Shown here piece after piece: positions 1 through 41,784 of a DNA stretch of 41,784 bases. Where the stretch lies: the NCBI GenBank assembly GCA_013331555.1, contig DUGB01000134.1, positions 244 to 42,027 on the forward strand, in the 5' to 3' direction. The position numbers and the translations under genes were made by a program. Below the pieces are notes generated by a model that did not search any database, was not told where the DNA came from, and was given only the letters and a program-made list of their open reading frames with translations. The number at the start of each line of letters is the position of its first letter. Positions within the stretch are counted from its first letter, which is position 1. This DNA comes from Candidatus Woesearchaeota archaeon (GTDB taxonomy: Archaea > Nanobdellota > Nanobdellia > Woesearchaeales > GW2011-AR9).

Positions 1-129
1 TCACAATTACTAATAAGCAAATGTTGGAATATTAATCCCATTTGCTATATCATTAAAAATGTTCCATTTTGGGGATGCCAGAAAAGTTGTTGTTCTGTAC
101 ACAAAAAAATAAATTTTAGTAGGAATCAT

Positions 130-678
130 TCAATCCGTCTGCACATAAATTCGTTGACTATTGCCATATTGAGTACTTTTAGCTTTTACAATAACACTAA
201 ATGTATACGTTCCGCGAGGTGTGTCTTCCGGAACGTGAACTAAAATGCCTTCTTTATGATGTTCACCTTCTTTAATATCAATTGGATTTTGATTGAAGAG
301 CAGCCATTTTTTAATTTCTTTTCGTTGTGGATCTGTCAGGATACTATCTTCATTTTGTTCATTGAGATATTTCCCAGGTTCAATGGTTATGGTAAATTGA
401 TTACCAGAATCACCGATATTACGAATACCAAGGCCAAAAACATGGTTGCTGCCACGTTCGATGGTAGCGCTGTGTAATGGCAGTGCAACTGGTTTGCCTT
501 CATCAACGAGTAGTCGTTCTAACTCTTCTTCTGTGCGTGTATCGAGATCAGTCTTAAGTTCCTCTGCTCCCGCGATGAATTTGTATAAGATCGCAATGCC
601 GCTGACAAGAATGACTAATGAAATAAGAACAACAACAAATGTGTTGATGGAAAGTTCAACACTTCCGCGGGTAGTCAT
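130..678 (-). CDS. archaeal type IV pilin-like protein with class III (prepilin) signal peptide
   Basis: ORF 130..696. N-terminus MTTRG/SVELSINTFVVVLISLVILVSGIAIL has a short basic leader ending in G, then a ~22-aa hydrophobic helix. Start moved to the second Met (678), which removes the overlap with the ORF ending at 680. A prepilin peptidase is encoded at 3269..4117. Confidence 0.6.
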   Translation of the reverse strand: MTTRGSVELSINTFVVVLISLVILVSGIAILYKFIAGAEELKTDLDTRTEEELERLLVDEGKPVALPLHSATIERGSNHVFGLGIRNIGDSGNQFTITIEPGKYLNEQNEDSILTDPQRKEIKKWLLFNQNPIDIKEGEHHKEGILVHVPEDTPRGTYTFSVIVKAKSTQYGNSQRIYVQTD

Positions 679-679
679 C

Positions 680-910
680 TTATGAAAACACTTCATACTC
701 TTTCACAATAATAACAAGGAAGAGAACGAGCAGAGCAGCGCCGGCAATCATATGCCATACCCCTGCGAGAAAATTTTCTTGGCTTAGTGAAAGGTACATT
801 CCCCAACCCATGACAATAAAGCCTAACCATAAGAACTTGTCAAGCACAAGCTTCATAATCTCAAATTCCTGAGCTTCCGTCATTCGTTTCTTTCCGTTGC
901 GTGTTTTCAT
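680..910 (-). CDS. small membrane protein (two predicted TM helices), function unknown
   Basis: 76-aa ORF between the two pilin-like genes on the same strand. Hydrophobic segments FLWLGFIVMGWGMYLSL and IAGAALLVLFLVIIV. Confidence 0.45.
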   Translation of the reverse strand: MKTRNGKKRMTEAQEFEIMKLVLDKFLWLGFIVMGWGMYLSLSQENFLAGVWHMIAGAALLVLFLVIIVKEYEVFS

Positions 911-920
911 GCTGTACCTC

Positions 921-1454
921 TTAGATTATGTTCACAAAGAATGATTTTTCGGCGTAAGGGGGGTCATTAAGTGATGCGCCTACCTGAACAATTTTTAGAT
1001 TGACTAAGTATGTTCCTTTATCTCCACTCGCAAGAATCTTAATGTTGTATGCTTCTGCTTGGGTTACTCTTAAGTTAAAAGGACCTTTATCATAAAAATA
1101 TTCAACTTGATCAACCGGAGGAACATCTGAGCCTTGTTTTCTTGAAGTTTCAATGGCTATTTCAAAGTCTAAAACACCGCTCGAGAGCGTATTCTTAACA
1201 CCAATGGCGATGTCTTGTGATGACTTTGCTTCAATGTTTAATGTTGTTGCAGGGAAACTCAATGGTCTGTTTCCGGTTCGTAAATCCTCTAGAATCTGCT
1301 GACGGACTTGTTCTTGAACCGATGATGATGTTTCGGTAATTGATTTAAATTGGGTGCGAACGAATCCTAATCCTAAGCCGAGAACAACAAAAGCTATAAC
1401 GACAATTACAATGGTTTGTATTGATAAACTGAGTGATCCTTTCTTTGTCATCAC
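921..1454 (-). CDS. archaeal type IV pilin-like protein with class III signal peptide
   Basis: N-terminus MMTKKG/SLSLSIQTIVIVVIAFVVLGLGLGF has a basic leader ending KG, then a hydrophobic helix. Same orientation and architecture as 130..678. Confidence 0.6.
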   Translation of the reverse strand: MMTKKGSLSLSIQTIVIVVIAFVVLGLGLGFVRTQFKSITETSSSVQEQVRQQILEDLRTGNRPLSFPATTLNIEAKSSQDIAIGVKNTLSSGVLDFEIAIETSRKQGSDVPPVDQVEYFYDKGPFNLRVTQAEAYNIKILASGDKGTYLVNLKIVQVGASLNDPPYAEKSFFVNII

Positions 1455-1553
1455 GACACCTCTCTTTGGACTGAAATAAAACTTTAGGGTATAAATATGT
1501 TTCTATTTTGTAACCCAAAAATATATATTATAATACTGATTTTGTATCTAAAA

Positions 1554-3215
1554 ATGAGACCATCACGTTTGCTCACTGCACTCTTGGCGTTAACGTTAAG
1601 CGTCTGCGGGCCTTCTCCTCAAAAATCAGAAAGGCAAGAGGGTAGTGAAGATGAACAACAAACGGAAGTTCAACCCACTCCGTCGTGCGATCTTGATAGT
1701 ATCTGTGGTGATGATGAATGTAGTGAAAACCGGGGCTGTGGGTATGCCATTGTTTGTGCTGGCGATGTTGGTGAGAGAATCTGCATTCATACTTCCAGCG
1801 TCGAGTGGTCTTCAATAGGCCATCGAAATGGCGTTCCAATTCTTGAAACGAACTTGGATGAACACGGGAGAGCGGCGTTTCAAGAGCGAAATAAAGATGA
1901 ATTGGCAGTTATTATCGGAACCAATGTAAAAACAGGAAGACCAGCCCGATCAGCCATAGTTACTTATGTCGATGGGAATGATTTTGAGGGGTTCTTTTTT
2001 GGTGAGAATAGGCGTTACAGCAAATTTCTGCCCAGCATCAATATTTTTGCTCACAATTCTGCTCACCAGATCCAACTCGTGCCAAGAGGTTTTGAAGCAG
2101 AGTATCGTGATTTAACGATGATTGACTACATCGTTAATAATGATCAACAATCTGATCCTCTTATTAACTATCTTAGTTGGGCGCAGCAGGGAGGGTATGT
2201 CTACGAAGGATGTAAAACAAGAGAACAACTTCAGCAGGATAGGGAATATAGTATGATGATTCTCAGCTTGATTAAAGGAGGACCTGCTTTCAAGCTTATT
2301 CTGCGTGCATTAGAAAACGTGTCAACACTTGAAGAAATGGGTATTTTTACCTCTGAGTCATCACTGGCGTATCATATTTACGCACCAGTCAATTTTACGG
2401 CTCCGCAATATTTTGAAGGTTTTACTCCAGGTGAAGAAATAGAGAACAATCATTTCGATGATAATTGTGATGGTGAAATTGATGAAGAAGTAAGGATGTG
2501 TACTCCAAATGTGTATATTCGTTGTACTTTTAATGGAACTGTTTCTGGTGATTTTTGGTTTAATTCTTGTCATGAACCGCAATTGGATCAAATGGTCAGG
2601 TTATGTGATGAAGGTTGTTCAATGAGTGGTGAATGTTATCAATCACAACTGCGAGATGAACAATGTGGTCTGGCACGTCAAGGGTGTGATGGAAACTCTC
2701 TTATTATAGTGGATGACTGTGGTCGACGACGAAATACACCCAGTCAAGCCTGTCCTCATTCTACTCGTTGCCGAAATGGTGAGTGTGTAGCAACAACTGA
2801 TAACCCCGCACCGACACCTGATCCCAGAGAGTCACCGGAACCATCACCACCGCTGTCGCGTTTTGAGGTGAGGGATAATGGACGAACTGTTTATGATCGT
2901 AATTATAACCGCCATTGGTTACAGACAAACTCACCAACAGTAATGACTTTTGATGCGAGTACGACTTACTGTGAAACTCTTGGAACTGCCGGAAGACGTT
3001 GGCGAGTTCCGACTTTTGCCGAGTTAAGTAGTCTTGATGATAGTGGAGATTGTGAAATACCACCGGAATTTAATTTAGGTTGTGGTGTATTCTGGTCAAA
3101 CGTAACGTGTGAACAAGCGTGGCGAGCCCAGGCAAAGCAGTTTAGGATATATTATAGTACTAGTATTTGTAGGAGCAAGGAAGATACACTGAATGTTACT
3201 TGTATTGAACAATAG
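1554..3215 (+). CDS. secreted cysteine-rich (lipo)protein with MopE-like metal-binding motif and DUF1566/Lcl-like C-terminal domain
   Basis: ORF 1497..3215. Start moved to Met-20 (MRPSRLLTALLALTLSVCG: signal peptide with lipobox-like LSVC). Many Cys residues. DDNCDGEIDEE resembles the DNDCDGxxDE repeat of MopE-type motifs. C-terminal TYCETLGTAGRRWRVPTFAELSSL matches the DUF1566 signature W-R-[LV]-P-T..EL..L. Confidence 0.6.
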   Translation: MRPSRLLTALLALTLSVCGPSPQKSERQEGSEDEQQTEVQPTPSCDLDSICGDDECSENRGCGYAIVCAGDVGERICIHTSSVEWSSIGHRNGVPILETNLDEHGRAAFQERNKDELAVIIGTNVKTGRPARSAIVTYVDGNDFEGFFFGENRRYSKFLPSINIFAHNSAHQIQLVPRGFEAEYRDLTMIDYIVNNDQQSDPLINYLSWAQQGGYVYEGCKTREQLQQDREYSMMILSLIKGGPAFKLILRALENVSTLEEMGIFTSESSLAYHIYAPVNFTAPQYFEGFTPGEEIENNHFDDNCDGEIDEEVRMCTPNVYIRCTFNGTVSGDFWFNSCHEPQLDQMVRLCDEGCSMSGECYQSQLRDEQCGLARQGCDGNSLIIVDDCGRRRNTPSQACPHSTRCRNGECVATTDNPAPTPDPRESPEPSPPLSRFEVRDNGRTVYDRNYNRHWLQTNSPTVMTFDASTTYCETLGTAGRRWRVPTFAELSSLDDSGDCEIPPEFNLGCGVFWSNVTCEQAWRAQAKQFRIYYSTSICRSKEDTLNVTCIEQ

Positions 3216-3268
3216 TGAAACTAGCAAAATAAAAATATGAATGGGTTACGACTAAAAAATGTGTTTCG

Positions 3269-4117
3269 TTAGAATATATATTTTAGAGCAGGCAGATAAT
3301 AATTGCTGAGAAGAAGAAAGATATACGAAATTAAAAAACAAGGAATAAAAGGAATGCCTTCTTTAATGATGACAGTGGTTATTTTTTTCTGATGAGATAG
3401 TTGCTGAAGAAGTTGGAGATCTCTCTTTTCAATCGTTTTTGAGGAAATGATTGCTTTTCCATTAATTTCAACAGGCTTAGTAAGCCAATCTCCTTCGGTT
3501 AGTTTGGAAATGGGGATGGTTTTGATGAAATTAATCTGTTCAATGCTATTCATGAATAAAAAGAGGTAAAATATGAGCGGAAGAAAGAATGCTAGCGGCC
3601 AGAGGAAGGGATAGGCAATACTTGCTGTGGCGATGAGAAGAGAGAGGCAAATTAAGAAGTGATGAAGCAGTTGATGTTCGCTGAAATATTGTTTAAATGC
3701 CACTAGAAAACGTGCACGACTGCGAATGGCAATAATAATCATCCATCCCAGGCCGTAGACTGCTCCTGTGATGAGAAGAAGGAGAAAGAACCATCCTAAT
3801 GTTAAAGAGGAGTAGGAAAAAGGAAAAAGAATGCCAATACTTGCACCCATACCCATAAGGAGTTTACTGTCACCGCCACCCCATTGTCCGGCGTAATAAA
3901 ATAAGCAGGCGAGAAGGAAACCAGCTAAGAAACCGAAAAAACCACTGAGAAAAATGTTTAATCCGTTTTGGAAGGCAAAAATAATTCTAATGCCAAATGC
4001 AGTGAACAAAAAAGCGTAATTCAGCCAATCAGGTACTTCTCTAGTTTTGAGATCAGTGTAAGAGGCAATGAAAAGAGTTATGAGGGTAACACTGATTAGA
4101 AAAATTTCCATCACCAT
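3269..4117 (-). CDS. archaeal prepilin/preflagellin peptidase (peptidase family A24, PibD/EppA/FlaK-like)
   Basis: Polytopic membrane protein. First catalytic Asp context SYTDLKTREVPDW near the N-terminus, second in GGGDSKLLMG (GxGD). Lies next to pilin-like genes. Confidence 0.8.
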   Translation of the reverse strand: MVMEIFLISVTLITLFIASYTDLKTREVPDWLNYAFLFTAFGIRIIFAFQNGLNIFLSGFFGFLAGFLLACLFYYAGQWGGGDSKLLMGMGASIGILFPFSYSSLTLGWFFLLLLITGAVYGLGWMIIIAIRSRARFLVAFKQYFSEHQLLHHFLICLSLLIATASIAYPFLWPLAFFLPLIFYLFLFMNSIEQINFIKTIPISKLTEGDWLTKPVEINGKAIISSKTIEKRDLQLLQQLSHQKKITTVIIKEGIPFIPCFLISYIFLLLSNYYLPALKYIF

Positions 4118-4244
4118 AGATTATTGACACTGTTACGTTATATTAAATTTTTGTTTTCAGGAATAAGAACAAGTGCCAAAAAGTTTATAAACGAAGTTGC
4201 TTTGGTTCTCTTCTAATTTATTAAAAAAGTGATGGTGATGCAGT

Positions 4245-4787
4245 ATGCCTAAAGAAGATGACTATGAGCTTCTTCCCCACAAGTTGCTGGCGGATTTAAA
4301 GTATGATGTGGAAGTTCTTAAGAAAAAGCTTACGCAGCCCGATACAAAGATGAATGAGTTGGTGTTGGAGATTGAAAGTCTTAAAGATTCTCTTCATGAG
4401 TTGAATACTATTTTTCAGAAAGCGCTTGATGAAATGAAGCAAGAGGGGGATTTATCACGGCAGTTTTCAGTGTTAAAAGAAAAGCTTGATGCGGTTGTCA
4501 GTCAAAACGAAACTATTGCGCGAGGAATGGTTGCAGTATCAGAAAAAATTGATGCGTTTATTGAGCGTGGTTCTTCTAGAATGGTTATGCCTCCGCCAAT
4601 GTCTGTGATACCGATTAGACATACGATGAATGCGCCACCGTTATTTGCTCCCGATAGGATGGCTCCCCCACCAATGTCGATGGAGTCAATGTCTACTCCT
4701 TCTGTCGGAATGGATAATGATTTACCTCCACCTCCTCCTGCTTTCGGCAGTGATCGGAAGAGATCTTTAGGCGGTCTCTTTAAGTGA
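4245..4787 (+). CDS. coiled-coil protein with Pro/Met-rich C-terminus, function unknown
   Basis: 180-aa ORF. N-terminal heptad-like charged region, then PPPMSVIP...APPPMSMESM...DLPPPPPAFG. Confidence 0.5.
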   Translation: MPKEDDYELLPHKLLADLKYDVEVLKKKLTQPDTKMNELVLEIESLKDSLHELNTIFQKALDEMKQEGDLSRQFSVLKEKLDAVVSQNETIARGMVAVSEKIDAFIERGSSRMVMPPPMSVIPIRHTMNAPPLFAPDRMAPPPMSMESMSTPSVGMDNDLPPPPPAFGSDRKRSLGGLFK

Positions 4788-4797
4788 GGATTTGATA

Positions 4798-5598
4798 ATG
4801 GGATTCTGGGCTGCTCAGCATTTTCTGCGGTTGGTGGCGACGACAGCACAACGAGAACGACAATTAATCTCGCGTGTCGAAATCACTAAAAAGATTAATG
4901 AGATAAAGTATCTTTCAACGCAGAAAAAAGTTCCAGTATTGACATTACGACGGGAGATACAACATCTTGAAGATCGTTTGCATGGTGTTTTTGCTGTTGA
5001 AAAGAAATTAGCGGAGCAGAAAAAACACGAAACAAGCCGGGTGGCAGCATTAAAACGGCAGATTTCTGTGCTTAAGAAACAGTTGAGTGCTGTTCAAGAT
5101 CCAAATGTACAGCAAAAAATAGAAAGATTATCGCATCTCTTAGGGGAATATCTTGCGCACCAGGAAACAGCTGATGATATTGAATTACGACAGAAAGTAA
5201 TGGAGGAGTTGCAGGTTGCGAAAAATACTCTGCCGCCGCGTACTTCTGCTGCGAGTCCTGAACGAGTTGTTTCGTTACGTCACCGGCTGGAAGCGCTGAA
5301 GCAAGAGTTACTTATTACTCAAGAGCGGGAGAAAGTCAATCCCGAAAAAGTACGTCTGCTTGAAGAACAAGTCCAAGCGGTTGAACTGCGTTTGGAAGAG
5401 TATGAACAACGGCAGTTTGCTCAGAAACCGATTCAAGAGTTATCACAGAGTCAGGATGTTGTCAAGCATAATGTTCTTCTTCAGTCAGTTGCTGTTCCTC
5501 AGTTTCCTGAACCGTTGTCTGCTGAGGATTTAGAGATCGAGAAAGAATTGCCATTACCTCCGCCGCCGAAAATGAAAGTGAAGTATACGAAAGGGTAG
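4798..5598 (+). CDS. coiled-coil protein with Pro-rich C-terminus, function unknown
   Basis: ORF 4792..5598 begins at TTG. Start moved to ATG 4798, preceded by GTGAGGA. Long charged helical repeats. C-terminal ELPLPPPPKMK parallels the tail of the preceding ORF. Confidence 0.5.
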   Translation: MGFWAAQHFLRLVATTAQRERQLISRVEITKKINEIKYLSTQKKVPVLTLRREIQHLEDRLHGVFAVEKKLAEQKKHETSRVAALKRQISVLKKQLSAVQDPNVQQKIERLSHLLGEYLAHQETADDIELRQKVMEELQVAKNTLPPRTSAASPERVVSLRHRLEALKQELLITQEREKVNPEKVRLLEEQVQAVELRLEEYEQRQFAQKPIQELSQSQDVVKHNVLLQSVAVPQFPEPLSAEDLEIEKELPLPPPPKMKVKYTKG

Positions 5599-5713
5599 AT
5601 TAGTCTTGTGATTTTGGTTCTTTTCTGCTTTGCTTCAACATTTTTTTCTCAATAAAAAATGAAATTCAATAGACAGGAAAATTAATAATGGGAGAAAGTA
5701 TTTCTTCTAATAT

Positions 5714-6841
5714 ATGAAGTATATGAATTTGAGTTATATTTTTATAAATCTCTGTATTATTTTTTTGATAGTATTATTTGTTACTGAATATAATCCCAAG
5801 ACTCTTCTCAATGAAAAAATTGTGACTCATTCTGAAAAGAATTTTTATGAAAAGTCAGATGTCGGAACGGATGTATTTAGATTAACAGCTGATCCAGGTA
5901 ATGATAAAATTTTTTACCAAGAACCAAATTATTTTAATCCACAAGATTCATTGTTTTTATTTAAATCAGATCGAGATAACGGTAAAGAAAAAATATACCT
6001 ATTAAATCTACGTTCTGGAGAGATAATTCAATTAAGAGAAAGTTCTTCTTTTGGACATATCCCCACCTGGTCAATTGATGGGAAAGAGGTATATATCGGA
6101 ACGAAAGGAGAGATTATCGTCACTCCTATTAAAGATGTCAAAGAAAGAAGAATTAGAATCCCTGATGATTCATGGATAACTTTTCTCCACGTAAATCCGA
6201 GTGGAGATAAAATTATTTTTGTTGAAGAAAGTGCTGATGGACATAAAGGACTTGCAGTAGTAAATGTGAATGGTTCAGATTATAAAAGACTCTTCTCTAC
6301 GGATAATAAATCCGTATTTTATATTGACCATCCTACATTTATAGATAACAACAAAATATTATTTCTAACTAGAGGAAAGAACAGAGATTTTACAGGAGAT
6401 TACAATAAACCATATATCTTAGATTTAAATGGGGCGTTATCAAGATTACCGCTTGAGTGTTCACATTATGATATAAATTTTCAAGGAGATAAAATCCTTT
6501 GCGCTAGTGAAGGTTATATTATTAATTTAAATGGAGATATATTACAGTCTTTCTCTGAGCTACGAGGGCATGGAGTATGGGCGCCGGATGGAATTACATT
6601 TCTAATGACAGGAGATCCTGTTTCTGTATCGGAGAGATATTTTGGAAAGATCGTGATAATGATCTTTGGTTCGAACATCTCATATAATTTAGTGAGTCAT
6701 GAGAGCACCTATAATAGTTCTTTAGAAGTTCATATCCAACCAAATGCACAATTTTCAAGAAATGGGCGTTATGTCATCTATGAATCAGATAGGGGAAAGT
6801 CTCAGAATTCTGATTTATATTTGGTTACAGTACCAGAGTAG
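5714..6841 (+). CDS. membrane-anchored TolB-like beta-propeller protein (PD40/WD40-like repeats)
   Basis: N-terminal TM segment LSYIFINLCIIFLIVLFV. Repeated PD40-like units (SDRDNGKEKIYLLNLRSGEIIQL, WSIDGKEVYIG, NPSGDKIIFVEE, FSRNGRYVIYESDRGKSQNSDLYLV). Visibly more AT-rich than its neighbours. Confidence 0.55.
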   Translation: MKYMNLSYIFINLCIIFLIVLFVTEYNPKTLLNEKIVTHSEKNFYEKSDVGTDVFRLTADPGNDKIFYQEPNYFNPQDSLFLFKSDRDNGKEKIYLLNLRSGEIIQLRESSSFGHIPTWSIDGKEVYIGTKGEIIVTPIKDVKERRIRIPDDSWITFLHVNPSGDKIIFVEESADGHKGLAVVNVNGSDYKRLFSTDNKSVFYIDHPTFIDNNKILFLTRGKNRDFTGDYNKPYILDLNGALSRLPLECSHYDINFQGDKILCASEGYIINLNGDILQSFSELRGHGVWAPDGITFLMTGDPVSVSERYFGKIVIMIFGSNISYNLVSHESTYNSSLEVHIQPNAQFSRNGRYVIYESDRGKSQNSDLYLVTVPE

Positions 6842-6883
6842 GATACTAATTTATTCCGTAAAATAGAGATTATGAATACACAA

Positions 6884-7054
6884 TTAGAGATCTTTTGACA
6901 TTACAGTTCGCCGGCCGTTTTCTTTTGCACGCTGGACGGCTTTGAGAACAAGTTCTTTTACTTTTTCATCCAATACATCAATGAAATCTGCAGAGATGTT
7001 ATCGATACCGGCATCTTTAGTTATTTCTTTAATCTGAAGGCGAACAGTTATCAT
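6884..7054 (-). CDS. DUF1931-like small histone-fold-like protein (56 aa; below the ORF-track size cutoff)
   Basis: Hand translation: MITVRLQIKEITKDAGIDNISADFIDVLDEKVKELVLKAVQRAKENGRRTVMSKDL*. The pattern ...vs.df...l.ekv.eli.kA..rAk.nGRkTv...DL is the DUF1931 signature as I recall it. Lies 26 nt downstream of nadM on the same strand. Confidence 0.55.
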   Translation of the reverse strand: MITVRLQIKEITKDAGIDNISADFIDVLDEKVKELVLKAVQRAKENGRRTVMSKDL

Positions 7055-7080
7055 AAGTACAATGAATGGTTCTTTTCTAT

Positions 7081-8007
7081 TTAAAGATTCTGTCCTTTCT
7101 TTGTTCTGTAGTCATTTAGAATTTGATTGTGATCAAAAAGAAGAGCAGGGACTTCATTAGAGTCACAGAGGATAACTTTTTCAGCATCGCTACCAGGTTT
7201 AATCTCTCCATTGCCGATTCCTGCGTAAGCAATAGAAATACGATGTCCCGGCCGAGGATCACGACCAGGTTTTGAATAAACCCCAACCAGGCGAGTTAAT
7301 TGAACTTGCAATCCCGTTTCTTCTTCTGCTTCGCGGACTGCGGCTTGTTCAGCACTTTCTCCCGGATCAATATGTCCTCCAACAAGGGCGTACCCCAGCG
7401 GTTTTTCTTTCCGTTTGATAATGACGAGTTTATCTTGGTATTCAATTACAATGTCTACTGTGGGAATTGGATTGTCAAATGTCAATTTCTGTATCCTCCG
7501 TTGGCGTTCATGGTGTTGTAGGTAAGATGGAATGTGGGGTGGAACAAGAGCACTAATATCAATACCACGAGCATATAATGCGCGAAGCTGTGTGGCATGA
7601 AGTTCAAGGTGTTCTTCAATCGGTATGATTGTGCAATTATCTTTCCCCCGAAAACAATCTGTAGTGTAAGGATTAGAGGAAAATAAAGTAATAGGATTTT
7701 CAGGTATTCCAAAATGTTCAAAGACATGGTCTGCATAGTGTGGTGGATTGTTGAGATCGTCAATCAAACGATACTGGAAAGGGACTTCCATCCGTGCGGC
7801 GGCGTTTTGAACAATGGGTTTTACCATCTCCCAACATTCTGTGCCACTGAATGGATTACGAGCGCTTATCTCATCAGCAACACCAATTCCAACATTAAGG
7901 CGGTCTACTTTTTGTCTTCGCCAATGATGTTCAATGATTTGTTCAAAAAGATCAACATGGTTGTTTCCTACGAGTTGAAATCGGCCGATGACTAATGCTT
8001 CGGTCAT
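7081..8007 (-). CDS. nadM: bifunctional NadM-type nicotinamide/nicotinate mononucleotide adenylyltransferase fused to a Nudix (ADP-ribose pyrophosphatase-like) domain
   Basis: N-terminal VIGRFQLVGNNH (compare archaeal NadM GRFQPFHxGH) and HATQLRAL (ISSTxxR-like). C-terminal canonical Nudix box GGHIDPGESAEQAAVREAEEETGL. 4-nt ATGA overlap with nadE. Confidence 0.75.
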   Translation of the reverse strand: MTEALVIGRFQLVGNNHVDLFEQIIEHHWRRQKVDRLNVGIGVADEISARNPFSGTECWEMVKPIVQNAAARMEVPFQYRLIDDLNNPPHYADHVFEHFGIPENPITLFSSNPYTTDCFRGKDNCTIIPIEEHLELHATQLRALYARGIDISALVPPHIPSYLQHHERQRRIQKLTFDNPIPTVDIVIEYQDKLVIIKRKEKPLGYALVGGHIDPGESAEQAAVREAEEETGLQVQLTRLVGVYSKPGRDPRPGHRISIAYAGIGNGEIKPGSDAEKVILCDSNEVPALLFDHNQILNDYRTKKGQNL

Positions 8008-9809
8008 GATGTTTGACCTTGCTCATAGCGAGCTCTGATTTTATCAAAATCGTATCTTCCGGTAAAATGGTTGATGATTGTAGGTCGTTCACTGAATCCT
8101 CTTGCTCGAGGATCTTTGACTACAACGATTGGAGCACTTTGTCCAATTTTGTAAACACTCCGTCTGGATCTCTCAAAGACCGTCATGACAATACTTTCAA
8201 ATTGTTCTCGTCCATAAAGATCATATATGGTTCTTCCTTGATCATCACAAGGAAAATAGTCTGGTGTTAATGCTCTTGTGTCATATGCATGCATTAATTC
8301 TACTGGCCCTTTCATTCTCCGGGCAATTTCTGAACAGATACCTGATTCAATAAAATAATCTATTGGATCTTCTTTAGCATCAGGTAATTCTGCTGCTGGT
8401 TTTATGGTTCCATCATAAAGCAAATGGGGGATGACTTCTTTCTCTAAGCGCTGGTTTAAGCGCGTAGCAATTTTATATAATTCAAGTTTTGATAGACTTC
8501 CTAGTTGCTGGTCAACACCAATACTGCCAATATCATGAAAATTGGCCCAGCCTTGGACATTTTCAGTTTCATTACCTGTCGGGCAAATACCACGTCTTGT
8601 TTGACCGTTAGCTGCTGTCAATCCCAAAACACTTCTTCCGACTGCTTGCATCGTTGATCTTTGAAGTGGACTAGGATCATGTCCATACACTTCTCTAAAG
8701 TTTGCAACCATCGCTTCATAAGGACCTTGAATTGGCTCCCAGGTGACATTAACAGCCAACATTTCGGCAAGATGATTTACAAGACCTCTTGAATCAGTAT
8801 TACACTGTGAAGGATTACTGATAAACGCTATTCTTTCTGGTCCTAGAGCGAGATAGGTTAAAACAGCTTCTATGGAGCTATCTAAACCACCACTAAGGTG
8901 GATCTGAGCTTCTTTAATTCCTAAAACGTTGAATAATTCTGTCCGTTCAAAGATCAGTGCATCAATAACTTCATCTTCCCAACAGTTATAGAATTTTGGT
9001 TGAATGGGGTTTGTTGTTGGTTTGTCAACATCAAGTTCAATAATTTGGTAATCTCGAGCAAAACGTTTTAATTCGGCAACAGGAGTTCCTTCACAATCGA
9101 AAGCCAAACTTCCACCATCGTAGATGAGAATATTTTTGATGATATCTCCAACACCAGCAGCGTTGACTGACACAACAGGTATTCTTTTCTCTTTAGCGTG
9201 TCCACCAAATATGCTATATCTTCTTGGTTGTTTATCAGTATAAAAATAAGAATAATTAAGTCCGAAGGCAATTTCTGCTCCTTGAGCTACTCCTTCCGCA
9301 ATAAGATCTCGGTCATGATCTTGTGTCCACCAATCTTCACAAATGGCAACTTGGATTTTTCTTATTTGCCCATCAATTTTTACTTCGATGACTCCAGCTT
9401 CTTGTCCGGGGGTAAAATATTTCACATCTTCATGATGATCATCATTGGCAAGAAGAATTTTATCATAGATATGAATTATTCCTTTTCCGCCTTGAATTAT
9501 CGCAGCGGAATTAGTGATGTCAGGGCGGCCATTTTTTTTCGTTCCTTTAACATCTACGAAGCCAATAATGGCAACCATTCCTTCCGGAACTTCAGGAACA
9601 ATAATTTCTTCGAGAAATTGCTTATTATATCGTACAAAACTAGGAATCTCAAAAGAGCCGCCGCAGCAATAACCGGTAAGAGCTGTTTCGGGACTGACAA
9701 ATACGTGGGCTTTATCATCCTTTGCCCGGCGTAAATCTTCAATGAGCTGAGCGACGTTACCTTCTAAGTCACCACTTATGGGTTTTGTTTGGGAAATTGC
9801 TATTTTCAT
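8004..9809 (-). CDS. nadE: glutamine-dependent NAD+ synthetase (CN-hydrolase glutaminase domain + NAD synthetase domain)
   Basis: N-terminal nitrilase-like domain with VSPETALTGY (Glu) and VAICEDWW (Cys). C-terminal ATP-pyrophosphatase P-loop SGGLDSS. The 601-aa length fits the two-domain NadE. Confidence 0.85.
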   Translation of the reverse strand: MKIAISQTKPISGDLEGNVAQLIEDLRRAKDDKAHVFVSPETALTGYCCGGSFEIPSFVRYNKQFLEEIIVPEVPEGMVAIIGFVDVKGTKKNGRPDITNSAAIIQGGKGIIHIYDKILLANDDHHEDVKYFTPGQEAGVIEVKIDGQIRKIQVAICEDWWTQDHDRDLIAEGVAQGAEIAFGLNYSYFYTDKQPRRYSIFGGHAKEKRIPVVSVNAAGVGDIIKNILIYDGGSLAFDCEGTPVAELKRFARDYQIIELDVDKPTTNPIQPKFYNCWEDEVIDALIFERTELFNVLGIKEAQIHLSGGLDSSIEAVLTYLALGPERIAFISNPSQCNTDSRGLVNHLAEMLAVNVTWEPIQGPYEAMVANFREVYGHDPSPLQRSTMQAVGRSVLGLTAANGQTRRGICPTGNETENVQGWANFHDIGSIGVDQQLGSLSKLELYKIATRLNQRLEKEVIPHLLYDGTIKPAAELPDAKEDPIDYFIESGICSEIARRMKGPVELMHAYDTRALTPDYFPCDDQGRTIYDLYGREQFESIVMTVFERSRRSVYKIGQSAPIVVVKDPRARGFSERPTIINHFTGRYDFDKIRARYEQGQTS

Positions 9810-9838
9810 ATTTTATTGTCTTTTTTACACTTAATACT

Positions 9839-9866
9839 AAGTGTAGTTTACACACTAGTATTTAAA
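9839..9866 (-). promoter_or_regulatory. nadE-nadM promoter: TATA box (minus strand TTTAAATA) abutting an AGTGT-N7-ACACT palindrome (candidate NrtR operator)
   Basis: Plus strand AAGTGT AGTTTAC ACACTA G TATTTAAA (9839..9866), about 50 nt upstream of the nadE ATG (9809). The architecture is identical to 15345..15372. It overlaps a second perfect palindrome, TACACTTA-ATAC-TAAGTGTA, at 9826..9845. Confidence 0.6.
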
Positions 9867-9878
9867 GTTTATGGAAAA

Positions 9879-10877
9879 TTAAAGCTGTGAGCTCAAAAAA
9901 TGCTCAAATTCATGTGCAATCATAGCTAGGTATTCTTTTCCTTCCACTTTTTCGATCATAAACGGAGGTAATGTTTCTATTCCATATCTCCCCGCAGCAA
10001 TCCCTGTACAAATTGAGGCTAAGGAATCAACATCTCCACCCATATATATTGAGACACGCAACGCTTCCATCGTGCTTCGAGCGTGTTTTAGAATATATAA
10101 TGCGCAACCTCCGGTGAGCATTGCATCAGAAGGCAGGCCATTAATCCCAGGCATATTGACGATTGGCTGCGGTCCGCATAAAATTTTATAATCTTCTTTT
10201 TTGAGTTTCTCGGGGGCAGGTAACGTATCTATGACATCAAGTAATTTTTCTGTTTCACAGTCAATGTTTCTGATAAATTGTTTACAATAAGATATTATTT
10301 TCTGTGGATTTCCATCGTGAAGAAGCAGATACTGCGCTGCCCGAGCGACTATGATACTGGCAGCTCTTGCTTTTGGATGGGGATGTGTTGCATCAGCATT
10401 GATAATTGCATAGGTATCAATCAACTCTTCTTGGACATATCCTAAAGGAATTGCTCGCATTGGTGGTGCATTTCCCGGAGATTGATTTTCTTGCTGGGAG
10501 CTTCTTATTTCTTCAATAGTTTTTTCTCCCGTGTATACTTTTTTCATTGCACCATGACCTTGCCGGCCATATCCTTTTCTTTCCTTGTCGCTTTCATATT
10601 CTTGAATCCAAAACTGCACTAATAAATCAGGAGTAAATACTTTTTGAGAACGTAATGCTTTGATGATTCCGATGGTCATCTCCGTGTCATCGGTATAATT
10701 TCCTACTATGTAATTTTCAGCATATTTTCCTTTTCGCGCAGTGATATACTCTGTAAAATCAATATGTTCACGAATCCATTCTCTGCTTTGAAATTCAATA
10801 CCAGCTCCAAAAGCATCGCCAATAGCGATTCCGAATAAGACATTAACAAAATTCATTTTGACTATTGCCTCGAGCAT
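9879..10877 (-). CDS. ADP-ribosylglycohydrolase family protein (ARH/DraG-like)
   Basis: Family motifs GIAIGDAFGAGIEF, NYTDDTEMT and C-terminal MGGDVDSLASI (metal-binding acidic residues). The start lies 5 nt after the stop of the upstream NAD-kinase-like gene. Confidence 0.8.
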   Translation of the reverse strand: MLEAIVKMNFVNVLFGIAIGDAFGAGIEFQSREWIREHIDFTEYITARKGKYAENYIVGNYTDDTEMTIGIIKALRSQKVFTPDLLVQFWIQEYESDKERKGYGRQGHGAMKKVYTGEKTIEEIRSSQQENQSPGNAPPMRAIPLGYVQEELIDTYAIINADATHPHPKARAASIIVARAAQYLLLHDGNPQKIISYCKQFIRNIDCETEKLLDVIDTLPAPEKLKKEDYKILCGPQPIVNMPGINGLPSDAMLTGGCALYILKHARSTMEALRVSIYMGGDVDSLASICTGIAAGRYGIETLPPFMIEKVEGKEYLAMIAHEFEHFLSSQL

Positions 10878-10882
10878 GGTTT

Positions 10883-11796
10883 TTAATCATTTCGCACTCG
10901 GTAGACTTTTCGTTCCGCAGGTTTTATCACTACTTTTCTTCCTGCAGCGAATTCAACATAATCCTGTTCAATCCCATCACTGAAAATTACTCCTTCTTCA
11001 GGCATATTTGAGGTAATCATTAATGGCCTCGCAACTGAAACGGTGCCCGTAACAATTTCTGTTCCAGTTGCTTTTGAAGGAAAAGGCTCACGAACAGCAA
11101 ATTTGAGACAATCTGTATCGCGGGCAAATGATATTTCTCCTCTTTTTCCAGCAGCGAGAGCATATGCTCCGGTAATAATAGACGTGTACCAACCTGTTGA
11201 TCCTGATCCTGTGCTTACAATTATTCCACTAGAAGATTGCCGCTCACTTTTTCCTGCAAATTCAATTTCATATCGTGCTGAGATATGTGTTCTTCGTCCA
11301 ATAAAAAATCATTTAAAGCGTACAGCTCCTCTCCATTTTCCAACACTGCCTGCGCTAAAGTTAGTTTTTCACAAGTATACTTTCCTGCTACCGTTTCTTG
11401 TAACTTTCTGGCAAAGCCATCTGGATAACACGTAGTAAAAACATCATCAAATCGTTCTCGATCTGGATTCACCATTATTACTGGTTGCTCTCCAACATAT
11501 TTGGCCGTATTGACAAATAATCCCGGATCTCCTACAACAACAATTACATCTTTATCCCCTACTTGAAAAGTGGCAAGGTGTTCTTTATTCACTTCCTGAA
11601 ATCTCATTCCACTAGGGACAGCAGACTTGACTTGATTTATTCCTGCAGTATACGCTTGATGCGCTTGCTGGTAAAAGTCAAAATGTTGTCCTCGCGATTC
11701 CAAGAAAAACTTAACCTGAGAAGTTGTGCCGTGTCTGGCAATCAACCCCTCAAGCGCTGTTCTTTTTGTAACCAAAACAATTTTTTCTAAAGTCAT
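10883..11796 (-). CDS. NAD kinase-like protein (COG3199/AcoX-like), reading frame interrupted: needs a -1 shift at T_TTT_TTA (11302..11308)
   Basis: ORF 11221..11796 encodes the N-terminal half (VVVGDPGLF = GGDG-like; ALNDFLL) and then stops. The -1 frame continues ...IGRRTHISARYEIEFAGKSERQSSSGIIVSTGSGSTGWYTSI...VREPFPS...GVIFSDGIEQDYVEF... to a stop at 10883. This includes the hallmark STG-GSTGW motif of the NAD kinase fold. Joined length is about 304 aa. Confidence 0.7.
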
Positions 11797-11811
11797 TTTT
11801 CGTTATGCTCC

Positions 11812-12669
11812 CTAGCGCAATCCTGCCAAGATTTCCGGAGTGATAGTTAGAGTCTCAATCCGCGCGGCATTTCTACCGAGTTCATACAACGCATGGGCAC
11901 GTAATACTTCTGCTGACATGCCATCGTACACGGCAAGTTCTAAGCGTCTTGCATCAGCTCTGATCTTTGCTTCATCCATGTTGTTTCTTCCTTGGAGTTC
12001 AACCAATTGTGCTCGCTGTTCTTCAAGAGCAATACTGTTTGCAAGTTCATTCTCTTTGATTGTTCTTTCTTGTTCAACTGCTCGAGCTCTTCGTTTGTAC
12101 TCTGCATCTGCTGCTTTTTCTAACAATCCTTCTCGATATTCTGCTCCTAATGCTTTAGCAATTTGCGGCGGCGGAACAATTGCAGAGAAATACAGCATTG
12201 TCACTTCTAATCCCAACCCTTTAATCGCTGTCGAATTTTGCACCTCTGCAGACACTTCTGCGGATAATCGATCTGCCATTACCAATAATGGTTCTAACTT
12301 TGTGCTTTGTGTAATTCTCCGTGAAGTTCCTCGTATTCTCTGCACCACATGTTCTGGTAATTTTTGATTGTCATCTTTCAAGTACTGTCTTGTTACCGGA
12401 TTGATGGCGAAATTATAGGCGGCGAGAATTTTCTCTGGGTCAGTTATTTTATACAAGAAACCTCCTTGTAAAGAAACTTCTTGTTTATCTTCACTGGACT
12501 CCGTAAAAGAAAATGGCTGCTCAACAATTGCTGTCCCGGTCAATTCAATACTTGTTCGATGGGGTAAATAAAACCCAGCAATTCCTAATCCAGCGTCAAC
12601 ACTTTTTCCATTAACGACAAATCGGGCGTATTCGGTTGGTGCTGCTTTGAAATATCCTACTAGTTTCAT
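11812..12669 (-). CDS. SPFH/band-7 (prohibitin/flotillin-like) domain protein
   Basis: 285 aa. The N-terminal beta-rich region followed by a long Ala/Glu/Arg-rich helix (AADAEYKRRARAVEQERTIKENELANSIALEEQRAQLVELQ) is typical of SPFH proteins. Tightly packed in the NAD operon: 2 nt from pncA, 15 nt from the NADK-like gene. Confidence 0.6.
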   Translation of the reverse strand: MKLVGYFKAAPTEYARFVVNGKSVDAGLGIAGFYLPHRTSIELTGTAIVEQPFSFTESSEDKQEVSLQGGFLYKITDPEKILAAYNFAINPVTRQYLKDDNQKLPEHVVQRIRGTSRRITQSTKLEPLLVMADRLSAEVSAEVQNSTAIKGLGLEVTMLYFSAIVPPPQIAKALGAEYREGLLEKAADAEYKRRARAVEQERTIKENELANSIALEEQRAQLVELQGRNNMDEAKIRADARRLELAVYDGMSAEVLRAHALYELGRNAARIETLTITPEILAGLR

Positions 12670-12671
12670 CT

Positions 12672-13319
12672 TTATTCCCTCCGTATATATTTTTTAATGT
12701 CTGAAGTTCTGGTTAGAATTGCTCCTTCTGCTTCCCATCTCTTCAATACGTCTTCTTCCGGAAGATTTGGTAATCCTTTTATGGCATCAATTGGTACTAC
12801 AACATCGTATCCTCTTTCCAGAAGTCCTCGTACGGCAAAGTCAACACAAACGTTTGTTGCCACTCCATAAACTACATACTGACAATCACCCAATTCACTC
12901 ACAACACGATCAGTATGTCTATTTCCCGCAAATACATCAAAAGCATCTTTATACAGGACGATGTTACGTGCTTCGCGTAATCTGCTGCTATCGACATCTT
13001 TCGCTTTCCAATCAATACAATACGTATATAGCGCAGCTTGTGGTTTTGTTGCGGGAACAAATTCAACACCCGGTGTTCCCTGCAAGCAATGTGGTGGAAA
13101 AGTGTTCCTGAAATCCGGCGTATCTGATAATTCTGTGGAATCACAGGTATGATAATCGGCAGTATTCACAACAACAATTCCTTCTTGATCTGCAAGTTGG
13201 GTTAGAGATGTTAGATTAGGTTCAATTGCCTCTGCCCCGGCAACATATAATGCACCCTCTCTTCGCATAAAGTCGTGCTGTGTATCTACATTCCAAAATC
13301 TTGTCTTCATGGTATTCAT
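12672..13319 (-). CDS. pncA: nicotinamidase (isochorismatase-fold cysteine hydrolase)
   Basis: WNVDTQHDF (catalytic Asp region), FPPHCLQGTPG (metal-binding His, typical PncA WPxHCvqgt.G) and nucleophile Cys in GVATNVCVDFAV. Adjacent to pncB. Confidence 0.8.
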   Translation of the reverse strand: MNTMKTRFWNVDTQHDFMRREGALYVAGAEAIEPNLTSLTQLADQEGIVVVNTADYHTCDSTELSDTPDFRNTFPPHCLQGTPGVEFVPATKPQAALYTYCIDWKAKDVDSSRLREARNIVLYKDAFDVFAGNRHTDRVVSELGDCQYVVYGVATNVCVDFAVRGLLERGYDVVVPIDAIKGLPNLPEEDVLKRWEAEGAILTRTSDIKKYIRRE

Positions 13320-13351
13320 CCTCCTAAATTGTATTTTTTACACTAAATTTT

Positions 13352-14809
13352 TCATGAAAAAATGGTACGAGTGGCAAATCCATAATCCTCCCGAATCATA
13401 TCTTGTGCTTGCTGTACTCCTTCTGAAACAATAACTTTGTACTGCGTTGCATCTCTCAATTTTGCTAATTGCTCTTTTCTTCGTTCAGAAATTTCAGCGA
13501 TGGTCGGAAAATCATAGACTTGTTCTCCTTTGATGATGATAGGAACAAGTAATCCTTCTGCAGTGTCTCCTTCATTCAGGTATTTGCTGATATCCTCTCC
13601 TTCAAATGCAATGACGTCTCGTTTGTAAAATCCATCTGTGCCTGTTATTCTGTATACTTGTTTTATTCCAGGTAGAGTTGATTTTTCTCTGCTTTCGGAC
13701 AGTTTTCCCCTGAGAATTAATTCTTCTTTGTCATCGTAAAAGGCAGCAAGTTTGTACACTCCTTCCACTGGTTTTGGTGGGTTGACAACAAAAGTTCCTA
13801 ATAAATATTTGTCAATGTCTGCTTCTTCTCTTTCTAATCTCGCAATTTTTCCAGCCGTGAGGTCATCTGAGGCTATCAATGTATATCTTTCTCGTCCATA
13901 TCCTCTGTCTTTCATTTGCTGGTGAATCCAGTGTGCTTGCTGGAGAAGATTGCCACTATCAATACGGAATGCACAATGCTCCAAATTCTCTTCTTCGACA
14001 ATGCTCAATGCAGTCTCAAACGCTTTTTGTAGGTTATAGGTATCTAATAGGAAACACACTTTGTCTCTCAACGTGTTGGTTTGCGCCTTAAATGCTGAAT
14101 ATTCATCAGGATGCAGCATGACATACGAATGCCCATGTGTTCCTCCTACTTTTTCCTGATATTCCATGCCAAAAGCAACATTGGATGAAGCTGTGAAACC
14201 ACCAATTCTCGCGGCGCGCGAATTAAATAAAGCACTCTGTGGACTGCCGGCCCGTCTGCTTCCTCCTTCCAATATAATTTTGTTTGTAACTTCAGCAATA
14301 TCATTGGCAGTAGATGCAACATTAGTTTGGGGATTGATTGTGTTGAGAATCACACTTTCAAAAACCTGCGCTTCTTCAAAACGTTCATGAACTCTCAATT
14401 GATGTTCCTGTGCAAAGAAGATTGTGCCTTCCGGCATTCCATAGACATCTCCTGTAAAACGGAGTTGTTCTACCCAATCTAAAAATTCAGGATCAGTAAT
14501 GCCCTGAGCTTCTTGTAAATATGTTTTTAATTCTGTATTCCCTCTTGCTTCCAGAAAATATGCCGCTATTTGCTCTAGCCCAGCATTAATTAGAAAATCA
14601 CGCTTGACTCGTTCATCGTATTTTACGCCTTCTCGTTCGAATTCACCAACAACTTTATTTGCCGGCATTCTTCGTACAACGAGATCAAAAATCGCTTGTC
14701 TACCTGCAATTTTTTCTTGTTGATTAGCATGAGCCATGGAATATTCATAATAATCTCCTACAGCAACTGCTAAATCTGTAGTAAATTCAAGCGGGTTAGG
14801 ATTTCTCAT
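13352..14809 (-). CDS. pncB: nicotinate phosphoribosyltransferase (NAPRTase family, long form)
   Basis: 485 aa. Family-like motifs GDYYEYSMAHA (TDxYxxtM), EGGSRRAGSPQSA, GGFTASSNVAFG, GGTHGHSYVM, LLDTYN, FRIDSGN and STLPGIKQVYR. The pairing with PncA favours NaPRT over NamPRT. Confidence 0.7.
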   Translation of the reverse strand: MRNPNPLEFTTDLAVAVGDYYEYSMAHANQQEKIAGRQAIFDLVVRRMPANKVVGEFEREGVKYDERVKRDFLINAGLEQIAAYFLEARGNTELKTYLQEAQGITDPEFLDWVEQLRFTGDVYGMPEGTIFFAQEHQLRVHERFEEAQVFESVILNTINPQTNVASTANDIAEVTNKIILEGGSRRAGSPQSALFNSRAARIGGFTASSNVAFGMEYQEKVGGTHGHSYVMLHPDEYSAFKAQTNTLRDKVCFLLDTYNLQKAFETALSIVEEENLEHCAFRIDSGNLLQQAHWIHQQMKDRGYGRERYTLIASDDLTAGKIARLEREEADIDKYLLGTFVVNPPKPVEGVYKLAAFYDDKEELILRGKLSESREKSTLPGIKQVYRITGTDGFYKRDVIAFEGEDISKYLNEGDTAEGLLVPIIIKGEQVYDFPTIAEISERRKEQLAKLRDATQYKVIVSEGVQQAQDMIREDYGFATRTIFS

Positions 14810-15243
14810 TGGAGTCTTAACTCCATGAATGGTAAGCTGTCTAAGCTTTCTGCATCTTCAGCCTTTATTGGCAACTGTCTTGTTTTTGCTACATCAACAT
14901 CTATCCAAGAAGCATCTTTCATTTTTGAAGCAAAATAACTTCCAATGCGTGCTGAGAAGTATTGAACAAGGTGTCCAGTTCGTTCATCTATTTCTGTTGC
15001 TATTGGTTGATACCGTGCTGCTGGTAAAGATAATCCATGCTGTCCATACATTAAGAGGGCTACATCTTCCGCTGTTGGTTTGCACTCTCTGAGGGTGGGA
15101 AGAATTACTCTTCCTGCTTGTTGAGAAAGAAGCTCTCTTGTTTCCACATTTGTGATGAGGACTCGAGCTTCTTGCCAACTGTCTAACTTAGGAGTGTATT
15201 GTTCTACTTCTGTTCTTAGTACGGCGGCATACATGTTTTTCAC
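14806..15243 (-). CDS. hypothetical protein, first gene of the NAD operon
   Basis: 145-aa ORF. 4-nt overlap with pncB suggests translational coupling. No motif recognised. Confidence 0.4.
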   Translation of the reverse strand: MKNMYAAVLRTEVEQYTPKLDSWQEARVLITNVETRELLSQQAGRVILPTLRECKPTAEDVALLMYGQHGLSLPAARYQPIATEIDERTGHLVQYFSARIGSYFASKMKDASWIDVDVAKTRQLPIKAEDAESLDSLPFMELRLQ

Positions 15244-15344
15244 ATTTTAATATTGTTTTGATTACACTAACATTTTGATAAAAATAACCCGTGAGTGTAT
15301 TCTGGTTTGATAATTTATCAAATTGATTATTTTTCGCATGTTTA

Positions 15345-15372
15345 AAGTGTATTATTGACACTTATATTTAAA
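15345..15372 (-). promoter_or_regulatory. promoter of the pncB-pncA-...-ARH operon: TATA box abutting an AGTGT-N7-ACACT palindrome (candidate NrtR operator)
   Basis: Plus strand AAGTGT ATTATTG ACACTT A TATTTAAA, with the same spacing as at 9839..9866. Further same-spacing sites occur at 15252..15268 (ATTGT-N7-ACACT) and 15384..15400 (AGTAT-N7-ACACT). Confidence 0.55.
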
Positions 15373-15439
15373 TGTTGTGAAATAGTATTAAAATTACACT
15401 AAGTAAGTGTACTATACCACTGACTCAGAAAAAATGTAG

Positions 15440-16102
15440 TTATCCTTTTCTCAGAAATGAATACAACGCCGCAGGACGATGAGGTCCTTCTTGCTTTTTC
15501 TTCTTCAAATCTTTAAGAATTTGTAATTCTGCAATTTTTTTGCGAAAATTACGTTTGTCAAGTTTTTTACCAAGAATAATCTCATATGCTTTCTGTAATT
15601 CGGTGAGTGTAAATTCATCCGGCATAAGTTGGAAAGCAAAATCTGTTTCCCAAATTTTTCCACGAAGCCGGTTTACGGCATAGTCAATTATTTCTTTATG
15701 ATCAAAAGCAAGTTTTGGTAAATCATAGACGGAGTACCAAGTGAATAAATTTCCTTGCTGAAAATCTATTTTAGATGATTCAACTAAACCGTAATAGACA
15801 ATAGAGATTGTACGAATACGAGTATCACGTTCAAGATTGCTTCCAAAGGTGTATAATTGTTCGAGAAAAACTCCACTGGAATTGATACCCCCTTTCTGTT
15901 TTAAAGCAGTTCGAGCAGTGTCCTCGATAGTTTCCTCGTAGCGAACAAATCGTCCGGGAAGAGCAAATTTACCGAAATAAGGCTCATCCTGGCGTTGAAT
16001 AAGACCAACTTTAAGATCATCGTTTTTAATGGTGAAGAGAACAACATCAACGGCAATACCGGGACGTTTAAACTGGAAAATATCACTCTCCTCTTTGGCC
16101 AT
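15440..16102 (-). CDS. nrtR: NrtR-like transcriptional regulator (degenerate Nudix domain + C-terminal winged helix)
   Basis: The Nudix fold has a degenerate box (GRFVRYEETIEDTARTALKQKGG lacks the REuxEE glutamates). The C-terminal ~70 aa are basic and helical (FTLTELQKAYEIILGKKLDKRNFRKKI). Sits directly upstream of the NAD salvage operon, as NrtR genes do in bacteria. Confidence 0.65.
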   Translation of the reverse strand: MAKEESDIFQFKRPGIAVDVVLFTIKNDDLKVGLIQRQDEPYFGKFALPGRFVRYEETIEDTARTALKQKGGINSSGVFLEQLYTFGSNLERDTRIRTISIVYYGLVESSKIDFQQGNLFTWYSVYDLPKLAFDHKEIIDYAVNRLRGKIWETDFAFQLMPDEFTLTELQKAYEIILGKKLDKRNFRKKIAELQILKDLKKKKQEGPHRPAALYSFLRKG

Positions 16103-16145
16103 ACTGTAGTTACTACAATAACAATCTTTATAAAAGTTGTGACCA

Positions 16146-16568
16146 ATGATCTTTAGTGTGGTAACGTGTATTTTTTGTAAGATTGGTACCGGTGAAATAC
16201 CTGCTCATAAAGTCTATGAAGATGACTCTGCTTTGGCCTTTTTAGATATTAAACCCCATGCAGGTGGTCATACTGTCGTTATTCCTAAAAAACACGGCGA
16301 AACGGTTTTTGATCTCTCTCAGGATGACGTACAAAAGTTAATGTTGAGTGTTACAAAAACAATGCAGCGTATTCAATATGTTCTGAATCCAGATGGATTC
16401 AACGTCGGCTGGAACCACAATACTGCGGGTGGACAAGTTGTTCCGCATCTGCATATCCATATCTTTCCACGCTATTTGAATGATAATGGTGGAAGTATGC
16501 ATTCAATCATTACTAATCCTGGAAATGAAAGTGTGGAGAATATTGCAAAACGATTTCAAAAGAAGTGA
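16146..16568 (+). CDS. HIT-family nucleotide hydrolase/transferase (HinT-like)
   Basis: CIFCKI...GEIP, AFLDIKPHAGGHTVVIPKKH and histidine triad VPHLHIHIFPR. Confidence 0.8.
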   Translation: MIFSVVTCIFCKIGTGEIPAHKVYEDDSALAFLDIKPHAGGHTVVIPKKHGETVFDLSQDDVQKLMLSVTKTMQRIQYVLNPDGFNVGWNHNTAGGQVVPHLHIHIFPRYLNDNGGSMHSIITNPGNESVENIAKRFQKK

Positions 16569-16577
16569 GGCGTAACG

Positions 16578-17000
16578 TTGGATCATCTGGCAATTCTGTC
16601 GAAAAAAGGCGATTGGTTAGCAAAAATTCTTTCTGGAGAAAAAACAATCGAATCTCGTTGGTATAAACATAAGAAAGGTCCATATGGAACAATTAAAGCC
16701 GGCGATACTATTTACTTCAAAGAATCAGGAGAACCAGTTACGGCAAAAGCTAGAGTTGAGAAAGCTCTTTTTTTCGCGGATTTGTATCCTGCTACAATAC
16801 AGAAAATTTTAGATGATTATGGCAAACAAATATGCCTCCAAAATTATACTCTTGAGGCGTACAAGAGGACCAATTATGTTACGCTTGTATTTCTAGTAGA
16901 TGTAAAGGCGATAGAGCCTTTTAAAATTAATAAGAAAGGCTATGGGTTGATGGCAGCGTGGATTACCGTTGATTCGATTGATAGGATACGAGTAAATTAA
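16578..17000 (+). CDS. ASCH (PUA-like) domain protein
   Basis: ILSGEKTIESRWYKHK...IKAGDTIYFKESG is an ASCH-like N-terminal pattern. The ORF has only a TTG start at 16578. Confidence 0.5.
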   Translation: MDHLAILSKKGDWLAKILSGEKTIESRWYKHKKGPYGTIKAGDTIYFKESGEPVTAKARVEKALFFADLYPATIQKILDDYGKQICLQNYTLEAYKRTNYVTLVFLVDVKAIEPFKINKKGYGLMAAWITVDSIDRIRVN

Positions 17001-17007
17001 CGATAGC

Positions 17008-17016
17008 TTTTTATAA
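17008..17016 (+). promoter_or_regulatory. TATA box for the tRNA-Met/Ile(CAU) gene
   Basis: TTTTTATAA ends 26 nt upstream of the first tRNA nucleotide (17042). Confidence 0.5.
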
Positions 17017-17041
17017 CGATTATTGTGTTTGAGAGTAAGTC

Positions 17042-17247
17042 GGCAACATAGCTTAACCTGGTTATAGCGCCACGCTCATATACGTTGAGCAATGAGGCTT
17101 TTAGCCAATGACTAACTCTCATGACTGGGTTACGTGGAGGTTTCCGGGTTCAAAAGTCCAAGTACGCTGGGCGAACGTTGTCAAGTGGTGTTTACAACAC
17201 CACGAGCAGCCTCGAAGCGTTTTGGCTTGAAAGTCCCGGTGTTGCCA
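17042..17247 (+). tRNA. tRNA with CAU anticodon (elongator Met or Ile2), apparently with two introns
   Basis: Acceptor GGCAACA/TGTTGCC plus discriminator A. D arm GCTT-AACCTGGTTA-TAGC. Anticodon stem CCACG/CGTGG, loop CT-CAT-A with CAT at 17077..17079. The stem halves are separated by ~51 nt (17081..17131) at canonical position 37/38. T stem CCGGG/CCCGG is separated by ~79 extra nt (about 17155..17233) inside the T loop. A T-run follows. The variable loop would be 6 nt, which is atypical. Confidence 0.6.
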
Positions 17248-17301
17248 CTTTTTATTATTTTCTTTGCCTAAAGGAGAATACTCAGAAACTGTGCCGAAAT
17301 A

Positions 17302-17309
17302 TTTATATA
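17302..17309 (+). promoter_or_regulatory. TATA box for the tRNA-Ser gene
   Basis: TTTATATA ends 26 nt upstream of the tRNA start (17335). Confidence 0.5.
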
Positions 17310-17334
17310 AGCAGTTTTAGGTTTTCCAGCAAAT

Positions 17335-17454
17335 GCCGCGATGGCACAACCCGGTACTGCGCAAGCCTGGAAACTTGCTTTGGGCAGGTCCCGAATGCAA
17401 GTGAGGAGAGCTTGTTCCCGTAAGGGTATCCCAGTTCAAATCTGGGTCGCGGCG
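17335..17454 (+). tRNA. tRNA-Ser(GGA) with canonical 37/38 intron (~36 nt)
   Basis: Acceptor GCCGCGA/TCGCGGC plus discriminator G. 3-bp D stem (class II). Anticodon stem CAAGC/GCTTG, loop CT-GGA-A[intron 17373..17408]A. Long variable arm TTCCCGTAAGGGTAT. T arm CCCAG-TTCAAAT-CTGGG. No encoded CCA; a T-run follows. Confidence 0.8.
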
Positions 17455-17535
17455 TTTTTATTCAAGTATAACGCCAGAAGGCTCACTTCGGGCTACAACC
17501 ATTAAATTTGATATCTTTAAAGGATTTTTAAGAAT

Positions 17536-18243
17536 CTAAATTTTTTTACTATCAAAACTTATTATATCTATTGTATCACTTTGTTTACATTTAAAATTAA
17601 CTGCCTCTTTCTTTGAAGCAAAAATTTTCAAATCATCAGGAATATTATTACTCTGCTTCTTAGTTTTGAAAGCTACTAAAGGGGTATGAACTTCAGACAA
17701 AAAATTGGATAAGAATCTTAAAATGAAATATATTTGTAATTCATATATATCAATATCATATTTTTCTCCAATATCTTTATGTCTTTCAATATCCAAAAAT
17801 AAAACTCTTCTCTTATTAGGAAATTCTATTTGTGTTTTTTTTACCAAATTAAATAAAATCTTAGCAGATTCTTCAAAACTTTCAGGTTCATAAATATTGT
17901 GATAAATGGCAATGGGTTTATCAATTAACATTTCTTTATAGTTTGTATTTTCCTCGAAAATTAGTTCATCAAAGTTTTGATATTTCTTTGTTTCTTCTTT
18001 TGCTTTAGCAACAATTTCCCACCAATAATCTCTCATTTGCCTTATTTTTTTTCTTAATTCTGGATTCCCTCCATAGAGATAGTGGCAATCAGCTGTAAGC
18101 GGAGCTGCATTATCTAACGTGTCAGGTCCATTCTCACTTTCTGGGATTATATGGTGTACTTCAACAAATACTTTATAGCAAATACAACAACGAAAATGTG
18201 ATCTTTTATTAGCCTCAAGTTTTATTCTCTCGGAAAAAGTCAT
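17536..18243 (-). CDS. HNH (His-Me finger) endonuclease domain protein with unknown C-terminal domain
   Basis: RCCICYKVFVEVHHIIPESENGPDTLDNAAPLTADCHYLYGG gives CxxC...HH...N...CH. The remaining ~150 aa have no recognised motif. Extremely AT-rich gene, convergent with tRNA-Ser. Confidence 0.65.
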   Translation of the reverse strand: MTFSERIKLEANKRSHFRCCICYKVFVEVHHIIPESENGPDTLDNAAPLTADCHYLYGGNPELRKKIRQMRDYWWEIVAKAKEETKKYQNFDELIFEENTNYKEMLIDKPIAIYHNIYEPESFEESAKILFNLVKKTQIEFPNKRRVLFLDIERHKDIGEKYDIDIYELQIYFILRFLSNFLSEVHTPLVAFKTKKQSNNIPDDLKIFASKKEAVNFKCKQSDTIDIISFDSKKI

Positions 18244-18443
18244 TAATATTATCAGAATGATTGGTTGTTTATATTTTTTGGTGTTCTTTGGGTTATTCCA
18301 GATATTTTTGTAATGGGTTGAACAGCTACATTCTGCTTACATCATAATTTTGAATTTTAGTGGATATCCTATTAAATCTCTTCTTTAAATCTGATACCGA
18401 AACTAATTTACATTTTTGATAACATCCGTATAGAAGATAAACC

Positions 18444-19430
18444 CTAGTTCTGCAAAATAAACTGCTGAAGTGAAGGAAGATACCAATAAACGTCTCCATC
18501 GGTGAAAGAAACAGTAAATACCTGCATTTCAATAAGTGCAAGAGCGTGAATCTTGACATCACTTTGCAACTCCCGTGATTGTAATTCTTTCATCTGATGA
18601 TCAAAAAGTTCTTTGATCTCCTGCCGTTTTTCTTTATTTTTTTCAATGAGTTCTTCTCCTTTCTTTTTGAGGAGTTTGATTTCATAGTTATATTTGTCGC
18701 GAAGGCTGAATGAAGAGGCGTTCATTGATTTGTCTTGAATTTCTCTGATCTTCGTATTGATCTTTTCTTCCTGCTGTTTCAATTCAGCGTATTGATTTTC
18801 AGCATGACCACGCTGAATTTCAACTAGGTCGTTCATGTCTTGTTCATGTTCTTTTTCAGCAAGAGTAAGATCTTTCTGTAATTCTTTCTGAAGAAATGTA
18901 GTGAACAGAGGAGTAATCTTCTCATCAAAATTAATAGGAGTTTGGCTTTTGAGGAAGGTTGCTTTCATCAAAGATTCAGCAGAGATGACGTTATTGTTAA
19001 GAATTAGCTGCGGTATAACCCAGCGGTATTTATGGTTAGCAGTTGTTATAATCACTTCCGGAAGGACAAAATGTCCTTTTGCTTTGATCTCTTCAATAGT
19101 ATAACGACAGGTTTTATGAAGTTCGGACAGTTTTTCATTGACATCAAGCAGGTCTCTTTTGTTTACGGGAATGCTAAATGAACCGATAGCAGTTATGTCG
19201 GCATACCGTGCGACCATACTGTCAAAAATAAAATTACCGGGCTGAAGATGTTCAATTTTTTCTTTGGCAGCAATAATTGGATCAAAAGTGCAAACTAAAT
19301 TAGAGCGATTATACCATTTCTGGTGGGTTTTGTCAAGTTTGATAGAATATATTTTATTCTTTACTTTGTACTCGAGCTTATGCTCTTCAAAGTATAGTTG
19401 TACATATAATTCGCTACGTTCTGGGTTCAT
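18444..19430 (-). CDS. hypothetical protein with central charged coiled coil, translationally coupled to the SNF2 helicase
   Basis: 328 aa. The start overlaps the SNF2 stop by 17 nt. Central segment LTLAEKEHEQDMNDLVEIQRGHAENQYAELKQQEEKINTKIREIQDK...KKKGEELIEKNKEKRQEIKELFDHQMKELQSRE. No catalytic motif recognised. Confidence 0.45.
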   Translation of the reverse strand: MNPERSELYVQLYFEEHKLEYKVKNKIYSIKLDKTHQKWYNRSNLVCTFDPIIAAKEKIEHLQPGNFIFDSMVARYADITAIGSFSIPVNKRDLLDVNEKLSELHKTCRYTIEEIKAKGHFVLPEVIITTANHKYRWVIPQLILNNNVISAESLMKATFLKSQTPINFDEKITPLFTTFLQKELQKDLTLAEKEHEQDMNDLVEIQRGHAENQYAELKQQEEKINTKIREIQDKSMNASSFSLRDKYNYEIKLLKKKGEELIEKNKEKRQEIKELFDHQMKELQSRELQSDVKIHALALIEMQVFTVSFTDGDVYWYLPSLQQFILQN

Positions 19431-21198
19431 GGATCATTCCACTAAAAATGGTTTCATCAAATTTCTTTATTTCTTCGACTTTTTCTTTTGCTTGAGATAA
19501 ATCTTGGGCAATAATATCATCATTTTTGAGATATGATTCAAAGATTGATTTTTCAATACTGCCTTTCGTGGTAAGTTCGCTGAGAATCATGTCCATCTCT
19601 CCAATAGACACGGTAAACAAATTAATTTTTTCATACAAACGATTAAGGATATAGGCCTCAATAGTGTCTTTGATGGCAATGTTATGAATTTCAACATCCT
19701 GTTTCTGGCCGATACGATGAACACGGCCGATGCGCTGTTCTAGACGCATGGGATTCCAAGGAAGATCAAAGTTGATCAGAATATGGGCAAACTGAAGGTT
19801 TCGACCTTCTGAACCAGCATCGGTGCAGATAAGAACTTGAGCATCACTCTTGAACTGTTGAATGGCTGCTTCTTTTTCTTCCGGGGTCATCACACCGTTG
19901 AAAATGACTGTTTTAAAGCCATTCATTTTTAATTCTAGATCGATTATCTTTTGTGATTGGATGAACGTGGTAAAGATGATGACTTTTTCTTTTTCATTTT
20001 TGAGAAGTTTCGTAAGATAATCTAATTTACGGTCACGAGAAATACGCTGAGCACGCAGGAGGAGGGCTTCCAGAGATGTGACTTTTTTAGGATCATCCAA
20101 TGTTTCCTTGTAGCGTTGCAAGGCATGGATTCCGGCTTGAAGTGAGCTCGTTATCTGACGAGTCAGCATGATCAAAGCGAAAGTAAGAAGTCCTTTTTGA
20201 CGATAGCGAGATGCCATGACGTGAAGTTCTTCTTCACTGAGTGATTCGAGTTCTTCTGTTTCTTCTGTTGAGATATCTTTTTCAATTTTTTTGATTTCCT
20301 CATACTGTTTGCGGACAAAGGCAATGGCTTCAGTGTAGAAATCCATTTCTTCTTTTGAATAATCCAAAAGATGGGTTTTAACGTGACGCTCGGCAAATTT
20401 AATCCCCGTATCACGCCGAAGATTGCGAATCATAATTTTAGAAAGCTTTTCTTGAAGTTCGATAGAATTCTTAACTTTCAAACCGTCTTTATCTTGAACA
20501 TATTGACTGGTGAATTTCGCTTTCGTTTCTAAAAAACCAGGGTGAAGCAAGTCGAGAAGCGCCCAGAGTTCAAAGATGTTATTCTGAAGCGGTGTAGCGG
20601 TAAGCATCAGACAACGTTCTTTTTCAATGTCTTTGACAAGTTTATAATTTAATGTAGTGCTGTTCTTGAGCTTGTGAGCTTCATCAACAACAATTAAATC
20701 CCATTTTATGCTGGTGAGAACTTTTTTGTGACGTTCTGTCTTGGCAGTGTCAATGGATGCAATAATACGATTTGTTTCTTTGTAGGTTGAAGGATCATCA
20801 GCAATGACAAAGTGTTCATTAAATTTTGAGCGTAATTCTTCCTGCCATTGAAATTTTAAAGTGGCTGGCGTGAGAATGAGAATTTTATCCGCTAATTTTC
20901 GGGCAATGTATTCTTTGATGATGATGCCTGCTTCGATTGTTTTTCCCAGTCCGACTTCATCAGCAAGAAGTGCGCGATGGGAAAAATTGTTAAGGACATG
21001 AAGAGCAGTTCTGGTCTGATGCTCCATAATCTCAATTTTATCAGCGTACGTGCTTCTGGCGATAAGCTCATTGACTGTTTCGACAGAGGCAATTTGTTTG
21101 GCTAACACGGCGAGTTTAAAAACGGTCGGTGAAGCATAGTCTTTTTCTTTGAGAGCATGCTCTAGAAAAGGGATTTTTTTGATATTGAGTGAAACCAT
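19414..21198 (-). CDS. compact SNF2/Rad54-family (RapA/HepA-like) ATPase-helicase
   Basis: Motif I LLADEVGLGKT, II VVDEAHKLKN, III LMLTATPLQNN, V CTDAGSEGRNLQ, VI LEQRIGRVHRIGQ. 594 aa with only a short N-terminal extension. Confidence 0.85.
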   Translation of the reverse strand: MVSLNIKKIPFLEHALKEKDYASPTVFKLAVLAKQIASVETVNELIARSTYADKIEIMEHQTRTALHVLNNFSHRALLADEVGLGKTIEAGIIIKEYIARKLADKILILTPATLKFQWQEELRSKFNEHFVIADDPSTYKETNRIIASIDTAKTERHKKVLTSIKWDLIVVDEAHKLKNSTTLNYKLVKDIEKERCLMLTATPLQNNIFELWALLDLLHPGFLETKAKFTSQYVQDKDGLKVKNSIELQEKLSKIMIRNLRRDTGIKFAERHVKTHLLDYSKEEMDFYTEAIAFVRKQYEEIKKIEKDISTEETEELESLSEEELHVMASRYRQKGLLTFALIMLTRQITSSLQAGIHALQRYKETLDDPKKVTSLEALLLRAQRISRDRKLDYLTKLLKNEKEKVIIFTTFIQSQKIIDLELKMNGFKTVIFNGVMTPEEKEAAIQQFKSDAQVLICTDAGSEGRNLQFAHILINFDLPWNPMRLEQRIGRVHRIGQKQDVEIHNIAIKDTIEAYILNRLYEKINLFTVSIGEMDMILSELTTKGSIEKSIFESYLKNDDIIAQDLSQAKEKVEEIKKFDETIFSGMIHEPRT

Positions 21199-21295
21199 GG
21201 AAAACCAACTGAGAAAATGAATATTACTACCTCTCTTTTTCTCTTTATATACCTTTCGGCAAAGCTATAAAAATGATGTTTTCTTTGACATTATT

Positions 21296-21445
21296 ATGGA
21301 TAATTTAGAGGGTTTAGATCCAAAGAAAATAATCAAACCTTGCTGTCAAAGCTATCTCACCACGAAAGGACGCTGTTATGATTGTACAGAGCAGTGGCAG
21401 GATGATGATTCCGATGATAATGACATAGATGGGGAAGAGGAGTGA
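21296..21445 (+). CDS. small Cys-containing protein with acidic tail (49 aa; below the ORF-track cutoff)
   Basis: Hand translation MDNLEGLDPKKIIKPCCQSYLTTKGRCYDCTEQWQDDDSDDNDIDGEEE*. Has CC-x10-CxxC. Lies 39 nt upstream of the PIN-like ORF on the same strand. Coding status is uncertain. Confidence 0.25.
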   Translation: MDNLEGLDPKKIIKPCCQSYLTTKGRCYDCTEQWQDDDSDDNDIDGEEE

Positions 21446-21484
21446 GATTTTTGAATGAGAACATTTTAATATTACCACCAGTAA

Positions 21485-22318
21485 ATGGTACTTATGTCCC
21501 CACAGAAACCAACTTCTGTTCCTTTAGAGGAGCTTGCTAAGAAATCAAAATTAGTCTTCGTAGATAATAATATTTTCTTTCAGGATAGAAATAAAGGGCG
21601 AGAAGGAGTGTATCTTAATTTGGGTGACCAGGTAAAGAAAGCTAAATCTTTTTACGACATCCGTCAGAGTGACATTGACCGCCATCTTGCTCGAATGCTT
21701 CATTTAGTTGATGTTTGTGAGCGCTATTCTCAGATTGTTACGGTTGATGAGATTTTATATGAATATGATGAATCTAGAGACTTTTTAGGACGAACATTTG
21801 ACCGTTTGAAACAAAGGCATCATGATAAACGCTATTATGGGACGGTTCAAGAACTCTTAAAAATATGTGGATTGCATCGAGATTTATATAATTTACTTCA
21901 ATTAAGAACAGCTAACCGACAGAGTGCTGAACCATTAGTGAGAGCTTTGTTACGAACGGATCTACACAAACCAAAAGATGGGCGATTTATGAAAGTTGGT
22001 AATGGTATACCAAAAGATAATGTGACCTACCAGCGCGATATCACACTTGTTGCGAATGCTATCCAAGCAGCAGTAGAGGAAGAAGGTTCTATTGCTATTC
22101 TAAGTGATGATTGTGATATTTTTAATTTGGTGAGGAACATTGGAGAAAAGTACCGAGATAATAGTCCTATAAGTCCAGAATGCAGCACCAAATTAAAAAG
22201 AAGTGTCACTGCTTATAGTACAGATGTTAATCTTTGGCATCCTGGTTTGATGATTGTTCACGTGACAGATACTGAAATGAACATGCGTCTACGATACAGA
22301 AAAAGAGAGAGAAGATAA
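21485..22318 (+). CDS. hypothetical protein, possible PIN-like nuclease fold
   Basis: Acidic residues in PIN-like contexts and order: LVFVDNNIF, TVDEILYE, RDITLVANAIQAA, ILSDDCDIF. The long helical insert between them is atypical. Basic C-terminal tail. Confidence 0.35.
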   Translation: MVLMSPQKPTSVPLEELAKKSKLVFVDNNIFFQDRNKGREGVYLNLGDQVKKAKSFYDIRQSDIDRHLARMLHLVDVCERYSQIVTVDEILYEYDESRDFLGRTFDRLKQRHHDKRYYGTVQELLKICGLHRDLYNLLQLRTANRQSAEPLVRALLRTDLHKPKDGRFMKVGNGIPKDNVTYQRDITLVANAIQAAVEEEGSIAILSDDCDIFNLVRNIGEKYRDNSPISPECSTKLKRSVTAYSTDVNLWHPGLMIVHVTDTEMNMRLRYRKRERR

Positions 22319-22909
22319 GATTTCTTGTGCTTTCTGAGGATCAATTTTCTTGATCGTACTAAAATATTTTTCTCCTAGTTGAATGCTCATTTCACAATCA
22401 GAACGGCAAGGAAAGTGTGATACCAAGCAATAATCATTCTCACGTTGAGAGAGATTAGTGTAGGGATTGGTGGGAACCAATTCTAAATTCGTTTTTCTAC
22501 TTGTAAAATTTTGTACAAAGAATTGAACACAGCAAGCGGGATAGCCTAATAATAATCCTAAGTCTTGATGGTTTTCAATGAGTTCATAGTAGTGGGCAAG
22601 AAGTACTTTCTCTTCATCTTTAGAAATGTAAACAAAAAACATTCCTGAACGAGGATCAGCGACTGAAAGGCGAAGGCCTTTGTTGGTAAACTCTGTTTCA
22701 TCAGCAAGCAGAACTTTAAAACGGGAAACTTCAATGAATAGATTCTGTTGCTGACAGAATTTTTGAATTTTAGGTAGTTCGTGCTCGTAAAATCCCTGCC
22801 TGACAACCATTTTGGCATCATGAAGAAGCAAGAGAATCTCTTGTACTTTCATTGTGGAACCAAAAAGGGGAAGAAGAGACTGAAACATAGGATTGTTGAA
22901 ATAGATCAC
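22289..22909 (-). CDS. hypothetical Cys-rich protein
   Basis: 206-aa ORF with LLLGYPACCVQFF and HFPCRSDCEMS motifs. Its 3' end overlaps the convergent ORF by 30 nt. Forms an apparent operon with 22920..23723. Confidence 0.4.
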   Translation of the reverse strand: MIYFNNPMFQSLLPLFGSTMKVQEILLLLHDAKMVVRQGFYEHELPKIQKFCQQQNLFIEVSRFKVLLADETEFTNKGLRLSVADPRSGMFFVYISKDEEKVLLAHYYELIENHQDLGLLLGYPACCVQFFVQNFTSRKTNLELVPTNPYTNLSQRENDYCLVSHFPCRSDCEMSIQLGEKYFSTIKKIDPQKAQEILSSLSFSVS

Positions 22910-22919
22910 AACTTTATAT

Positions 22920-23723
22920 TTATACTGCTACTGCAAGTGATTCTTCTCTGCTTAAGAGATTACAATAAATTTCCCAGTGTGTTTTGCCTTGCTGCCAAAG
23001 GTGCTGAATAAACGCAAAGGCTTTATCATGAAGGCCATTCGGTGCAGGATTTTCATTAACAATGACATTTTGCAGACCTGCAATGTTGAGTTCTTGAATT
23101 ATTTTCATCCACACGTACGAGAAAGCATACGCTTTCGCTTCTTCATCATGAGGGTTATCTAAAGTTGGCGTAAGAACGTGGCCTAATTCATGTCCAATGG
23201 TTAGTAAGACTCGTCCTAATGATCCGTTCAGAATAAAAATATCGGAGATAAGCCCTTGTGTGGAGCGATTAATAGACAAACCGATTGTTGAGGGATGGGG
23301 AGCAAGAGTGCGGAATTCTTCAGGAGTACATACAGAAAGACGAATGTCATTAGGAAATGATTGGTGAAAAATAGCTTCAAAGGCCTGTTCAACAAACTCT
23401 TTAATTTCTTCGGCTTTGCCAACAAAAGGTGTTTCTCTTCCTGGTTTAAGGAAAAAGTCTGGTTCAAAGTGGTATTCGCGATGGAATGAAGCAGTGTGAT
23501 AGATTTGAGAAGTGGTTGAATAAGGAATCACTCTTTCTACAGGATGATTATATGTAAAAGAAGTTGGAGAAAGACTAAAACAGGAAGAATAGGTATTCAG
23601 AGAACGTGGTGAAAGGATGTGGTATGATGGACTAGAAGGTTCAGCAATAGCAGCATGAGCGATATATTCTAAGCGGGAAGGAGTATACATTCTTGAACTT
23701 GGGGAGTGAGACGAGGAATACAT
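22920..23723 (-). CDS. putative zinc metalloprotease-like protein (HExxH) with Ser/Pro-rich N-terminus
   Basis: LLTIGHELGHVLTP (HExxH) followed by EEAKAYAFSY. The N-terminal ~90 aa are low-complexity S/P/Y-rich. Confidence 0.45.
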   Translation of the reverse strand: MYSSSHSPSSRMYTPSRLEYIAHAAIAEPSSPSYHILSPRSLNTYSSCFSLSPTSFTYNHPVERVIPYSTTSQIYHTASFHREYHFEPDFFLKPGRETPFVGKAEEIKEFVEQAFEAIFHQSFPNDIRLSVCTPEEFRTLAPHPSTIGLSINRSTQGLISDIFILNGSLGRVLLTIGHELGHVLTPTLDNPHDEEAKAYAFSYVWMKIIQELNIAGLQNVIVNENPAPNGLHDKAFAFIQHLWQQGKTHWEIYCNLLSREESLAVAV

Positions 23724-23783
23724 AGTGAAAGGAAGAAGGGAAGACTGAACTTAAAAGTTGTGGTCTAAAGTGGGACAAGAAAG

Positions 23784-24266
23784 TCATGATTCAACAATAA
23801 CTTTCATGGAAACAGTGGTAAAGATGCCGTCAACGATGGTACAAGTCATAGGTTGGGTAAACGTCCATAGGAAAGAGTCTCCAGGTTGAAAGATATGGCT
23901 TTTGACGTTCGCACAGCGCAGGGTTCCAATAATTAATCCTTGTGGATAACGGCTGCCTTGTAAACGTTTGTTTTTCCATTCAACGGCATCGCCAGCTTTA
24001 ATCGTTACTTCTTTTATATCAAAACCGCCGTCAATAAGATTAATGGTATATGTTCTTGTTTTAGGTTCAGAGGGTATGATTTCAACTTCGGGTTCATCCG
24101 CTGGCGGAGAGACAACATCTTCAACAACGGGTGGAACTTGAACTTCTGCTTCAACCGTTGTATTTTCCACGGCAATAGATGGCTGTTCATCGACTGGAGA
24201 GGGGGTACAACCAAGAACCAATACGTTCACAAGAATTATAAACAGGATTTTAGTGATTAGATTCAT
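23784..24266 (-). CDS. secreted lipoprotein with C-terminal beta-sandwich (cupredoxin-like?) domain
   Basis: Signal peptide plus lipobox MNLITKILFIILVNVLVLGC. Pro/Glu/Val-rich linker. C-terminal YTINLIDGGFDIKEVTIKAGDAVEWKNK resembles cupredoxin-like domains. Confidence 0.45.
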   Translation of the reverse strand: MNLITKILFIILVNVLVLGCTPSPVDEQPSIAVENTTVEAEVQVPPVVEDVVSPPADEPEVEIIPSEPKTRTYTINLIDGGFDIKEVTIKAGDAVEWKNKRLQGSRYPQGLIIGTLRCANVKSHIFQPGDSFLWTFTQPMTCTIVDGIFTTVSMKVIVES

Positions 24267-24592
24267 AGAGGGTAGATGAAACGGTTGTTATTAAAAACTT
24301 TTTTGTTTTTAGTAAACGACATATACTCTTTTGGTGTCGTTTACTATATAGTGAGCAACAGTTTATCATTTATTTATGTCGCTCACTATTTTAGAGTATT
24401 ACTACTTTCAAATACTAAAATTGGCGAAAGGTTTATATAGAAGAGGGGTTCCTGTTTATCAAACATCTATCACCTCTTTTTCCCCAAGCAGACCATTTCG
24501 GTGGTCTGCCAGGGGTTTTATATTCATTTTTTCTAAATCAAGAATTATGTCTCTAAAGCTTTATTAAAGCACTCAAAAGACCTTACTTAATT

Positions 24593-25009
24593 ATGTATAG
24601 AAAAAAAGATAATCAAGCTCGGTATGTTCAAACTAGAAAAGATCAAAGTTCTTGCCCTTTTTGTGAGAAAGAATCCGAACTTTTGAAAAGGGAGTTGACT
24701 TATTTTAATATCTGGCTCAATAAGTTTAGTTATGACGTTTGGGACCATTATGAAGTAGACGAGCACCTGATGATTATTCCAAAACGACACTTGAATGATT
24801 TCGCGGAGTTCAGTGAGGAAGAGTCAAGAGAGTATTTTGAGATATTAAAAGAATATAGTAAAAAGGGATATGATAGTTTTACTCGAAATATACACTCAAA
24901 AATTCGCACTAAGAAACATATTCATACACACTTGATTAAAACGAATGATAAACGAATAAAAAAACTAATTTACAGGAGAGAATTGGGATATATTGAAACG
25001 GAATTCTGA
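24593..25009 (+). CDS. HIT-superfamily protein (second HIT paralog in the window)
   Basis: N-terminal CPFCEKE, MIIPKRHLNDF and histidine triad KKHIHTHLIK. Confidence 0.6.
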   Translation: MYRKKDNQARYVQTRKDQSSCPFCEKESELLKRELTYFNIWLNKFSYDVWDHYEVDEHLMIIPKRHLNDFAEFSEEESREYFEILKEYSKKGYDSFTRNIHSKIRTKKHIHTHLIKTNDKRIKKLIYRRELGYIETEF

Positions 25010-25042
25010 TTTGATGATCTTCTGATGTTAATAAAAATATGT

Positions 25043-26833
25043 TTATTTTTTCTTTCTGTGAAAAATACGTCGACCCAAGTAAACAGTTCCAACACCAATA
25101 ATTAATCCACCTACAAATCCGCTTGTAATTAATACCCAGCGTTTGGAAAAGATATTTTCAAGCTGATTTCTAATAACATCGATTGTCGTAACTTCTTCCG
25201 GAAAGTACATTTCAAGATTGCTCATTTCCAACGCGTATTCAAGATATAATAATGCGGTGAATTTATCGTCATCTTGCAAAGAACGAGCATATTGGTAATA
25301 AGAATAACCTAAAATTGGAAAGATCCCTTCAGCAGAGTTTTCAGCGATCATACGTTCAACGGCATTGGATTTGGCAGCGATGTATTCGTCTAGCGCTTCA
25401 TTCACTACACCAAATGAGCTTAAGATGGCATTGGCTTCTGCCTTGGCTTGGGAAGCTTCGATAAGGCAAAGCTGTGATTCGTTGCGCTCAAGAGAGGCGT
25501 GAGCATCATCAATATGATTCCGCAGGTTCTCAATAAGACGCGAACCAACGTACAAGGCAACATAGTTATACCGTTCTTCCGCTTCAGCAAGTTTGAGATC
25601 ACAGGATTGACGAAGGGTTTGCTCATCAAGAATAAAATTTCTTCCGTTCATAGAAAAAAATTCCATCCATGATGCTGCGGAAGAGTAGCGTTCTTCGGCG
25701 TACGCAATGATTGCTGCACGCTCATCATGTGACTCGGTTTCATTTGCTTTTTCAATCTGCTGTTGGACATCATGAAGACGTTCGCGAACAACTAACGATG
25801 CTTGCAAGTCAGAGATTGTTTTAATCTCTTGTTTGGCCATTTTTTGTTGGAGAACACTCATTTTTTTCAATAAAAGACTTTGTTGATTCTCAAGGAAGCG
25901 AGCATGAATCTGAGGCTGGGTGTAAAAGTAGGTGCGAAGCTGGATATTCGCCGTAAAACAATAACTGGCGGCAGCATAGTGGTTGCCCAGTTGAGATGCA
26001 TTTCTGGCGTTTTCTTTTTTATTATTAATCTCTTCTTGAATGGTTTGATTGAGGGTTATTCCCTGTTCATTCATCTCTTGCTCCATTTTTTCTGTGCGGT
26101 CACAGAGCTGGGTTTGAAGCTTTTCCATGATTTTTTCGTATTCCTGATCTTTTTCCAGAACAACCGTAGGGTGAGAATAATTTTTTCCAGTGAGAATGGA
26201 AACGATTTCACCAAGATCGATTACTTCTTGGACAGTTATACTTAAATTTTGAAGAGCATAGGTTGATAGATTAAATAATTGAGTGGTATTGGTTTCATTT
26301 TCTGGCGATCCTTCTTTTTGAAGTGAACTGCCTTTGGAGATAAGAACGGTTTTGACTCCAGCTTTAGCCGCAGCATCAATTTTCTCTTTAACGCCCCCGA
26401 CTGGTCCAATGATACCACCGGAATTGATTGTGCCCGTAATCGCAACTTTGGGATCATAGGAAATATCCATCACGACAATGGCAGTAAGTGCGGCAATAGC
26501 AGCACTGGCACTGGGACCACCGATAATATCTGACTGTGCTTTAATGGTATAAATGTAATCGTAGCGATCACAGTCAAGATCAAAATAGTCACAGGCAATT
26601 TCTTTTGCAAAACGAGTGGAGATTTGAGTGTCAGTTTTAGTGGAAGGATATGTTTCCAGAAATACACGGCCAGACCCTTCTTTCAGTTCAAGAAAGAGAT
26701 CCGCAGGGCTGCCGATGTATCCTTCTGGTGTTTCTTGCACTGCCATAATGGTAAGATGATATGGTGTGCCGGTTTGGGCTACAGTCAGAAGCGGGGTCAA
26801 AAATAAGACTAGGAAGAGAATAATAAGGCGCAT
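25043..26833 (-). CDS. secreted/membrane-anchored Lon-like S16 serine protease domain protein
   Basis: N-terminal signal MRLIILFLVLFLTPLLTVAQ. Lon proteolytic-domain motifs IIGGPSASAAIAALTAI (Ser) and GGVKEKIDAAAKAGVKTVLI (Lys). Long helical middle region. C-terminal TM WVLITSGFVGGLIIGVGTVYL. Confidence 0.65.
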   Translation of the reverse strand: MRLIILFLVLFLTPLLTVAQTGTPYHLTIMAVQETPEGYIGSPADLFLELKEGSGRVFLETYPSTKTDTQISTRFAKEIACDYFDLDCDRYDYIYTIKAQSDIIGGPSASAAIAALTAIVVMDISYDPKVAITGTINSGGIIGPVGGVKEKIDAAAKAGVKTVLISKGSSLQKEGSPENETNTTQLFNLSTYALQNLSITVQEVIDLGEIVSILTGKNYSHPTVVLEKDQEYEKIMEKLQTQLCDRTEKMEQEMNEQGITLNQTIQEEINNKKENARNASQLGNHYAAASYCFTANIQLRTYFYTQPQIHARFLENQQSLLLKKMSVLQQKMAKQEIKTISDLQASLVVRERLHDVQQQIEKANETESHDERAAIIAYAEERYSSAASWMEFFSMNGRNFILDEQTLRQSCDLKLAEAEERYNYVALYVGSRLIENLRNHIDDAHASLERNESQLCLIEASQAKAEANAILSSFGVVNEALDEYIAAKSNAVERMIAENSAEGIFPILGYSYYQYARSLQDDDKFTALLYLEYALEMSNLEMYFPEEVTTIDVIRNQLENIFSKRWVLITSGFVGGLIIGVGTVYLGRRIFHRKKK

Positions 26834-27028
26834 AGGAAAAGTACAAAGAGAGGTGAGTTATAAAATTTGCCTTTTCTACTGACATTTACTTTTTTCCATA
26901 TATACTAACGAACAGAAATAAATGATCAAAATGTTCTGTCCGTTATATATACAAAGGACACAAATATTTGATTGTTTGGTTGTGTCCTTTGGTATATTTT
27001 AAATAATACGTTTTACTTTTATGTTAAT

Positions 27029-27448
27029 ATGGTTGAAAATCAGTTTTCTGTCCAGACGAAAATAGTTTCACTCTCTGAAGCGGAAAAAATGCTGCCTTTT
27101 GTACAGCGAACATTACGTGAACTCCAGGAATTACATCAGGCAATCCAATTAGTTGATGATATTGAAGTAGAGCTAGATGAAGAAAGCGATATTGAATTGC
27201 AATCTGTTTCTGGGATGAAGAGAGAATATCATAAGTTGCATTATTTATTTTACTCAAAACTGGAGTTAATGGAAAGCAAAGGATGTATTGTCAAGGATTT
27301 AGAACATGGACTGATTGATTTTCGTTCTGAGTTTGAAGGAAAAAATATTTTTCTTTGCTGGCAGCAAGGAGAAAAATCAGTTCAGCATTGGCATAGTGCA
27401 GAAAGCGGATTTATCGGCAGGAAGAAAATTGTTGATCTTACAAAATAG
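27029..27448 (+). CDS. DUF2203-like protein
   Basis: ORF 26972..27448; start moved to Met-20 (MVENQ). KGCIVKDLEHGLIDFRSEFEGKNIFLCWQQGEKSVQHWHSAESGFIGRKKI matches the DUF2203 pattern as I recall it. Confidence 0.45.
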   Translation: MVENQFSVQTKIVSLSEAEKMLPFVQRTLRELQELHQAIQLVDDIEVELDEESDIELQSVSGMKREYHKLHYLFYSKLELMESKGCIVKDLEHGLIDFRSEFEGKNIFLCWQQGEKSVQHWHSAESGFIGRKKIVDLTK

Positions 27449-27539
27449 GTGGTCAGCACGACTATACTGAAATTCTTTACATTTCGAACAGAATTTCATA
27501 TATAGTTCGCTTATTGAACAAGATAATTGTTCGATTTCA

Positions 27540-28730
27540 ATGGAAACTCACTATACATTACCGCTAGGAATTATTGGAATTGATCCAGGAACAACAGCGG
27601 CGTATGCAATTCTTCGATTAGATGGTTCTGTGATTGAGACATATTCTTCAAAAGAATTGGCATTAGGAGAGATGATCCAGCGTATTTTTGCCTGCTGCCG
27701 ACCAATTCTAGTAGGAACAGATAAAGCTAAAATTCCCTCTTTTGTGGATGAATTTGGTCGAAAGAGCGGAGCAGTGGTGGTAAATCCGACTGAAGACCTG
27801 CAACGTGAGGAAAAGCGGTTGATGCTCAAAGAGTACACTTTTTCTGGAAAAACACAACATGAAGATGATGCTCTTGCCGCAGCACTGTTTACATTTCAGC
27901 AGTATCATTCACGATTAGAGAAAATTAAGCATTATTGTGAACTTCATCATGTTGAAAATCAGGATGAATTTACTGTTTTGGCGTTGAAAACAGCACTTTC
28001 TTTTCCAGGAATAGAAAATTTGCTGAAAACTCCGACCGCGCATGATACAGCTCTTGTGAAAAATGTTCTGGAAAAAAACAAAGTTCGCGAGCAGGATGTA
28101 CTTATCTTGTATGAAAAGAATCTTGGACTAACGCAAGAAAATAAACGCTTGAAAAATGCGCTGGCAACATTGCAAAAATCATGGAAAGATTTAGTTGATA
28201 AAAATAGATATTTAGAACGAACGTCGGCAAGGATTACGGATAAAGTTGATTCGCTCTTGGTGTTTAAAGAAGAGCGAGTAAAGAAGCTGCAATTATTATT
28301 GAAACAAGCTGAACTGCAGCAACAGCAACTGCGAAAAAAGATTCAACAAACTCATACGTTTATTGGTGCAATGATGAATAAAAATAATATTCTTGTTAAA
28401 AAGATGGACACTTTAAGCAAAAAAGAATTTATAGTGAAGAAATCTTTGCTTCTCTTTTCCAAAGGAGATATTATTTTTGTTAAAAATACCCATATTCATT
28501 CCGATGAAGTTCTGAATGAATTTGTCAATAAAAATGTATTTTTACTTTCACCCACAAAAATAAGTACACGAGTGCAGAAAATACTTCCAACAATACAGTT
28601 TGAAGAACCATTTCTTCTAGAGGAAGAGTATTTTGGATTATTTCCGAAAGAATTAGTGGTCAATAGTTTTAATTTGCGGGTTGATATCGAGAAAGTTTTG
28701 ACGGACTATCGCGGAGAGCGTGAGAATTAA
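27540..28730 (+). CDS. DUF460/COG2433-like protein (RNase H-fold, RuvC/YqgF-like N-terminus + coiled coil)
   Basis: N-terminal IIGIDPGTTAAYAILRLDG and HEDDALAAA are typical of the RNase H-like fold. Central coiled coil (KRLKNALATLQKSWKDLVDKNRYLE...). Confidence 0.55.
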   Translation: METHYTLPLGIIGIDPGTTAAYAILRLDGSVIETYSSKELALGEMIQRIFACCRPILVGTDKAKIPSFVDEFGRKSGAVVVNPTEDLQREEKRLMLKEYTFSGKTQHEDDALAAALFTFQQYHSRLEKIKHYCELHHVENQDEFTVLALKTALSFPGIENLLKTPTAHDTALVKNVLEKNKVREQDVLILYEKNLGLTQENKRLKNALATLQKSWKDLVDKNRYLERTSARITDKVDSLLVFKEERVKKLQLLLKQAELQQQQLRKKIQQTHTFIGAMMNKNNILVKKMDTLSKKEFIVKKSLLLFSKGDIIFVKNTHIHSDEVLNEFVNKNVFLLSPTKISTRVQKILPTIQFEEPFLLEEEYFGLFPKELVVNSFNLRVDIEKVLTDYRGEREN

Positions 28731-29182
28731 GCTTCAACTTTCTTGATGGCACTCATCTCTTTGTATTTGAGACGGATTTTTTTCCCTGTTTTTTCTTCTT
28801 GAAGGATGATTTCTTTGTCTAATGTTTTGACAATATAGGTATTGCCTCTATAGGTGATAAGATCATGTTTAGCAAAATGAGCCTGGCGGAAAAGAACAGT
28901 TAAGCGGTACACATCACGTCCGTCTTTATTTCCATACAATTTAGCAGTAACAAGATACTCCCCGCCGAACTTAGCCTGTAAACGGTGACCGAGATCTCTC
29001 GTAAATGGTCCATCAGCGAGATAAATATCAATACCATTTTTTTCTTCCTCTTCTTTGGTGATATAGATGCCCTTGCGTTCAATTTCGGCGTAGACGAAAT
29101 CAAGAACGAGTTCTGTTGGGTGCCGCAGCTGAAGAATGGCTTCATAGTAGCCGGGATGCTTTCCTTCCATTGTGCGGACCAT
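28727..29182 (-). CDS. short NMD3-family-like protein
   Basis: GYYEAILQLR and DGRDVYRLTVLFR resemble the NMD3 core. At 151 aa it lacks the N-terminal zinc ribbons of full-length NMD3. Confidence 0.4.
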   Translation of the reverse strand: MVRTMEGKHPGYYEAILQLRHPTELVLDFVYAEIERKGIYITKEEEEKNGIDIYLADGPFTRDLGHRLQAKFGGEYLVTAKLYGNKDGRDVYRLTVLFRQAHFAKHDLITYRGNTYIVKTLDKEIILQEEKTGKKIRLKYKEMSAIKKVEA

Positions 29183-29260
29183 GAGGTGAGGATAATGCTC
29201 TTTGTTTTTAAACGTTGTTTATGGAAATGTTTATCTTTTTCTCAATCTTCGTTATGAATC

Positions 29261-30106
29261 CTATACCTTTTTCTTCTCTTCAATCTGCCTCTTTTTTCTC
29301 TTTTCCGGTTCAGAAAGATAATTTTCAGAAGAGGATACTTTTTCATTACTTCTTTGCTCAAGTTCTCTTCTTGCTACTCCTGCAACTATCCCACCTTCTT
29401 TTGCTGCTTCTTTATTTTGAAGAAACCATTTTGCATCCTTCTTTCTGGCAATTTTTGTAGTAGAAGCTTCTCCTAACATAGTAAAAATTAACTCTAAATC
29501 GTTCATGTGATCACGCAAGTTCTCTTTTTCCAGCCCCTTGAATTCTTTGTATTCGTTTGGAGTCATGCCAAACGTAGCTTTGGATATTTCAGCTGTAAGT
29601 ATTGCATACTCTTTTTCTTCAGTCAGGCCTCTTTTCTTCCATTCATCAGTAAGCTCATCTCTGATGGCGATTCCTCTCACTCTTTTCTCAATCCAATCAT
29701 CAGAGTAACCTTTTGCTTTGTAAAGCTCTTTCATACGCTTTTGGGCTAATTCTGGGTTTTGGATTTCTTCAACTCTATCATACCCAACCTGAGCCAACCA
29801 CTGTTTAAATGGCTCTGCTTTTTGGGAGGGGATAGATTGGATAATTCTAAATATATTTTTAGTATTAGCGCAGTCAGTTGCGTAGAATTTACCATCGGAA
29901 GAAGGTAATTTTAGTTGTCCGATTTTTTCGGACAGCTCAAAACCTTCTTGAATAAGCTTAAATTTTAGGTCAGACCAATACTTTCTGGCTCTATCTGTTT
30001 GCGTTAAAGCACCAATGACATCAACTACAGAGAACCACCACTCATCATTAAACCACGTGCGACGAATATTCTTCCCTTGAAATACAATAAGAGCATTCTT
30101 ATCCAT
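29261..30106 (-). CDS. Bro-N domain protein (DinD/antirepressor-like)
   Basis: ORF 29261..30289; start moved to Met-62 (MDKNALIVFQGKNIRRTWFNDEWWFSVVDVIGAL = Bro-N signature), which removes the overlap with the divergent gene at 30213. C-terminal KAEPFKQWLAQVGYDRVEEIQNPE is DinD-like. Confidence 0.6.
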   Translation of the reverse strand: MDKNALIVFQGKNIRRTWFNDEWWFSVVDVIGALTQTDRARKYWSDLKFKLIQEGFELSEKIGQLKLPSSDGKFYATDCANTKNIFRIIQSIPSQKAEPFKQWLAQVGYDRVEEIQNPELAQKRMKELYKAKGYSDDWIEKRVRGIAIRDELTDEWKKRGLTEEKEYAILTAEISKATFGMTPNEYKEFKGLEKENLRDHMNDLELIFTMLGEASTTKIARKKDAKWFLQNKEAAKEGGIVAGVARRELEQRSNEKVSSSENYLSEPEKRKKRQIEEKKKV

Positions 30107-30212
30107 GCTAAAATAATGATATTTGGAATATATAAACTTTAGCCGGAGTTGACCAGTGCGAGAGTGAACTAAAGAAATAGGATTAATTTTATAAGAACGA
30201 GTTGTTTCGTTA

Positions 30213-31196
30213 ATGTTATTGATTCCAACAAAATTAAAAATAGGTGATGAGATTCGAGTCATCGCGCCAGCAAGAAGTTTATCCATCATCTCTAATGATA
30301 TTCAAGCAATTGCAATAAGAAAAATCCAGGAAATGGGTTTCAAAGTAACATTCTCAGAAAACGTGAGAGAAAAAGATGACTTTAACTCTTCTTTGATACA
30401 ATCTAGAGTAGAAGATTTACATCGGGCATTTAAAGATAAAAAAGTGAGAGGGATATTAACTGCGATTGGTGGATATAATTCAAATCAGCTTCTTTCGTAT
30501 CTTGATTATGACTTGATACAGAAAAATCCAAAAATTTTGTGCGGATTTTCAGACATTACTTGTTTAACAAATGCTATTTTTGCTCAAACAAATTTGGTCA
30601 CATACTCCGGCCCACATCTCTCTTCGTTTGGAATGATCAAAGGATTCGAGTATACGTTAGACTATTTTAAGAAATGTCTTTTGGAGAATAATCATTTTGA
30701 ATTCCTATCATCAAAAGAGTGGAGTGACGATCCATGGTTTACTGATCAGAATAACAGAAATTTCATTAAAAACGAAGGGTTCTGGTTGATTAATGAAGGG
30801 AAAGCAAAAGGAAAAATCTTAGGGGGAAATCAGTGTACGTTTAACCTTCTTCAAGGAACACAATTTATGCCTCACTTGGAGAACACCATACTTTTTCTTG
30901 AAGATGATGAAGAAGCACATCCGGAAACGATTGATCGAGATTTACAATCAATCATTCATCAACGTGGATTTGATAAAGTTAGAGGAATTGTGTTTGGACG
31001 TTGCCAAAAAGCAACGAAGATGACACGAGAATTATTAACAGCAATTATTAGAACGAAAAAAGAATTAAATAAGATTCCAATCATTGCTAATGTTGATTTT
31101 GGTCATACAACTCCAACAATCACGTTTCCAATCGGCGGGACAGCAAGGCTTGAAGTAAATAAAAGTAAAGTAAAGTTAGAAATTTTACAACATTGA
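30213..31196 (+). CDS. LD-carboxypeptidase / MccF-like serine peptidase (family S66)
   Basis: IRVIAPARSL, nucleophile context CGFSDITCL, EDDEE acidic stretch and VDFGHTTP (His). The 327-aa length is typical of S66. Confidence 0.7.
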   Translation: MLLIPTKLKIGDEIRVIAPARSLSIISNDIQAIAIRKIQEMGFKVTFSENVREKDDFNSSLIQSRVEDLHRAFKDKKVRGILTAIGGYNSNQLLSYLDYDLIQKNPKILCGFSDITCLTNAIFAQTNLVTYSGPHLSSFGMIKGFEYTLDYFKKCLLENNHFEFLSSKEWSDDPWFTDQNNRNFIKNEGFWLINEGKAKGKILGGNQCTFNLLQGTQFMPHLENTILFLEDDEEAHPETIDRDLQSIIHQRGFDKVRGIVFGRCQKATKMTRELLTAIIRTKKELNKIPIIANVDFGHTTPTITFPIGGTARLEVNKSKVKLEILQH

Positions 31197-31325
31197 TTAA
31201 AGCTTCATCTACCATAATCCTCTAGAATTAAAGCTTTATTTGTAGAGTACAAAAAGTTTCAAAAAAGTATCTTTAAAAAGTAAATTCTTTTGTCTGAGGG
31301 GATTGAACATTGAGGTGAAATAAAT

Positions 31326-32231
31326 ATGAAATGGCTTAGATTTCAAGTGTTAATGGTGTTTTTAATGGCGGTTCTTGTTGCTTCTGTCTTTGCAGAGGAA
31401 ACAGGTTCAGATTCGGATACATCTGATCAATCTGATGATAGTGTGAATGAACGACGAGTAGAACGGGTGCAAAAAATGGAAGAGCGCCGAGAAAAAGTGG
31501 CGGAGATTAGAGAAACGTGGGAAGGAATCCGCGACAGAGTCAAGACCGTTCGTGAAGAACATCGGAATGTACGAAGTACGGTTAATGAATTGAAAGATAA
31601 AGTTCGAGGTTGTCGGAAAGAAGGAAATTGTACGGCTCCAAAAATGGAGTTGAAGAGAGGAGTACGTCTTCATCTATTGAAAACAGTAGAACTCATTGAC
31701 CGATCATTGGAAAAATTACAGCAGCGTGTTGAGAAAGCCGAAAAGCTATCTGTTGAGGAAAAAGAAAGACTTTTGGCGTCAATTGCGTCATTAGAAGAAA
31801 AATTAACAACTCAACAGCAGGCAGTGGAAGCGATGACAGCAAATGCGACTAACGCTGAAGTTCGGGCAGCAGTTCAGGATTTGAAGAAGTTATGGCAAGA
31901 CGTGCGGACAGAACAACGCCGGATGATCAGTGTCTTATTGAGCTCTAAAGTTGATACAATTATTGAAAAACAAGATACATATCGGCAAGGGATGGAAGAG
32001 CGTATTGCTGAAATCAAAGCATTAGGAAAAGATACGACTGTACTCCAAACACATTTAGATGAGTTTGTTCGAATTCAAACGGAGTTAAAGCAAAAAGCAA
32101 CAGAATTGACTGAAGGAGATACTGAGGAATCTCTGCGGGCAATTCATGCGTTGGCGAAAGAGAATAAAGAGCATCTCCATTTGTTCTTGAAAGAGTATCG
32201 TTCTTTGAAAGGAGAAACTGCTGAGGAGTAA
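31326..32231 (+). CDS. secreted coiled-coil protein, function unknown
   Basis: Signal peptide MKWLRFQVLMVFLMAVLVASVFA, then ~270 aa of Glu/Lys/Arg-rich helical sequence. Confidence 0.5.
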   Translation: MKWLRFQVLMVFLMAVLVASVFAEETGSDSDTSDQSDDSVNERRVERVQKMEERREKVAEIRETWEGIRDRVKTVREEHRNVRSTVNELKDKVRGCRKEGNCTAPKMELKRGVRLHLLKTVELIDRSLEKLQQRVEKAEKLSVEEKERLLASIASLEEKLTTQQQAVEAMTANATNAEVRAAVQDLKKLWQDVRTEQRRMISVLLSSKVDTIIEKQDTYRQGMEERIAEIKALGKDTTVLQTHLDEFVRIQTELKQKATELTEGDTEESLRAIHALAKENKEHLHLFLKEYRSLKGETAEE

Positions 32232-32268
32232 AATAAGTTTATAAATTCTTTTTTCTTTTCTTTTTTTT

Positions 32269-32466
32269 ATGAAAAAAATAATCTTGGTTTGTTTAGTGTT
32301 GCTTTTTGTGGTCAGCTGTTCTTCACCAGAATTGACAGATCAATCAGCCCCTGCCGAAAGCTTAGGTATAGGAGATACAACTGTGGAAGAATTAGAGGAT
32401 TTACAGATTGACTTAGAAGAGGATGTTTCTTTTGAGGAGGTTAATGATCTTACAATATTGGATTAA
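32269..32466 (+). CDS. small acidic lipoprotein
   Basis: MKKIILVCLVLLFVVSC gives a signal peptide plus lipobox (VVSC). The mature part is highly acidic. Confidence 0.45.
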   Translation: MKKIILVCLVLLFVVSCSSPELTDQSAPAESLGIGDTTVEELEDLQIDLEEDVSFEEVNDLTILD

Positions 32467-33491
32467 TCTTCTTTTTTCTTTTCTTCAAGGATAGAGTCGG
32501 CCATAAAATTATATTTTAGTTCTTCAAAAGCGAAAAGAATCTCATAGGTCTTGATAATGTCTTCAAATTGTTCTTTAATGCCATTGATAACGTGGTGGAA
32601 TTCTGGTAGATTTCTAGTAATGACATAGATGATATAATCATAATATCCTACCGTTTTTGTTGCCCAGAGGATTGAGCCTTGATTTTTAAGATAATGTTCA
32701 AAGCGAGTGATGCCTTCGCTGGTGTAATTCAGTTTAATTAGTAAGGAATTGATCATCAGGCCGAGAGAGGCATAATTGACAACCGGACGATAGCTGAGGA
32801 TATATTTGTGCTGCTCTAATGATTTTATGTGGTAGGGAACTGTATCTTTTGAAACGCCTAATTCATGGGCGAGGGAAAGGTTTGTTTTGCTCGCATCACG
32901 TGAGAGGGCGTGAAGAATTTGAATATCATGGGGCATTATTTTTTTATCTGAAGTTGTTTTATTTGATACGGAAGTTGCTGATGAAGCCGTTTTCTTCTCT
33001 TTAAGTTGAGGGAAGTATGCAGAGGGAAGAACTTCCGAACAAATTGTCTGAAGTAGGATGAGAATTTGATCGTCCCTCATCCGCATCCCCTCAATAAGTT
33101 GATGATAATACTGAAGAAATTCTTGTTCATTTTTGGCCATGATTGAGATTTCAAGATTATATTTTCCGCTGTACACAATAAGAGCGTTGACAAAAATGGC
33201 ATGTTGCGCACGGGCAATGATTTCTCGCTCCTGTGAGGGAATATGAACTTCCATGAAAATATGATATGATTTATAGCCTAATTTTTGAATATTAATGACC
33301 GTACGAGAACCACGGAGGAGATTGTGTTCATGCATCATTTTTAAGCGATATTCAACTGACTGACGAGAGAGAAGGCAGGTTTTAGCGATTGACGAAAGAG
33401 GTTGACGATAATTATGAATAATTTCTCGTAAAATACGCCAATCTTTGGCATCAAGAGAAACGAGTTCAAGTTGAGAAGTCAATACACGCAT
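32463..33491 (-). CDS. tandem Lrp/AsnC-type transcriptional regulator (two wHTH + ligand-domain modules)
   Basis: Two HTH modules: LDAKDWRILREIIHNYRQPLSSIAKTCLLSRQSVEYRLKMM and DIQILHALSRDASKTNLSLAHELGVSKDTVPYHIKSLE. Each is followed by a ~70-aa alpha/beta-like segment. Confidence 0.55.
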   Translation of the reverse strand: MRVLTSQLELVSLDAKDWRILREIIHNYRQPLSSIAKTCLLSRQSVEYRLKMMHEHNLLRGSRTVINIQKLGYKSYHIFMEVHIPSQEREIIARAQHAIFVNALIVYSGKYNLEISIMAKNEQEFLQYYHQLIEGMRMRDDQILILLQTICSEVLPSAYFPQLKEKKTASSATSVSNKTTSDKKIMPHDIQILHALSRDASKTNLSLAHELGVSKDTVPYHIKSLEQHKYILSYRPVVNYASLGLMINSLLIKLNYTSEGITRFEHYLKNQGSILWATKTVGYYDYIIYVITRNLPEFHHVINGIKEQFEDIIKTYEILFAFEELKYNFMADSILEEKKKED

Positions 33492-33606
33492 TGTAGTAAA
33501 TTAGATTACTTAATATATAAATGTTTAGCTATTTTTCTATTTTCTTGCTGTTTTGTTTTATATAATTCTATTACTAAGAGTTATTATTAGATATGTACCT
33601 CCTCTT

Positions 33607-33622
33607 CTTGGCGGAAGGGAGA
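33607..33622 (+). repeat. 16-nt 5'-UTR motif CTTGGCGGAAGGGAGA, copy 1 (7 nt before the ATG at 33630)
   Basis: Exact 16/16 identity with 34664..34679. Its first 11 nt are the reverse complement of 35357..35367. Confidence 0.8.
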
Positions 33623-33629
33623 GACAAAC

Positions 33630-34565
33630 ATGACAAAGACAAACATTGAATTGGCGTTCTACGGAACGCGGGGAAGCTGCCCTAAAGGACGCCCTGAATT
33701 TATGGAATTTGGCGGTGATACGAGTTCTTACACCTTGCGCTTAGGTGAAGCACTACATCTTCTGGATGCAGGAACAGGAGTCCAAGAAGCATTGAATGAG
33801 CAACTGACGCCAGGAACAGAACGAGTGGAAATTGATCTTACTCATCCACACTTAGATCACATTAACATGGGATGTGCTGGTCAAATTTACTTTAACAACG
33901 TTCCAGGAGCGATTCAAATCGTGGGTTGCGAAGGGACAGAACGAGCATTGAATAAAGTCTTTGATGGTGAATTCCTCTGGCCTGTTGATTTTGAACACAT
34001 GGGTGGTATAAACAAAGTTATTACTGAATGCCGTGGCAGGGAAGAATTCCAACATCCTGGCTATAATGTAAGAACATTGCGAAACTGGCATCCACGCGGA
34101 CCTACTCGTGATGGAGATGGGGGTTCAATTGGCTTCCGTTATGATGTCCAGACAACTGAGGGAGGTATTTACTCTGTAGCATATGTCTCCGATATGACGT
34201 TCCGCTACGATAACAAAGGACAACCTCTTCTAGGTTCAGAACAAAGAATCAATGAATTTGTGCGGTTTGTACAAGGAGCAGATGTTCTTATTGCGGACAC
34301 ACAATATAGTGAAGATGACTTTGCAAAAATGCCATTCTTGAAAGGCTTTGGCCATCCCGCGTTGGAAGAAGTCATCGACTATGCAACACGAGCAGGAGTG
34401 AAATTGCTTTTGGGAACGCATCATGACACGAAACAAACTGATGAATTGTTGAGGAAGAAAGAACAGTTTGGACAAGAGTACGGACGTAGTGTTGGTTTTC
34501 AAGGTGATTTTGGAATGGCACGACAAGAAGAACGAATAGTTGCTCCCTATCGAATAGCTGCCTAA
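33630..34565 (+). CDS. metallo-beta-lactamase-fold hydrolase (COG1235/PhnP-like)
   Basis: YGTRGSCP...FGGDTSSYTL...LLDAGTG and HxHxDH motif LTHPHLDH. C-terminal LLLGTHHD. Confidence 0.65.
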   Translation: MTKTNIELAFYGTRGSCPKGRPEFMEFGGDTSSYTLRLGEALHLLDAGTGVQEALNEQLTPGTERVEIDLTHPHLDHINMGCAGQIYFNNVPGAIQIVGCEGTERALNKVFDGEFLWPVDFEHMGGINKVITECRGREEFQHPGYNVRTLRNWHPRGPTRDGDGGSIGFRYDVQTTEGGIYSVAYVSDMTFRYDNKGQPLLGSEQRINEFVRFVQGADVLIADTQYSEDDFAKMPFLKGFGHPALEEVIDYATRAGVKLLLGTHHDTKQTDELLRKKEQFGQEYGRSVGFQGDFGMARQEERIVAPYRIAA

Positions 34566-34572
34566 ATTAATG

Positions 34573-34584
34573 CTTCCGCCCAAG
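34573..34584 (-). repeat. reverse-complement copy of the motif (CTTCCGCCCAAG), 7 nt after the stop at 34565
   Basis: Complement of CTTGG(G)CGGAAG; it has one extra C relative to 35357..35367. Confidence 0.7.
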
Positions 34585-34595
34585 AATATGTATGC

Positions 34596-34639
34596 CCACT
34601 CTCCTTGGGGGAGGGTGGAGCATTTTTCTTTTTCTTTGT
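34596..34639 (+). terminator. hairpin + T-runs downstream of the MBL-fold gene
   Basis: CCACTCTCC-TTGGG-GGAGGGTGG forms 9 bp including one G-U pair, followed by AGCATTTTTCTTTTTCTTT. Confidence 0.55.
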
Positions 34640-34663
34640 GCGGAATAAAATTTTCTCTTTTTC

Positions 34664-34679
34664 CTTGGCGGAAGGGAGA
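34664..34679 (+). repeat. 16-nt 5'-UTR motif CTTGGCGGAAGGGAGA, copy 2 (5 nt before the ATG at 34685)
   Basis: Exact identity with 33607..33622. Confidence 0.8.
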
Positions 34680-34684
34680 AAACA

Positions 34685-35350
34685 ATGGTTTGGAAAACAG
34701 ATTCGTTTTATACCGGAAACTATGAGCCACGGCGATTACCCGTTGCGCAACCGTATCAGCAAGGTTCAGTCATCGCTCATGTTGAACGGGTGGAGAAGCA
34801 ACGAGTTTCAAGACAGCGAGAGAATGAAAAAGTTGAACGATTGTTTAGAATTGATGACAATATTTTAGGATACAATCTTGACGGGCAAAGAGTATTTGTC
34901 CGCTGTCAGCAAAATGAACGAGCATTTGATGTGTATATTGCGCTGCCTTTTGTCAAAGGAATGACCGAACGTGAGACAGGTAGAACCATGATTATTCTCG
35001 GAAGTGAAGCTCATCATGGAGAGGCCATGGTCAAGCAATTTCCCGGAGCAGTCTGGAATGATGTTGAGGATCAGAGGAGTTATGGCAATACCATTCGCTG
35101 GATTAATGTCGGTGATACAACGCAAGGATTTATTGGGATGGATTACAATCCAAATGCTGCGGCTGACAAAGGAGTGGCGACTTCTCTTGACGATGTATAT
35201 TTTGTTGCCCGAACATTGGTGGGGATTGGGTATGATACCCGAAAGCGATTGTTCTTGTTGAAACCACCGTATATTGTTGAACGAGAAGAAGGCAAAGTAC
35301 TACGCCAACGAGGTTTGAACACGTTGGACGATTATTGCCGCCATCATTAA
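34685..35350 (+). CDS. hypothetical protein
   Basis: 221-aa ORF with the conserved 5' motif, the 3' complementary motif and a strong terminator. No motif recognised. Confidence 0.5.
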   Translation: MVWKTDSFYTGNYEPRRLPVAQPYQQGSVIAHVERVEKQRVSRQRENEKVERLFRIDDNILGYNLDGQRVFVRCQQNERAFDVYIALPFVKGMTERETGRTMIILGSEAHHGEAMVKQFPGAVWNDVEDQRSYGNTIRWINVGDTTQGFIGMDYNPNAAADKGVATSLDDVYFVARTLVGIGYDTRKRLFLLKPPYIVEREEGKVLRQRGLNTLDDYCRHH

Positions 35351-35356
35351 TTCCTA

Positions 35357-35367
35357 CTTCCGCCAAG
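35357..35367 (-). repeat. reverse-complement copy of the motif (CTTCCGCCAAG), 6 nt after the stop at 35350
   Basis: Exact reverse complement of the first 11 nt of the 5' motif. Confidence 0.75.
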
Positions 35368-35372
35368 GAAGA

Positions 35373-35419
35373 TGCCTGCTCTTCTTTTCAACTGAAAGGA
35401 GGGGCAGGCACATTTTTTT
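35373..35419 (+). terminator. long hairpin + T7 run
   Basis: TGCCTGCTCTTCTTT-tcaactg-AAAGGAGGGGCAGGCA forms about 16 bp including G-U pairs, followed by CATTTTTTT. Sits between convergent genes. Confidence 0.6.
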
Positions 35420-35446
35420 AAAGTACTTCGAAGAAGGTAATGTGTC

Positions 35447-35836
35447 CTAAACTTTGATTATACAACTTCTTAAATAATCATAATTAGAAAGCAAGGAAGG
35501 ATTCATTTCTCTCTTTATATCAATTAAATGTACATGCCGAAATCCCTGATGGTCAGCATAATTTCCTCTCTCTACTAAAGAATTGTAGACTCTTTGCATC
35601 ATTGTTATAACCATAAAAGAAACTACTCCACCGTTAGCTTCAATGGTTGTAGCTACTTGTTGCATTTTGCTTCGACAAGTTTGATCATCAATAACGGCTT
35701 CTAGTTTTCCAGTCTCATCAGAATGAGCTGTGTTGATGTAATGGCCGATAATTTTTTCTTCCCTAAGATTTAAAATATCATCACCATCAAAAAATATGAA
35801 AACATTACTACTACCAGTATGAGTATAACCTAACAT
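35447..35836 (-). CDS. hypothetical protein
   Basis: 129-aa ORF, AT-rich compared with the flanking genes. No motif recognised. Confidence 0.4.
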   Translation of the reverse strand: MLGYTHTGSSNVFIFFDGDDILNLREEKIIGHYINTAHSDETGKLEAVIDDQTCRSKMQQVATTIEANGGVVSFMVITMMQRVYNSLVERGNYADHQGFRHVHLIDIKREMNPSLLSNYDYLRSCIIKV

Positions 35837-35891
35837 AAATCGAAAAAAGGATAACGCTTTTTATACTTTTATTCAAAAATTAAAGATTCTC

Positions 35892-36545
35892 TTAAGCAGC
35901 ATACGCTCTAGGCTCATTCGCGCTTTGATATTGTCCTTTCTGAAACGGAATGACAATCGCAAGAGGTTTCTCTTGGTGATTGCCTCGATCTGTTCGTTGC
36001 TGTTGTTCTCGCTGACCAGAAATTTCATGCAGTTGCTGATATCGTTGACGTTCAGGTCCTTCAGCATGCTGCATTTGCTGTGCAAAGTAGTCTTTCAACA
36101 GTCCTTCGACATCTGCTTCAGCATCATAACCGGCGGCGTGAGCTAATTCATGGCTTAAGACATATTCAACCATACTCTGAGGGTCAAGATGATATCGATC
36201 AGCCATTTCTTGAACTCGTTCTTCAAAAGAACGACCGTTATAGTTACCGACCAGAACGCCTTCAAGTCCGTTATGAATGACGGCGGCGACAGCATGGTCA
36301 GGTAAGTATCCTGCACCAACACCTCGAAGAGCAATAGGATTTTTCCCATGCCGTTGAAGATAATCAGTAAGATTATGACCTTCTTGTGATGCTAAAAATT
36401 GTTCTACACGACCATACATATCTGTTGCGTGTGCTTGTTGAGTTGGATCAATTGATCTTTGGACAGAATCATCGTTAGCAGCAGCCCAAGGCTGGTGGTA
36501 AAGTTGTTCATCTAAATTTTGTTGTTGTGACATTTCTTTTCTCAT
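35892..36545 (-). CDS. hypothetical Gln-rich protein with HExxH motif (possible metallopeptidase-like fold)
   Basis: YVLSHELAHAAGYDAEADVE contains HExxH. The C-terminal region is Gln/Arg-rich. Lies directly downstream of the 711-aa phosphoesterase gene. Confidence 0.45.
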   Translation of the reverse strand: MRKEMSQQQNLDEQLYHQPWAAANDDSVQRSIDPTQQAHATDMYGRVEQFLASQEGHNLTDYLQRHGKNPIALRGVGAGYLPDHAVAAVIHNGLEGVLVGNYNGRSFEERVQEMADRYHLDPQSMVEYVLSHELAHAAGYDAEADVEGLLKDYFAQQMQHAEGPERQRYQQLHEISGQREQQQRTDRGNHQEKPLAIVIPFQKGQYQSANEPRAYAA

Positions 36546-36603
36546 ATGGTGCTCAAAGGCAAAGAAGATTAAAAGTGTTGCGGAAAGAAGTGGGACGTTT
36601 TGG

Positions 36604-38739
36604 TCAGTTCACCGTTCTTCCATACGCATCACGTTGGGTAAGAGGTAAACGATCTTCTCTGGGCTGTCGGCCAGGAGTGATTCGTTGTTCTTCTCTCTGG
36701 TAGGGATTAGGTGCATCGGGTTGAATTTCTGAATCTGGTGGAGACATCTGCCGGCGCAAAGCTTGACTAAACTGTTCACGAGAGAGAGGAGTATACCCAG
36801 TCACACCATCAAATACTTTTTTCGGCTGAGGAACTATATTTCTTCCATCGGGAGAGAGGACACCATAATTCCCATTGCCAATGTCAACAACTGGCCCGCC
36901 CTGATTAACATAATTTTGCAGATTGTCACGAAGTTCATCTGCAAGAGCAGCACGTTCTTGTTCAAGTGCTTGTGGTGTCTCGCGGGCAGGCATTTTGATG
37001 CCTAACAATTTTTCTAATTCCGAAGAAGTACGTTTTCGTGGAATGTACGATGAATCTTTCACAAAGAGGCCACTACTTTCAAGATCATCACTCGTAAGCA
37101 ATCCCGTTGAACCTTGTTGAGCAAGTGTTTTAGCCCAAAGTCCGATGGCTTCTTCATAGAGAAAAGTGCGCTTTGCTCTGTAACCTTGAGGGGCATGGAC
37201 TAAGGCCATCTCGGTGAAGTCTTTAGCAGTCAGTCGGGATAAGATCATTTGTTGATGGGTTTTCTGAATGTGTTTCTGAACATGACGGACGACTGAAGAA
37301 CCCCAATCGTAGGGAATCATCCCATCGTTCACACGAAGTAAACGGCGAAGGTCACTTGAATCAATGTCATAGGCAAAACCAAGAACGGCATTTTGATAAA
37401 ATTGACGTTCTTCATCATTGCGAGCTAAGCGATCAATATCAACACGAACAGCAACGGCGGCTTTCTTCACGAGCAATTGCTGAGCTTTAGTAATTTTTTC
37501 ATCTAATGATGTTTGTTCATGCTGTAATGAATCAAAAATAAGTTTCAAATCTTCGCCGCGCTGTTCGACATATTCATTAACAAGCGCGAAATTCTGACGG
37601 ACACGTTGATCTTTTTCTTGAGCAGAGCGAAGAGCAGCATAATTAAATGACATGCCTCTCTTAACTAATGACTGAGTAGGATCGAGATCACGAACATCGC
37701 TAAAAGAAGGTTTGAAGTGATCAAGAATAACCTCGCCGACTTTTTGAGAGGTTACTTTTTTGGCATTATAATCAGGAGTGTGGATAGCATGAAGCATAAC
37801 TGTTTGAGTTCCATCGTAGTGATCAAGAATATGATATTCCTGAACGTGTTGAATATCTCCGGTGTCAGTATCAGCATCCACCGTACAGAAACCTGCACGG
37901 AAACCTTTGTTGTGATGACGAGCGCCAACACCAGGACTTACTTCTAAAACACCATATTGGTTGAAAACCATTCTAAACCGATCGTGTTTGTGACCAGAAA
38001 AAATTGCTTTCGGTAATGGTTGACCTTGGACATATAACTGTTTAAGAGTCCGTTCTGCCCAACGAGTACCGAGATCTATGTGATCATCAACATCTGTTCG
38101 GGGAGTCCAAGGAACGTGTGAAATAATCCATTGTGGTTGTTTAGCAAGAACTTCACCCCACTTGGAATGATGATATTGTTCGGTCTCCGGATGATCTGCA
38201 CCGGCATCGTTTTCTGCTCCGAGTTTTAAAGGTAGTCGAAGTCCTGGCCGTGAACCTCCGCCACCCGTAACGCCCATGGTGATGCCGTCAAGAGTTCGAA
38301 CTCCATTGAGCATATAACCTTGACCAAGCGCTTTTTCTAATGAACTTGTACGATCCCAGTTGCCCGCAGTAACAACACCAAGGTTCATACTAGAATTGTT
38401 GACAAGGTTAGCAAGATATTCATATTGACCGCGTGATACTTTTTCTGCGGTTCTAATTGCATTGTCATGAGCCTTTGCAATACTCTTAATTTGCTCATCG
38501 GAATAACGACCCTGAAGAGCATCAGCGTGAACTGGACTTTGAGATTCTAAAAGATGCTGAAGAGCAAGTTCTGCGCGAACATTAGCATCTTCTGTCAATG
38601 GAGACAGAGAATGATAGGAAATATCACCTAAATGATTGAAGTGTTTTGCACCGGCTCGGACGCCAGCATTGACAATAGCTTCGAGATGTTCAGATCCGTG
38701 CGTATCTGTTGCAAAGAGATATCGTTGTATGCCACCCAT
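36604..38739 (-). CDS. large protein: N-terminal calcineurin-like metallophosphoesterase domain + ~400-aa unknown C-terminal region
   Basis: Metallophosphatase motifs in order: FATDTHGS (DxH), HLGDISYH (GD), VVTAGNWDR (GNH/D-like), FSGHKHDRF (GH.H). No motif recognised in the C-terminal two thirds. Confidence 0.6.
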   Translation of the reverse strand: MGGIQRYLFATDTHGSEHLEAIVNAGVRAGAKHFNHLGDISYHSLSPLTEDANVRAELALQHLLESQSPVHADALQGRYSDEQIKSIAKAHDNAIRTAEKVSRGQYEYLANLVNNSSMNLGVVTAGNWDRTSSLEKALGQGYMLNGVRTLDGITMGVTGGGGSRPGLRLPLKLGAENDAGADHPETEQYHHSKWGEVLAKQPQWIISHVPWTPRTDVDDHIDLGTRWAERTLKQLYVQGQPLPKAIFSGHKHDRFRMVFNQYGVLEVSPGVGARHHNKGFRAGFCTVDADTDTGDIQHVQEYHILDHYDGTQTVMLHAIHTPDYNAKKVTSQKVGEVILDHFKPSFSDVRDLDPTQSLVKRGMSFNYAALRSAQEKDQRVRQNFALVNEYVEQRGEDLKLIFDSLQHEQTSLDEKITKAQQLLVKKAAVAVRVDIDRLARNDEERQFYQNAVLGFAYDIDSSDLRRLLRVNDGMIPYDWGSSVVRHVQKHIQKTHQQMILSRLTAKDFTEMALVHAPQGYRAKRTFLYEEAIGLWAKTLAQQGSTGLLTSDDLESSGLFVKDSSYIPRKRTSSELEKLLGIKMPARETPQALEQERAALADELRDNLQNYVNQGGPVVDIGNGNYGVLSPDGRNIVPQPKKVFDGVTGYTPLSREQFSQALRRQMSPPDSEIQPDAPNPYQREEQRITPGRQPREDRLPLTQRDAYGRTVN

Positions 38740-38802
38740 TTTATGGGTGTAGAAGAGGGTTTTGTTTATAAATGTTTTGATGTATTTACTACTTATTAGT
38801 GT

Positions 38803-39147
38803 TTAAAATAACGAAAACAATTTTTCTTTCATTTGGGCAAGAAAAGTGACCTGGACTTGACCGATTTTCTTGAGAAGAAGTTTTTTATTGATTTTAAAAA
38901 TAGTGTCAACTTTGACAACACAAAGATCGTGAAGTTCGCCAGAAAGAAGAGTTTCTGGAGAGATCAAGAGAGTATATTTTTCTTTGGTGAGATTTGAGGT
39001 GATAGCACAGACGATGACGTCATCTGAGGAAGAGTTAAAATTATTGTGCGAGACAACAAGAACAGGTCTTACTTTCTGACCGCTTAAGTCTGAGAAAGGA
39101 AAAGGAACAAGCCAAATCTCACTTTGGTTTACAGATATTTTTTCCAT
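38803..39147 (-). CDS. PemK/MazF-family type II toxin (endoribonuclease)
   Basis: SEIWLVPFPFSDLSGQKVRPVLVVSHNNFN...VIVCAITSN is the typical MazF/PemK signature. 19-nt overlap with the upstream antitoxin ORF. Confidence 0.75.
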   Translation of the reverse strand: MEKISVNQSEIWLVPFPFSDLSGQKVRPVLVVSHNNFNSSSDDVIVCAITSNLTKEKYTLLISPETLLSGELHDLCVVKVDTIFKINKKLLLKKIGQVQVTFLAQMKEKLFSLF

Positions 39148-39401
39148 ACCTTATCATCCTGAGAATTAGACCACACATTCAAGAGGTTTTTTTCGGCAAG
39201 AACTTGCCAGCCTTCTTGTTCTGAATCTTTCTTCTTATGATCTTTGAGTCCTTCTAAGAAGTCATTCTCTCGTTCTACAATAAGCTTATTTTCTTTCTCA
39301 ATGACAACTAAAGTTGAACCTTCAACGATCTGCAAGTGTTTACGGATATTTTCAGGAATGACAATCTGACCTCGCGATGATACTTTAACAGTTCCAATCA
39401 T
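39129..39401 (-). CDS. AbrB/MazE/SpoVT-family antitoxin
   Basis: VKVSSRGQIVIPENIRKHLQIVEGSTLVVIEKENKLIVER is a swapped-hairpin AbrB-like domain. Confidence 0.7.
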   Translation of the reverse strand: MIGTVKVSSRGQIVIPENIRKHLQIVEGSTLVVIEKENKLIVERENDFLEGLKDHKKKDSEQEGWQVLAEKNLLNVWSNSQDDKVWKKYL

Positions 39402-39557
39402 AATATGAATAGTAAGAACATACTTATTTATAAGATTTGTGGAGAATTATGGATTATTGTACTGACTCAAACGCCCCACCTCTAACCATAAGATATATAA
39501 TATATAAACACTCTATTGTGGGGTTACAAACGGATTGTCTCAGGAGGAAAGATTCAC

Positions 39558-41477
39558 ATGATAAAGAAAAATGCATCCAAATCATTTAAGCCTAAAAATA
39601 TCAAAGCGGTTGGCCAGCCGGAACAAGCTGGAACGAGCGTTGAAAATGTTCTTCCCCCTTCTTCTATGCCTAAACTTCCTCCGGAAATGGAAAAGAAACT
39701 CCAAGCGTTGAAGGAGAAGCTTGATGTTTTCAAGAAACAATTATTAGAAAAGTTTGGTGATTATATCGTTGGAATCACACTTCTTCCTCCAGAAAAACCG
39801 TTGCCAAAACCAGGAGAAGATCCTGCGAAGGTGATGACTCCTCCACCTCTCGATGAGAAGAATCAGAAACTCGACATTTTAGTTGTTGTTGATGACACGA
39901 CATCGAAAAAGATGACCAAAGATGAGTTGTACAATAAGTTCTCCGGTATTGTCAAAAAAACAGCTGAAGAAGTTGACAAAAATATTAACGCCCAAAGTAT
40001 GTTATTGACAGATCTATGGTTGAATTGTTATGATGCCAAATATGATGTGAATCGTTTGATTTCGATGGGAGCGCCGATTTATGACACCGGAATGCTTGCC
40101 GCCATTAAAATTGCAGAAATTCACAAAAGCATGGTTATTAAGAAATTTGAGAAGTATATTCTCAGTTATGTTCTGGCGGGCTCATTGACACAAGGGCGCG
40201 CAACACCGACGTCGGACATTGACGTCTGGATCGTGATTGATGATACCGATGTCAAAAAAATGACCAGAGTAGAATTAAAAGACAAATTACGTGCGATCAT
40301 TATTGGAATGGGAATCGAAGCCGGAGAAATGACCGGGATCAAGAATAAATTGAATATCCAAGTTTATATCTTAACCGATTTCTGGGATTCATTAAAAGAA
40401 GCGAATCCAATCATCTTTACATTATTGCGTGACGGTGTCCCATTCTATGACCGCGGGATTTTCATGCCGTGGAAACAATTGTTACGCATGGGTCGAATTA
40501 AGCCTAGTCGAGAAGCAATTGACTTATTTATGAGCAGCGGCGAGCAAAGTATTAGCCGAGTCAAGTTAAGACTCAAAGATATGGGAATGGAAGATACATA
40601 TTATGCAATCTTAACTCCATCTCAGGCAGCAATTATGCTGTATGGATTACCTCCTCCAACACCGCGTGAAACACCCGAAGTAATGGAAGATATTTTTGTC
40701 AAGAAAGAAAAGATGCTCGAACCAGAATATGTAAAGATTTTGAAAAATAATGTGGAAATCCGTAAGAAAATTGAACACGGCGATAAAAAAGAACTAACGG
40801 GAAAAGAATTAGACGATTTAGTTTCCGATGCAGAGAAGTTTCTGAAACGAATCAGAGAACTGTTTACAGAAATAGAAGCGCTTCACGATAAGAAAAGTGT
40901 AGTATTATTGTACGATGAAGTCATGACCCTTGTTCGTGATATTTTGAAAAGCGAAAAAGTAGAGAAAGTTCGTGATGAAGATATCGTGAAAGTCTTTGAA
41001 GAGCAGATGATTACAACAGGTAAGATTCCTTCACGTTATTTACGCGATGTGCAGGAGATTGTGGACATCAAACAGAAGCATGATGAACATAAGCTCAACA
41101 AAAATGATATTGAACTTGTCCGCAAAAATACCGGAGGATTAATTCGGTTTTTAGTCGAGCAGATTCAACGCAAACGTGGAAGAGAACTGGAACGAGCGAA
41201 AGTACGGGTGAAGTATGGCGACAAATATGGAGAAGTCGTTTTACTTGAAAAAATGGCGTTTGTCATCCACGATATTGATGCAAAAGAACTGCGTGTAGAG
41301 AGAGCAGAAATACAAGCAGATGGAGGCTTAGGACCGCTGGTTGGAAGTTCCATGAAAGAATTGGAAGAAGCGCTTGTGAATCAAAAGTTTCCTGCCCGCG
41401 TGTTTATCAAAGATCCGATCTTCGAGGATTTGAAAACGATCTTTGGACGACATGTTGAAGTACTTCTTAGTTACTAA
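39558..41477 (+). CDS. large Pol-beta-superfamily nucleotidyltransferase domain protein (possibly two NTase-like modules plus helical HEPN-like C-terminus)
   Basis: ORF 39516..41477 starts at TTG. Start moved to ATG 39558, preceded by AGGAGG. NTase motif GSLTQGRATPTSDIDVWIVIDDTD, and an earlier degenerate copy LDILVVVDDTT. R-x4-H (EIRKKIEHG) lies in the helical C-terminal half. Confidence 0.55.
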   Translation: MIKKNASKSFKPKNIKAVGQPEQAGTSVENVLPPSSMPKLPPEMEKKLQALKEKLDVFKKQLLEKFGDYIVGITLLPPEKPLPKPGEDPAKVMTPPPLDEKNQKLDILVVVDDTTSKKMTKDELYNKFSGIVKKTAEEVDKNINAQSMLLTDLWLNCYDAKYDVNRLISMGAPIYDTGMLAAIKIAEIHKSMVIKKFEKYILSYVLAGSLTQGRATPTSDIDVWIVIDDTDVKKMTRVELKDKLRAIIIGMGIEAGEMTGIKNKLNIQVYILTDFWDSLKEANPIIFTLLRDGVPFYDRGIFMPWKQLLRMGRIKPSREAIDLFMSSGEQSISRVKLRLKDMGMEDTYYAILTPSQAAIMLYGLPPPTPRETPEVMEDIFVKKEKMLEPEYVKILKNNVEIRKKIEHGDKKELTGKELDDLVSDAEKFLKRIRELFTEIEALHDKKSVVLLYDEVMTLVRDILKSEKVEKVRDEDIVKVFEEQMITTGKIPSRYLRDVQEIVDIKQKHDEHKLNKNDIELVRKNTGGLIRFLVEQIQRKRGRELERAKVRVKYGDKYGEVVLLEKMAFVIHDIDAKELRVERAEIQADGGLGPLVGSSMKELEEALVNQKFPARVFIKDPIFEDLKTIFGRHVEVLLSY

Positions 41478-41529
41478 TTGGTAGTAAATTTAGAAAAGTT
41501 TATATAGTTTTATTTTTTCTATTTTAGTT

Positions 41530-41784
41530 ATGTCAATTACTCTCTATGAAGGAAAATGTGATTATTGCAATGGAAGAGTTTCACCTAGAAACAATGCAGT
41601 ATACTTTAATGGACTGTTAACTGCTCTCCAAGATGGAAGATATCCAAATGAATTCATAGCCAAGGGAGCACTGCTTGATCATCTTGGATATCATGGATTA
41701 TATAGACACCTAATGCCAACAGCAGATTGTCATGGGAGTCGATCAAGACAAAGTGTCTTACAACCCAAGTTTGACAGTTTGCCA
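41530..41784 (+). CDS. partial ORF (5' end only), hypothetical Cys/His-containing protein
   Basis: Hand translation MSITLYEGKCDYCNGRVSPRNNAVYFNG...ADCHGSRSRQ... stays open to the window edge (85 codons). Absent from the ORF track because no stop is reached. Confidence 0.3.
   Translation, partial: MSITLYEGKCDYCNGRVSPRNNAVYFNGLLTALQDGRYPNEFIAKGALLDHLGYHGLYRHLMPTADCHGSRSRQSVLQPKFDSLP

Follow-up and report, generated by a model that had tools for sequence, protein, structure and literature searches.

The closest described counterparts of the locus analysed here are the bacterial NrtR regulons. The published NrtR box is a 21-bp palindrome with a GT-N7-AC core, the bacterial boxes overlap promoters, and the NrtRs act as repressors whose DNA binding is weakened by ADP-ribose (PMC2330246). 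The NrtR literature that we examined covers bacteria only, as the first-pass annotation had said of the family, and no paper listed by our literature search linked NrtR with DPANN. In archaea, repressors such as Archaeoglobus MDR1, Pyrococcus LrpA and Phr, and members of the TrmB family bind downstream of the TATA box, ahead of the start site, and prevent the recruitment of RNA polymerase. Here, a NAD cluster was studied in a 41,784-nt stretch of DNA (the window). Its palindromes are very probably the operators of the NrtR encoded at 15440-16102 in a DPANN archaeal host, working by repression and its relief by ADP-ribose.

The window was scanned for AGTGT-N7-ACACT with at most one mismatch, and dinucleotide shuffles were used as background. 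Seven matches were found, compared with 1.01 expected, and none of 100 shuffles reached this number. The matches start at 9815, 9840, 13328, 15252, 15346, 15384 and 16347, and the first six are intergenic and located in the NAD cluster. With a score of only 6.4 bits and a position within the HIT gene, the match at 16347 is probably due to chance. A PWM trained on sites from other archaeal contigs only, with the window sites excluded, returned seven 21-mers at 15.3-20.3 bits, while the next best site scored 7.5 bits and the shuffles contained a mean of 0.57 matches at ≥10 bits. All seven fall in intergenic DNA of the NAD cluster, although intergenic DNA makes up just 11% of the window. The palindromes in the NAD cluster are real and far from chance. 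They carry the published 21-bp, GT-N7-AC signature (PMC2330246). The features of the cluster are listed in Table 1.

Table 1. Genes, core promoter elements and NrtR boxes of the NAD cluster (positions in the window).
Feature	Position	Strand	Remarks
Nudix hydrolase	7081..8007	-	308 aa; 4-nt overlap with nadE stop
nadE, glutamine-dependent NAD synthetase	8004..9809	-	Pfam CN_hydrolase + NAD_synthase
Tandem second NrtR box AGTGTAAAAAAGACAAT	9815..9831	-	ATTGT-N7-ACACT; PWM 18.8 bits
Class-1 NrtR box AGTGTGTAAACTACACT	9840..9856	-	Perfect match; PWM 16.4 bits; 2 nt downstream of nadE TATA
nadE TATA box TTTAAATA	9859..9866	-	Ends 2 nt upstream of class-1 box
ADP-ribosylglycohydrolase	9879..10877	-	Pfam ADP_ribosyl_GH 7.3e-39; last gene upstream of nadE promoter
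pncA-like isochorismatase-family nicotinamidase	12672..13319	-	Pfam Isochorismatase 2.8e-21
Class-2 NrtR box AGTGTAAAAAATACAAT	13328..13344	-	Between pncB stop and pncA; PWM 20.3 bits
pncB, nicotinate phosphoribosyltransferase	13352..14809	-	Pfam NAPRTase_N, NAPRTase_C
First gene of regulated operon	14806..15243	-	145 aa; without family match
Class-2 NrtR box AGTGTAATCAAAACAAT	15252..15268	-	11 nt after T5 run; 8 nt before GTG 15243
Class-1 NrtR box AGTGTCAATAATACACT	15346..15362	-	Perfect match; PWM 19.2 bits; 2 nt downstream of TATA
pncB-operon TATA box TTTAAATA	15365..15372	-	Preceded by BRE-like ACAACA
Upstream NrtR box AGTGTAATTTTAATACT (minus strand)	15384..15400	-	PWM 17.6 bits; upstream of pncB-operon BRE/TATA
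nrtR	15440..16102	-	220 aa; Nudix-like sensor domain + NrtR winged-helix DNA-binding domain
Putative autoregulatory NrtR box ATTGTAGTAACTACAGT	16103..16119	-	2 mismatches; PWM 15.3 bits; directly adjoins nrtR ATG
nrtR TATA box TTTTATAAA	16127..16135	-	7 nt upstream of box 16103-16119, 24 nt upstream of ATG

These results largely bear out the first-pass annotation, which had proposed a genome scan with a PWM built from its own sites and an enrichment check; the scan of the window with the independent PWM confined the strong sites to intergenic DNA of the NAD cluster. The two 28-nt strings quoted there, 9839-9866 (AAGTGTAGTTTACACACTAGTATTTAAA) and 15345-15372 (AAGTGTATTATTGACACTTATATTTAAA), were recovered letter for letter, and its same-spacing variants at 15252, 13328 and 15384 were recovered by the one-mismatch scan. 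All the boxes that it named were found, but its list lacked two: 9815-9831, and the one beside the nrtR start codon at 16103-16119. The everted repeat reported at 9826-9845 is present but arises where the tandem boxes 9815-9831 and 9840-9856 meet, and in that at 15395-15411 the right half-site of box 15384-15400 is joined by an unpaired AGTGT half-site. Moreover, box 15252-15268 had been placed 9 nt upstream of the first ATG, which was wrong: the GTG at 15243 is 8 nt away, and the first in-frame ATG, at 15234, is 17 nt away.

The regulator of the cluster, previously called NrtR-like, is a true member of the NrtR family by its Pfam matches (NrtR_WHD, 1.6e-27; also AraR_C and NUDIX) and its PDB relatives (BtAraR, 5bs6, 4e-37; SoNrtR, 3gz5, 3.9e-27). 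In addition, NadQ (PDB 7Q91) matches residues 132-217 (6.5e-17). Its Nudix catalytic box is degenerate, with RTALKQ in place of REUXEE. The catalytic glutamates are lost across the whole archaeal NrtR clade and kept in the bacterial sister group, and this loss fits a pure sensor role of the archaeal proteins. The archaeal NrtRs form one clan with at most 49.5% identity to bacterial sequences, and the LDKRNFRKK segment of the winged-helix domain is identical in them and in the bacterial group sharing this box.

Gene content and relatives mark the host as a DPANN (Woesearchaeota/Nanoarchaeota-type) archaeon. The window contains genes for NMD3 and DUF460, related contigs contain genes for diphthamide synthase and RtcB/archease, and the nearest NrtR relatives, with 59-76% identity, all come from MAGs labelled as archaeal (Nanoarchaeota/Woesearchaeota). 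Furthermore, BRE/TATA elements stand at leaderless distance throughout the window, and a -35 hexamer precedes the box by 1 nt at 0 archaeal-clade versus 72 bacterial sites. Against this evidence it is very improbable that the contig is bacterial (for example from a CPR/Patescibacteria bin) and that TTTAAATA beside the box is an AT-rich accident or a UP-like element, even though neither rRNA nor tRNA was found in the window, NrtR and many neighbour genes are bacterial in type, and the closest bacterial sequence is a Patescibacteria relative (L009).

The position of the box relative to core promoter elements was compared between 20 archaeal loci (43 boxes) and 149 bacterial loci (197 boxes). TTTAWAWW ends exactly 2 nt upstream of 18 of the 43 archaeal-clade boxes, promoters that are not fully independent because the loci are related (L002 and L082 are identical in sequence), and of none of the 197 bacterial boxes. 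The 18 include 17 of the 19 perfect boxes, the other two being L007 at 2436 and L166 at 6753. TTGACN ends exactly 1 nt upstream of 72 of the 197 bacterial boxes, and in bacteria the same box occupies the 17-bp -35/-10 spacer. The single -35-like match at an archaeal locus (L004) is 3 nt away and on the opposite strand. In the consensus profiles, conservation is confined to the BRE AA, the TATA box and both half-sites; the flanks and the N7 spacer are variable. In most window genes BRE/TATA ends 22-25 nt before the ATG; this leaderless geometry places the box between TATA and +1, and box 15346-15362 spans about -22 to -6 relative to the predicted start site. The first-pass annotation had suggested this location, with a one-nt gap from TTTAAATA to AGTGT; the gap is actually 2 nt, and shrinks to 1 nt only when six nt are assigned to the half-site. 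The comparison of orthologous intergenic regions that it recommended yielded the 2-nt phasing, and its candidate NrtR box in an archaeal promoter is now backed by regulator family, published motif and archaeal-only TATA phasing.

The box at 15384-15400 lies upstream of TATA and could have an activating or cooperative role; similar boxes are found in L165 (6705) and L008 (10703). Archaeal regulators with sites upstream of BRE often activate transcription, and NrtR might act mainly as an activator or dual regulator, with box 15384-15400 recruiting TBP/TFB and the TATA-proximal box only fine-tuning expression. We regard this as decidedly unlikely, since the upstream boxes occur in few loci only, the conserved boxes of highest quality lie between TATA and +1, and bacterial NrtRs are repressors.

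The class-2 boxes have an ACAAT 3' half; a T-run precedes them by 11-12 nt, and a Shine-Dalgarno sequence with a start codon follows closely. In the window they occupy the leader and the pncB-pncA intergenic stretch. Box 13328-13344, the top PWM score of the window, comes 12 nt after the end of a T6 run and is followed by GGAGG and ATG. A T5-T8 run ends 11-12 nt before the box at at least nine sites in 7 of the 20 archaeal-clade loci (the window, L001, L003, L008, L162, L165 and L168), always inside a transcription unit. Oligo-T tracts are known as archaeal termination signals, so class-2 boxes (13328, 15252 and their equivalents) might be roadblocks instead of promoter operators, where NrtR stalls RNA polymerase at oligo-T and an attenuation-like termination adds a second level of control. 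This seems rather unlikely, as together with AT the T-run also resembles a TATA element (TTTTTTTAT) lying about 9 nt ahead of the box, from which the start site would fall inside the box, and T-rich TATA variants serve other window genes, such as TTTTTAAT at 23784-24266.

At nadE, the second box follows the first by 8 nt, and the ATG comes 5 nt further on. Tandem boxes 25 bp apart were also found in L002, and those of bacterial relatives are 22-24 bp apart. Transcripts probably include the class-2 boxes and this second box, and a stem of 5-7 bp is possible in a perfect box. Nevertheless, it is extremely improbable that the palindromes are RNA hairpins in mRNA leaders (riboswitch-like or processing signals) rather than DNA operators: the predicted start site lies downstream of the class-1 boxes, only weak stems were obtained (0 to -6.1 kcal/mol), with no folding at all of class-2 boxes, leader folding gave z = -0.05, no Rfam match was found in the window, the half-sites are invariant without covariation, and bacteria have the same box in the -35/-10 spacer. 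In the adjacent 308-aa Nudix hydrolase, the Nudix domain covers residues 182-286 and the N-terminal half is unannotated; the nadE-Nudix pairing recurs in L165, L168 and the P0030 locus. In related loci, boxes precede pncB, NAMPT, nadE, pncA, Nudix and ARH operons adjoining nrtR.

The nrtR TATA box stands at a leaderless-type distance from the ATG, contains the palindrome TTTATAAA and sits in the 43-bp spacer common to nrtR and the divergent HIT gene. The weaker box at the leaderless nrtR ATG suggests autoregulation, and a box likewise adjoins the nrtR ATG in L002, L004, L005, L008, L083, L162 and L163.

From the computed sites, phasing, conservation and family membership, we infer DNA binding, repression and the effector as follows. 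At the pncB-operon and nadE promoters, a high-affinity box 2 nt past BRE/TATA, filling about -22 to -6, would hold an NrtR dimer downstream of TATA and ahead of the start site. TBP and TFB binding would remain possible, but the bound NrtR would keep RNA polymerase from being recruited or from forming the open complex, and the NAD salvage and NAD synthetase genes would thus be repressed. Free ADP-ribose, which ADP-ribosylglycohydrolase yields, would be supplied by NAD consumption and by this enzyme of the cluster. Its binding to the catalytically dead Nudix domain would then detach NrtR from the DNA, an effect demonstrated for bacterial NrtR.

Most likely, regulator and box were acquired from bacteria, a direction of transfer that we infer from the family's broad bacterial distribution rather than from a rooted tree. 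After the transfer, the promoter element beside the box would have been swapped from TTGACA to TTTAWATA, and the locus is likely a naturally occurring example of a regulon adapted to the promoter of the other domain. Since regulator and operator sequence are common to both domains, promoter wiring can be compared directly across them.

NAD biosynthesis or salvage is also controlled through palindromic operators by NadR (Enterobacteria), NiaR (Bacillus/Clostridium, Thermotogales) and NadQ. NadQ shares the C-terminal winged-helix domain with NrtR, whereas the sensor domains, effectors and operator sequences of all three differ. As with MDR1, LrpA, Phr and TrmB-family repressors, the operator lies directly downstream of TATA, up to +1, and a metabolic operon appears to be under small-molecule control; NrtR, however, belongs to an unrelated protein family and shares its operator with bacteria. 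The bacterial NrtR regulons (Rodionov et al. 2008, PMC2330246), nearest in the Planctomycetes/Verrucomicrobia/Cyanobacteria-type group and with structures for SoNrtR (3GZ5/3GZ6) and BtAraR (5BS6), have the same Nudix plus NrtR winged-helix architecture, the same pncB, pncA, nadE and Nudix targets, tandem boxes, autoregulation (predicted here) and an operator overlapping the core promoter, and the closest relatives have the identical box tTAGTGT-N7-ACACTAa. In contrast to them, the host is archaeal, the NrtRs are without the Nudix catalytic glutamates of the bacterial sister group, and the box is 2 nt from BRE/TATA instead of 1 nt from the -35 hexamer, a phasing by which it would act on TBP/TFB/RNAP and not on the sigma70 holoenzyme.

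The product of nrtR carries a C-terminal winged-helix DNA-binding domain, which was matched over its full length by Pfam NrtR_WHD (PF21906; 1.6e-27, residues 156-216), and, at its N terminus, a domain of Nudix-like type matched by Pfam NUDIX (1.6e-05, residues 19-140). It also aligned over its full length with two structurally characterised family members, BtAraR (5bs6; 4e-37, residues 16-218) and SoNrtR of Shewanella (3gz5/3gz6; 3.9e-27, residues 10-215), and both alignments included the Nudix domain. Every feature tested places the window protein in the NrtR family. Its Nudix box reads G50-x5-E56-x7-R64-T-A-L-K-Q-K-G against the signature GX5EX7REUXEEXGU, with three of three catalytic glutamates replaced, and the protein therefore fits a sensor and not an enzyme. 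Many NrtRs have been described in this way in the NrtR literature. The REUXEE glutamates are gone across the archaeal clade (consensus r.ALKlK, aligned to window residues 50-72), so that the archaeal NrtRs look like pure sensors. The closest bacterial group retains these residues (RREL.EE.G), and its members may still hydrolyse ADP-ribose. The winged-helix segment LDKRNFRKK is identical between the archaeal clade and the bacterial group with the same box.

The first-pass annotation had proposed a shared 28-nt arrangement of TATA box and palindrome at two NAD-operon promoters, and both strings were found exactly as quoted at 9839-9866 and 15345-15372. The repetition of AGTGT-N7-ACACT exceeded chance: with at most one mismatch, the window held 7 matches compared with 1.01 expected, and none of 100 shuffles reached 7. 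Six of these seven matches lay in intergenic DNA of the NAD cluster. A 21-bp weight matrix, trained on sites from other archaeal contigs only with the window sites excluded, scored seven sites at 15.3-20.3 bits (21-mer starts 13326, 15344, 9813, 15250, 15382, 9838, and 16101), the next best among ~41,800 positions reaching 7.5 bits. All seven were intergenic, intergenic DNA being 11% of the window, and shuffled windows gave a mean of 0.57 matches at 10 bits or more. The seven sites precede nadE, the pncB operon, pncA, and nrtR, a placement upstream of clustered NAD genes and over promoter elements that matches other NrtR operators. The consensus TTAGTGT-N7-ACACTAA also fits the published NrtR operator, whose 21 bp form a palindrome around a conserved GT-N7-AC core (PMC2330246), in line with the proposal that these are candidate NrtR boxes. 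All sites of the original list were recovered, and two of the seven, the second nadE box and the weaker nrtR box, were missing from that list. The everted repeats, proposed as a separate element, dissolved into the boxes themselves: 9826-9845 is the junction of the tandem nadE boxes, and 15395-15411 is the right half of the upstream pncB-promoter box plus an orphan half-site. A candidate at 16347-16363 inside the HIT gene scored 6.4 bits only and was treated as chance.

Genes and NrtR boxes of the NAD cluster (window coordinates)
Feature	Position	Strand	Remarks
nrtR	15440-16102	minus	Pfam NUDIX and NrtR_WHD
145-aa ORF	14806-15243	minus	first gene of the pncB operon; no family match
PncB	13352-14809	minus	
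PncA-like isochorismatase	12672-13319	minus	
SPFH protein and 191-aa ORF	within the NAD cluster	minus	
ADP-ribosylglycohydrolase	9879-10877	minus	
NadE	8004-9809	minus	
308-aa Nudix protein	7081-8007	minus	translationally coupled to nadE
HIT-family gene	16146-16568	plus	divergent from nrtR
nrtR-HIT spacer	16103-16145		43 bp
Small leader ORF	15262-15339	minus	25 codons; stop inside box 15252-15268
Class 1 box, pncB-operon promoter	15346-15362		TATA, 2 nt, box
Class 1 box, nadE promoter	9840-9856		TATA, 2 nt, box
Second nadE box	9815-9831		8 nt downstream of the TATA-proximal nadE box and 5 nt upstream of the nadE ATG
Upstream pncB-promoter box	15384-15400		
nrtR box, weaker	16103-16119		directly abuts the nrtR ATG
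Class 2 box	13328-13344		ACAAT 3' half
Class 2 box	15252-15268		ACAAT 3' half

To place these sites in context, 20 archaeal-type nrtR loci (the window, L001-L008, L081-L083, and L161-L168) were compared with 149 bacterial loci. Scanning metagenomes with NrtR contributed just three archaeal-type loci, all others being bacterial, and further loci were obtained from the contigs of individual homologues; one more, the P0030 locus, is known from its genes only, without DNA. Operators before NAD genes clustered with nrtR were found at the 19 other archaeal-clade loci as well. The placement of the operator directly next to a TATA box, noted at first pass, recurred in these orthologous loci: in 18 of 43 archaeal boxes with at most one mismatch, a TTTAWAWW element ended exactly 2 nt upstream of AGTGT. 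The gap was 2 nt in all 18, no other spacing was seen in the archaeal set, and 17 of the 19 perfect archaeal boxes were among them. None of 197 bacterial boxes had such a TATA element, whereas 72 of the 197 had TTGACN ending exactly 1 nt upstream. The archaeal position profile was c..AA..TTTAtATAT.AGTGT-N7-ACACTat.aA, with flanks and spacer unconserved, versus cTTGACaT-aGTGT-N7-ACAC-TAtnat for bacteria, where the 17-bp spacer is taken up exactly by the box, whose last base opens the -10 hexamer. Bacterial NrtR sites have been reported to overlap promoter elements or to sit between promoter and start codon (PMC2330246).

At the pncB-operon promoter of the window and in L003, L006 (twice), L008, L164, L165, and L168, only 5-7 nt separate the box from an ATG downstream. 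After a class 1 box this ATG lies 24-26 nt behind the TATA box, the position expected for a leaderless start, and the box would thus span about -22 to -6. With the 2-nt gap on one side and the predicted leaderless start on the other, the palindrome falls between TATA box and transcription start, as had been suggested. This is the operator position of archaeal promoter-occluding repressors, a mechanistic class and not a protein family, for a start site placed by prediction.

The reading of the contig as bacterial is disfavored by several lines of evidence. Among the genes of the window are one for an NMD3-family protein and one for a DUF460 protein, and on a related contig nrtR has diphthamide synthase and RtcB/archease beside it. 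For the NrtR relatives at 59-90% identity, the source MAGs bear the labels Nanoarchaeota, Woesearchaeota, or Nanoarchaeia, and the best bacterial relatives reach 49.5% identity at most. In a neighbor-joining tree, the 19 archaeal-type NrtRs formed one clan with 149 of 149 bacterial sequences outside. Window-wide promoter geometry argues in the same direction, as in front of most genes a TTTAWAWA-type box, accompanied by an A-rich BRE-like segment, ends 22-25 nt from the ATG (for example upstream of 32463-33491, 36604-38739, 28727-29182, and 23784-24266). This spacing, which is that of leaderless transcripts in archaea, indicates that transcripts are probably mostly leaderless in this genome, and operon-internal genes use GGAGG Shine-Dalgarno sites instead. 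Moreover, 18 boxes of the archaeal set are phased to TATA, whereas the -35 fusion was seen at 72 bacterial boxes. The case for an archaeal host is strong but indirect, since the window contains no tRNA and no rRNA. A few close NrtR relatives are labelled "uncultured Methanosarcinales". The MAGs of L003, L004, L006, and L007 carry the title "uncultured Methanosarcinales archaeon", which is odd beside their closest relatives; on Woesearchaeota-type nrtR loci these titles may be an automatic mislabel.

Some genes of the cluster are less readily assigned. The 145-aa ORF had no relative in Pfam or PDB, the 191-aa ORF had no match in Pfam, and neither had a counterpart in L001-L008 by tblastn. In the 308-aa Nudix protein, the N-terminal half of ~175 aa is unannotated and shows ~25% identity across related archaeal loci; a NadM-like adenylyltransferase was considered for this half and dropped, as it found no sequence support and the PDB match 2qjo (NadM-Nudix) spans the Nudix part only. 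The divergent nrtR/HIT pair also occurs in L003, L005, L008, L161, and the P0030 locus, and in L163, L164, and L168 the HIT gene is near nrtR and not adjacent. The spacer between the two genes holds one palindromic TATA box, TTTATAAA, together with the nrtR operator, and HIT may thus be co-regulated with nrtR. The annotated HIT ATG is only ~10 nt from this TATA box. The NAD cluster is flanked by mobile-element or defence-like genes (17536-21198, 29261-30289, and 38803-39147), namely an HNH endonuclease, an SNF2-family helicase partly similar to DrmD/DpdE, a Bro-N domain protein, and a PemK/MazF toxin. A 342-aa protein at 32463-33491 (minus strand), lying behind a textbook leaderless TATA promoter, consists of two tandem AsnC/Lrp-type units and weakly matches two siroheme decarboxylases, AhbA and AhbB.

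Besides class 1, two other kinds of site were recognized. In the presumed autoregulatory arrangement, a weaker box abuts the nrtR ATG, and 7-16 nt upstream lies a TTTATAAA-type TATA box (the window, L002, L004, L005, L008, L083, L162, and L163); a box abutting the ATG is also present in the bacterial loci L010 and L012. In class 2 boxes the 3' half is asymmetric (ACAAT); a T5-T8 run always precedes them by 11-12 nt, and GGAGG with a start codon usually comes next. They occur in the leader and between operon genes, in the window and, for instance, at L001 5947, L003 10824 and 12322, L008 15408, L162 6791, L165 6823, and L168 7322. One possibility is that these sites serve as secondary promoters in which TTTTTTTAT is the TATA element and the box covers the start site; another is that they are roadblocks immediately behind an oligo-T terminator. 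It seems improbable that they act as ligand-controlled roadblocks at which RNA polymerase terminates at the T-run, that is, as an ADP-ribose-responsive, protein-dependent attenuator; if true, this would be a second control layer without described archaeal precedent. The leaderless ATG behind the class 1 promoter opens an ORF of 20-43 codons in an A/C-rich leader of ~60-110 nt, as in the window and, with equivalent leaders, in L003, L006, L008, L162, L164, and L165. The ORF was rejected as a conserved peptide: the apparent similarity SFFY..IISV..NT is what the conserved DNA of T-run and box yields when translated. An RNA hairpin was likewise disfavored: Rfam gave no match over the whole window, and boxes and leader fold weakly or not at all (leader folding z = -0.05).

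NrtR proteins are expected to be repressors, and their binding in vitro is weakened by ADP-ribose (PMC2330246). Classical archaeal repression is the best-supported model for the window. NrtR bound between TATA and +1 would leave TBP/TFB binding intact and block recruitment of RNA polymerase at the pncB-operon, nadE, and nrtR promoters, and the extra boxes could add cooperativity or a second block. The upstream pncB-promoter box may alternatively have an activator role. ADP-ribose, arising from NAD consumption and from the ADP-ribosylglycohydrolase of the cluster, would release the repressor. The evidence for this effector is circumstantial, namely the degenerate Nudix box and two genes of the putative regulon, one for an ADP-ribosylglycohydrolase and one for a Nudix hydrolase. 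To the computed sites, phasing, conservation, family membership, and regulon content, the repression model adds binding, a sign of regulation, and an effector, which are extrapolated from bacterial NrtR biochemistry and from knowledge of archaeal repressors.

To our knowledge, the NAD biosynthesis regulators NadR, NiaR, NrtR, and NadQ have been described only in bacteria. Our literature search found no paper describing an archaeal NrtR, and none of the top-ranked papers joining NrtR with DPANN, Woesearchaeota, or Nanoarchaeota terms contained NrtR. The NrtR literature treats the family as bacterial, and a 2023 study of Sulfolobus Nudix proteins stated that NrtR is bacterial, such a fusion not being found there. 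Within the literature searched, the regulon reported here is the first predicted NAD-homeostasis regulon of NrtR type, and the first predicted NAD regulon, in Archaea. Bacterial-type regulators are common in archaea, so an archaeal NrtR regulon is unsurprising in principle. Woesearchaeota-type DPANN are thought to be host-dependent for many metabolites, and the predicted regulon would indicate active control of their NAD salvage according to how much NAD is consumed. The main value of the system is a clean, testable case of a regulon refitted across the domain boundary, accessible with a single small soluble protein, a site of 21 bp, a known ligand, and in vitro transcription in heterologous archaeal systems. 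It would illustrate how a bacterial regulon, once transferred, can be fitted to the archaeal, eukaryote-like transcription machinery. Compared with its bacterial counterpart, the archaeal regulon has the same regulator family and the same 21-bp operator, but the host domain and the phased promoter element differ: only the core-promoter element adjacent to the box is swapped, with a -35 element at 1 nt in bacteria against a TATA box at 2 nt in archaea.

Follow-up and report, generated by a model that had tools for sequence, protein, structure and literature searches.

In the window analysed here (the whole stretch of DNA, 41,784 nt), a gene for an NADK2-type kinase is split in two at a T_TTT_TTA heptamer, and we consider that a recent 1-nt deletion in the T run inactivated this gene, or left it at most leaky, with a probability of roughly three in four. 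The finding is an ordinary one: the split is real, and most likely reflects a recent inactivating mutation. A sequence-only reading of the same DNA had offered three explanations without choosing among them: a programmed −1 frameshift, a homopolymer or assembly error, and a fresh pseudogene. Of these, the pseudogene fits the results best, and the results count against the other two.

An ATG at 11796 opens a minus-strand ORF of 191 aa (11796..11221) that ends in TAA and whose C-terminus reads ...ALNDFLLDEEHISQHDMKLNLQEKVSGNLLVE*. Residues 1-166, which align with full-length homologues, form the N-terminal half of an NADK2-type protein, including its GDPG and ALND motifs; the last 25 residues are out of frame. 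The ORF length had been given correctly in the sequence-only reading, but the ORF was said to end soon after ALNDFLL, whereas the zero frame continues for 25 more codons. The C-terminal half, including the STGSGSTGW motif, is encoded in the −1 frame of the same strand (11302..10883; 139 codons plus TAA). This frame reads IGRRTHISARYEIEFAGKSERQSSSGIIVSTGSGSTGW... from 11302, and it closes at a TAA (10885..10883); the next gene begins 5 nt further on, with an ATG at 10877. The proposal that the −1 frame carries the conserved second half of the protein down to that stop was borne out by alignment of the 139 codons with homologues.

The frames join at T_TTT_TTA (T6 followed by A; 11308..11302, minus strand), the inferred site of the 1-nt deletion. 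Zero-frame codons at the junction are GAT (11310-08), TTT (11307-05) and TTA (11304-02), followed by TTG; the heptamer thus lies at the ORF junction in the zero-frame phase of an X_XXY_YYZ site. Both coordinates (plus-strand 11302..11308) and frames agreed with those first proposed for the split. A TGA in the −1 frame (11311..11309, minus strand) lies directly 5′ of TTT TTT ATT GGA and sets the 5′ limit of the shift window; because it directly precedes the T run, a shift that restores the protein is possible only within the heptamer. In a scan of the relatives' orthologues, the second match at the split kinase locus contained one TGA. No ATG, GTG or TTG is present in the −1 frame for 94 codons, until an ATG at 11020 that opens an ORF of 45 aa. 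The downstream half therefore cannot start alone, and the earlier statement that it has no plausible independent start was correct.

When the ORF and the −1 frame were joined at the heptamer, they gave one full-length protein of 304 aa. This protein has thousands of homologues of ~305 aa at 99-100% coverage (best E = 4e-119, 62-63% identity). In an alignment of 24 sequences, all invariant columns are preserved in it, both before and after the junction. The two ORF halves are parts of one gene, and annotation should mark one disrupted gene, not two genes. The predicted tryptic peptide across the trans-frame junction is LTLAQAVLENGEELYALNDFLIGR; its zero-frame tryptic counterpart is LTLAQAVLENGEELYALNDFLLDEEHISQHDMK.

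The kinase-like protein had no Pfam match. NCBIfam NadK equivalogs matched at E = 9e-11, far below their cut-offs, and the joined protein reached none of the curated NAD-kinase cut-offs, whether from Pfam or from NCBIfam. Comparison of a family profile with solved structures gave human mitochondrial NADK2 (C5orf33; PDB 7r4j, 7n29) as the best match (E = 2.4e-16, in two stretches); matches to bacterial NadK/PpnK were weaker (E = 7.5e-6 to 5e-3). The NADK2 match spans the N-terminal part, plus ALN(D/E)xFIG with SSG...TGTGSxxW. These profile matches suggest that the family belongs to the NADK2-type branch of the NAD kinase superfamily. The original label "NAD-kinase-like" was right; more exactly, the protein is NADK2-type and the partner of an SPFH gene.

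The NE/D motif is present as an invariant ALND (N162, D163), aligned to ALNE of NADK2, and the frame break sits directly behind it. The glycine-rich motif STGSGSTGW, which only the −1 frame encodes, corresponds to TGTGSKAW of NADK2 in the alignment; missing from the zero-frame product is the region aligning to NADK2 residues 221-281 (NE/D and TGTGSxxW motifs). At the GGDG position, the protein and its close archaeal relatives read GDPG (11521-11535, residues 88-92 here), with Asp displaced one position early and Pro in its usual place; most other family members, and most bacterial ones, have GQDG, GPDG or GRDG. With the exception of the GGDG position, the motifs are as in C5orf33 homologues, in which Trp replaces the Tyr of classical NAD kinases (PMC3535332), and Trp is likewise kept in the present family. 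Unlike human NADK2, the prokaryotic protein, a putative kinase, has ~305 aa and no NADK2 insert; GGDG is GDPG in the archaeal clade, and the gene is frameshifted in the present genome. A search of the 87%-complete genome for a canonical NAD kinase with PF20143 (NAD_kinase_C) gave no match, so that the genome may have no NAD-kinase-type gene besides the split one. A role in anti-phage defence was also considered and rejected, as PADLOC matched neither the kinase nor the SPFH protein.

The kinase gene is the partner in a conserved SPFH-kinase pair that lies within an NrtR-headed NAD salvage cluster. The SPFH/Band 7 gene (PF01145; 11812..12669, minus strand) is intact and located 15 nt upstream of the split gene. 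An SPFH gene was directly upstream of the kinase-like gene in all seven close orthologous loci, and directly upstream on the same strand in 78 of the best 80 loci across Bacteria and Archaea (loci of the pair survey: L011-L016, L031, L034, L036-L115). SPFH-kinase loci span many bacterial phyla and, among archaea, Woesearchaeota and Heimdall-, Hod- and Methanosarcinales-type lineages. Full-text literature searches found no paper on SPFH together with NAD kinase. An NADK2-like family that sits behind SPFH with such regularity is a more interesting object than the frameshift.

The NAD cluster extends on one strand from 7081 to 16102, in an archaeal-looking genome. At its head is a gene for an NrtR-type regulator (15440..16102, minus strand) with a Nudix domain and an NrtR winged helix (PF21906, E = 1.6e-27). 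Its other members are a 145-aa ORF without family match, pncB, a pncA-like nicotinamidase/isochorismatase gene, the SPFH gene, the split kinase gene, and genes for an ADP-ribosylglycohydrolase, NadE and a Nudix-domain protein. The NrtR-headed setting recalls the system treated by Rodionov et al. 2008 (PMC2330246); that study treats Bacteria, whereas the host here looks archaeal, and it lists nrtX and nrtY without assigning them a function. At the locus of the closest orthologue (L031 935-5059; 63% identity, from the same sequencing study as the present genome), the SPFH-kinase pair is present and is preceded by a NAD-synthase/2OG-Fe(II) oxygenase fusion and by a protein with a weak CTP_transf_like (nucleotidyltransferase family) match; the NAD context is retained there with different partner genes.

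Homopolymer runs are classic sites of indel error, and the split could in principle be a sequencing or assembly artefact, the true genome having an extra base and an intact ORF. The reality of T6 was judged by comparing independently assembled public contigs. The source bin (1.36 Mb, 142 contigs, 87% complete; the window is contig C107) has its closest named homologues of the kinase in Candidatus Woesearchaeota bins, and the gene-bearing contigs come from groundwater metagenomes. The exact 191-aa product was called on 12 contigs, and nine places were compared in DNA. Eight of these were 100% identical to the window over the entire shared stretch, T6 included, and the ninth (L007) departed only at a chimeric contig end. 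A contig from another sample (P0122/L035) showed the same truncation. In all, 10 or more independent contigs, derived from several samples, carry the T6 allele, and each is 100% identical over the shared stretch. The contigs were ENA ANAN16 scaffolds (several SAMN samples), k141 MEGAHIT re-assemblies, Logan SRR3989342 and JGI 3300025317, and represent four assembly pipelines (authors' scaffolds, MEGAHIT, Logan, JGI). At one end, two of the contigs pass into unrelated sequence (L007 from position 1085, L035 over its first ~180 nt), with a few mismatches close to the switch, and are probably chimeric there.

The protein collection held no full-length protein of >63% identity that could represent an intact allele, and a scan of JGI metagenome contigs for T6 or T6 plus any base found only T6. 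No strain variation was available for dN/dS, all contigs being 100% identical apart from the chimeric ends. A crude genome-wide scan for similarly split ORF pairs gave 11 candidates; Pfam analysis of five of the 11 revealed no second clear one-domain gene split at a homopolymer, which indicates that indel errors are not widespread in the assembly. A T6 run is also short for systematic short-read error. Given that these contigs, from different samples and four pipelines, all agree on T6, an error in sequencing or assembly is very improbable. The frameshift is genuine DNA and appears fixed in the population sampled. As all contigs come from one clonal population, its age can hardly be judged from fixation.

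Orthologue comparison, suggested as a check in the sequence-only reading, gave a uniform result: every orthologue examined was unshifted. All 23 homologues aligned with the split gene are in one frame. An orthologue was found in 5 of 61 relatives, each as one open frame, and in 8 genomes of a 401-genome sample of the phylum, all intact. The best 80 loci from a one-genome-per-species collection of Bacteria and Archaea each gave a single tblastn segment. Thus, the shift is not conserved; the genomes compared included none from the same genus, and the shift was seen in one clonal population only. The kinase gene itself is missing from about 97% of the 401 phylum genomes sampled, indicating that loss is its usual fate in the lineage and that it is dispensable there. 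At the junction site, orthologues read NDLFIG, NDFFIG or NDFLIG, and the first two dominate the family. The closest orthologue has GAT TTT TTC GTA GGA, and in the intact homologue P0008 this stretch is identical to the predicted junction, ALNDFLIGRRTHISARYEI. The junction site is prone to mutation.

The downstream half showed no decay. Its 139 codons contain no stop and no indel; the C-to-N identity ratio was 1.117, as compared with 1.078 ± 0.158 for intact homologues. Among 49 strongly conserved columns it deviates in 2 (intact mean 1.72), and 49% of intact homologues deviate at least as often. Neither relaxed selection nor further lesions were found in the downstream half. A frame without decay implies that the lesion is young or that low-level translation of this half continues; the undecayed C-terminal half fits a very young lesion and continued frameshift translation equally well. 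As secondary lesions are absent, the pseudogene status of the gene derives solely from the frameshift; a pseudogene in this state would have to be very young.

A frame that is intact in orthologues is disrupted here, in real DNA, and a fresh pseudogene is the best fit; the uniformly unshifted orthologues agree with that proposal, whereas the further lesions expected in the split copy were not found. The ancestral site would have been GAT TTT TTT ATT (DFFI) or GAT TTT TTA ATT (DFLI), and loss of one T (from TTT TTT) or of one A (from TTA ATT), whichever base it may have been, would have produced the present GAT TTT TTA TTG. Standard decoding would then yield the 191-aa product, which lacks the C-terminal half and the glycine-rich NAD-binding motif; their absence would presumably inactivate the kinase. 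Because a deletion in the T run leaves T_TTT_TTA automatically, the heptamer is explained by the mutation itself and is not a signal. It may allow at most a little unprogrammed −1 slippage, which would yield traces of full-length protein. The split gene resembles homopolymer-indel pseudogenes of reduced genomes in the loss of a T-run base, the intact orthologues and the loss of the gene in most relatives; it differs from them in having no secondary lesions so far. Should the gene be a young pseudogene, it captures gene loss under way in a reduced DPANN-type genome, with the kinase broken while its SPFH partner and the remaining NAD salvage cluster are still intact.

An alternative is programmed −1 frameshifting on U_UUU_UUA, giving the full-length protein in a fixed proportion to the 191-aa form, an arrangement that selection would maintain. 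P-site tRNA-Phe and A-site tRNA-Leu(UUA) would re-pair on UUU UUU to give ...ALNDFL-IGRRTH... The heptamer lies in the right phase exactly at the frame junction, with the −1-frame TGA immediately 5′; the predicted junction is identical to that of P0008, and the downstream half is fully conserved. The shifted allele appears to be fixed, an intact one having turned up neither in the protein collection nor in the JGI contigs, and the PF20143 search detected no further NAD kinase in the genome. In eukaryotic systems, −1 slippage on U_UUU_UUA is efficient (HIV-1 gag-pol). Archaeal −1 frameshifting does exist: the α-L-fucosidase gene fucA1 of Saccharolobus solfataricus is the only reported archaeal programmed case; its full-length product was demonstrated, at about 10% in vitro, and the gene has rare codons as well as a putative stem-loop downstream (PMC8211752). 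The likeness to fucA1 lies in a metabolic gene in two ORFs, the second in the −1 frame, with a short overlap and a homopolymeric X_XXY_YYZ heptamer; the split kinase differs in being known from sequence alone, and no downstream RNA structure is predicted for it.

Several results argue against a programmed shift. It would be confined to one species, all examined orthologues being unshifted, and the zero-frame stop lies 26 codons downstream without any look of design. No stimulatory structure was found 5-9 nt past the heptamer. The downstream 109 nt and 62 nt gave MFEs of −12.7 and −4.7 kcal/mol (z = +1.23 and +0.86), and 179 and 164 of 200 dinucleotide shuffles, respectively, folded at least as well; both stretches are thus less stable than shuffles. 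The sole recurrent element in the folds was a 6-bp hairpin, CATATC-N7-GATATG (11287..11269, minus strand), located 14 nt past the heptamer as the sequence-only reading described. To judge from these predicted folds, the hairpin is no credible stimulator. A Shine-Dalgarno-like purine tract, GGAGAGGAG (11326..11334, minus strand), lies 17 nt upstream of the heptamer and encodes a conserved G-E-E; it is conceivable as an upstream stimulator of slippage. Stimulation in dnaX works at a spacing of 10-14 nt, and the 17 nt here is longer. In 1156 crude ORFs of the genome, slippery-phase TTTTTTA was observed 95 times, as compared with 110 expected from codon frequencies. Since the in-frame heptamer is common and not avoided, efficient slippage on it without further help is unlikely in this host; moreover, a 1-nt deletion in the T run makes the heptamer in any case. 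The proposal of a programmed −1 frameshift was therefore supported neither by the orthologues, nor by folding, nor by heptamer frequency, and we regard it as unlikely. It is similarly doubtful that T_TTT_TTA is a working −1 site on which the archaeon relies for its only NADK2-type kinase. If it were, this would be the second archaeal −1 frameshift case after fucA1, and a frameshift mutation would have been tolerated through landing on a slippery heptamer, a possible first step toward programmed frameshifts. If full-length protein is made, a stimulator-free heptamer that rescues a fresh deletion would show how recoding sites start.

Rescue could also occur at the RNA level, through a polymerase that slips on T6 and adds a U, or the halves could be made separately as a two-piece enzyme. 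Transcriptional slippage does restore frames in some bacteria; however, the run here is only 6, and known slippage-prone runs have ~9 or more A/T. The break separates the N-terminal from the C-terminal part of the fold, as would suit a two-piece enzyme, but it lies inside the conserved NE/D motif rather than in a linker, and the downstream half has no start codon for 94 codons. Either form of rescue is highly improbable. A recent inactivating deletion in the T run remains the preferred reading.

ARAGORN predicted seven tRNA genes in the 1.36-Mb genome, five of them with predicted introns, and a check of Leu(UAA)/Phe re-pairing was consequently uninformative. The low count may reflect tRNA genes missing from the bin, or unusual introns missed by ARAGORN. 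Elsewhere in the bin, the minus strand of contig C83 carries a 138-aa ORF (reverse-strand offsets 8341-8755) with a zinc-ribbon-like motif, and a −1 frame of 199 codons (8736-9333). The two overlap at T AAA AAA AAG, which is a site of the A_AAA_AAG type. Pfam gave no match; the layout resembles that of −1-frameshifted IS transposases.

Follow-up and report, generated by a model that had tools for sequence, protein, structure and literature searches.

The E. coli enzyme RapA (HepA; PDB 6BOG, 8SPG and 8T0L) is a Swi2/Snf2 ATPase that recycles RNA polymerase, binding it and freeing it from stalled or post-termination complexes. Its tandem-Tudor N-terminal domain makes contact with the polymerase and keeps the ATPase autoinhibited; its motor is followed by a C-terminal module made up of the ‘Spacer’ and ‘CTD’. 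BrxHII, from type-3 BREX, consists of a Snf2 core, an inactive restriction endonuclease (REase) domain and a β-sheet domain with two coiled-coil helices (PMC12839542). ATPase cores of the RapA group, or of the wider Snf2 type, are also found in the defence proteins DrmD, DpdE and ZorD, and an archaeal example is SSO1653 (SsoRad54) from Sulfolobus. Here we analyse two overlapping archaeal genes that are very probably the halves of one RapA-type Swi2/Snf2 enzyme, by structure and by evolutionary origin.

The genes lie in a 41,784-nucleotide stretch of DNA (the window) from a Candidatus Woesearchaeota archaeon (GenBank assembly GCA_013331555.1, contig DUGB01000134.1, positions 244 to 42,027). The SNF2 motor (19414..21198, 594 aa), its partner (18444..19430, 328 aa) and an HNH protein (17536..18243, 235 aa) are all encoded on the minus strand, and re-derivation of the coordinates placed the three ORFs as first described. 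Direct reading of the sequence also gave the 17-nt overlap of the SNF2 stop codon (TAG) with the ATG of the partner (19414..19430, minus strand), the partner being in a different frame, and the 200-nt gap between the partner and the HNH gene.

The SNF2 protein is barely more than an ATPase core. The Pfam domains SNF2-rel_dom (1e-36) and Helicase_C (6.5e-26) span residues 55−497, the motifs GLGKT, DEAH, TATP and QRIGRVHRIGQ are all found and Swi2/Snf2 motifs I−VI are intact. Sequence searches of the PDB returned E. coli RapA as the top match (1.5e-45), followed by SSO1653 (1.1e-36). With BLASTP, residues 48−578 align with RapA 149−632 at 27% identity; the alignments begin at RapA residue 145−149 and query residue 48−52, only about 50 residues lie ahead of motif I and the Tudor N-terminal domain is absent. 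These observations agree with the initial annotation, which had described a SNF2 protein with all helicase motifs and almost no accessory domains. The NCBIfam models for DrmD, DpdE and RapA score the protein at 231−254 bits, all far under their cut-offs (for the RapA equivalog NF003426, 231.3 bits against 576), and the top PADLOC models are BrxHI|BrxHII, DrmD, DpdE and HmaA. On sequence grounds we assign the 594-aa protein as a Swi2/Snf2 ATPase core of the RapA group, lacking both the Tudor domain and the C-terminal module.

The 328-aa partner had been put down as a protein of no recognised family, and at the sequence level it is one: searches of Pfam, NCBIfam, PHROG and the PDB gave no match. 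Its family comprises 38 clusters at 50% identity, has no Pfam or NCBIfam model and retains H195 as its sole invariant residue. The AlphaFold2 (AF2) model of the partner (pLDDT 92.8) runs α-β-β-α-β-α-α-β, then strands, helices at 172−236 and 241−285, and terminal strands. This describes a degenerate REase-like α+β domain followed by a β-sheet domain with a two-helix coiled-coil insert, a hairpin of approximately 110 residues, and agrees with the published description of the BrxHII fold (PMC12839542). A Foldseek search of the PDB yielded a single match below 1e-3, to RapA (8spg; E 7.9e-5, prob 1.0, 332 columns), with a low TM-score of 0.26 and an output that omits the aligned RapA residue range. 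Structural comparison thus supplied the fold assignment for a protein that has no sequence-family match. The models depart from RapA in the long hairpin and in how the domains are oriented.

The earlier statement that the partner has no recognisable catalytic motif also stands. No PD-(D/E)xK motif was found, no acidic-lysine triad is conserved among 30 family members, and in the same alignment T48 is the only position within residues 1−170 that is at least 90% conserved. Pfam RapA_C (PF12137) was not detected anywhere in the genome, and hhalign comparison of the partner with E. coli RapA was not significant (E 0.07−0.35). With merged profiles, again below significance, the top alignment paired partner residues 5−75 with RapA 714−790, the expected register. 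Judged by its predicted structure, the partner is a homologue of the RapA/BrxHII C-terminal module, corresponding to the ‘Spacer’ and ‘CTD’ of RapA. Because the partner would be this module in detached form, the two overlapping genes can be read as one RapA-like enzyme in two pieces.

Single-chain relatives are found in Thermoplasmatota, where 12 unannotated proteins of 871−946 aa carry a core 41−43% identical to the window SNF2 protein. Their C-terminal ~320 aa are homologous to the partner, with hhalign probabilities of 96.3% (E 1.8e-9) in local and 97.2% (E 9.8e-11) in global mode. These proteins correspond to motor and partner connected through a linker some 10 residues long, plus an N-terminal extension of 30−60 aa. 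In one example, the RapA-like protein P0101 (GCA_049602735.1), residue 596 aligns with SNF2 residue 594 and residue 612 with partner residue 7, while residues 588−606 form a coil with lowered pLDDT in the AF2 model. The gene split therefore maps to the interdomain linker of the fused protein. When an AF2 model of one fused protein (pLDDT 84.3) was compared with PDB folds, five RapA entries aligned over 960−1001 columns (E 1.6e-32 to 5e-22), as against roughly 470−730 columns, essentially the core only, for Snf2 enzymes other than RapA; the Foldseek TM-scores with RapA are low, at 0.45−0.52. In two Thermoplasmatota genomes the fused orthologue sits in conserved core-gene synteny.

In 15 of 15 loci the genes of the split pair lie side by side in the same orientation. 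Pairwise identities of the two proteins are correlated (Spearman 0.87), and the partner diverges at roughly double the rate of the motor. Functional coupling of SNF2 and the 328-aa gene is thus supported by their adjacency and shared orientation in every locus, their co-divergence and their fusion in another phylum; co-occurrence of the two had been proposed as a check at the outset. A euryarchaeote (623 and 331 aa; hhalign 82%, E 1.1e-5) and a bacterium with a 5.2-Mb genome (712 and 317 aa; E 2e-4) have similar split pairs. The pair is present in six of 401 genomes of the order (approx. 2%) and eight of 401 of the phylum, and its genomic setting differs in nearly every lineage. It is rare, and so not core in this lineage. 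A rare and patchy spread, a shifting context and a fast-evolving partner are also typical of conflict genes.

The HNH gene has a different history. The motif itself was correctly recognised: it lies within residues 13−90 (Pfam HNH, PF01844, 31.2 bits against a cut-off of 21.4; E 2.4e-7) and aligns with residues 234−263 of McrA (PDB 6GHC), while the other ~145 aa, described earlier as an unknown domain of about 150 aa, match nothing searched. The gene adjoins the pair in this window only and is missing from the other 14 loci. Across 400 other genomes of the order there are weak matches at the level of the motif and no close homologue; the one real relative, 49% identical, is on a 1-kb high-GC metagenome contig. 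Against a baseline of 41 window genes (mean GC 39.0 ± 3.9%), the HNH gene has the lowest GC in the window (27.7%, z −2.9), while the SNF2 gene (38.7%, z −0.08) and the partner gene (36.2%, z −0.73) are at the window's gene average. The AT-rich islet first described thus shrinks to the HNH gene alone, and neither att-like direct repeats nor an integrase was found bounding an island. The 200-nt spacer upstream of the HNH gene contains an A/T-rich TATA-like element. The HNH gene is assigned to its own transcription unit, encodes a predicted lone McrA-like endonuclease and is not a component of the pair. It was probably acquired recently. Both tRNA genes reported beside it are present on the plus strand and were missed by default ARAGORN and by Rfam. 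The tRNA-Ser(GGA) gene (17334..17455), which has a 36-nt intron, was found with aragorn -i; the tRNA(CAU) gene (17042..17247) is interrupted in the anticodon loop and the T arm and was recognised by ARAGORN, as tRNA(CAT), only after in silico removal of two insertions.

Taken as a whole, the best explanation is a split RapA-like enzyme of which the HNH protein is no part, and we consider this likely. The overlapping genes would be translated from one mRNA and their products would assemble as a heterodimer, restoring the layout of RapA minus the N-terminal Tudor domain. The 594-aa protein would provide the ATP-driven duplex-DNA translocase core, and the 328-aa protein the catalytically dead REase-like domain (‘Spacer’) and the hairpin-bearing β-sheet domain (‘CTD’). 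As the motor pulls duplex DNA, the accessory subunit may dock on, or sense, a protein complex bound to the DNA. If RapA is a guide, the target to be dislodged would most likely be an RNA polymerase that has stalled or has passed termination, or some other roadblock. Such a role in polymerase or roadblock removal is plausible, if somewhat short of probable. Speaking against RNA polymerase as the target, the Tudor domain, a RapA contact with the bacterial polymerase, is absent, and archaeal RNA polymerase differs from the bacterial enzyme. A more doubtful proposal casts the pair, together with its fused Thermoplasmatota relatives, as the equivalent of RapA in archaea, clearing stalled or post-termination RNA polymerase or R-loops and recognising targets via the separate, fast-evolving Spacer/CTD subunit in place of a Tudor domain.

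The initial annotation had tentatively grouped the SNF2, partner and HNH genes as a three-gene defence islet. More generally, the pair, with or without the HNH gene, could be an anti-virus or anti-plasmid module in which the fast-evolving inactive-REase subunit senses foreign nucleic acid and a nuclease, nearby or elsewhere, executes the response. Several observations lean this way: the identity of the motor's top PADLOC matches, the proposal that BrxHII senses nucleotides with its inactive REase (PMC12839542), the rarity, patchiness and varying context of the pair, the rapid divergence of its partner subunit, the AT-rich HNH gene and two tRNA genes alongside it here, and toxin-antitoxin genes less than 5 kb away in one locus (L038). 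We nevertheless judge a defence role unlikely. The PADLOC and NCBIfam matches cover only the generic ATPase core, at 100−254 bits against cut-offs of 500−1500, the HNH gene accompanies one pair in 15, and the GC content of the pair is normal. The survey of neighbours, reaching four genes from the pair and covering 104 ORFs in the 15 loci, turned up no recurrent nuclease, methylase or other component of defence systems. Neither the viral contigs of IMG/VR nor phage records contained relatives, and the fused orthologues sit in conserved housekeeping synteny. Two outcomes named beforehand as counting against defence, a known housekeeping family for the partner and a core-genome setting, were largely borne out, in that the partner corresponds to the C-terminal module of RapA, a housekeeping enzyme, and the fused form is core-syntenic; the split pair itself is rare. 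The non-defence role in nucleic-acid metabolism that served as the null hypothesis is closer to the evidence.

Within such a role, the pair could instead be a translocase for recombination or repair, similar to archaeal Rad54 (SSO1653), remodelling DNA or RadA filaments and not transcription complexes. The catalytic domain of SSO1653 is the second-best PDB sequence match to the motor, SsoRad54 stimulates RadA strand exchange (PMC2677860), UvrA and UvrC lie near the pair in one locus (L001), and the neighbours overall include UvrC twice, NUDIX three times and one methyladenine glycosylase. These repair neighbours are inconsistent, each in at most three of 15 loci; the accessory module is a C-terminus specific to RapA and BrxHII and no feature of SSO1653; and the full-length model of the fused protein matches RapA alone from end to end, the SSO1653 entry 1z63 appearing at rank 36. 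We therefore regard the repair reading as improbable. Least credible of all is that a programmed ribosomal frameshift within the 17-nt overlap joins the two ORFs into a single polypeptide, or that the split reflects a pseudogene or an artefact of sequencing. Single-chain homologues do exist and the partner does sit in a different frame at the overlap, but the split is kept in 15 independent assemblies, each partner having its own ATG, and the junction is not conserved, with overlaps of 4, 8, 17, 19 and 20 nt and gaps of +48 and +240 nt in two loci. The data are explained without any shared slippery site.

With the split RapA-like enzyme, a family that had lacked annotation and is always found beside a compact SNF2 gene acquires a fold and an evolutionary origin, and RapA-type enzymes, in split and fused forms, are placed in archaea of the DPANN, Euryarchaeota and Thermoplasmatota. 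The natural split parts the motor from the Spacer/CTD module, so that the halves can be expressed and tested separately. If the polymerase-clearing proposal held, no earlier polymerase-recycling Snf2 enzyme would precede it in archaea, and its natural division into two pieces would be useful for dissecting the RapA C-terminal module. A false lead is also removed: genes for SNF2, a coiled-coil protein and an HNH nuclease, next to tRNA genes, resemble a new defence system, and here are not one.

How the pair compares with described systems can now be summarized. SSO1653 shares an archaeal Snf2 ATPase core with the motor, but the fused model aligns with it over that core, at 516 columns versus 960−1001 for RapA, a comparison made with a 500-aa chain of the catalytic domain only. 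DrmD, DpdE and ZorD likewise have the ATPase core in common with the motor, which scores 253.8 and 250 bits against cut-offs of 610 or 950 for DISARM DrmD, 232 against 500 for Dpd DpdE and 100.2 against 1500 for Zorya ZorD. None of the obligatory partner genes of these systems (DrmA/B/C, DpdA−K, ZorA/B) was found in the surveyed neighbourhoods, nor ZorA or ZorB among the annotated neighbours in the window; one neighbouring ORF matches DrmD models as a generic helicase. Candidate assignments to BREX, DISARM, Dpd or Zorya were rejected, no partner recurring and the matches being single ORFs or generic kinase and HIT models. BrxHII is closer, since its module order equals that of motor plus partner and the PADLOC model ‘BrxHI|BrxHII’ is the motor's top defence-library match. 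It differs in holding a Tudor domain and the remaining modules in one chain, whereas the window pair is split in two genes and lacks the Tudor domain; the partner matches no PADLOC BrxH model, and BrxC, PglX/PglXI and PglZ are absent from the 15 neighbourhoods. RapA differs from the window pair in being a single polypeptide, in its tandem-Tudor domain (residues 1−107), in a coiled-coil hairpin shorter than that of the partner and in a bacterial host, whereas the window comes from an archaeon, whose RNA polymerase is different. The two share the ATPase core and, by predicted fold though not by the Pfam RapA_C model, a C-terminal module in the same order after the motor, and the fused Thermoplasmatota relative aligns with RapA along its whole length.

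The SNF2 and partner genes most probably represent a RapA-type Snf2 enzyme in two pieces, motor and C-terminal module, with the break at the interdomain linker. They lie on the minus strand of the window (SNF2, 19414-21198, 594 aa; partner, 18444-19430, 328 aa), followed by an HNH endonuclease gene on the same strand (17536-18243, 235 aa), in the layout given by the initial annotation. The 17-nt overlap of the SNF2 stop with the partner ATG can be seen in the sequence, as can the 200-nt spacing between the partner gene and the start of the HNH gene; this spacer is A/T-rich, with a TATA-like element. The source assembly (1.36 Mb, 87% complete) is from a DPANN archaeon of Woesearchaeota type.

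The SNF2 protein amounts to little beyond a Swi2/Snf2 core, in which every motif is present; as first described, it has hardly any accessory domains. A PDB sequence search identified E. coli RapA, the RNA-polymerase-associated Swi2/Snf2 ATPase, as its best solved relative (1.5e-45), followed by the Sulfolobus SSO1653 core (1.1e-36) and eukaryotic remodellers; residues 52-528 align to RapA 149-632 (BLASTP). Matches in defence libraries (BrxHI|BrxHII, DrmD, DpdE, HmaA and ZorD) covered the core and nothing else. NCBIfam equivalogs likewise covered the core alone, and every score (DrmD 254, DpdE 232, RapA 231 and ZorD 100 bits) was far under the curated cut-offs of 500-1500 bits. The protein belongs to the RapA group of Snf2 ATPases, outside all named families. 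Relatives in the Woesearchaeota clade are 51-72% identical. Among those at approximately 40-43% identity, some are about 590 aa long, some about 712 aa and some 871-946 aa, several of the last labelled Thermoplasmatota.

The partner yielded nothing significant against Pfam, NCBIfam, PADLOC, PHROGs or the PDB (phmmer and profile searches). Weak matches to Cas12f and coiled-coil proteins were compositional and were discarded, and a homologue search with the 30-sequence partner alignment was swamped by coiled-coil words, with no gain. The family comprises 38 clusters at 50% identity in a set of 1.8 billion representatives, and almost all its members have a length near 330 aa. H195 is the sole invariant position across 30 members, which share no conserved motif of nuclease type; the original observation was likewise of no recognisable catalytic motif. 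An AlphaFold model built from the 30-member alignment (pLDDT 92.8, pTM 0.74) has an N-terminal α+β domain, then a β-sheet with a helical hairpin (helices of about 60 and 45 residues, 172-236 and 241-285) and closing C-terminal strands. The fold search proposed in the initial annotation, run with Foldseek against 350,542 PDB chains, returned a single match below 1e-3: N-terminally truncated E. coli RapA (PDB 8spg; E 7.9e-5, probability 1.0, 332 columns), with the runner-up at 0.15. RapA and the type-3 BREX helicase BrxHII have a common C-terminus, an inactive REase followed by a β-sheet domain with two coiled-coil helices (2026 BREX analysis, PMC12839542). These parts are named Spacer and CTD in RapA (PMC8501970), and the partner model reproduces both of them and their order. 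Comparison with E. coli RapA by hhalign was not significant for the partner profile, the fused C-terminal profile described below or a merged profile, and Pfam RapA_C had no match in the whole genome, so the link to RapA stands on the fold comparison together with the fused homologues.

These homologues are twelve long SNF2 proteins whose C-terminal ~320 aa are homologous to the partner (profile-profile hhalign, local: Prob 96.3%, E 1.8e-9, 243 columns; global: 97.2%, E 9.8e-11). One of them, P0101, a single-chain Thermoplasmatota protein (GCA_049602735.1), is matched as a single sequence (E 3.7e-5), with partner residues 7-282 collinear with P0101 612-866. The end of the window SNF2 protein aligns to P0101 residue 596, which places the gene split within a ~10-residue linker that the P0101 model (pLDDT 84.3) renders as coil at lowered confidence. 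In the C-terminal third of this model, the secondary-structure elements follow one another as they do in the partner. Its five best Foldseek matches are all RapA entries (E 1.6e-32 to 5e-22) spanning 960-1001 columns, the whole chain. Matches to Chd1, CHD4, CSB, ISWI, INO80 and SSO1653 come next, starting at E 8e-22, and extend over ~470-730 columns, little more than the core.

The near-invariant partner residues (H195, L202, E216, E221, F241 and K257) all lie within the coiled-coil hairpin (residues 195-257, window about 18660-18848). F241 is at the hairpin tip, and a W-F pair occupies the corresponding position of the fused relatives; together these features suggest that the tip is a functional contact.

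The coupling of the two genes noted at the outset recurs in every locus compared: in 15 of 15 (the window, five metagenome or genome contigs and nine reference-genome regions), a 580-612-aa SNF2 gene lies directly upstream of the partner on the same strand. Called genes overlap by 4, 8, 17, 19 or 20 nt, and gaps of 48 or 240 nt occur in two genomes. As the junction differs between loci, a programmed frameshift was rejected, and the variable overlaps and gaps argue for two products. Pairwise identities of the two proteins correlate (Spearman 0.87, 105 pairs), the partner diverging about twice as fast (mean identity 30% versus 59% for SNF2). Split pairs are also found in two other settings, with the two ORFs overlapping in each. 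A euryarchaeote has ORFs of 623 and 331 aa, the shorter matching the partner profile in hhalign at 82%, E 1.1e-5. A bacterium with a 5.2-Mb genome has ORFs of 712 and 317 aa, and here the match (E 2e-4) covers the N-terminal domain.

Two further loci deserve mention. In a Sericytochromatia genome (GCA_035284745.1; L037, 8833-10944), a 591-aa SNF2 protein, 41% identical to that of the window, precedes a 703-aa ORF lacking a Pfam match and with faint collinear similarity to the partner coiled coil and C-terminal strands; the accessory subunit may have a larger version here. On one metagenome contig (L013, 785-2779), gene calling broke the SNF2 gene that precedes the partner into two pieces (161 and 465 aa), which is a frameshift, assembly error or pseudogene.

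The HNH gene probably has a different history. Its product has no homologue in the 14 other loci, and the three-gene arrangement is not supported as a unit; the 400 other genomes of the order gave weak motif-level matches and nothing better. One real relative was found, sharing 49% identity across residues 1-210. It is encoded on a metagenome contig of 1 kb and high GC (Ga0265297_10331304, 251-855), directly preceded by an HTH ORF (HigA/XRE-like, antitoxin-like); it appears frameshifted near its 3' end. That the sole real relative sits on a high-GC contig hints that this AT-rich archaeon received the gene from a genome quite unlike its own. The AT-rich islet of the initial annotation likewise reduces to the HNH gene, whose 27.7% GC is the lowest among the 41 window genes (39.0 ± 3.9%); the SNF2 and partner genes, at 38.7% and 36.2%, do not stand out.

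Both tRNA genes reported beside the islet are real, and default ARAGORN and Rfam detect neither. tRNA-Ser(GGA) (17334-17455, plus strand) has a 36-nt intron and was found with the ARAGORN intron option, while tRNA(CAU) (17042-17247, plus strand) was recognised only once its two insertions, which interrupt the anticodon loop and the T arm, were removed in silico. A 100-aa ORF (17121-17423, plus strand; 47.9% GC, GC3 z +3.6) overlaps the two tRNA genes and is almost certainly spurious. Neither an integrase nor att-like repeats matching the 3' ends of the tRNA genes turned up in 16900-22500, and the island hypothesis was rejected for the pair, although the HNH gene alone may still be island DNA. 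The most plausible view of the HNH gene is that it is independent and was recently acquired beside the tRNA genes. Divergent from the SNF2 gene is a 277-aa ORF (21485-22318, plus strand) with no Pfam or PHROG match and no counterpart beside the pair in other loci.

The pair is present in 3 of 61 relatives, 6 of 401 genomes of the order and 8 of 401 of the phylum, and the SNF2 protein is equally sparse. Such patchiness, the fast-evolving partner and the similarity to BrxHII would fit a role in defence. However, among 104 ORFs within four genes of the pair, PADLOC found no recurring BREX, DISARM, Dpd or Zorya partner, its matches being to generic kinase and HIT models and one helicase, so the suspected defence-system link was not borne out. 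By Pfam these neighbours are heterogeneous (NUDIX three times; LemA, TPM, UvrC, Dus, HIT, glyoxalase and GST twice each; SAM synthetase, methyladenine glycosylase and others), and the window shares the pair and almost nothing else with the other loci. No partner or HNH relatives were found on IMG/VR contigs, nor partner relatives in phage records, and BFVD viral structure models gave no significant fold match to the partner. The fused gene, moreover, has the same housekeeping neighbourhood in two Thermoplasmatota genomes: one flank carries PHO4/PhoU, aminotransferase, HAD hydrolase and GPP34 genes, and peptidase S15, G3P dehydrogenase, PPIase, L37e, a PUA protein and SepF make up the other. 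SepF is followed by ZPR1 in locus L050 (15339-16410), and L049 (16510-16841) ends within SepF. The most divergent Woesearchaeota pair, too, has SepF and ZPR1 at a distance of 1-2 kb. The position of SepF a few kb from the RapA-like gene in a divergent Woesearchaeota locus (L012, 6005-7078, where ZPR1 accompanies it) and in both Thermoplasmatota loci may be a remnant of ancient archaeal synteny.

Because the fused form keeps a conserved housekeeping neighbourhood and no defence partners accompany the pair, we consider a defence role unlikely and favour the clearing of stalled or post-termination RNA polymerase, or of other roadblocks, as the likeliest job of the pair by analogy with RapA; a Rad54-like part in recombination or repair is given minor weight. 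The two proteins would assemble into a heterodimer, the motor translocating on duplex DNA while the dead-REase/coiled-coil subunit would dock or sense.

RapA, BrxHII and their C-terminal domains are already known. Neither the split form nor an archaeal occurrence is described in the literature searched, and no family model or annotation was found for the partner family. The pair, which lacks RapA's Tudor domain, is a candidate archaeal polymerase-recycling factor and is of interest mainly as a natural dissection of the RapA architecture.

Follow-up and report, generated by a model that had tools for sequence, protein, structure and literature searches.

Complementary boxes at the predicted mRNA ends of a conserved DPANN operon, a candidate 5'-3' UTR interaction

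Pairing between the two ends of an mRNA is known from a handful of bacterial genes, and what is known in archaea is a genetic requirement for both UTRs. In the hok mRNA of plasmid R1, the 3' end pairs with the 5' end (fbi/tac), which locks translation until 3' processing takes place. In the icaR mRNA of Staphylococcus aureus, pairing of the 5' and 3' UTRs was proposed to control translation and stability, either in cis or between molecules (PMC3868564). In the hbs mRNA of Bacillus subtilis, end pairing around a strong Shine-Dalgarno (SD) sequence alters how nucleases reach the transcript and links its stability to translation (PMC5737220). Both UTRs are jointly required for regulated translation in Haloferax volcanii (PMC2636863), and haloarchaea largely lack SD sequences at their 5' UTRs (PMC3986360). 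Gene regulation in DPANN archaea is essentially uncharted.

The DNA analysed here (the window, 41.8 kb) is a groundwater DPANN contig, Woesearchaeota/Nanoarchaeota-like. It contains a cluster composed of a divergent tandem Lrp/AsnC regulator (REG), an MBL-fold hydrolase and a 221-aa protein, to which a 92-aa protein is sometimes added. REG always adjoins the operon, and this synteny is kept in more than 20 loci at 28-60% identity. The set of a regulator, an MBL hydrolase and two orphan proteins is itself conserved in DPANN. The features of the window are as follows.

32463-33491, minus strand: REG, tandem (two-HTH) Lrp/AsnC-family regulator, divergent (Pfam HTH_AsnC-type, HTH_24, AsnC_trans_reg; NCBIfam AsnC/LrpA).
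33492-33570, no strand assigned: divergent promoter region with the REG TATA box, a T-rich spacer and the gene 1 promoter GTTTTGTTTTATATAA (33550-33565); the TATA boxes are putative.
33593-33649, plus strand: predicted uORF of 18 aa (MYLLFLAEGRDKHDKDKH) passing through 5' box 1.
33605-33622, plus strand: 5' box copy 1; 33605-33617 complementary to the 3' box, GGGAG at 33617-33621 as SD-like purines.
33630-34565, plus strand: gene 1, MBL-fold metallo-hydrolase (Lactamase_B_2; distant RNase Z / phosphodiesterase-like).
34573-34584, plus strand: degenerate 3' box CTTCCGCCCAAG after gene 1, carrying an additional C and lacking the GGAAG arm.
34596-34627, plus strand: terminator-type hairpin (34596-34618) and T-run (34623-34627) after gene 1.
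34661-34679, plus strand: 5' box copy 2; 34661-34674 perfect complement of 35357-35370, GGGAG at 34674-34678.
34685-35350, plus strand: gene 2, encoding an uncharacterised protein of 221 aa whose family is confined to DPANN.
35357-35371, plus strand: 3' box CTTCCGCCAAGGAAG after gene 2, predicted to self-fold as a 5-bp mini-hairpin with the loop GCCAA.
35373-35419, plus strand: terminator-type hairpin (35373-35410, 17 bp, z = -6.45) and T7 run (35413-35419), abutting the 3' box.

Sixty homologues of gene 2 were found, and every named source is a DPANN organism. Searches of Pfam and NCBIfam returned no family match for its product; against the PDB there was no match by sequence and none by fold for the AF2 model (pLDDT 76).

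The 5' boxes follow the consensus YY-TTGGCRG-R(N)-GGGAGA and are located 19-23 nt before the ATG in the window and its relatives. Exact copies of CTTGGCGGAAGGGAGA occur at 33607-33622 and 34664-34679, ending 7 nt and 5 nt upstream of the ATGs at 33630 and 34685, respectively, and two copies appeared in 0 of 100 shuffles. The coordinates in the original prediction, for both 5' motifs and for the 3' copies, were all verified on the sequence, as was the statement that the motif has no further copies: none was found in the 41.8-kb window at up to two mismatches. The original prediction had also named a common ribosome-binding context as the finding that would undo it. This candidate was rejected, since there are no other copies in the window or in the 11-14-kb relatives and most genes of the window have no SD. 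A coding constraint on the 5' box was likewise rejected. Leaderless uORFs homologous to the ORF at 33593-33649 are present in relatives, and a predicted uORF spans most 5' boxes of gene 1 (not in L143, L270 and L278); the frame relative to the main ATG varies with the 19-23 nt spacing, and no ORF runs across the 5' boxes of gene 2.

The 3' box, CTTCYGCCAAGRAAG, stands directly 5' of a terminator-type hairpin followed by a T-run. In the window, CTTCCGCCAAG at 35357-35367 begins 6 nt past the TAA of gene 2 and the variant CTTCCGCCCAAG 7 nt past the TAA of gene 1, each with its hairpin and T-run downstream, as had been predicted. The box CTTCCGCCAAGGAAG is unchanged in 9 of 11 distinct relatives. 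In all loci the transcribed strand carries it, past the last stop codon and ahead of the terminator; 12 of 13 copies are 0-3 nt upstream of the hairpin. The homologous hairpin of the relatives has a 14-bp consensus stem with eight compensatory pairs, so that a G+C-rich stem, a T-run and stem covariation, as expected of an intrinsic terminator, are all found. The hairpin after gene 1 is similar to the 5' hairpin (repeat family D3).

Other metagenomes and MAGs yielded at least 12 related loci with the box pair, all of them in the one conserved gene cluster, and their proteins are no more than 45-60% identical to those of the window. This recurrence places the arrangement far beyond chance. No boxes were detected outside the cluster in the 41.8-kb window or in the 11-14-kb relatives. 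The orthologous loci do possess 3' copies, whose absence there the original prediction had listed as evidence against itself; their layout differs from the one it described. Relatives have one 3' box per operon, 3' of the last gene, and two 5' boxes to one 3' box, so that the bracket belongs to the operon and not to each gene. The window is composite in this respect: the 3' copy after gene 2 is intact, that after gene 1 decayed. The large inverted repeat around the intergenic terminator, offered earlier as an alternative, is peculiar to the window and is missing in relatives.

Operon and regulator are both retained in the close relatives L007 and L273, where no box is present, which indicates that the element is dispensable; the REG-bearing loci L274, L005 and L011 lack it too. 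In distant loci of the same cluster, a search for 5'/3' complementarity with a different sequence gave merely chance 9-mers inside coding regions. In a metagenome scan with an 18-mer 3' pattern, 6 of 119 loci among the matches listed were true and 113 of 119 were chance occurrences in unrelated coding sequence, and a 14-mer scan of viral contigs gave at least 120 matches, presumed noise. The Rfam 15 covariance models gave no match at gathering thresholds, and a permissive search returned noise alone (E at least 2).

Each 5' box can form a contiguous helix with the 3' box at the end of the operon it belongs to, 10-16 bp long with G.U pairs allowed. For gene 2 the complementarity is perfect over 14 nt (34661-34674 with 35357-35370), longer than first stated, and in cofolds the degenerate 3' box at 34573-34584 still pairs with 5' box 1 over 13 bp. 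Of the cells in the anchored alignment, 90.8% are paired, vs 50-63% with the partner slid. Folding of the UTR pairs, proposed earlier as a check, placed the box helix in the minimum free energy dimer of all 19 combinations of 5' and 3' elements, with the terminator hairpin retained and ddG from -3.6 to -24.8 kcal/mol. The complementary motifs lie in the predicted 5' and 3' UTRs of one transcription unit. The conserved helix ends at GGAAG, just 5' of GGGAG, and the 3' flank offers GGGAG no conserved pairing partner. The original prediction that each mRNA could pair its 5' UTR with its own 3' UTR is supported in part: the two kinds of copy are conserved and functionally linked, and pairing of the UTRs in RNA is the best reading, but the prediction had included the GGGAG purines, which are outside the helix.

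In L270 and L278 the 5' box reads CTTGGCAG (G>A) and the 3' box CTGCCAAG (C>T), converting a GC to an AU pair, and their relative L279 retains the ancestral G/C. The compensatory change looked for was found once; this covariation is a single evolutionary event in a near-invariant core, and column-shuffle controls are not significant. The remaining differences between 5' and 3' copies are few and of both wobble-compatible and incompatible kinds. Single-nucleotide indels inside the boxes (window 34573; 5' box of L279) leave a bulged helix, which would probably be better tolerated by an RNA duplex than by a protein-DNA site.

Both SD sequences of the operon are predicted to be hidden by local structure, the GGGAG of 5' box 1 in a hairpin at about 33594-33626 and that of 5' box 2 in a hairpin at 34651-34682. 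In most leaders folded alone, GGAAGGGAGA is masked by a pyrimidine tract that lies upstream of it. For the SD of genes 1 and 2 the folds predict an unpaired probability of 0.01, vs 0.29-0.57 for the other SD-bearing genes of the window. Across the loci, GGGAG goes from a predicted unpaired probability of 0.10 in the isolated leader to 0.42 once the 3' element is added, an increase seen in 17 of 19 cases. In the other 2 of 19 the SD is predicted to lose accessibility, and the local SD-hiding hairpin is not universal, being absent in gene 1 of L010 and in L279 with a weak alignment consensus; the sign of the effect is therefore uncertain. Ahead of its SD, gene 1 of L006 has a CTTCTT-N6-AAGAAG hairpin that lacks the TTGGCGG loop, and the self-fold of the 3' box is kept in a variant lineage as CUUCU-GCCA-AGAAG.

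We consider it probable, at roughly 0.6, that the 5' and 3' boxes are the partners in an RNA-RNA interaction between mRNA ends, a reading built on sequence comparison and predicted folds. Counting against it are the single covariation event, the two 5' boxes that share one 3' box in relatives, the leaders with no SD-hiding hairpin, and the box-free operons of L007 and L273. Such pairing would probably control translation or stability. As the final piece of the transcript ahead of the terminator hairpin, the 3' box would form 10-16 bp with the boxes that immediately precede the SD purines of the operon genes, either in cis within one mRNA or in trans through a stable 3'-UTR fragment made of the box and the terminator hairpin. 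It would compete with the local leader hairpin, altering access to the ribosome-binding site, mostly by opening it, and may also protect both transcript ends. From the sequences we infer the pairing in vivo, its cis or trans mode and the direction of its effect on translation and stability; transcript 5' ends, transcript 3' ends and co-transcription are likewise predicted. One tentative extension, to which we give low odds, is that the 3' box acts as a translation licence, the intact last element opening ribosome-binding sites locked in the local hairpin in a protein-free 'closed-loop' check of mRNA integrity. Nascent or 3'-truncated transcripts would then keep these sites locked, and the leaderless uORF through the 5' box may be integrated into the same control.

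The placement of the boxes bears on whether they act in RNA or in DNA. Each 5' box stands at a fixed 19-23 nt from its ATG, whereas its spacing from the TATA box ranges over 34-239 nt, and the box is thereby tied to the ribosome-binding site and the terminator rather than to the promoter, which favours a 5'-3' UTR interaction at the RNA level over a DNA operator. It is unlikely that the boxes are double-stranded operators bound by a single protein, for which the adjacent tandem Lrp/AsnC regulator would be the best candidate, with repression or looping of the operon from sites near the ribosome-binding sites and at the operon end. The regulator is always adjacent and divergent, the box is found solely beside REG, and the gene 1 homologues located away from the regulator (L267, L275) have no box. 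The 3' box is a 15-bp 5-5-5 pseudo-palindrome (CTTCC-GCCAA-GGAAG), and 15 bp is a size typical of Lrp-type sites; the joint change of both copies is equally expected from co-evolution with one DNA-binding protein. Against an operator, the best-conserved part is the asymmetric centre TTGGCGG, the palindromic arms varying freely in 5' copies, and core indels would shift the half-sites. It is not obvious what an operator would do at a site that follows the last stop codon and precedes the terminator, as the 3' copy does. In L007 and L273 the regulator (54-59% identity) and the promoter block are present but the box is not, which makes the AT-rich block between the TATA boxes the more likely REG site. 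This block, 33492-33570, has 76% mean column identity over 11 loci including these two; its retention in loci with and without boxes indicates that the probable operator of REG lies elsewhere than in the boxes, and on sequence conservation it is likely to be the REG operator region itself.

Rather improbable is the reading in which the boxes act separately, the 5' box as an SD-masking or protein-binding hairpin, possibly thermosensor-like or protein-bound and coupled to the uORF, and the 3' box as a compound terminator or stability element, their complementarity being due to common descent from a duplicated hairpin module. It draws on the masking of the SD by the leader alone in most loci, on the L006 hairpin without the TTGGCGG loop, on the resemblance of the gene 1 terminator hairpin to the 5' hairpin (family D3) and on the self-fold preserved in the variant lineage. 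It leaves unexplained a loop that is invariant and exactly complementary between the ends in every lineage, the constant opposite orientation, and the joint change in L270 and L278. Recombination sites bounding an invertible or mobile gene cassette would account for inverted repeats of 11-15 bp flanking one or more genes, and the window does resemble two bracketed cassettes in tandem, but this explanation is scarcely credible. No recombinase or transposase was detected among the neighbouring genes, and a single orientation and the same context beside the regulator were found in all loci and in independent assemblies. At 45-60% protein divergence the repeats still keep a constant distance to both SD and terminator, which fits expression signals and not mobile-element ends.

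Pairing of the mRNA ends, if true, would provide a sequence-defined archaeal example with comparative support, in DPANN, and the paired boxes would flag a conserved DPANN gene cluster as tightly regulated. The element is small (two 15-nt boxes and a hairpin) and operon-specific, and so is directly testable with synthetic RNAs and reporters. Among described systems, archaeal rRNA processing stems, to which the original prediction had likened it, also have complementary flanks, but here the helix is 10-16 bp, the flanks beyond it are not conserved and the bulge(3)-helix(4 bp)-bulge(3) motif (BHB) occurs in 0 of 19 cofolded pairs; a processing stem was therefore rejected. The hok mRNA belongs to a bacterial toxin-antitoxin system in which pairing silences translation, whereas the effect predicted here is mainly the opposite. 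The hbs case differs in its sequences, its bacterial RNase Y/J1 context and its single gene, and has no comparable covariation. For Haloferax volcanii, no defined complementary box pair appears to be reported, and haloarchaea are mostly SD-free whereas this element sits on an SD. The nearest analogues, icaR, hbs and hok, are all bacterial, and icaR also has complementary 5' and 3' UTR motifs in one transcript, here predicted. The icaR mRNA is bacterial, its motif lies in a long 3' UTR where the archaeal 3' box abuts the terminator, and the two share no sequence similarity. To our knowledge no RNase III is expected in the archaeal host. In icaR the pairing covers the SD itself (UCCCCUG) and makes an RNase III substrate, whereas in this operon the SD is left uncovered, the helix ending just 5' of it, and pairing is predicted mostly to unmask it.

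The 16-mer CTTGGCGGAAGGGAGA is present exactly twice in the window, stopping 7 and 5 nt short of the ATGs of two co-directional ORFs, and complements of it lie just past their stop codons, as the original prediction had it; all coordinates given there hold.

Box-bearing region of the window (5' box, motif beside the ribosome-binding site; 3' box, its complement before the terminator hairpin)
32463-33491 (-), REG, regulator of 342 aa with two Lrp/AsnC-type HTH domains, upstream of gene 1 and divergent from it
33492-33570, divergent promoter block of REG and gene 1: two putative TATA boxes, a T-rich ..CGTTTTTTTACTAAT.. spacer and GTTTTGTTTTATATA
33593-33649, small upstream ORF (uORF)
33607-33622, 5' box of gene 1
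33630-34565 (+), gene 1, Lactamase_B_2 MBL-fold hydrolase with distant RNase Z / phosphodiesterase similarity
34573-34584, 3' box variant with one extra C, 7 nt past the stop of gene 1
34664-34679, 5' box of gene 2
34685-35350 (+), gene 2, orphan protein
35357-35367, reverse complement of the first 11 nt of CTTGGCGGAAGGGAGA, 6 nt past the stop of gene 2

A third copy is not found in the window at ≤2 mismatches, and two copies were reached in 0/100 shuffles. The complementarity of the gene 2 boxes exceeds the 11 nt first proposed, being perfect over 14 nt (34661-34674 against 35357-35370). A G+C-rich hairpin and a T-run come after each 3' copy; the hairpin past gene 2 has 17 bp (z = -6.45). In the intergenic MFE fold, CUUCCGC of the degenerate 3' box (34573-34579) finds a partner in an extra GCGGAA (34640-34645), just 5' of a TATA-like AATAAAAT stretch. 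Together with that stretch, the GCGGAA may serve gene 2 as a BRE/TATA promoter, or else belong to a read-through structure.

The order REG, MBL hydrolase, gene 2 is conserved in >20 DPANN loci, with REG identities of 28-60%, and the named homologues of genes 1 and 2 all belong to Woesearchaeota, Nanoarchaeota or unclassified archaea. The window, a 42-kb contig of a groundwater metagenome, is thus from a DPANN archaeon. Gene 2 has no relative in Pfam, NCBIfam or PDB, and its AF2 model (pLDDT 76) gives no significant fold match; its family is DPANN-restricted and has 37 invariant residues, two of which form an HH pair (110-111). In relatives gene 2 is followed by gene 3, a conserved orphan protein of ~92 aa (3768-4046 in the related locus L009). 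One operon-bearing contig, L008 (MFTJ01000039.1), sits in a database bin labelled 'Candidatus Nomurabacteria' (CPR bacterium), yet carries the DPANN archaeal operon; it is identical to the metagenome loci L029 and L119 over the compared sites and flanks, and is probably mis-binned. Elsewhere in the window, a MazF (PemK_toxin) gene is found at 38803-39401 (-), with a MazE antitoxin gene overlapping upstream.

The loci compared comprise 20 from GTDB genomes (gene 2 family), 6 true matches among the matches listed in a metagenome pattern scan, and those retrieved for gene 1 and gene 2 homologues. The 5' box is carried by the window, L006, L008 (= L029), L009, L010, L044, L055, L065, L119, L143 (= L277), L264, L270, L278, and L279. 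In consensus it consists of a pyrimidine run, TTGGCRG, R(N), and GGGAGA, with the ATG 19-23 nt downstream. Past the last gene, the same strand of every such locus also carries the complementary 3' box CTTCYGCCAAGRAAG.

Operon layouts
Type A: REG-[5']-gene 1a-[3'] (L143, L264, L270, L278, L279)
Type B: REG-[5']-gene 1b-[5']-gene 2-gene 3-[3'] (L006, L008, L009, L010, L055, L065, L119)
Window: REG-[5']-gene 1a-[degenerate 3' + terminator]-[5']-gene 2-[3']

The three layouts indicate one bracket per operon, and the bracketing of each single gene does not extend to the relatives. The window resembles a type A unit with a gene 2 unit attached. Among these loci, the box pair is conserved but lineage-specific, confined to a subclade. 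Boxes are missing from L007 and L273, close relatives in which REG and the operon persist, from loci at a greater distance, and from gene 1a homologues away from REG (L267, L275). Box-less loci have ordinary GGAGGTGA-type Shine-Dalgarno-like purines (SD) and often coupled genes; a substitute complementary pair was looked for in them, and none was found.

A generic ribosome-binding context is ruled out, since boxes are found neither in the rest of the window nor elsewhere in relatives of 11-14 kb, and most other window genes are without any SD. A recognisable SD lies within 18 nt of 7/43 ORF starts in the window (starts uncurated), the two box-bearing genes among them, pointing to a genome that is mostly leaderless or SD-less.

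Anchored on TTGGC/GCCAA, each 5' copy can form a contiguous helix of 10-16 bp with its operon's own 3' box. Standard pairs fill 90.8% of cells in the anchored alignment; shifting the partner by 1-3 columns lowers this to 50-63%. In all 19 of 19 combinations the RNAcofold MFE dimer uses the 5'/3' helix and retains the terminator hairpin, with a gain of 3.6-24.8 kcal/mol over the separately folded RNAs. Most informative are L270 and L278 (5' box CTTGGCAG, 3' box CTGCCAAG), in which changes on both sides have turned a G-C pair into A-U; this counts as one evolutionary event. The ancestral G/C persists in L279, which shares 67% identity with that lineage in gene 1a. Two independent 1-nt insertions, the extra C of the window 34573 copy and an extra A in the L279 5' box, leave the helix bulged. 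Shuffle controls of box covariation fall short of significance, the core being nearly invariant, so that covariation support is real but thin.

The 3' box is almost invariant and can close on itself into a mini-hairpin of 5 bp around a GCCAA loop. In 12/13 cases it is followed, 0-3 nt downstream, by a 14-bp hairpin and T-run with compensatory changes at 8 pairs; this covariation therefore identifies the hairpin as a real RNA structure, marking the transcript end. The long 3' UTR of L009 has, just 5' of the 3' box, an extra inverted repeat (4200-4243; CTATAC-TGGCGGA ... TCCGCCA-CTATAG) in which the GGCGGA core is used again.

The feature is real, conserved and operon-specific, and pairing at the RNA level is the preferred reading, with a probability of about 0.6 judged from sequence comparison and folding. 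The concerted change of both boxes would equally be expected of DNA operators for one co-evolving protein, with REG as the obvious candidate. This is rather unlikely: the asymmetric centre is conserved best and the palindromic arms less, and the 5' box follows the SD, not the promoter, at a constant 19-23 nt from the ATG and a variable 34-239 nt from the conserved GTTTTGTTTTATATA promoter. The position of the 3' box is tied to the terminator hairpin; in the transcribed strand it always lies after the last stop codon and ahead of the terminator. The AT-rich divergent promoter block, 76% conserved over 11 loci with or without boxes, is the natural site for REG and likely its operator. Recombination sites are highly improbable, as no recombinase is detected among the neighbouring genes and orientation and context are identical across all loci and assemblies.

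RNA pairing would bear on translation. In most 5' copies the upstream pyrimidine tract is predicted to pair with GGAxGGGAGA and hide the SD; L010 gene 1 and L279 do without this hairpin, which also has a weak consensus in the alignment. For the two box-bearing window genes, GGGAG is predicted to be unpaired with a probability of 0.01, versus 0.29-0.57 for the window's five other genes with an SD. With the 3' element present, the SD value rises from a mean of 0.10 to 0.42 (up in 17/19 cases), because the long-range helix consumes the top of the masking hairpin. In the simplest model the 3' box would be an anti-sequestor, opening the ribosome-binding sites of the operon once the transcript is complete, or while its 3' end is intact; pairing may also shield both ends from exonucleases. 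Alternatively, the 3' box and terminator hairpin could accumulate as a 3'-UTR-derived small RNA acting in trans, which might repress instead. Both the sign of the effect and the cis or trans mode are inferred.

At gene 1, a uORF runs across the 5' box, and its frame there is always ..(S)FLAEGR.. (..SFLAEGRL in type B).

uORF positions in related loci
L264, 2945-2995
L009, 1768-1890
L055, 5199-5324
L065, 3200-3328
L119, 3442-3570
L006, 1869-1943
L010, 1821-1940

The type B uORF (24-42 aa) ends on an ATGA overlapping the gene 1b start and is probably leaderless, since it begins 31 nt past the TATA box. The versions of L264 and the window are shorter, and none is present in L143, L270, L278 or before gene 2. 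Translation of the uORF would melt either structure. In L006 the gene 1b leader (1915-1943) keeps a hairpin, CTTCTT-ATGTAC-AAGAAG, right before a GGGAGG SD and lacks the TTGGCGG loop, making pairing with the 3' box impossible for that copy; its uORF peptide (..NITSYVQEGRQL) is still similar.

No Rfam family matches. The originally proposed analogy to archaeal rRNA processing stems fails, as the box helix is short, its flanks are unconserved, and a bulge-helix-bulge occurs in 0/19 cofolds. Among the closest functional analogues is the bacterial hok fbi/tac fold-back. The others, likewise bacterial, are icaR (PMC3868564) and hbs (PMC5737220); in archaea, a functional need for both UTRs is reported for Haloferax (PMC2636863). 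The most plausible reading of the box pair is a new, archaeal form of 5'-3' UTR pairing, its mechanism being inferred from sequence comparison and predicted folds.
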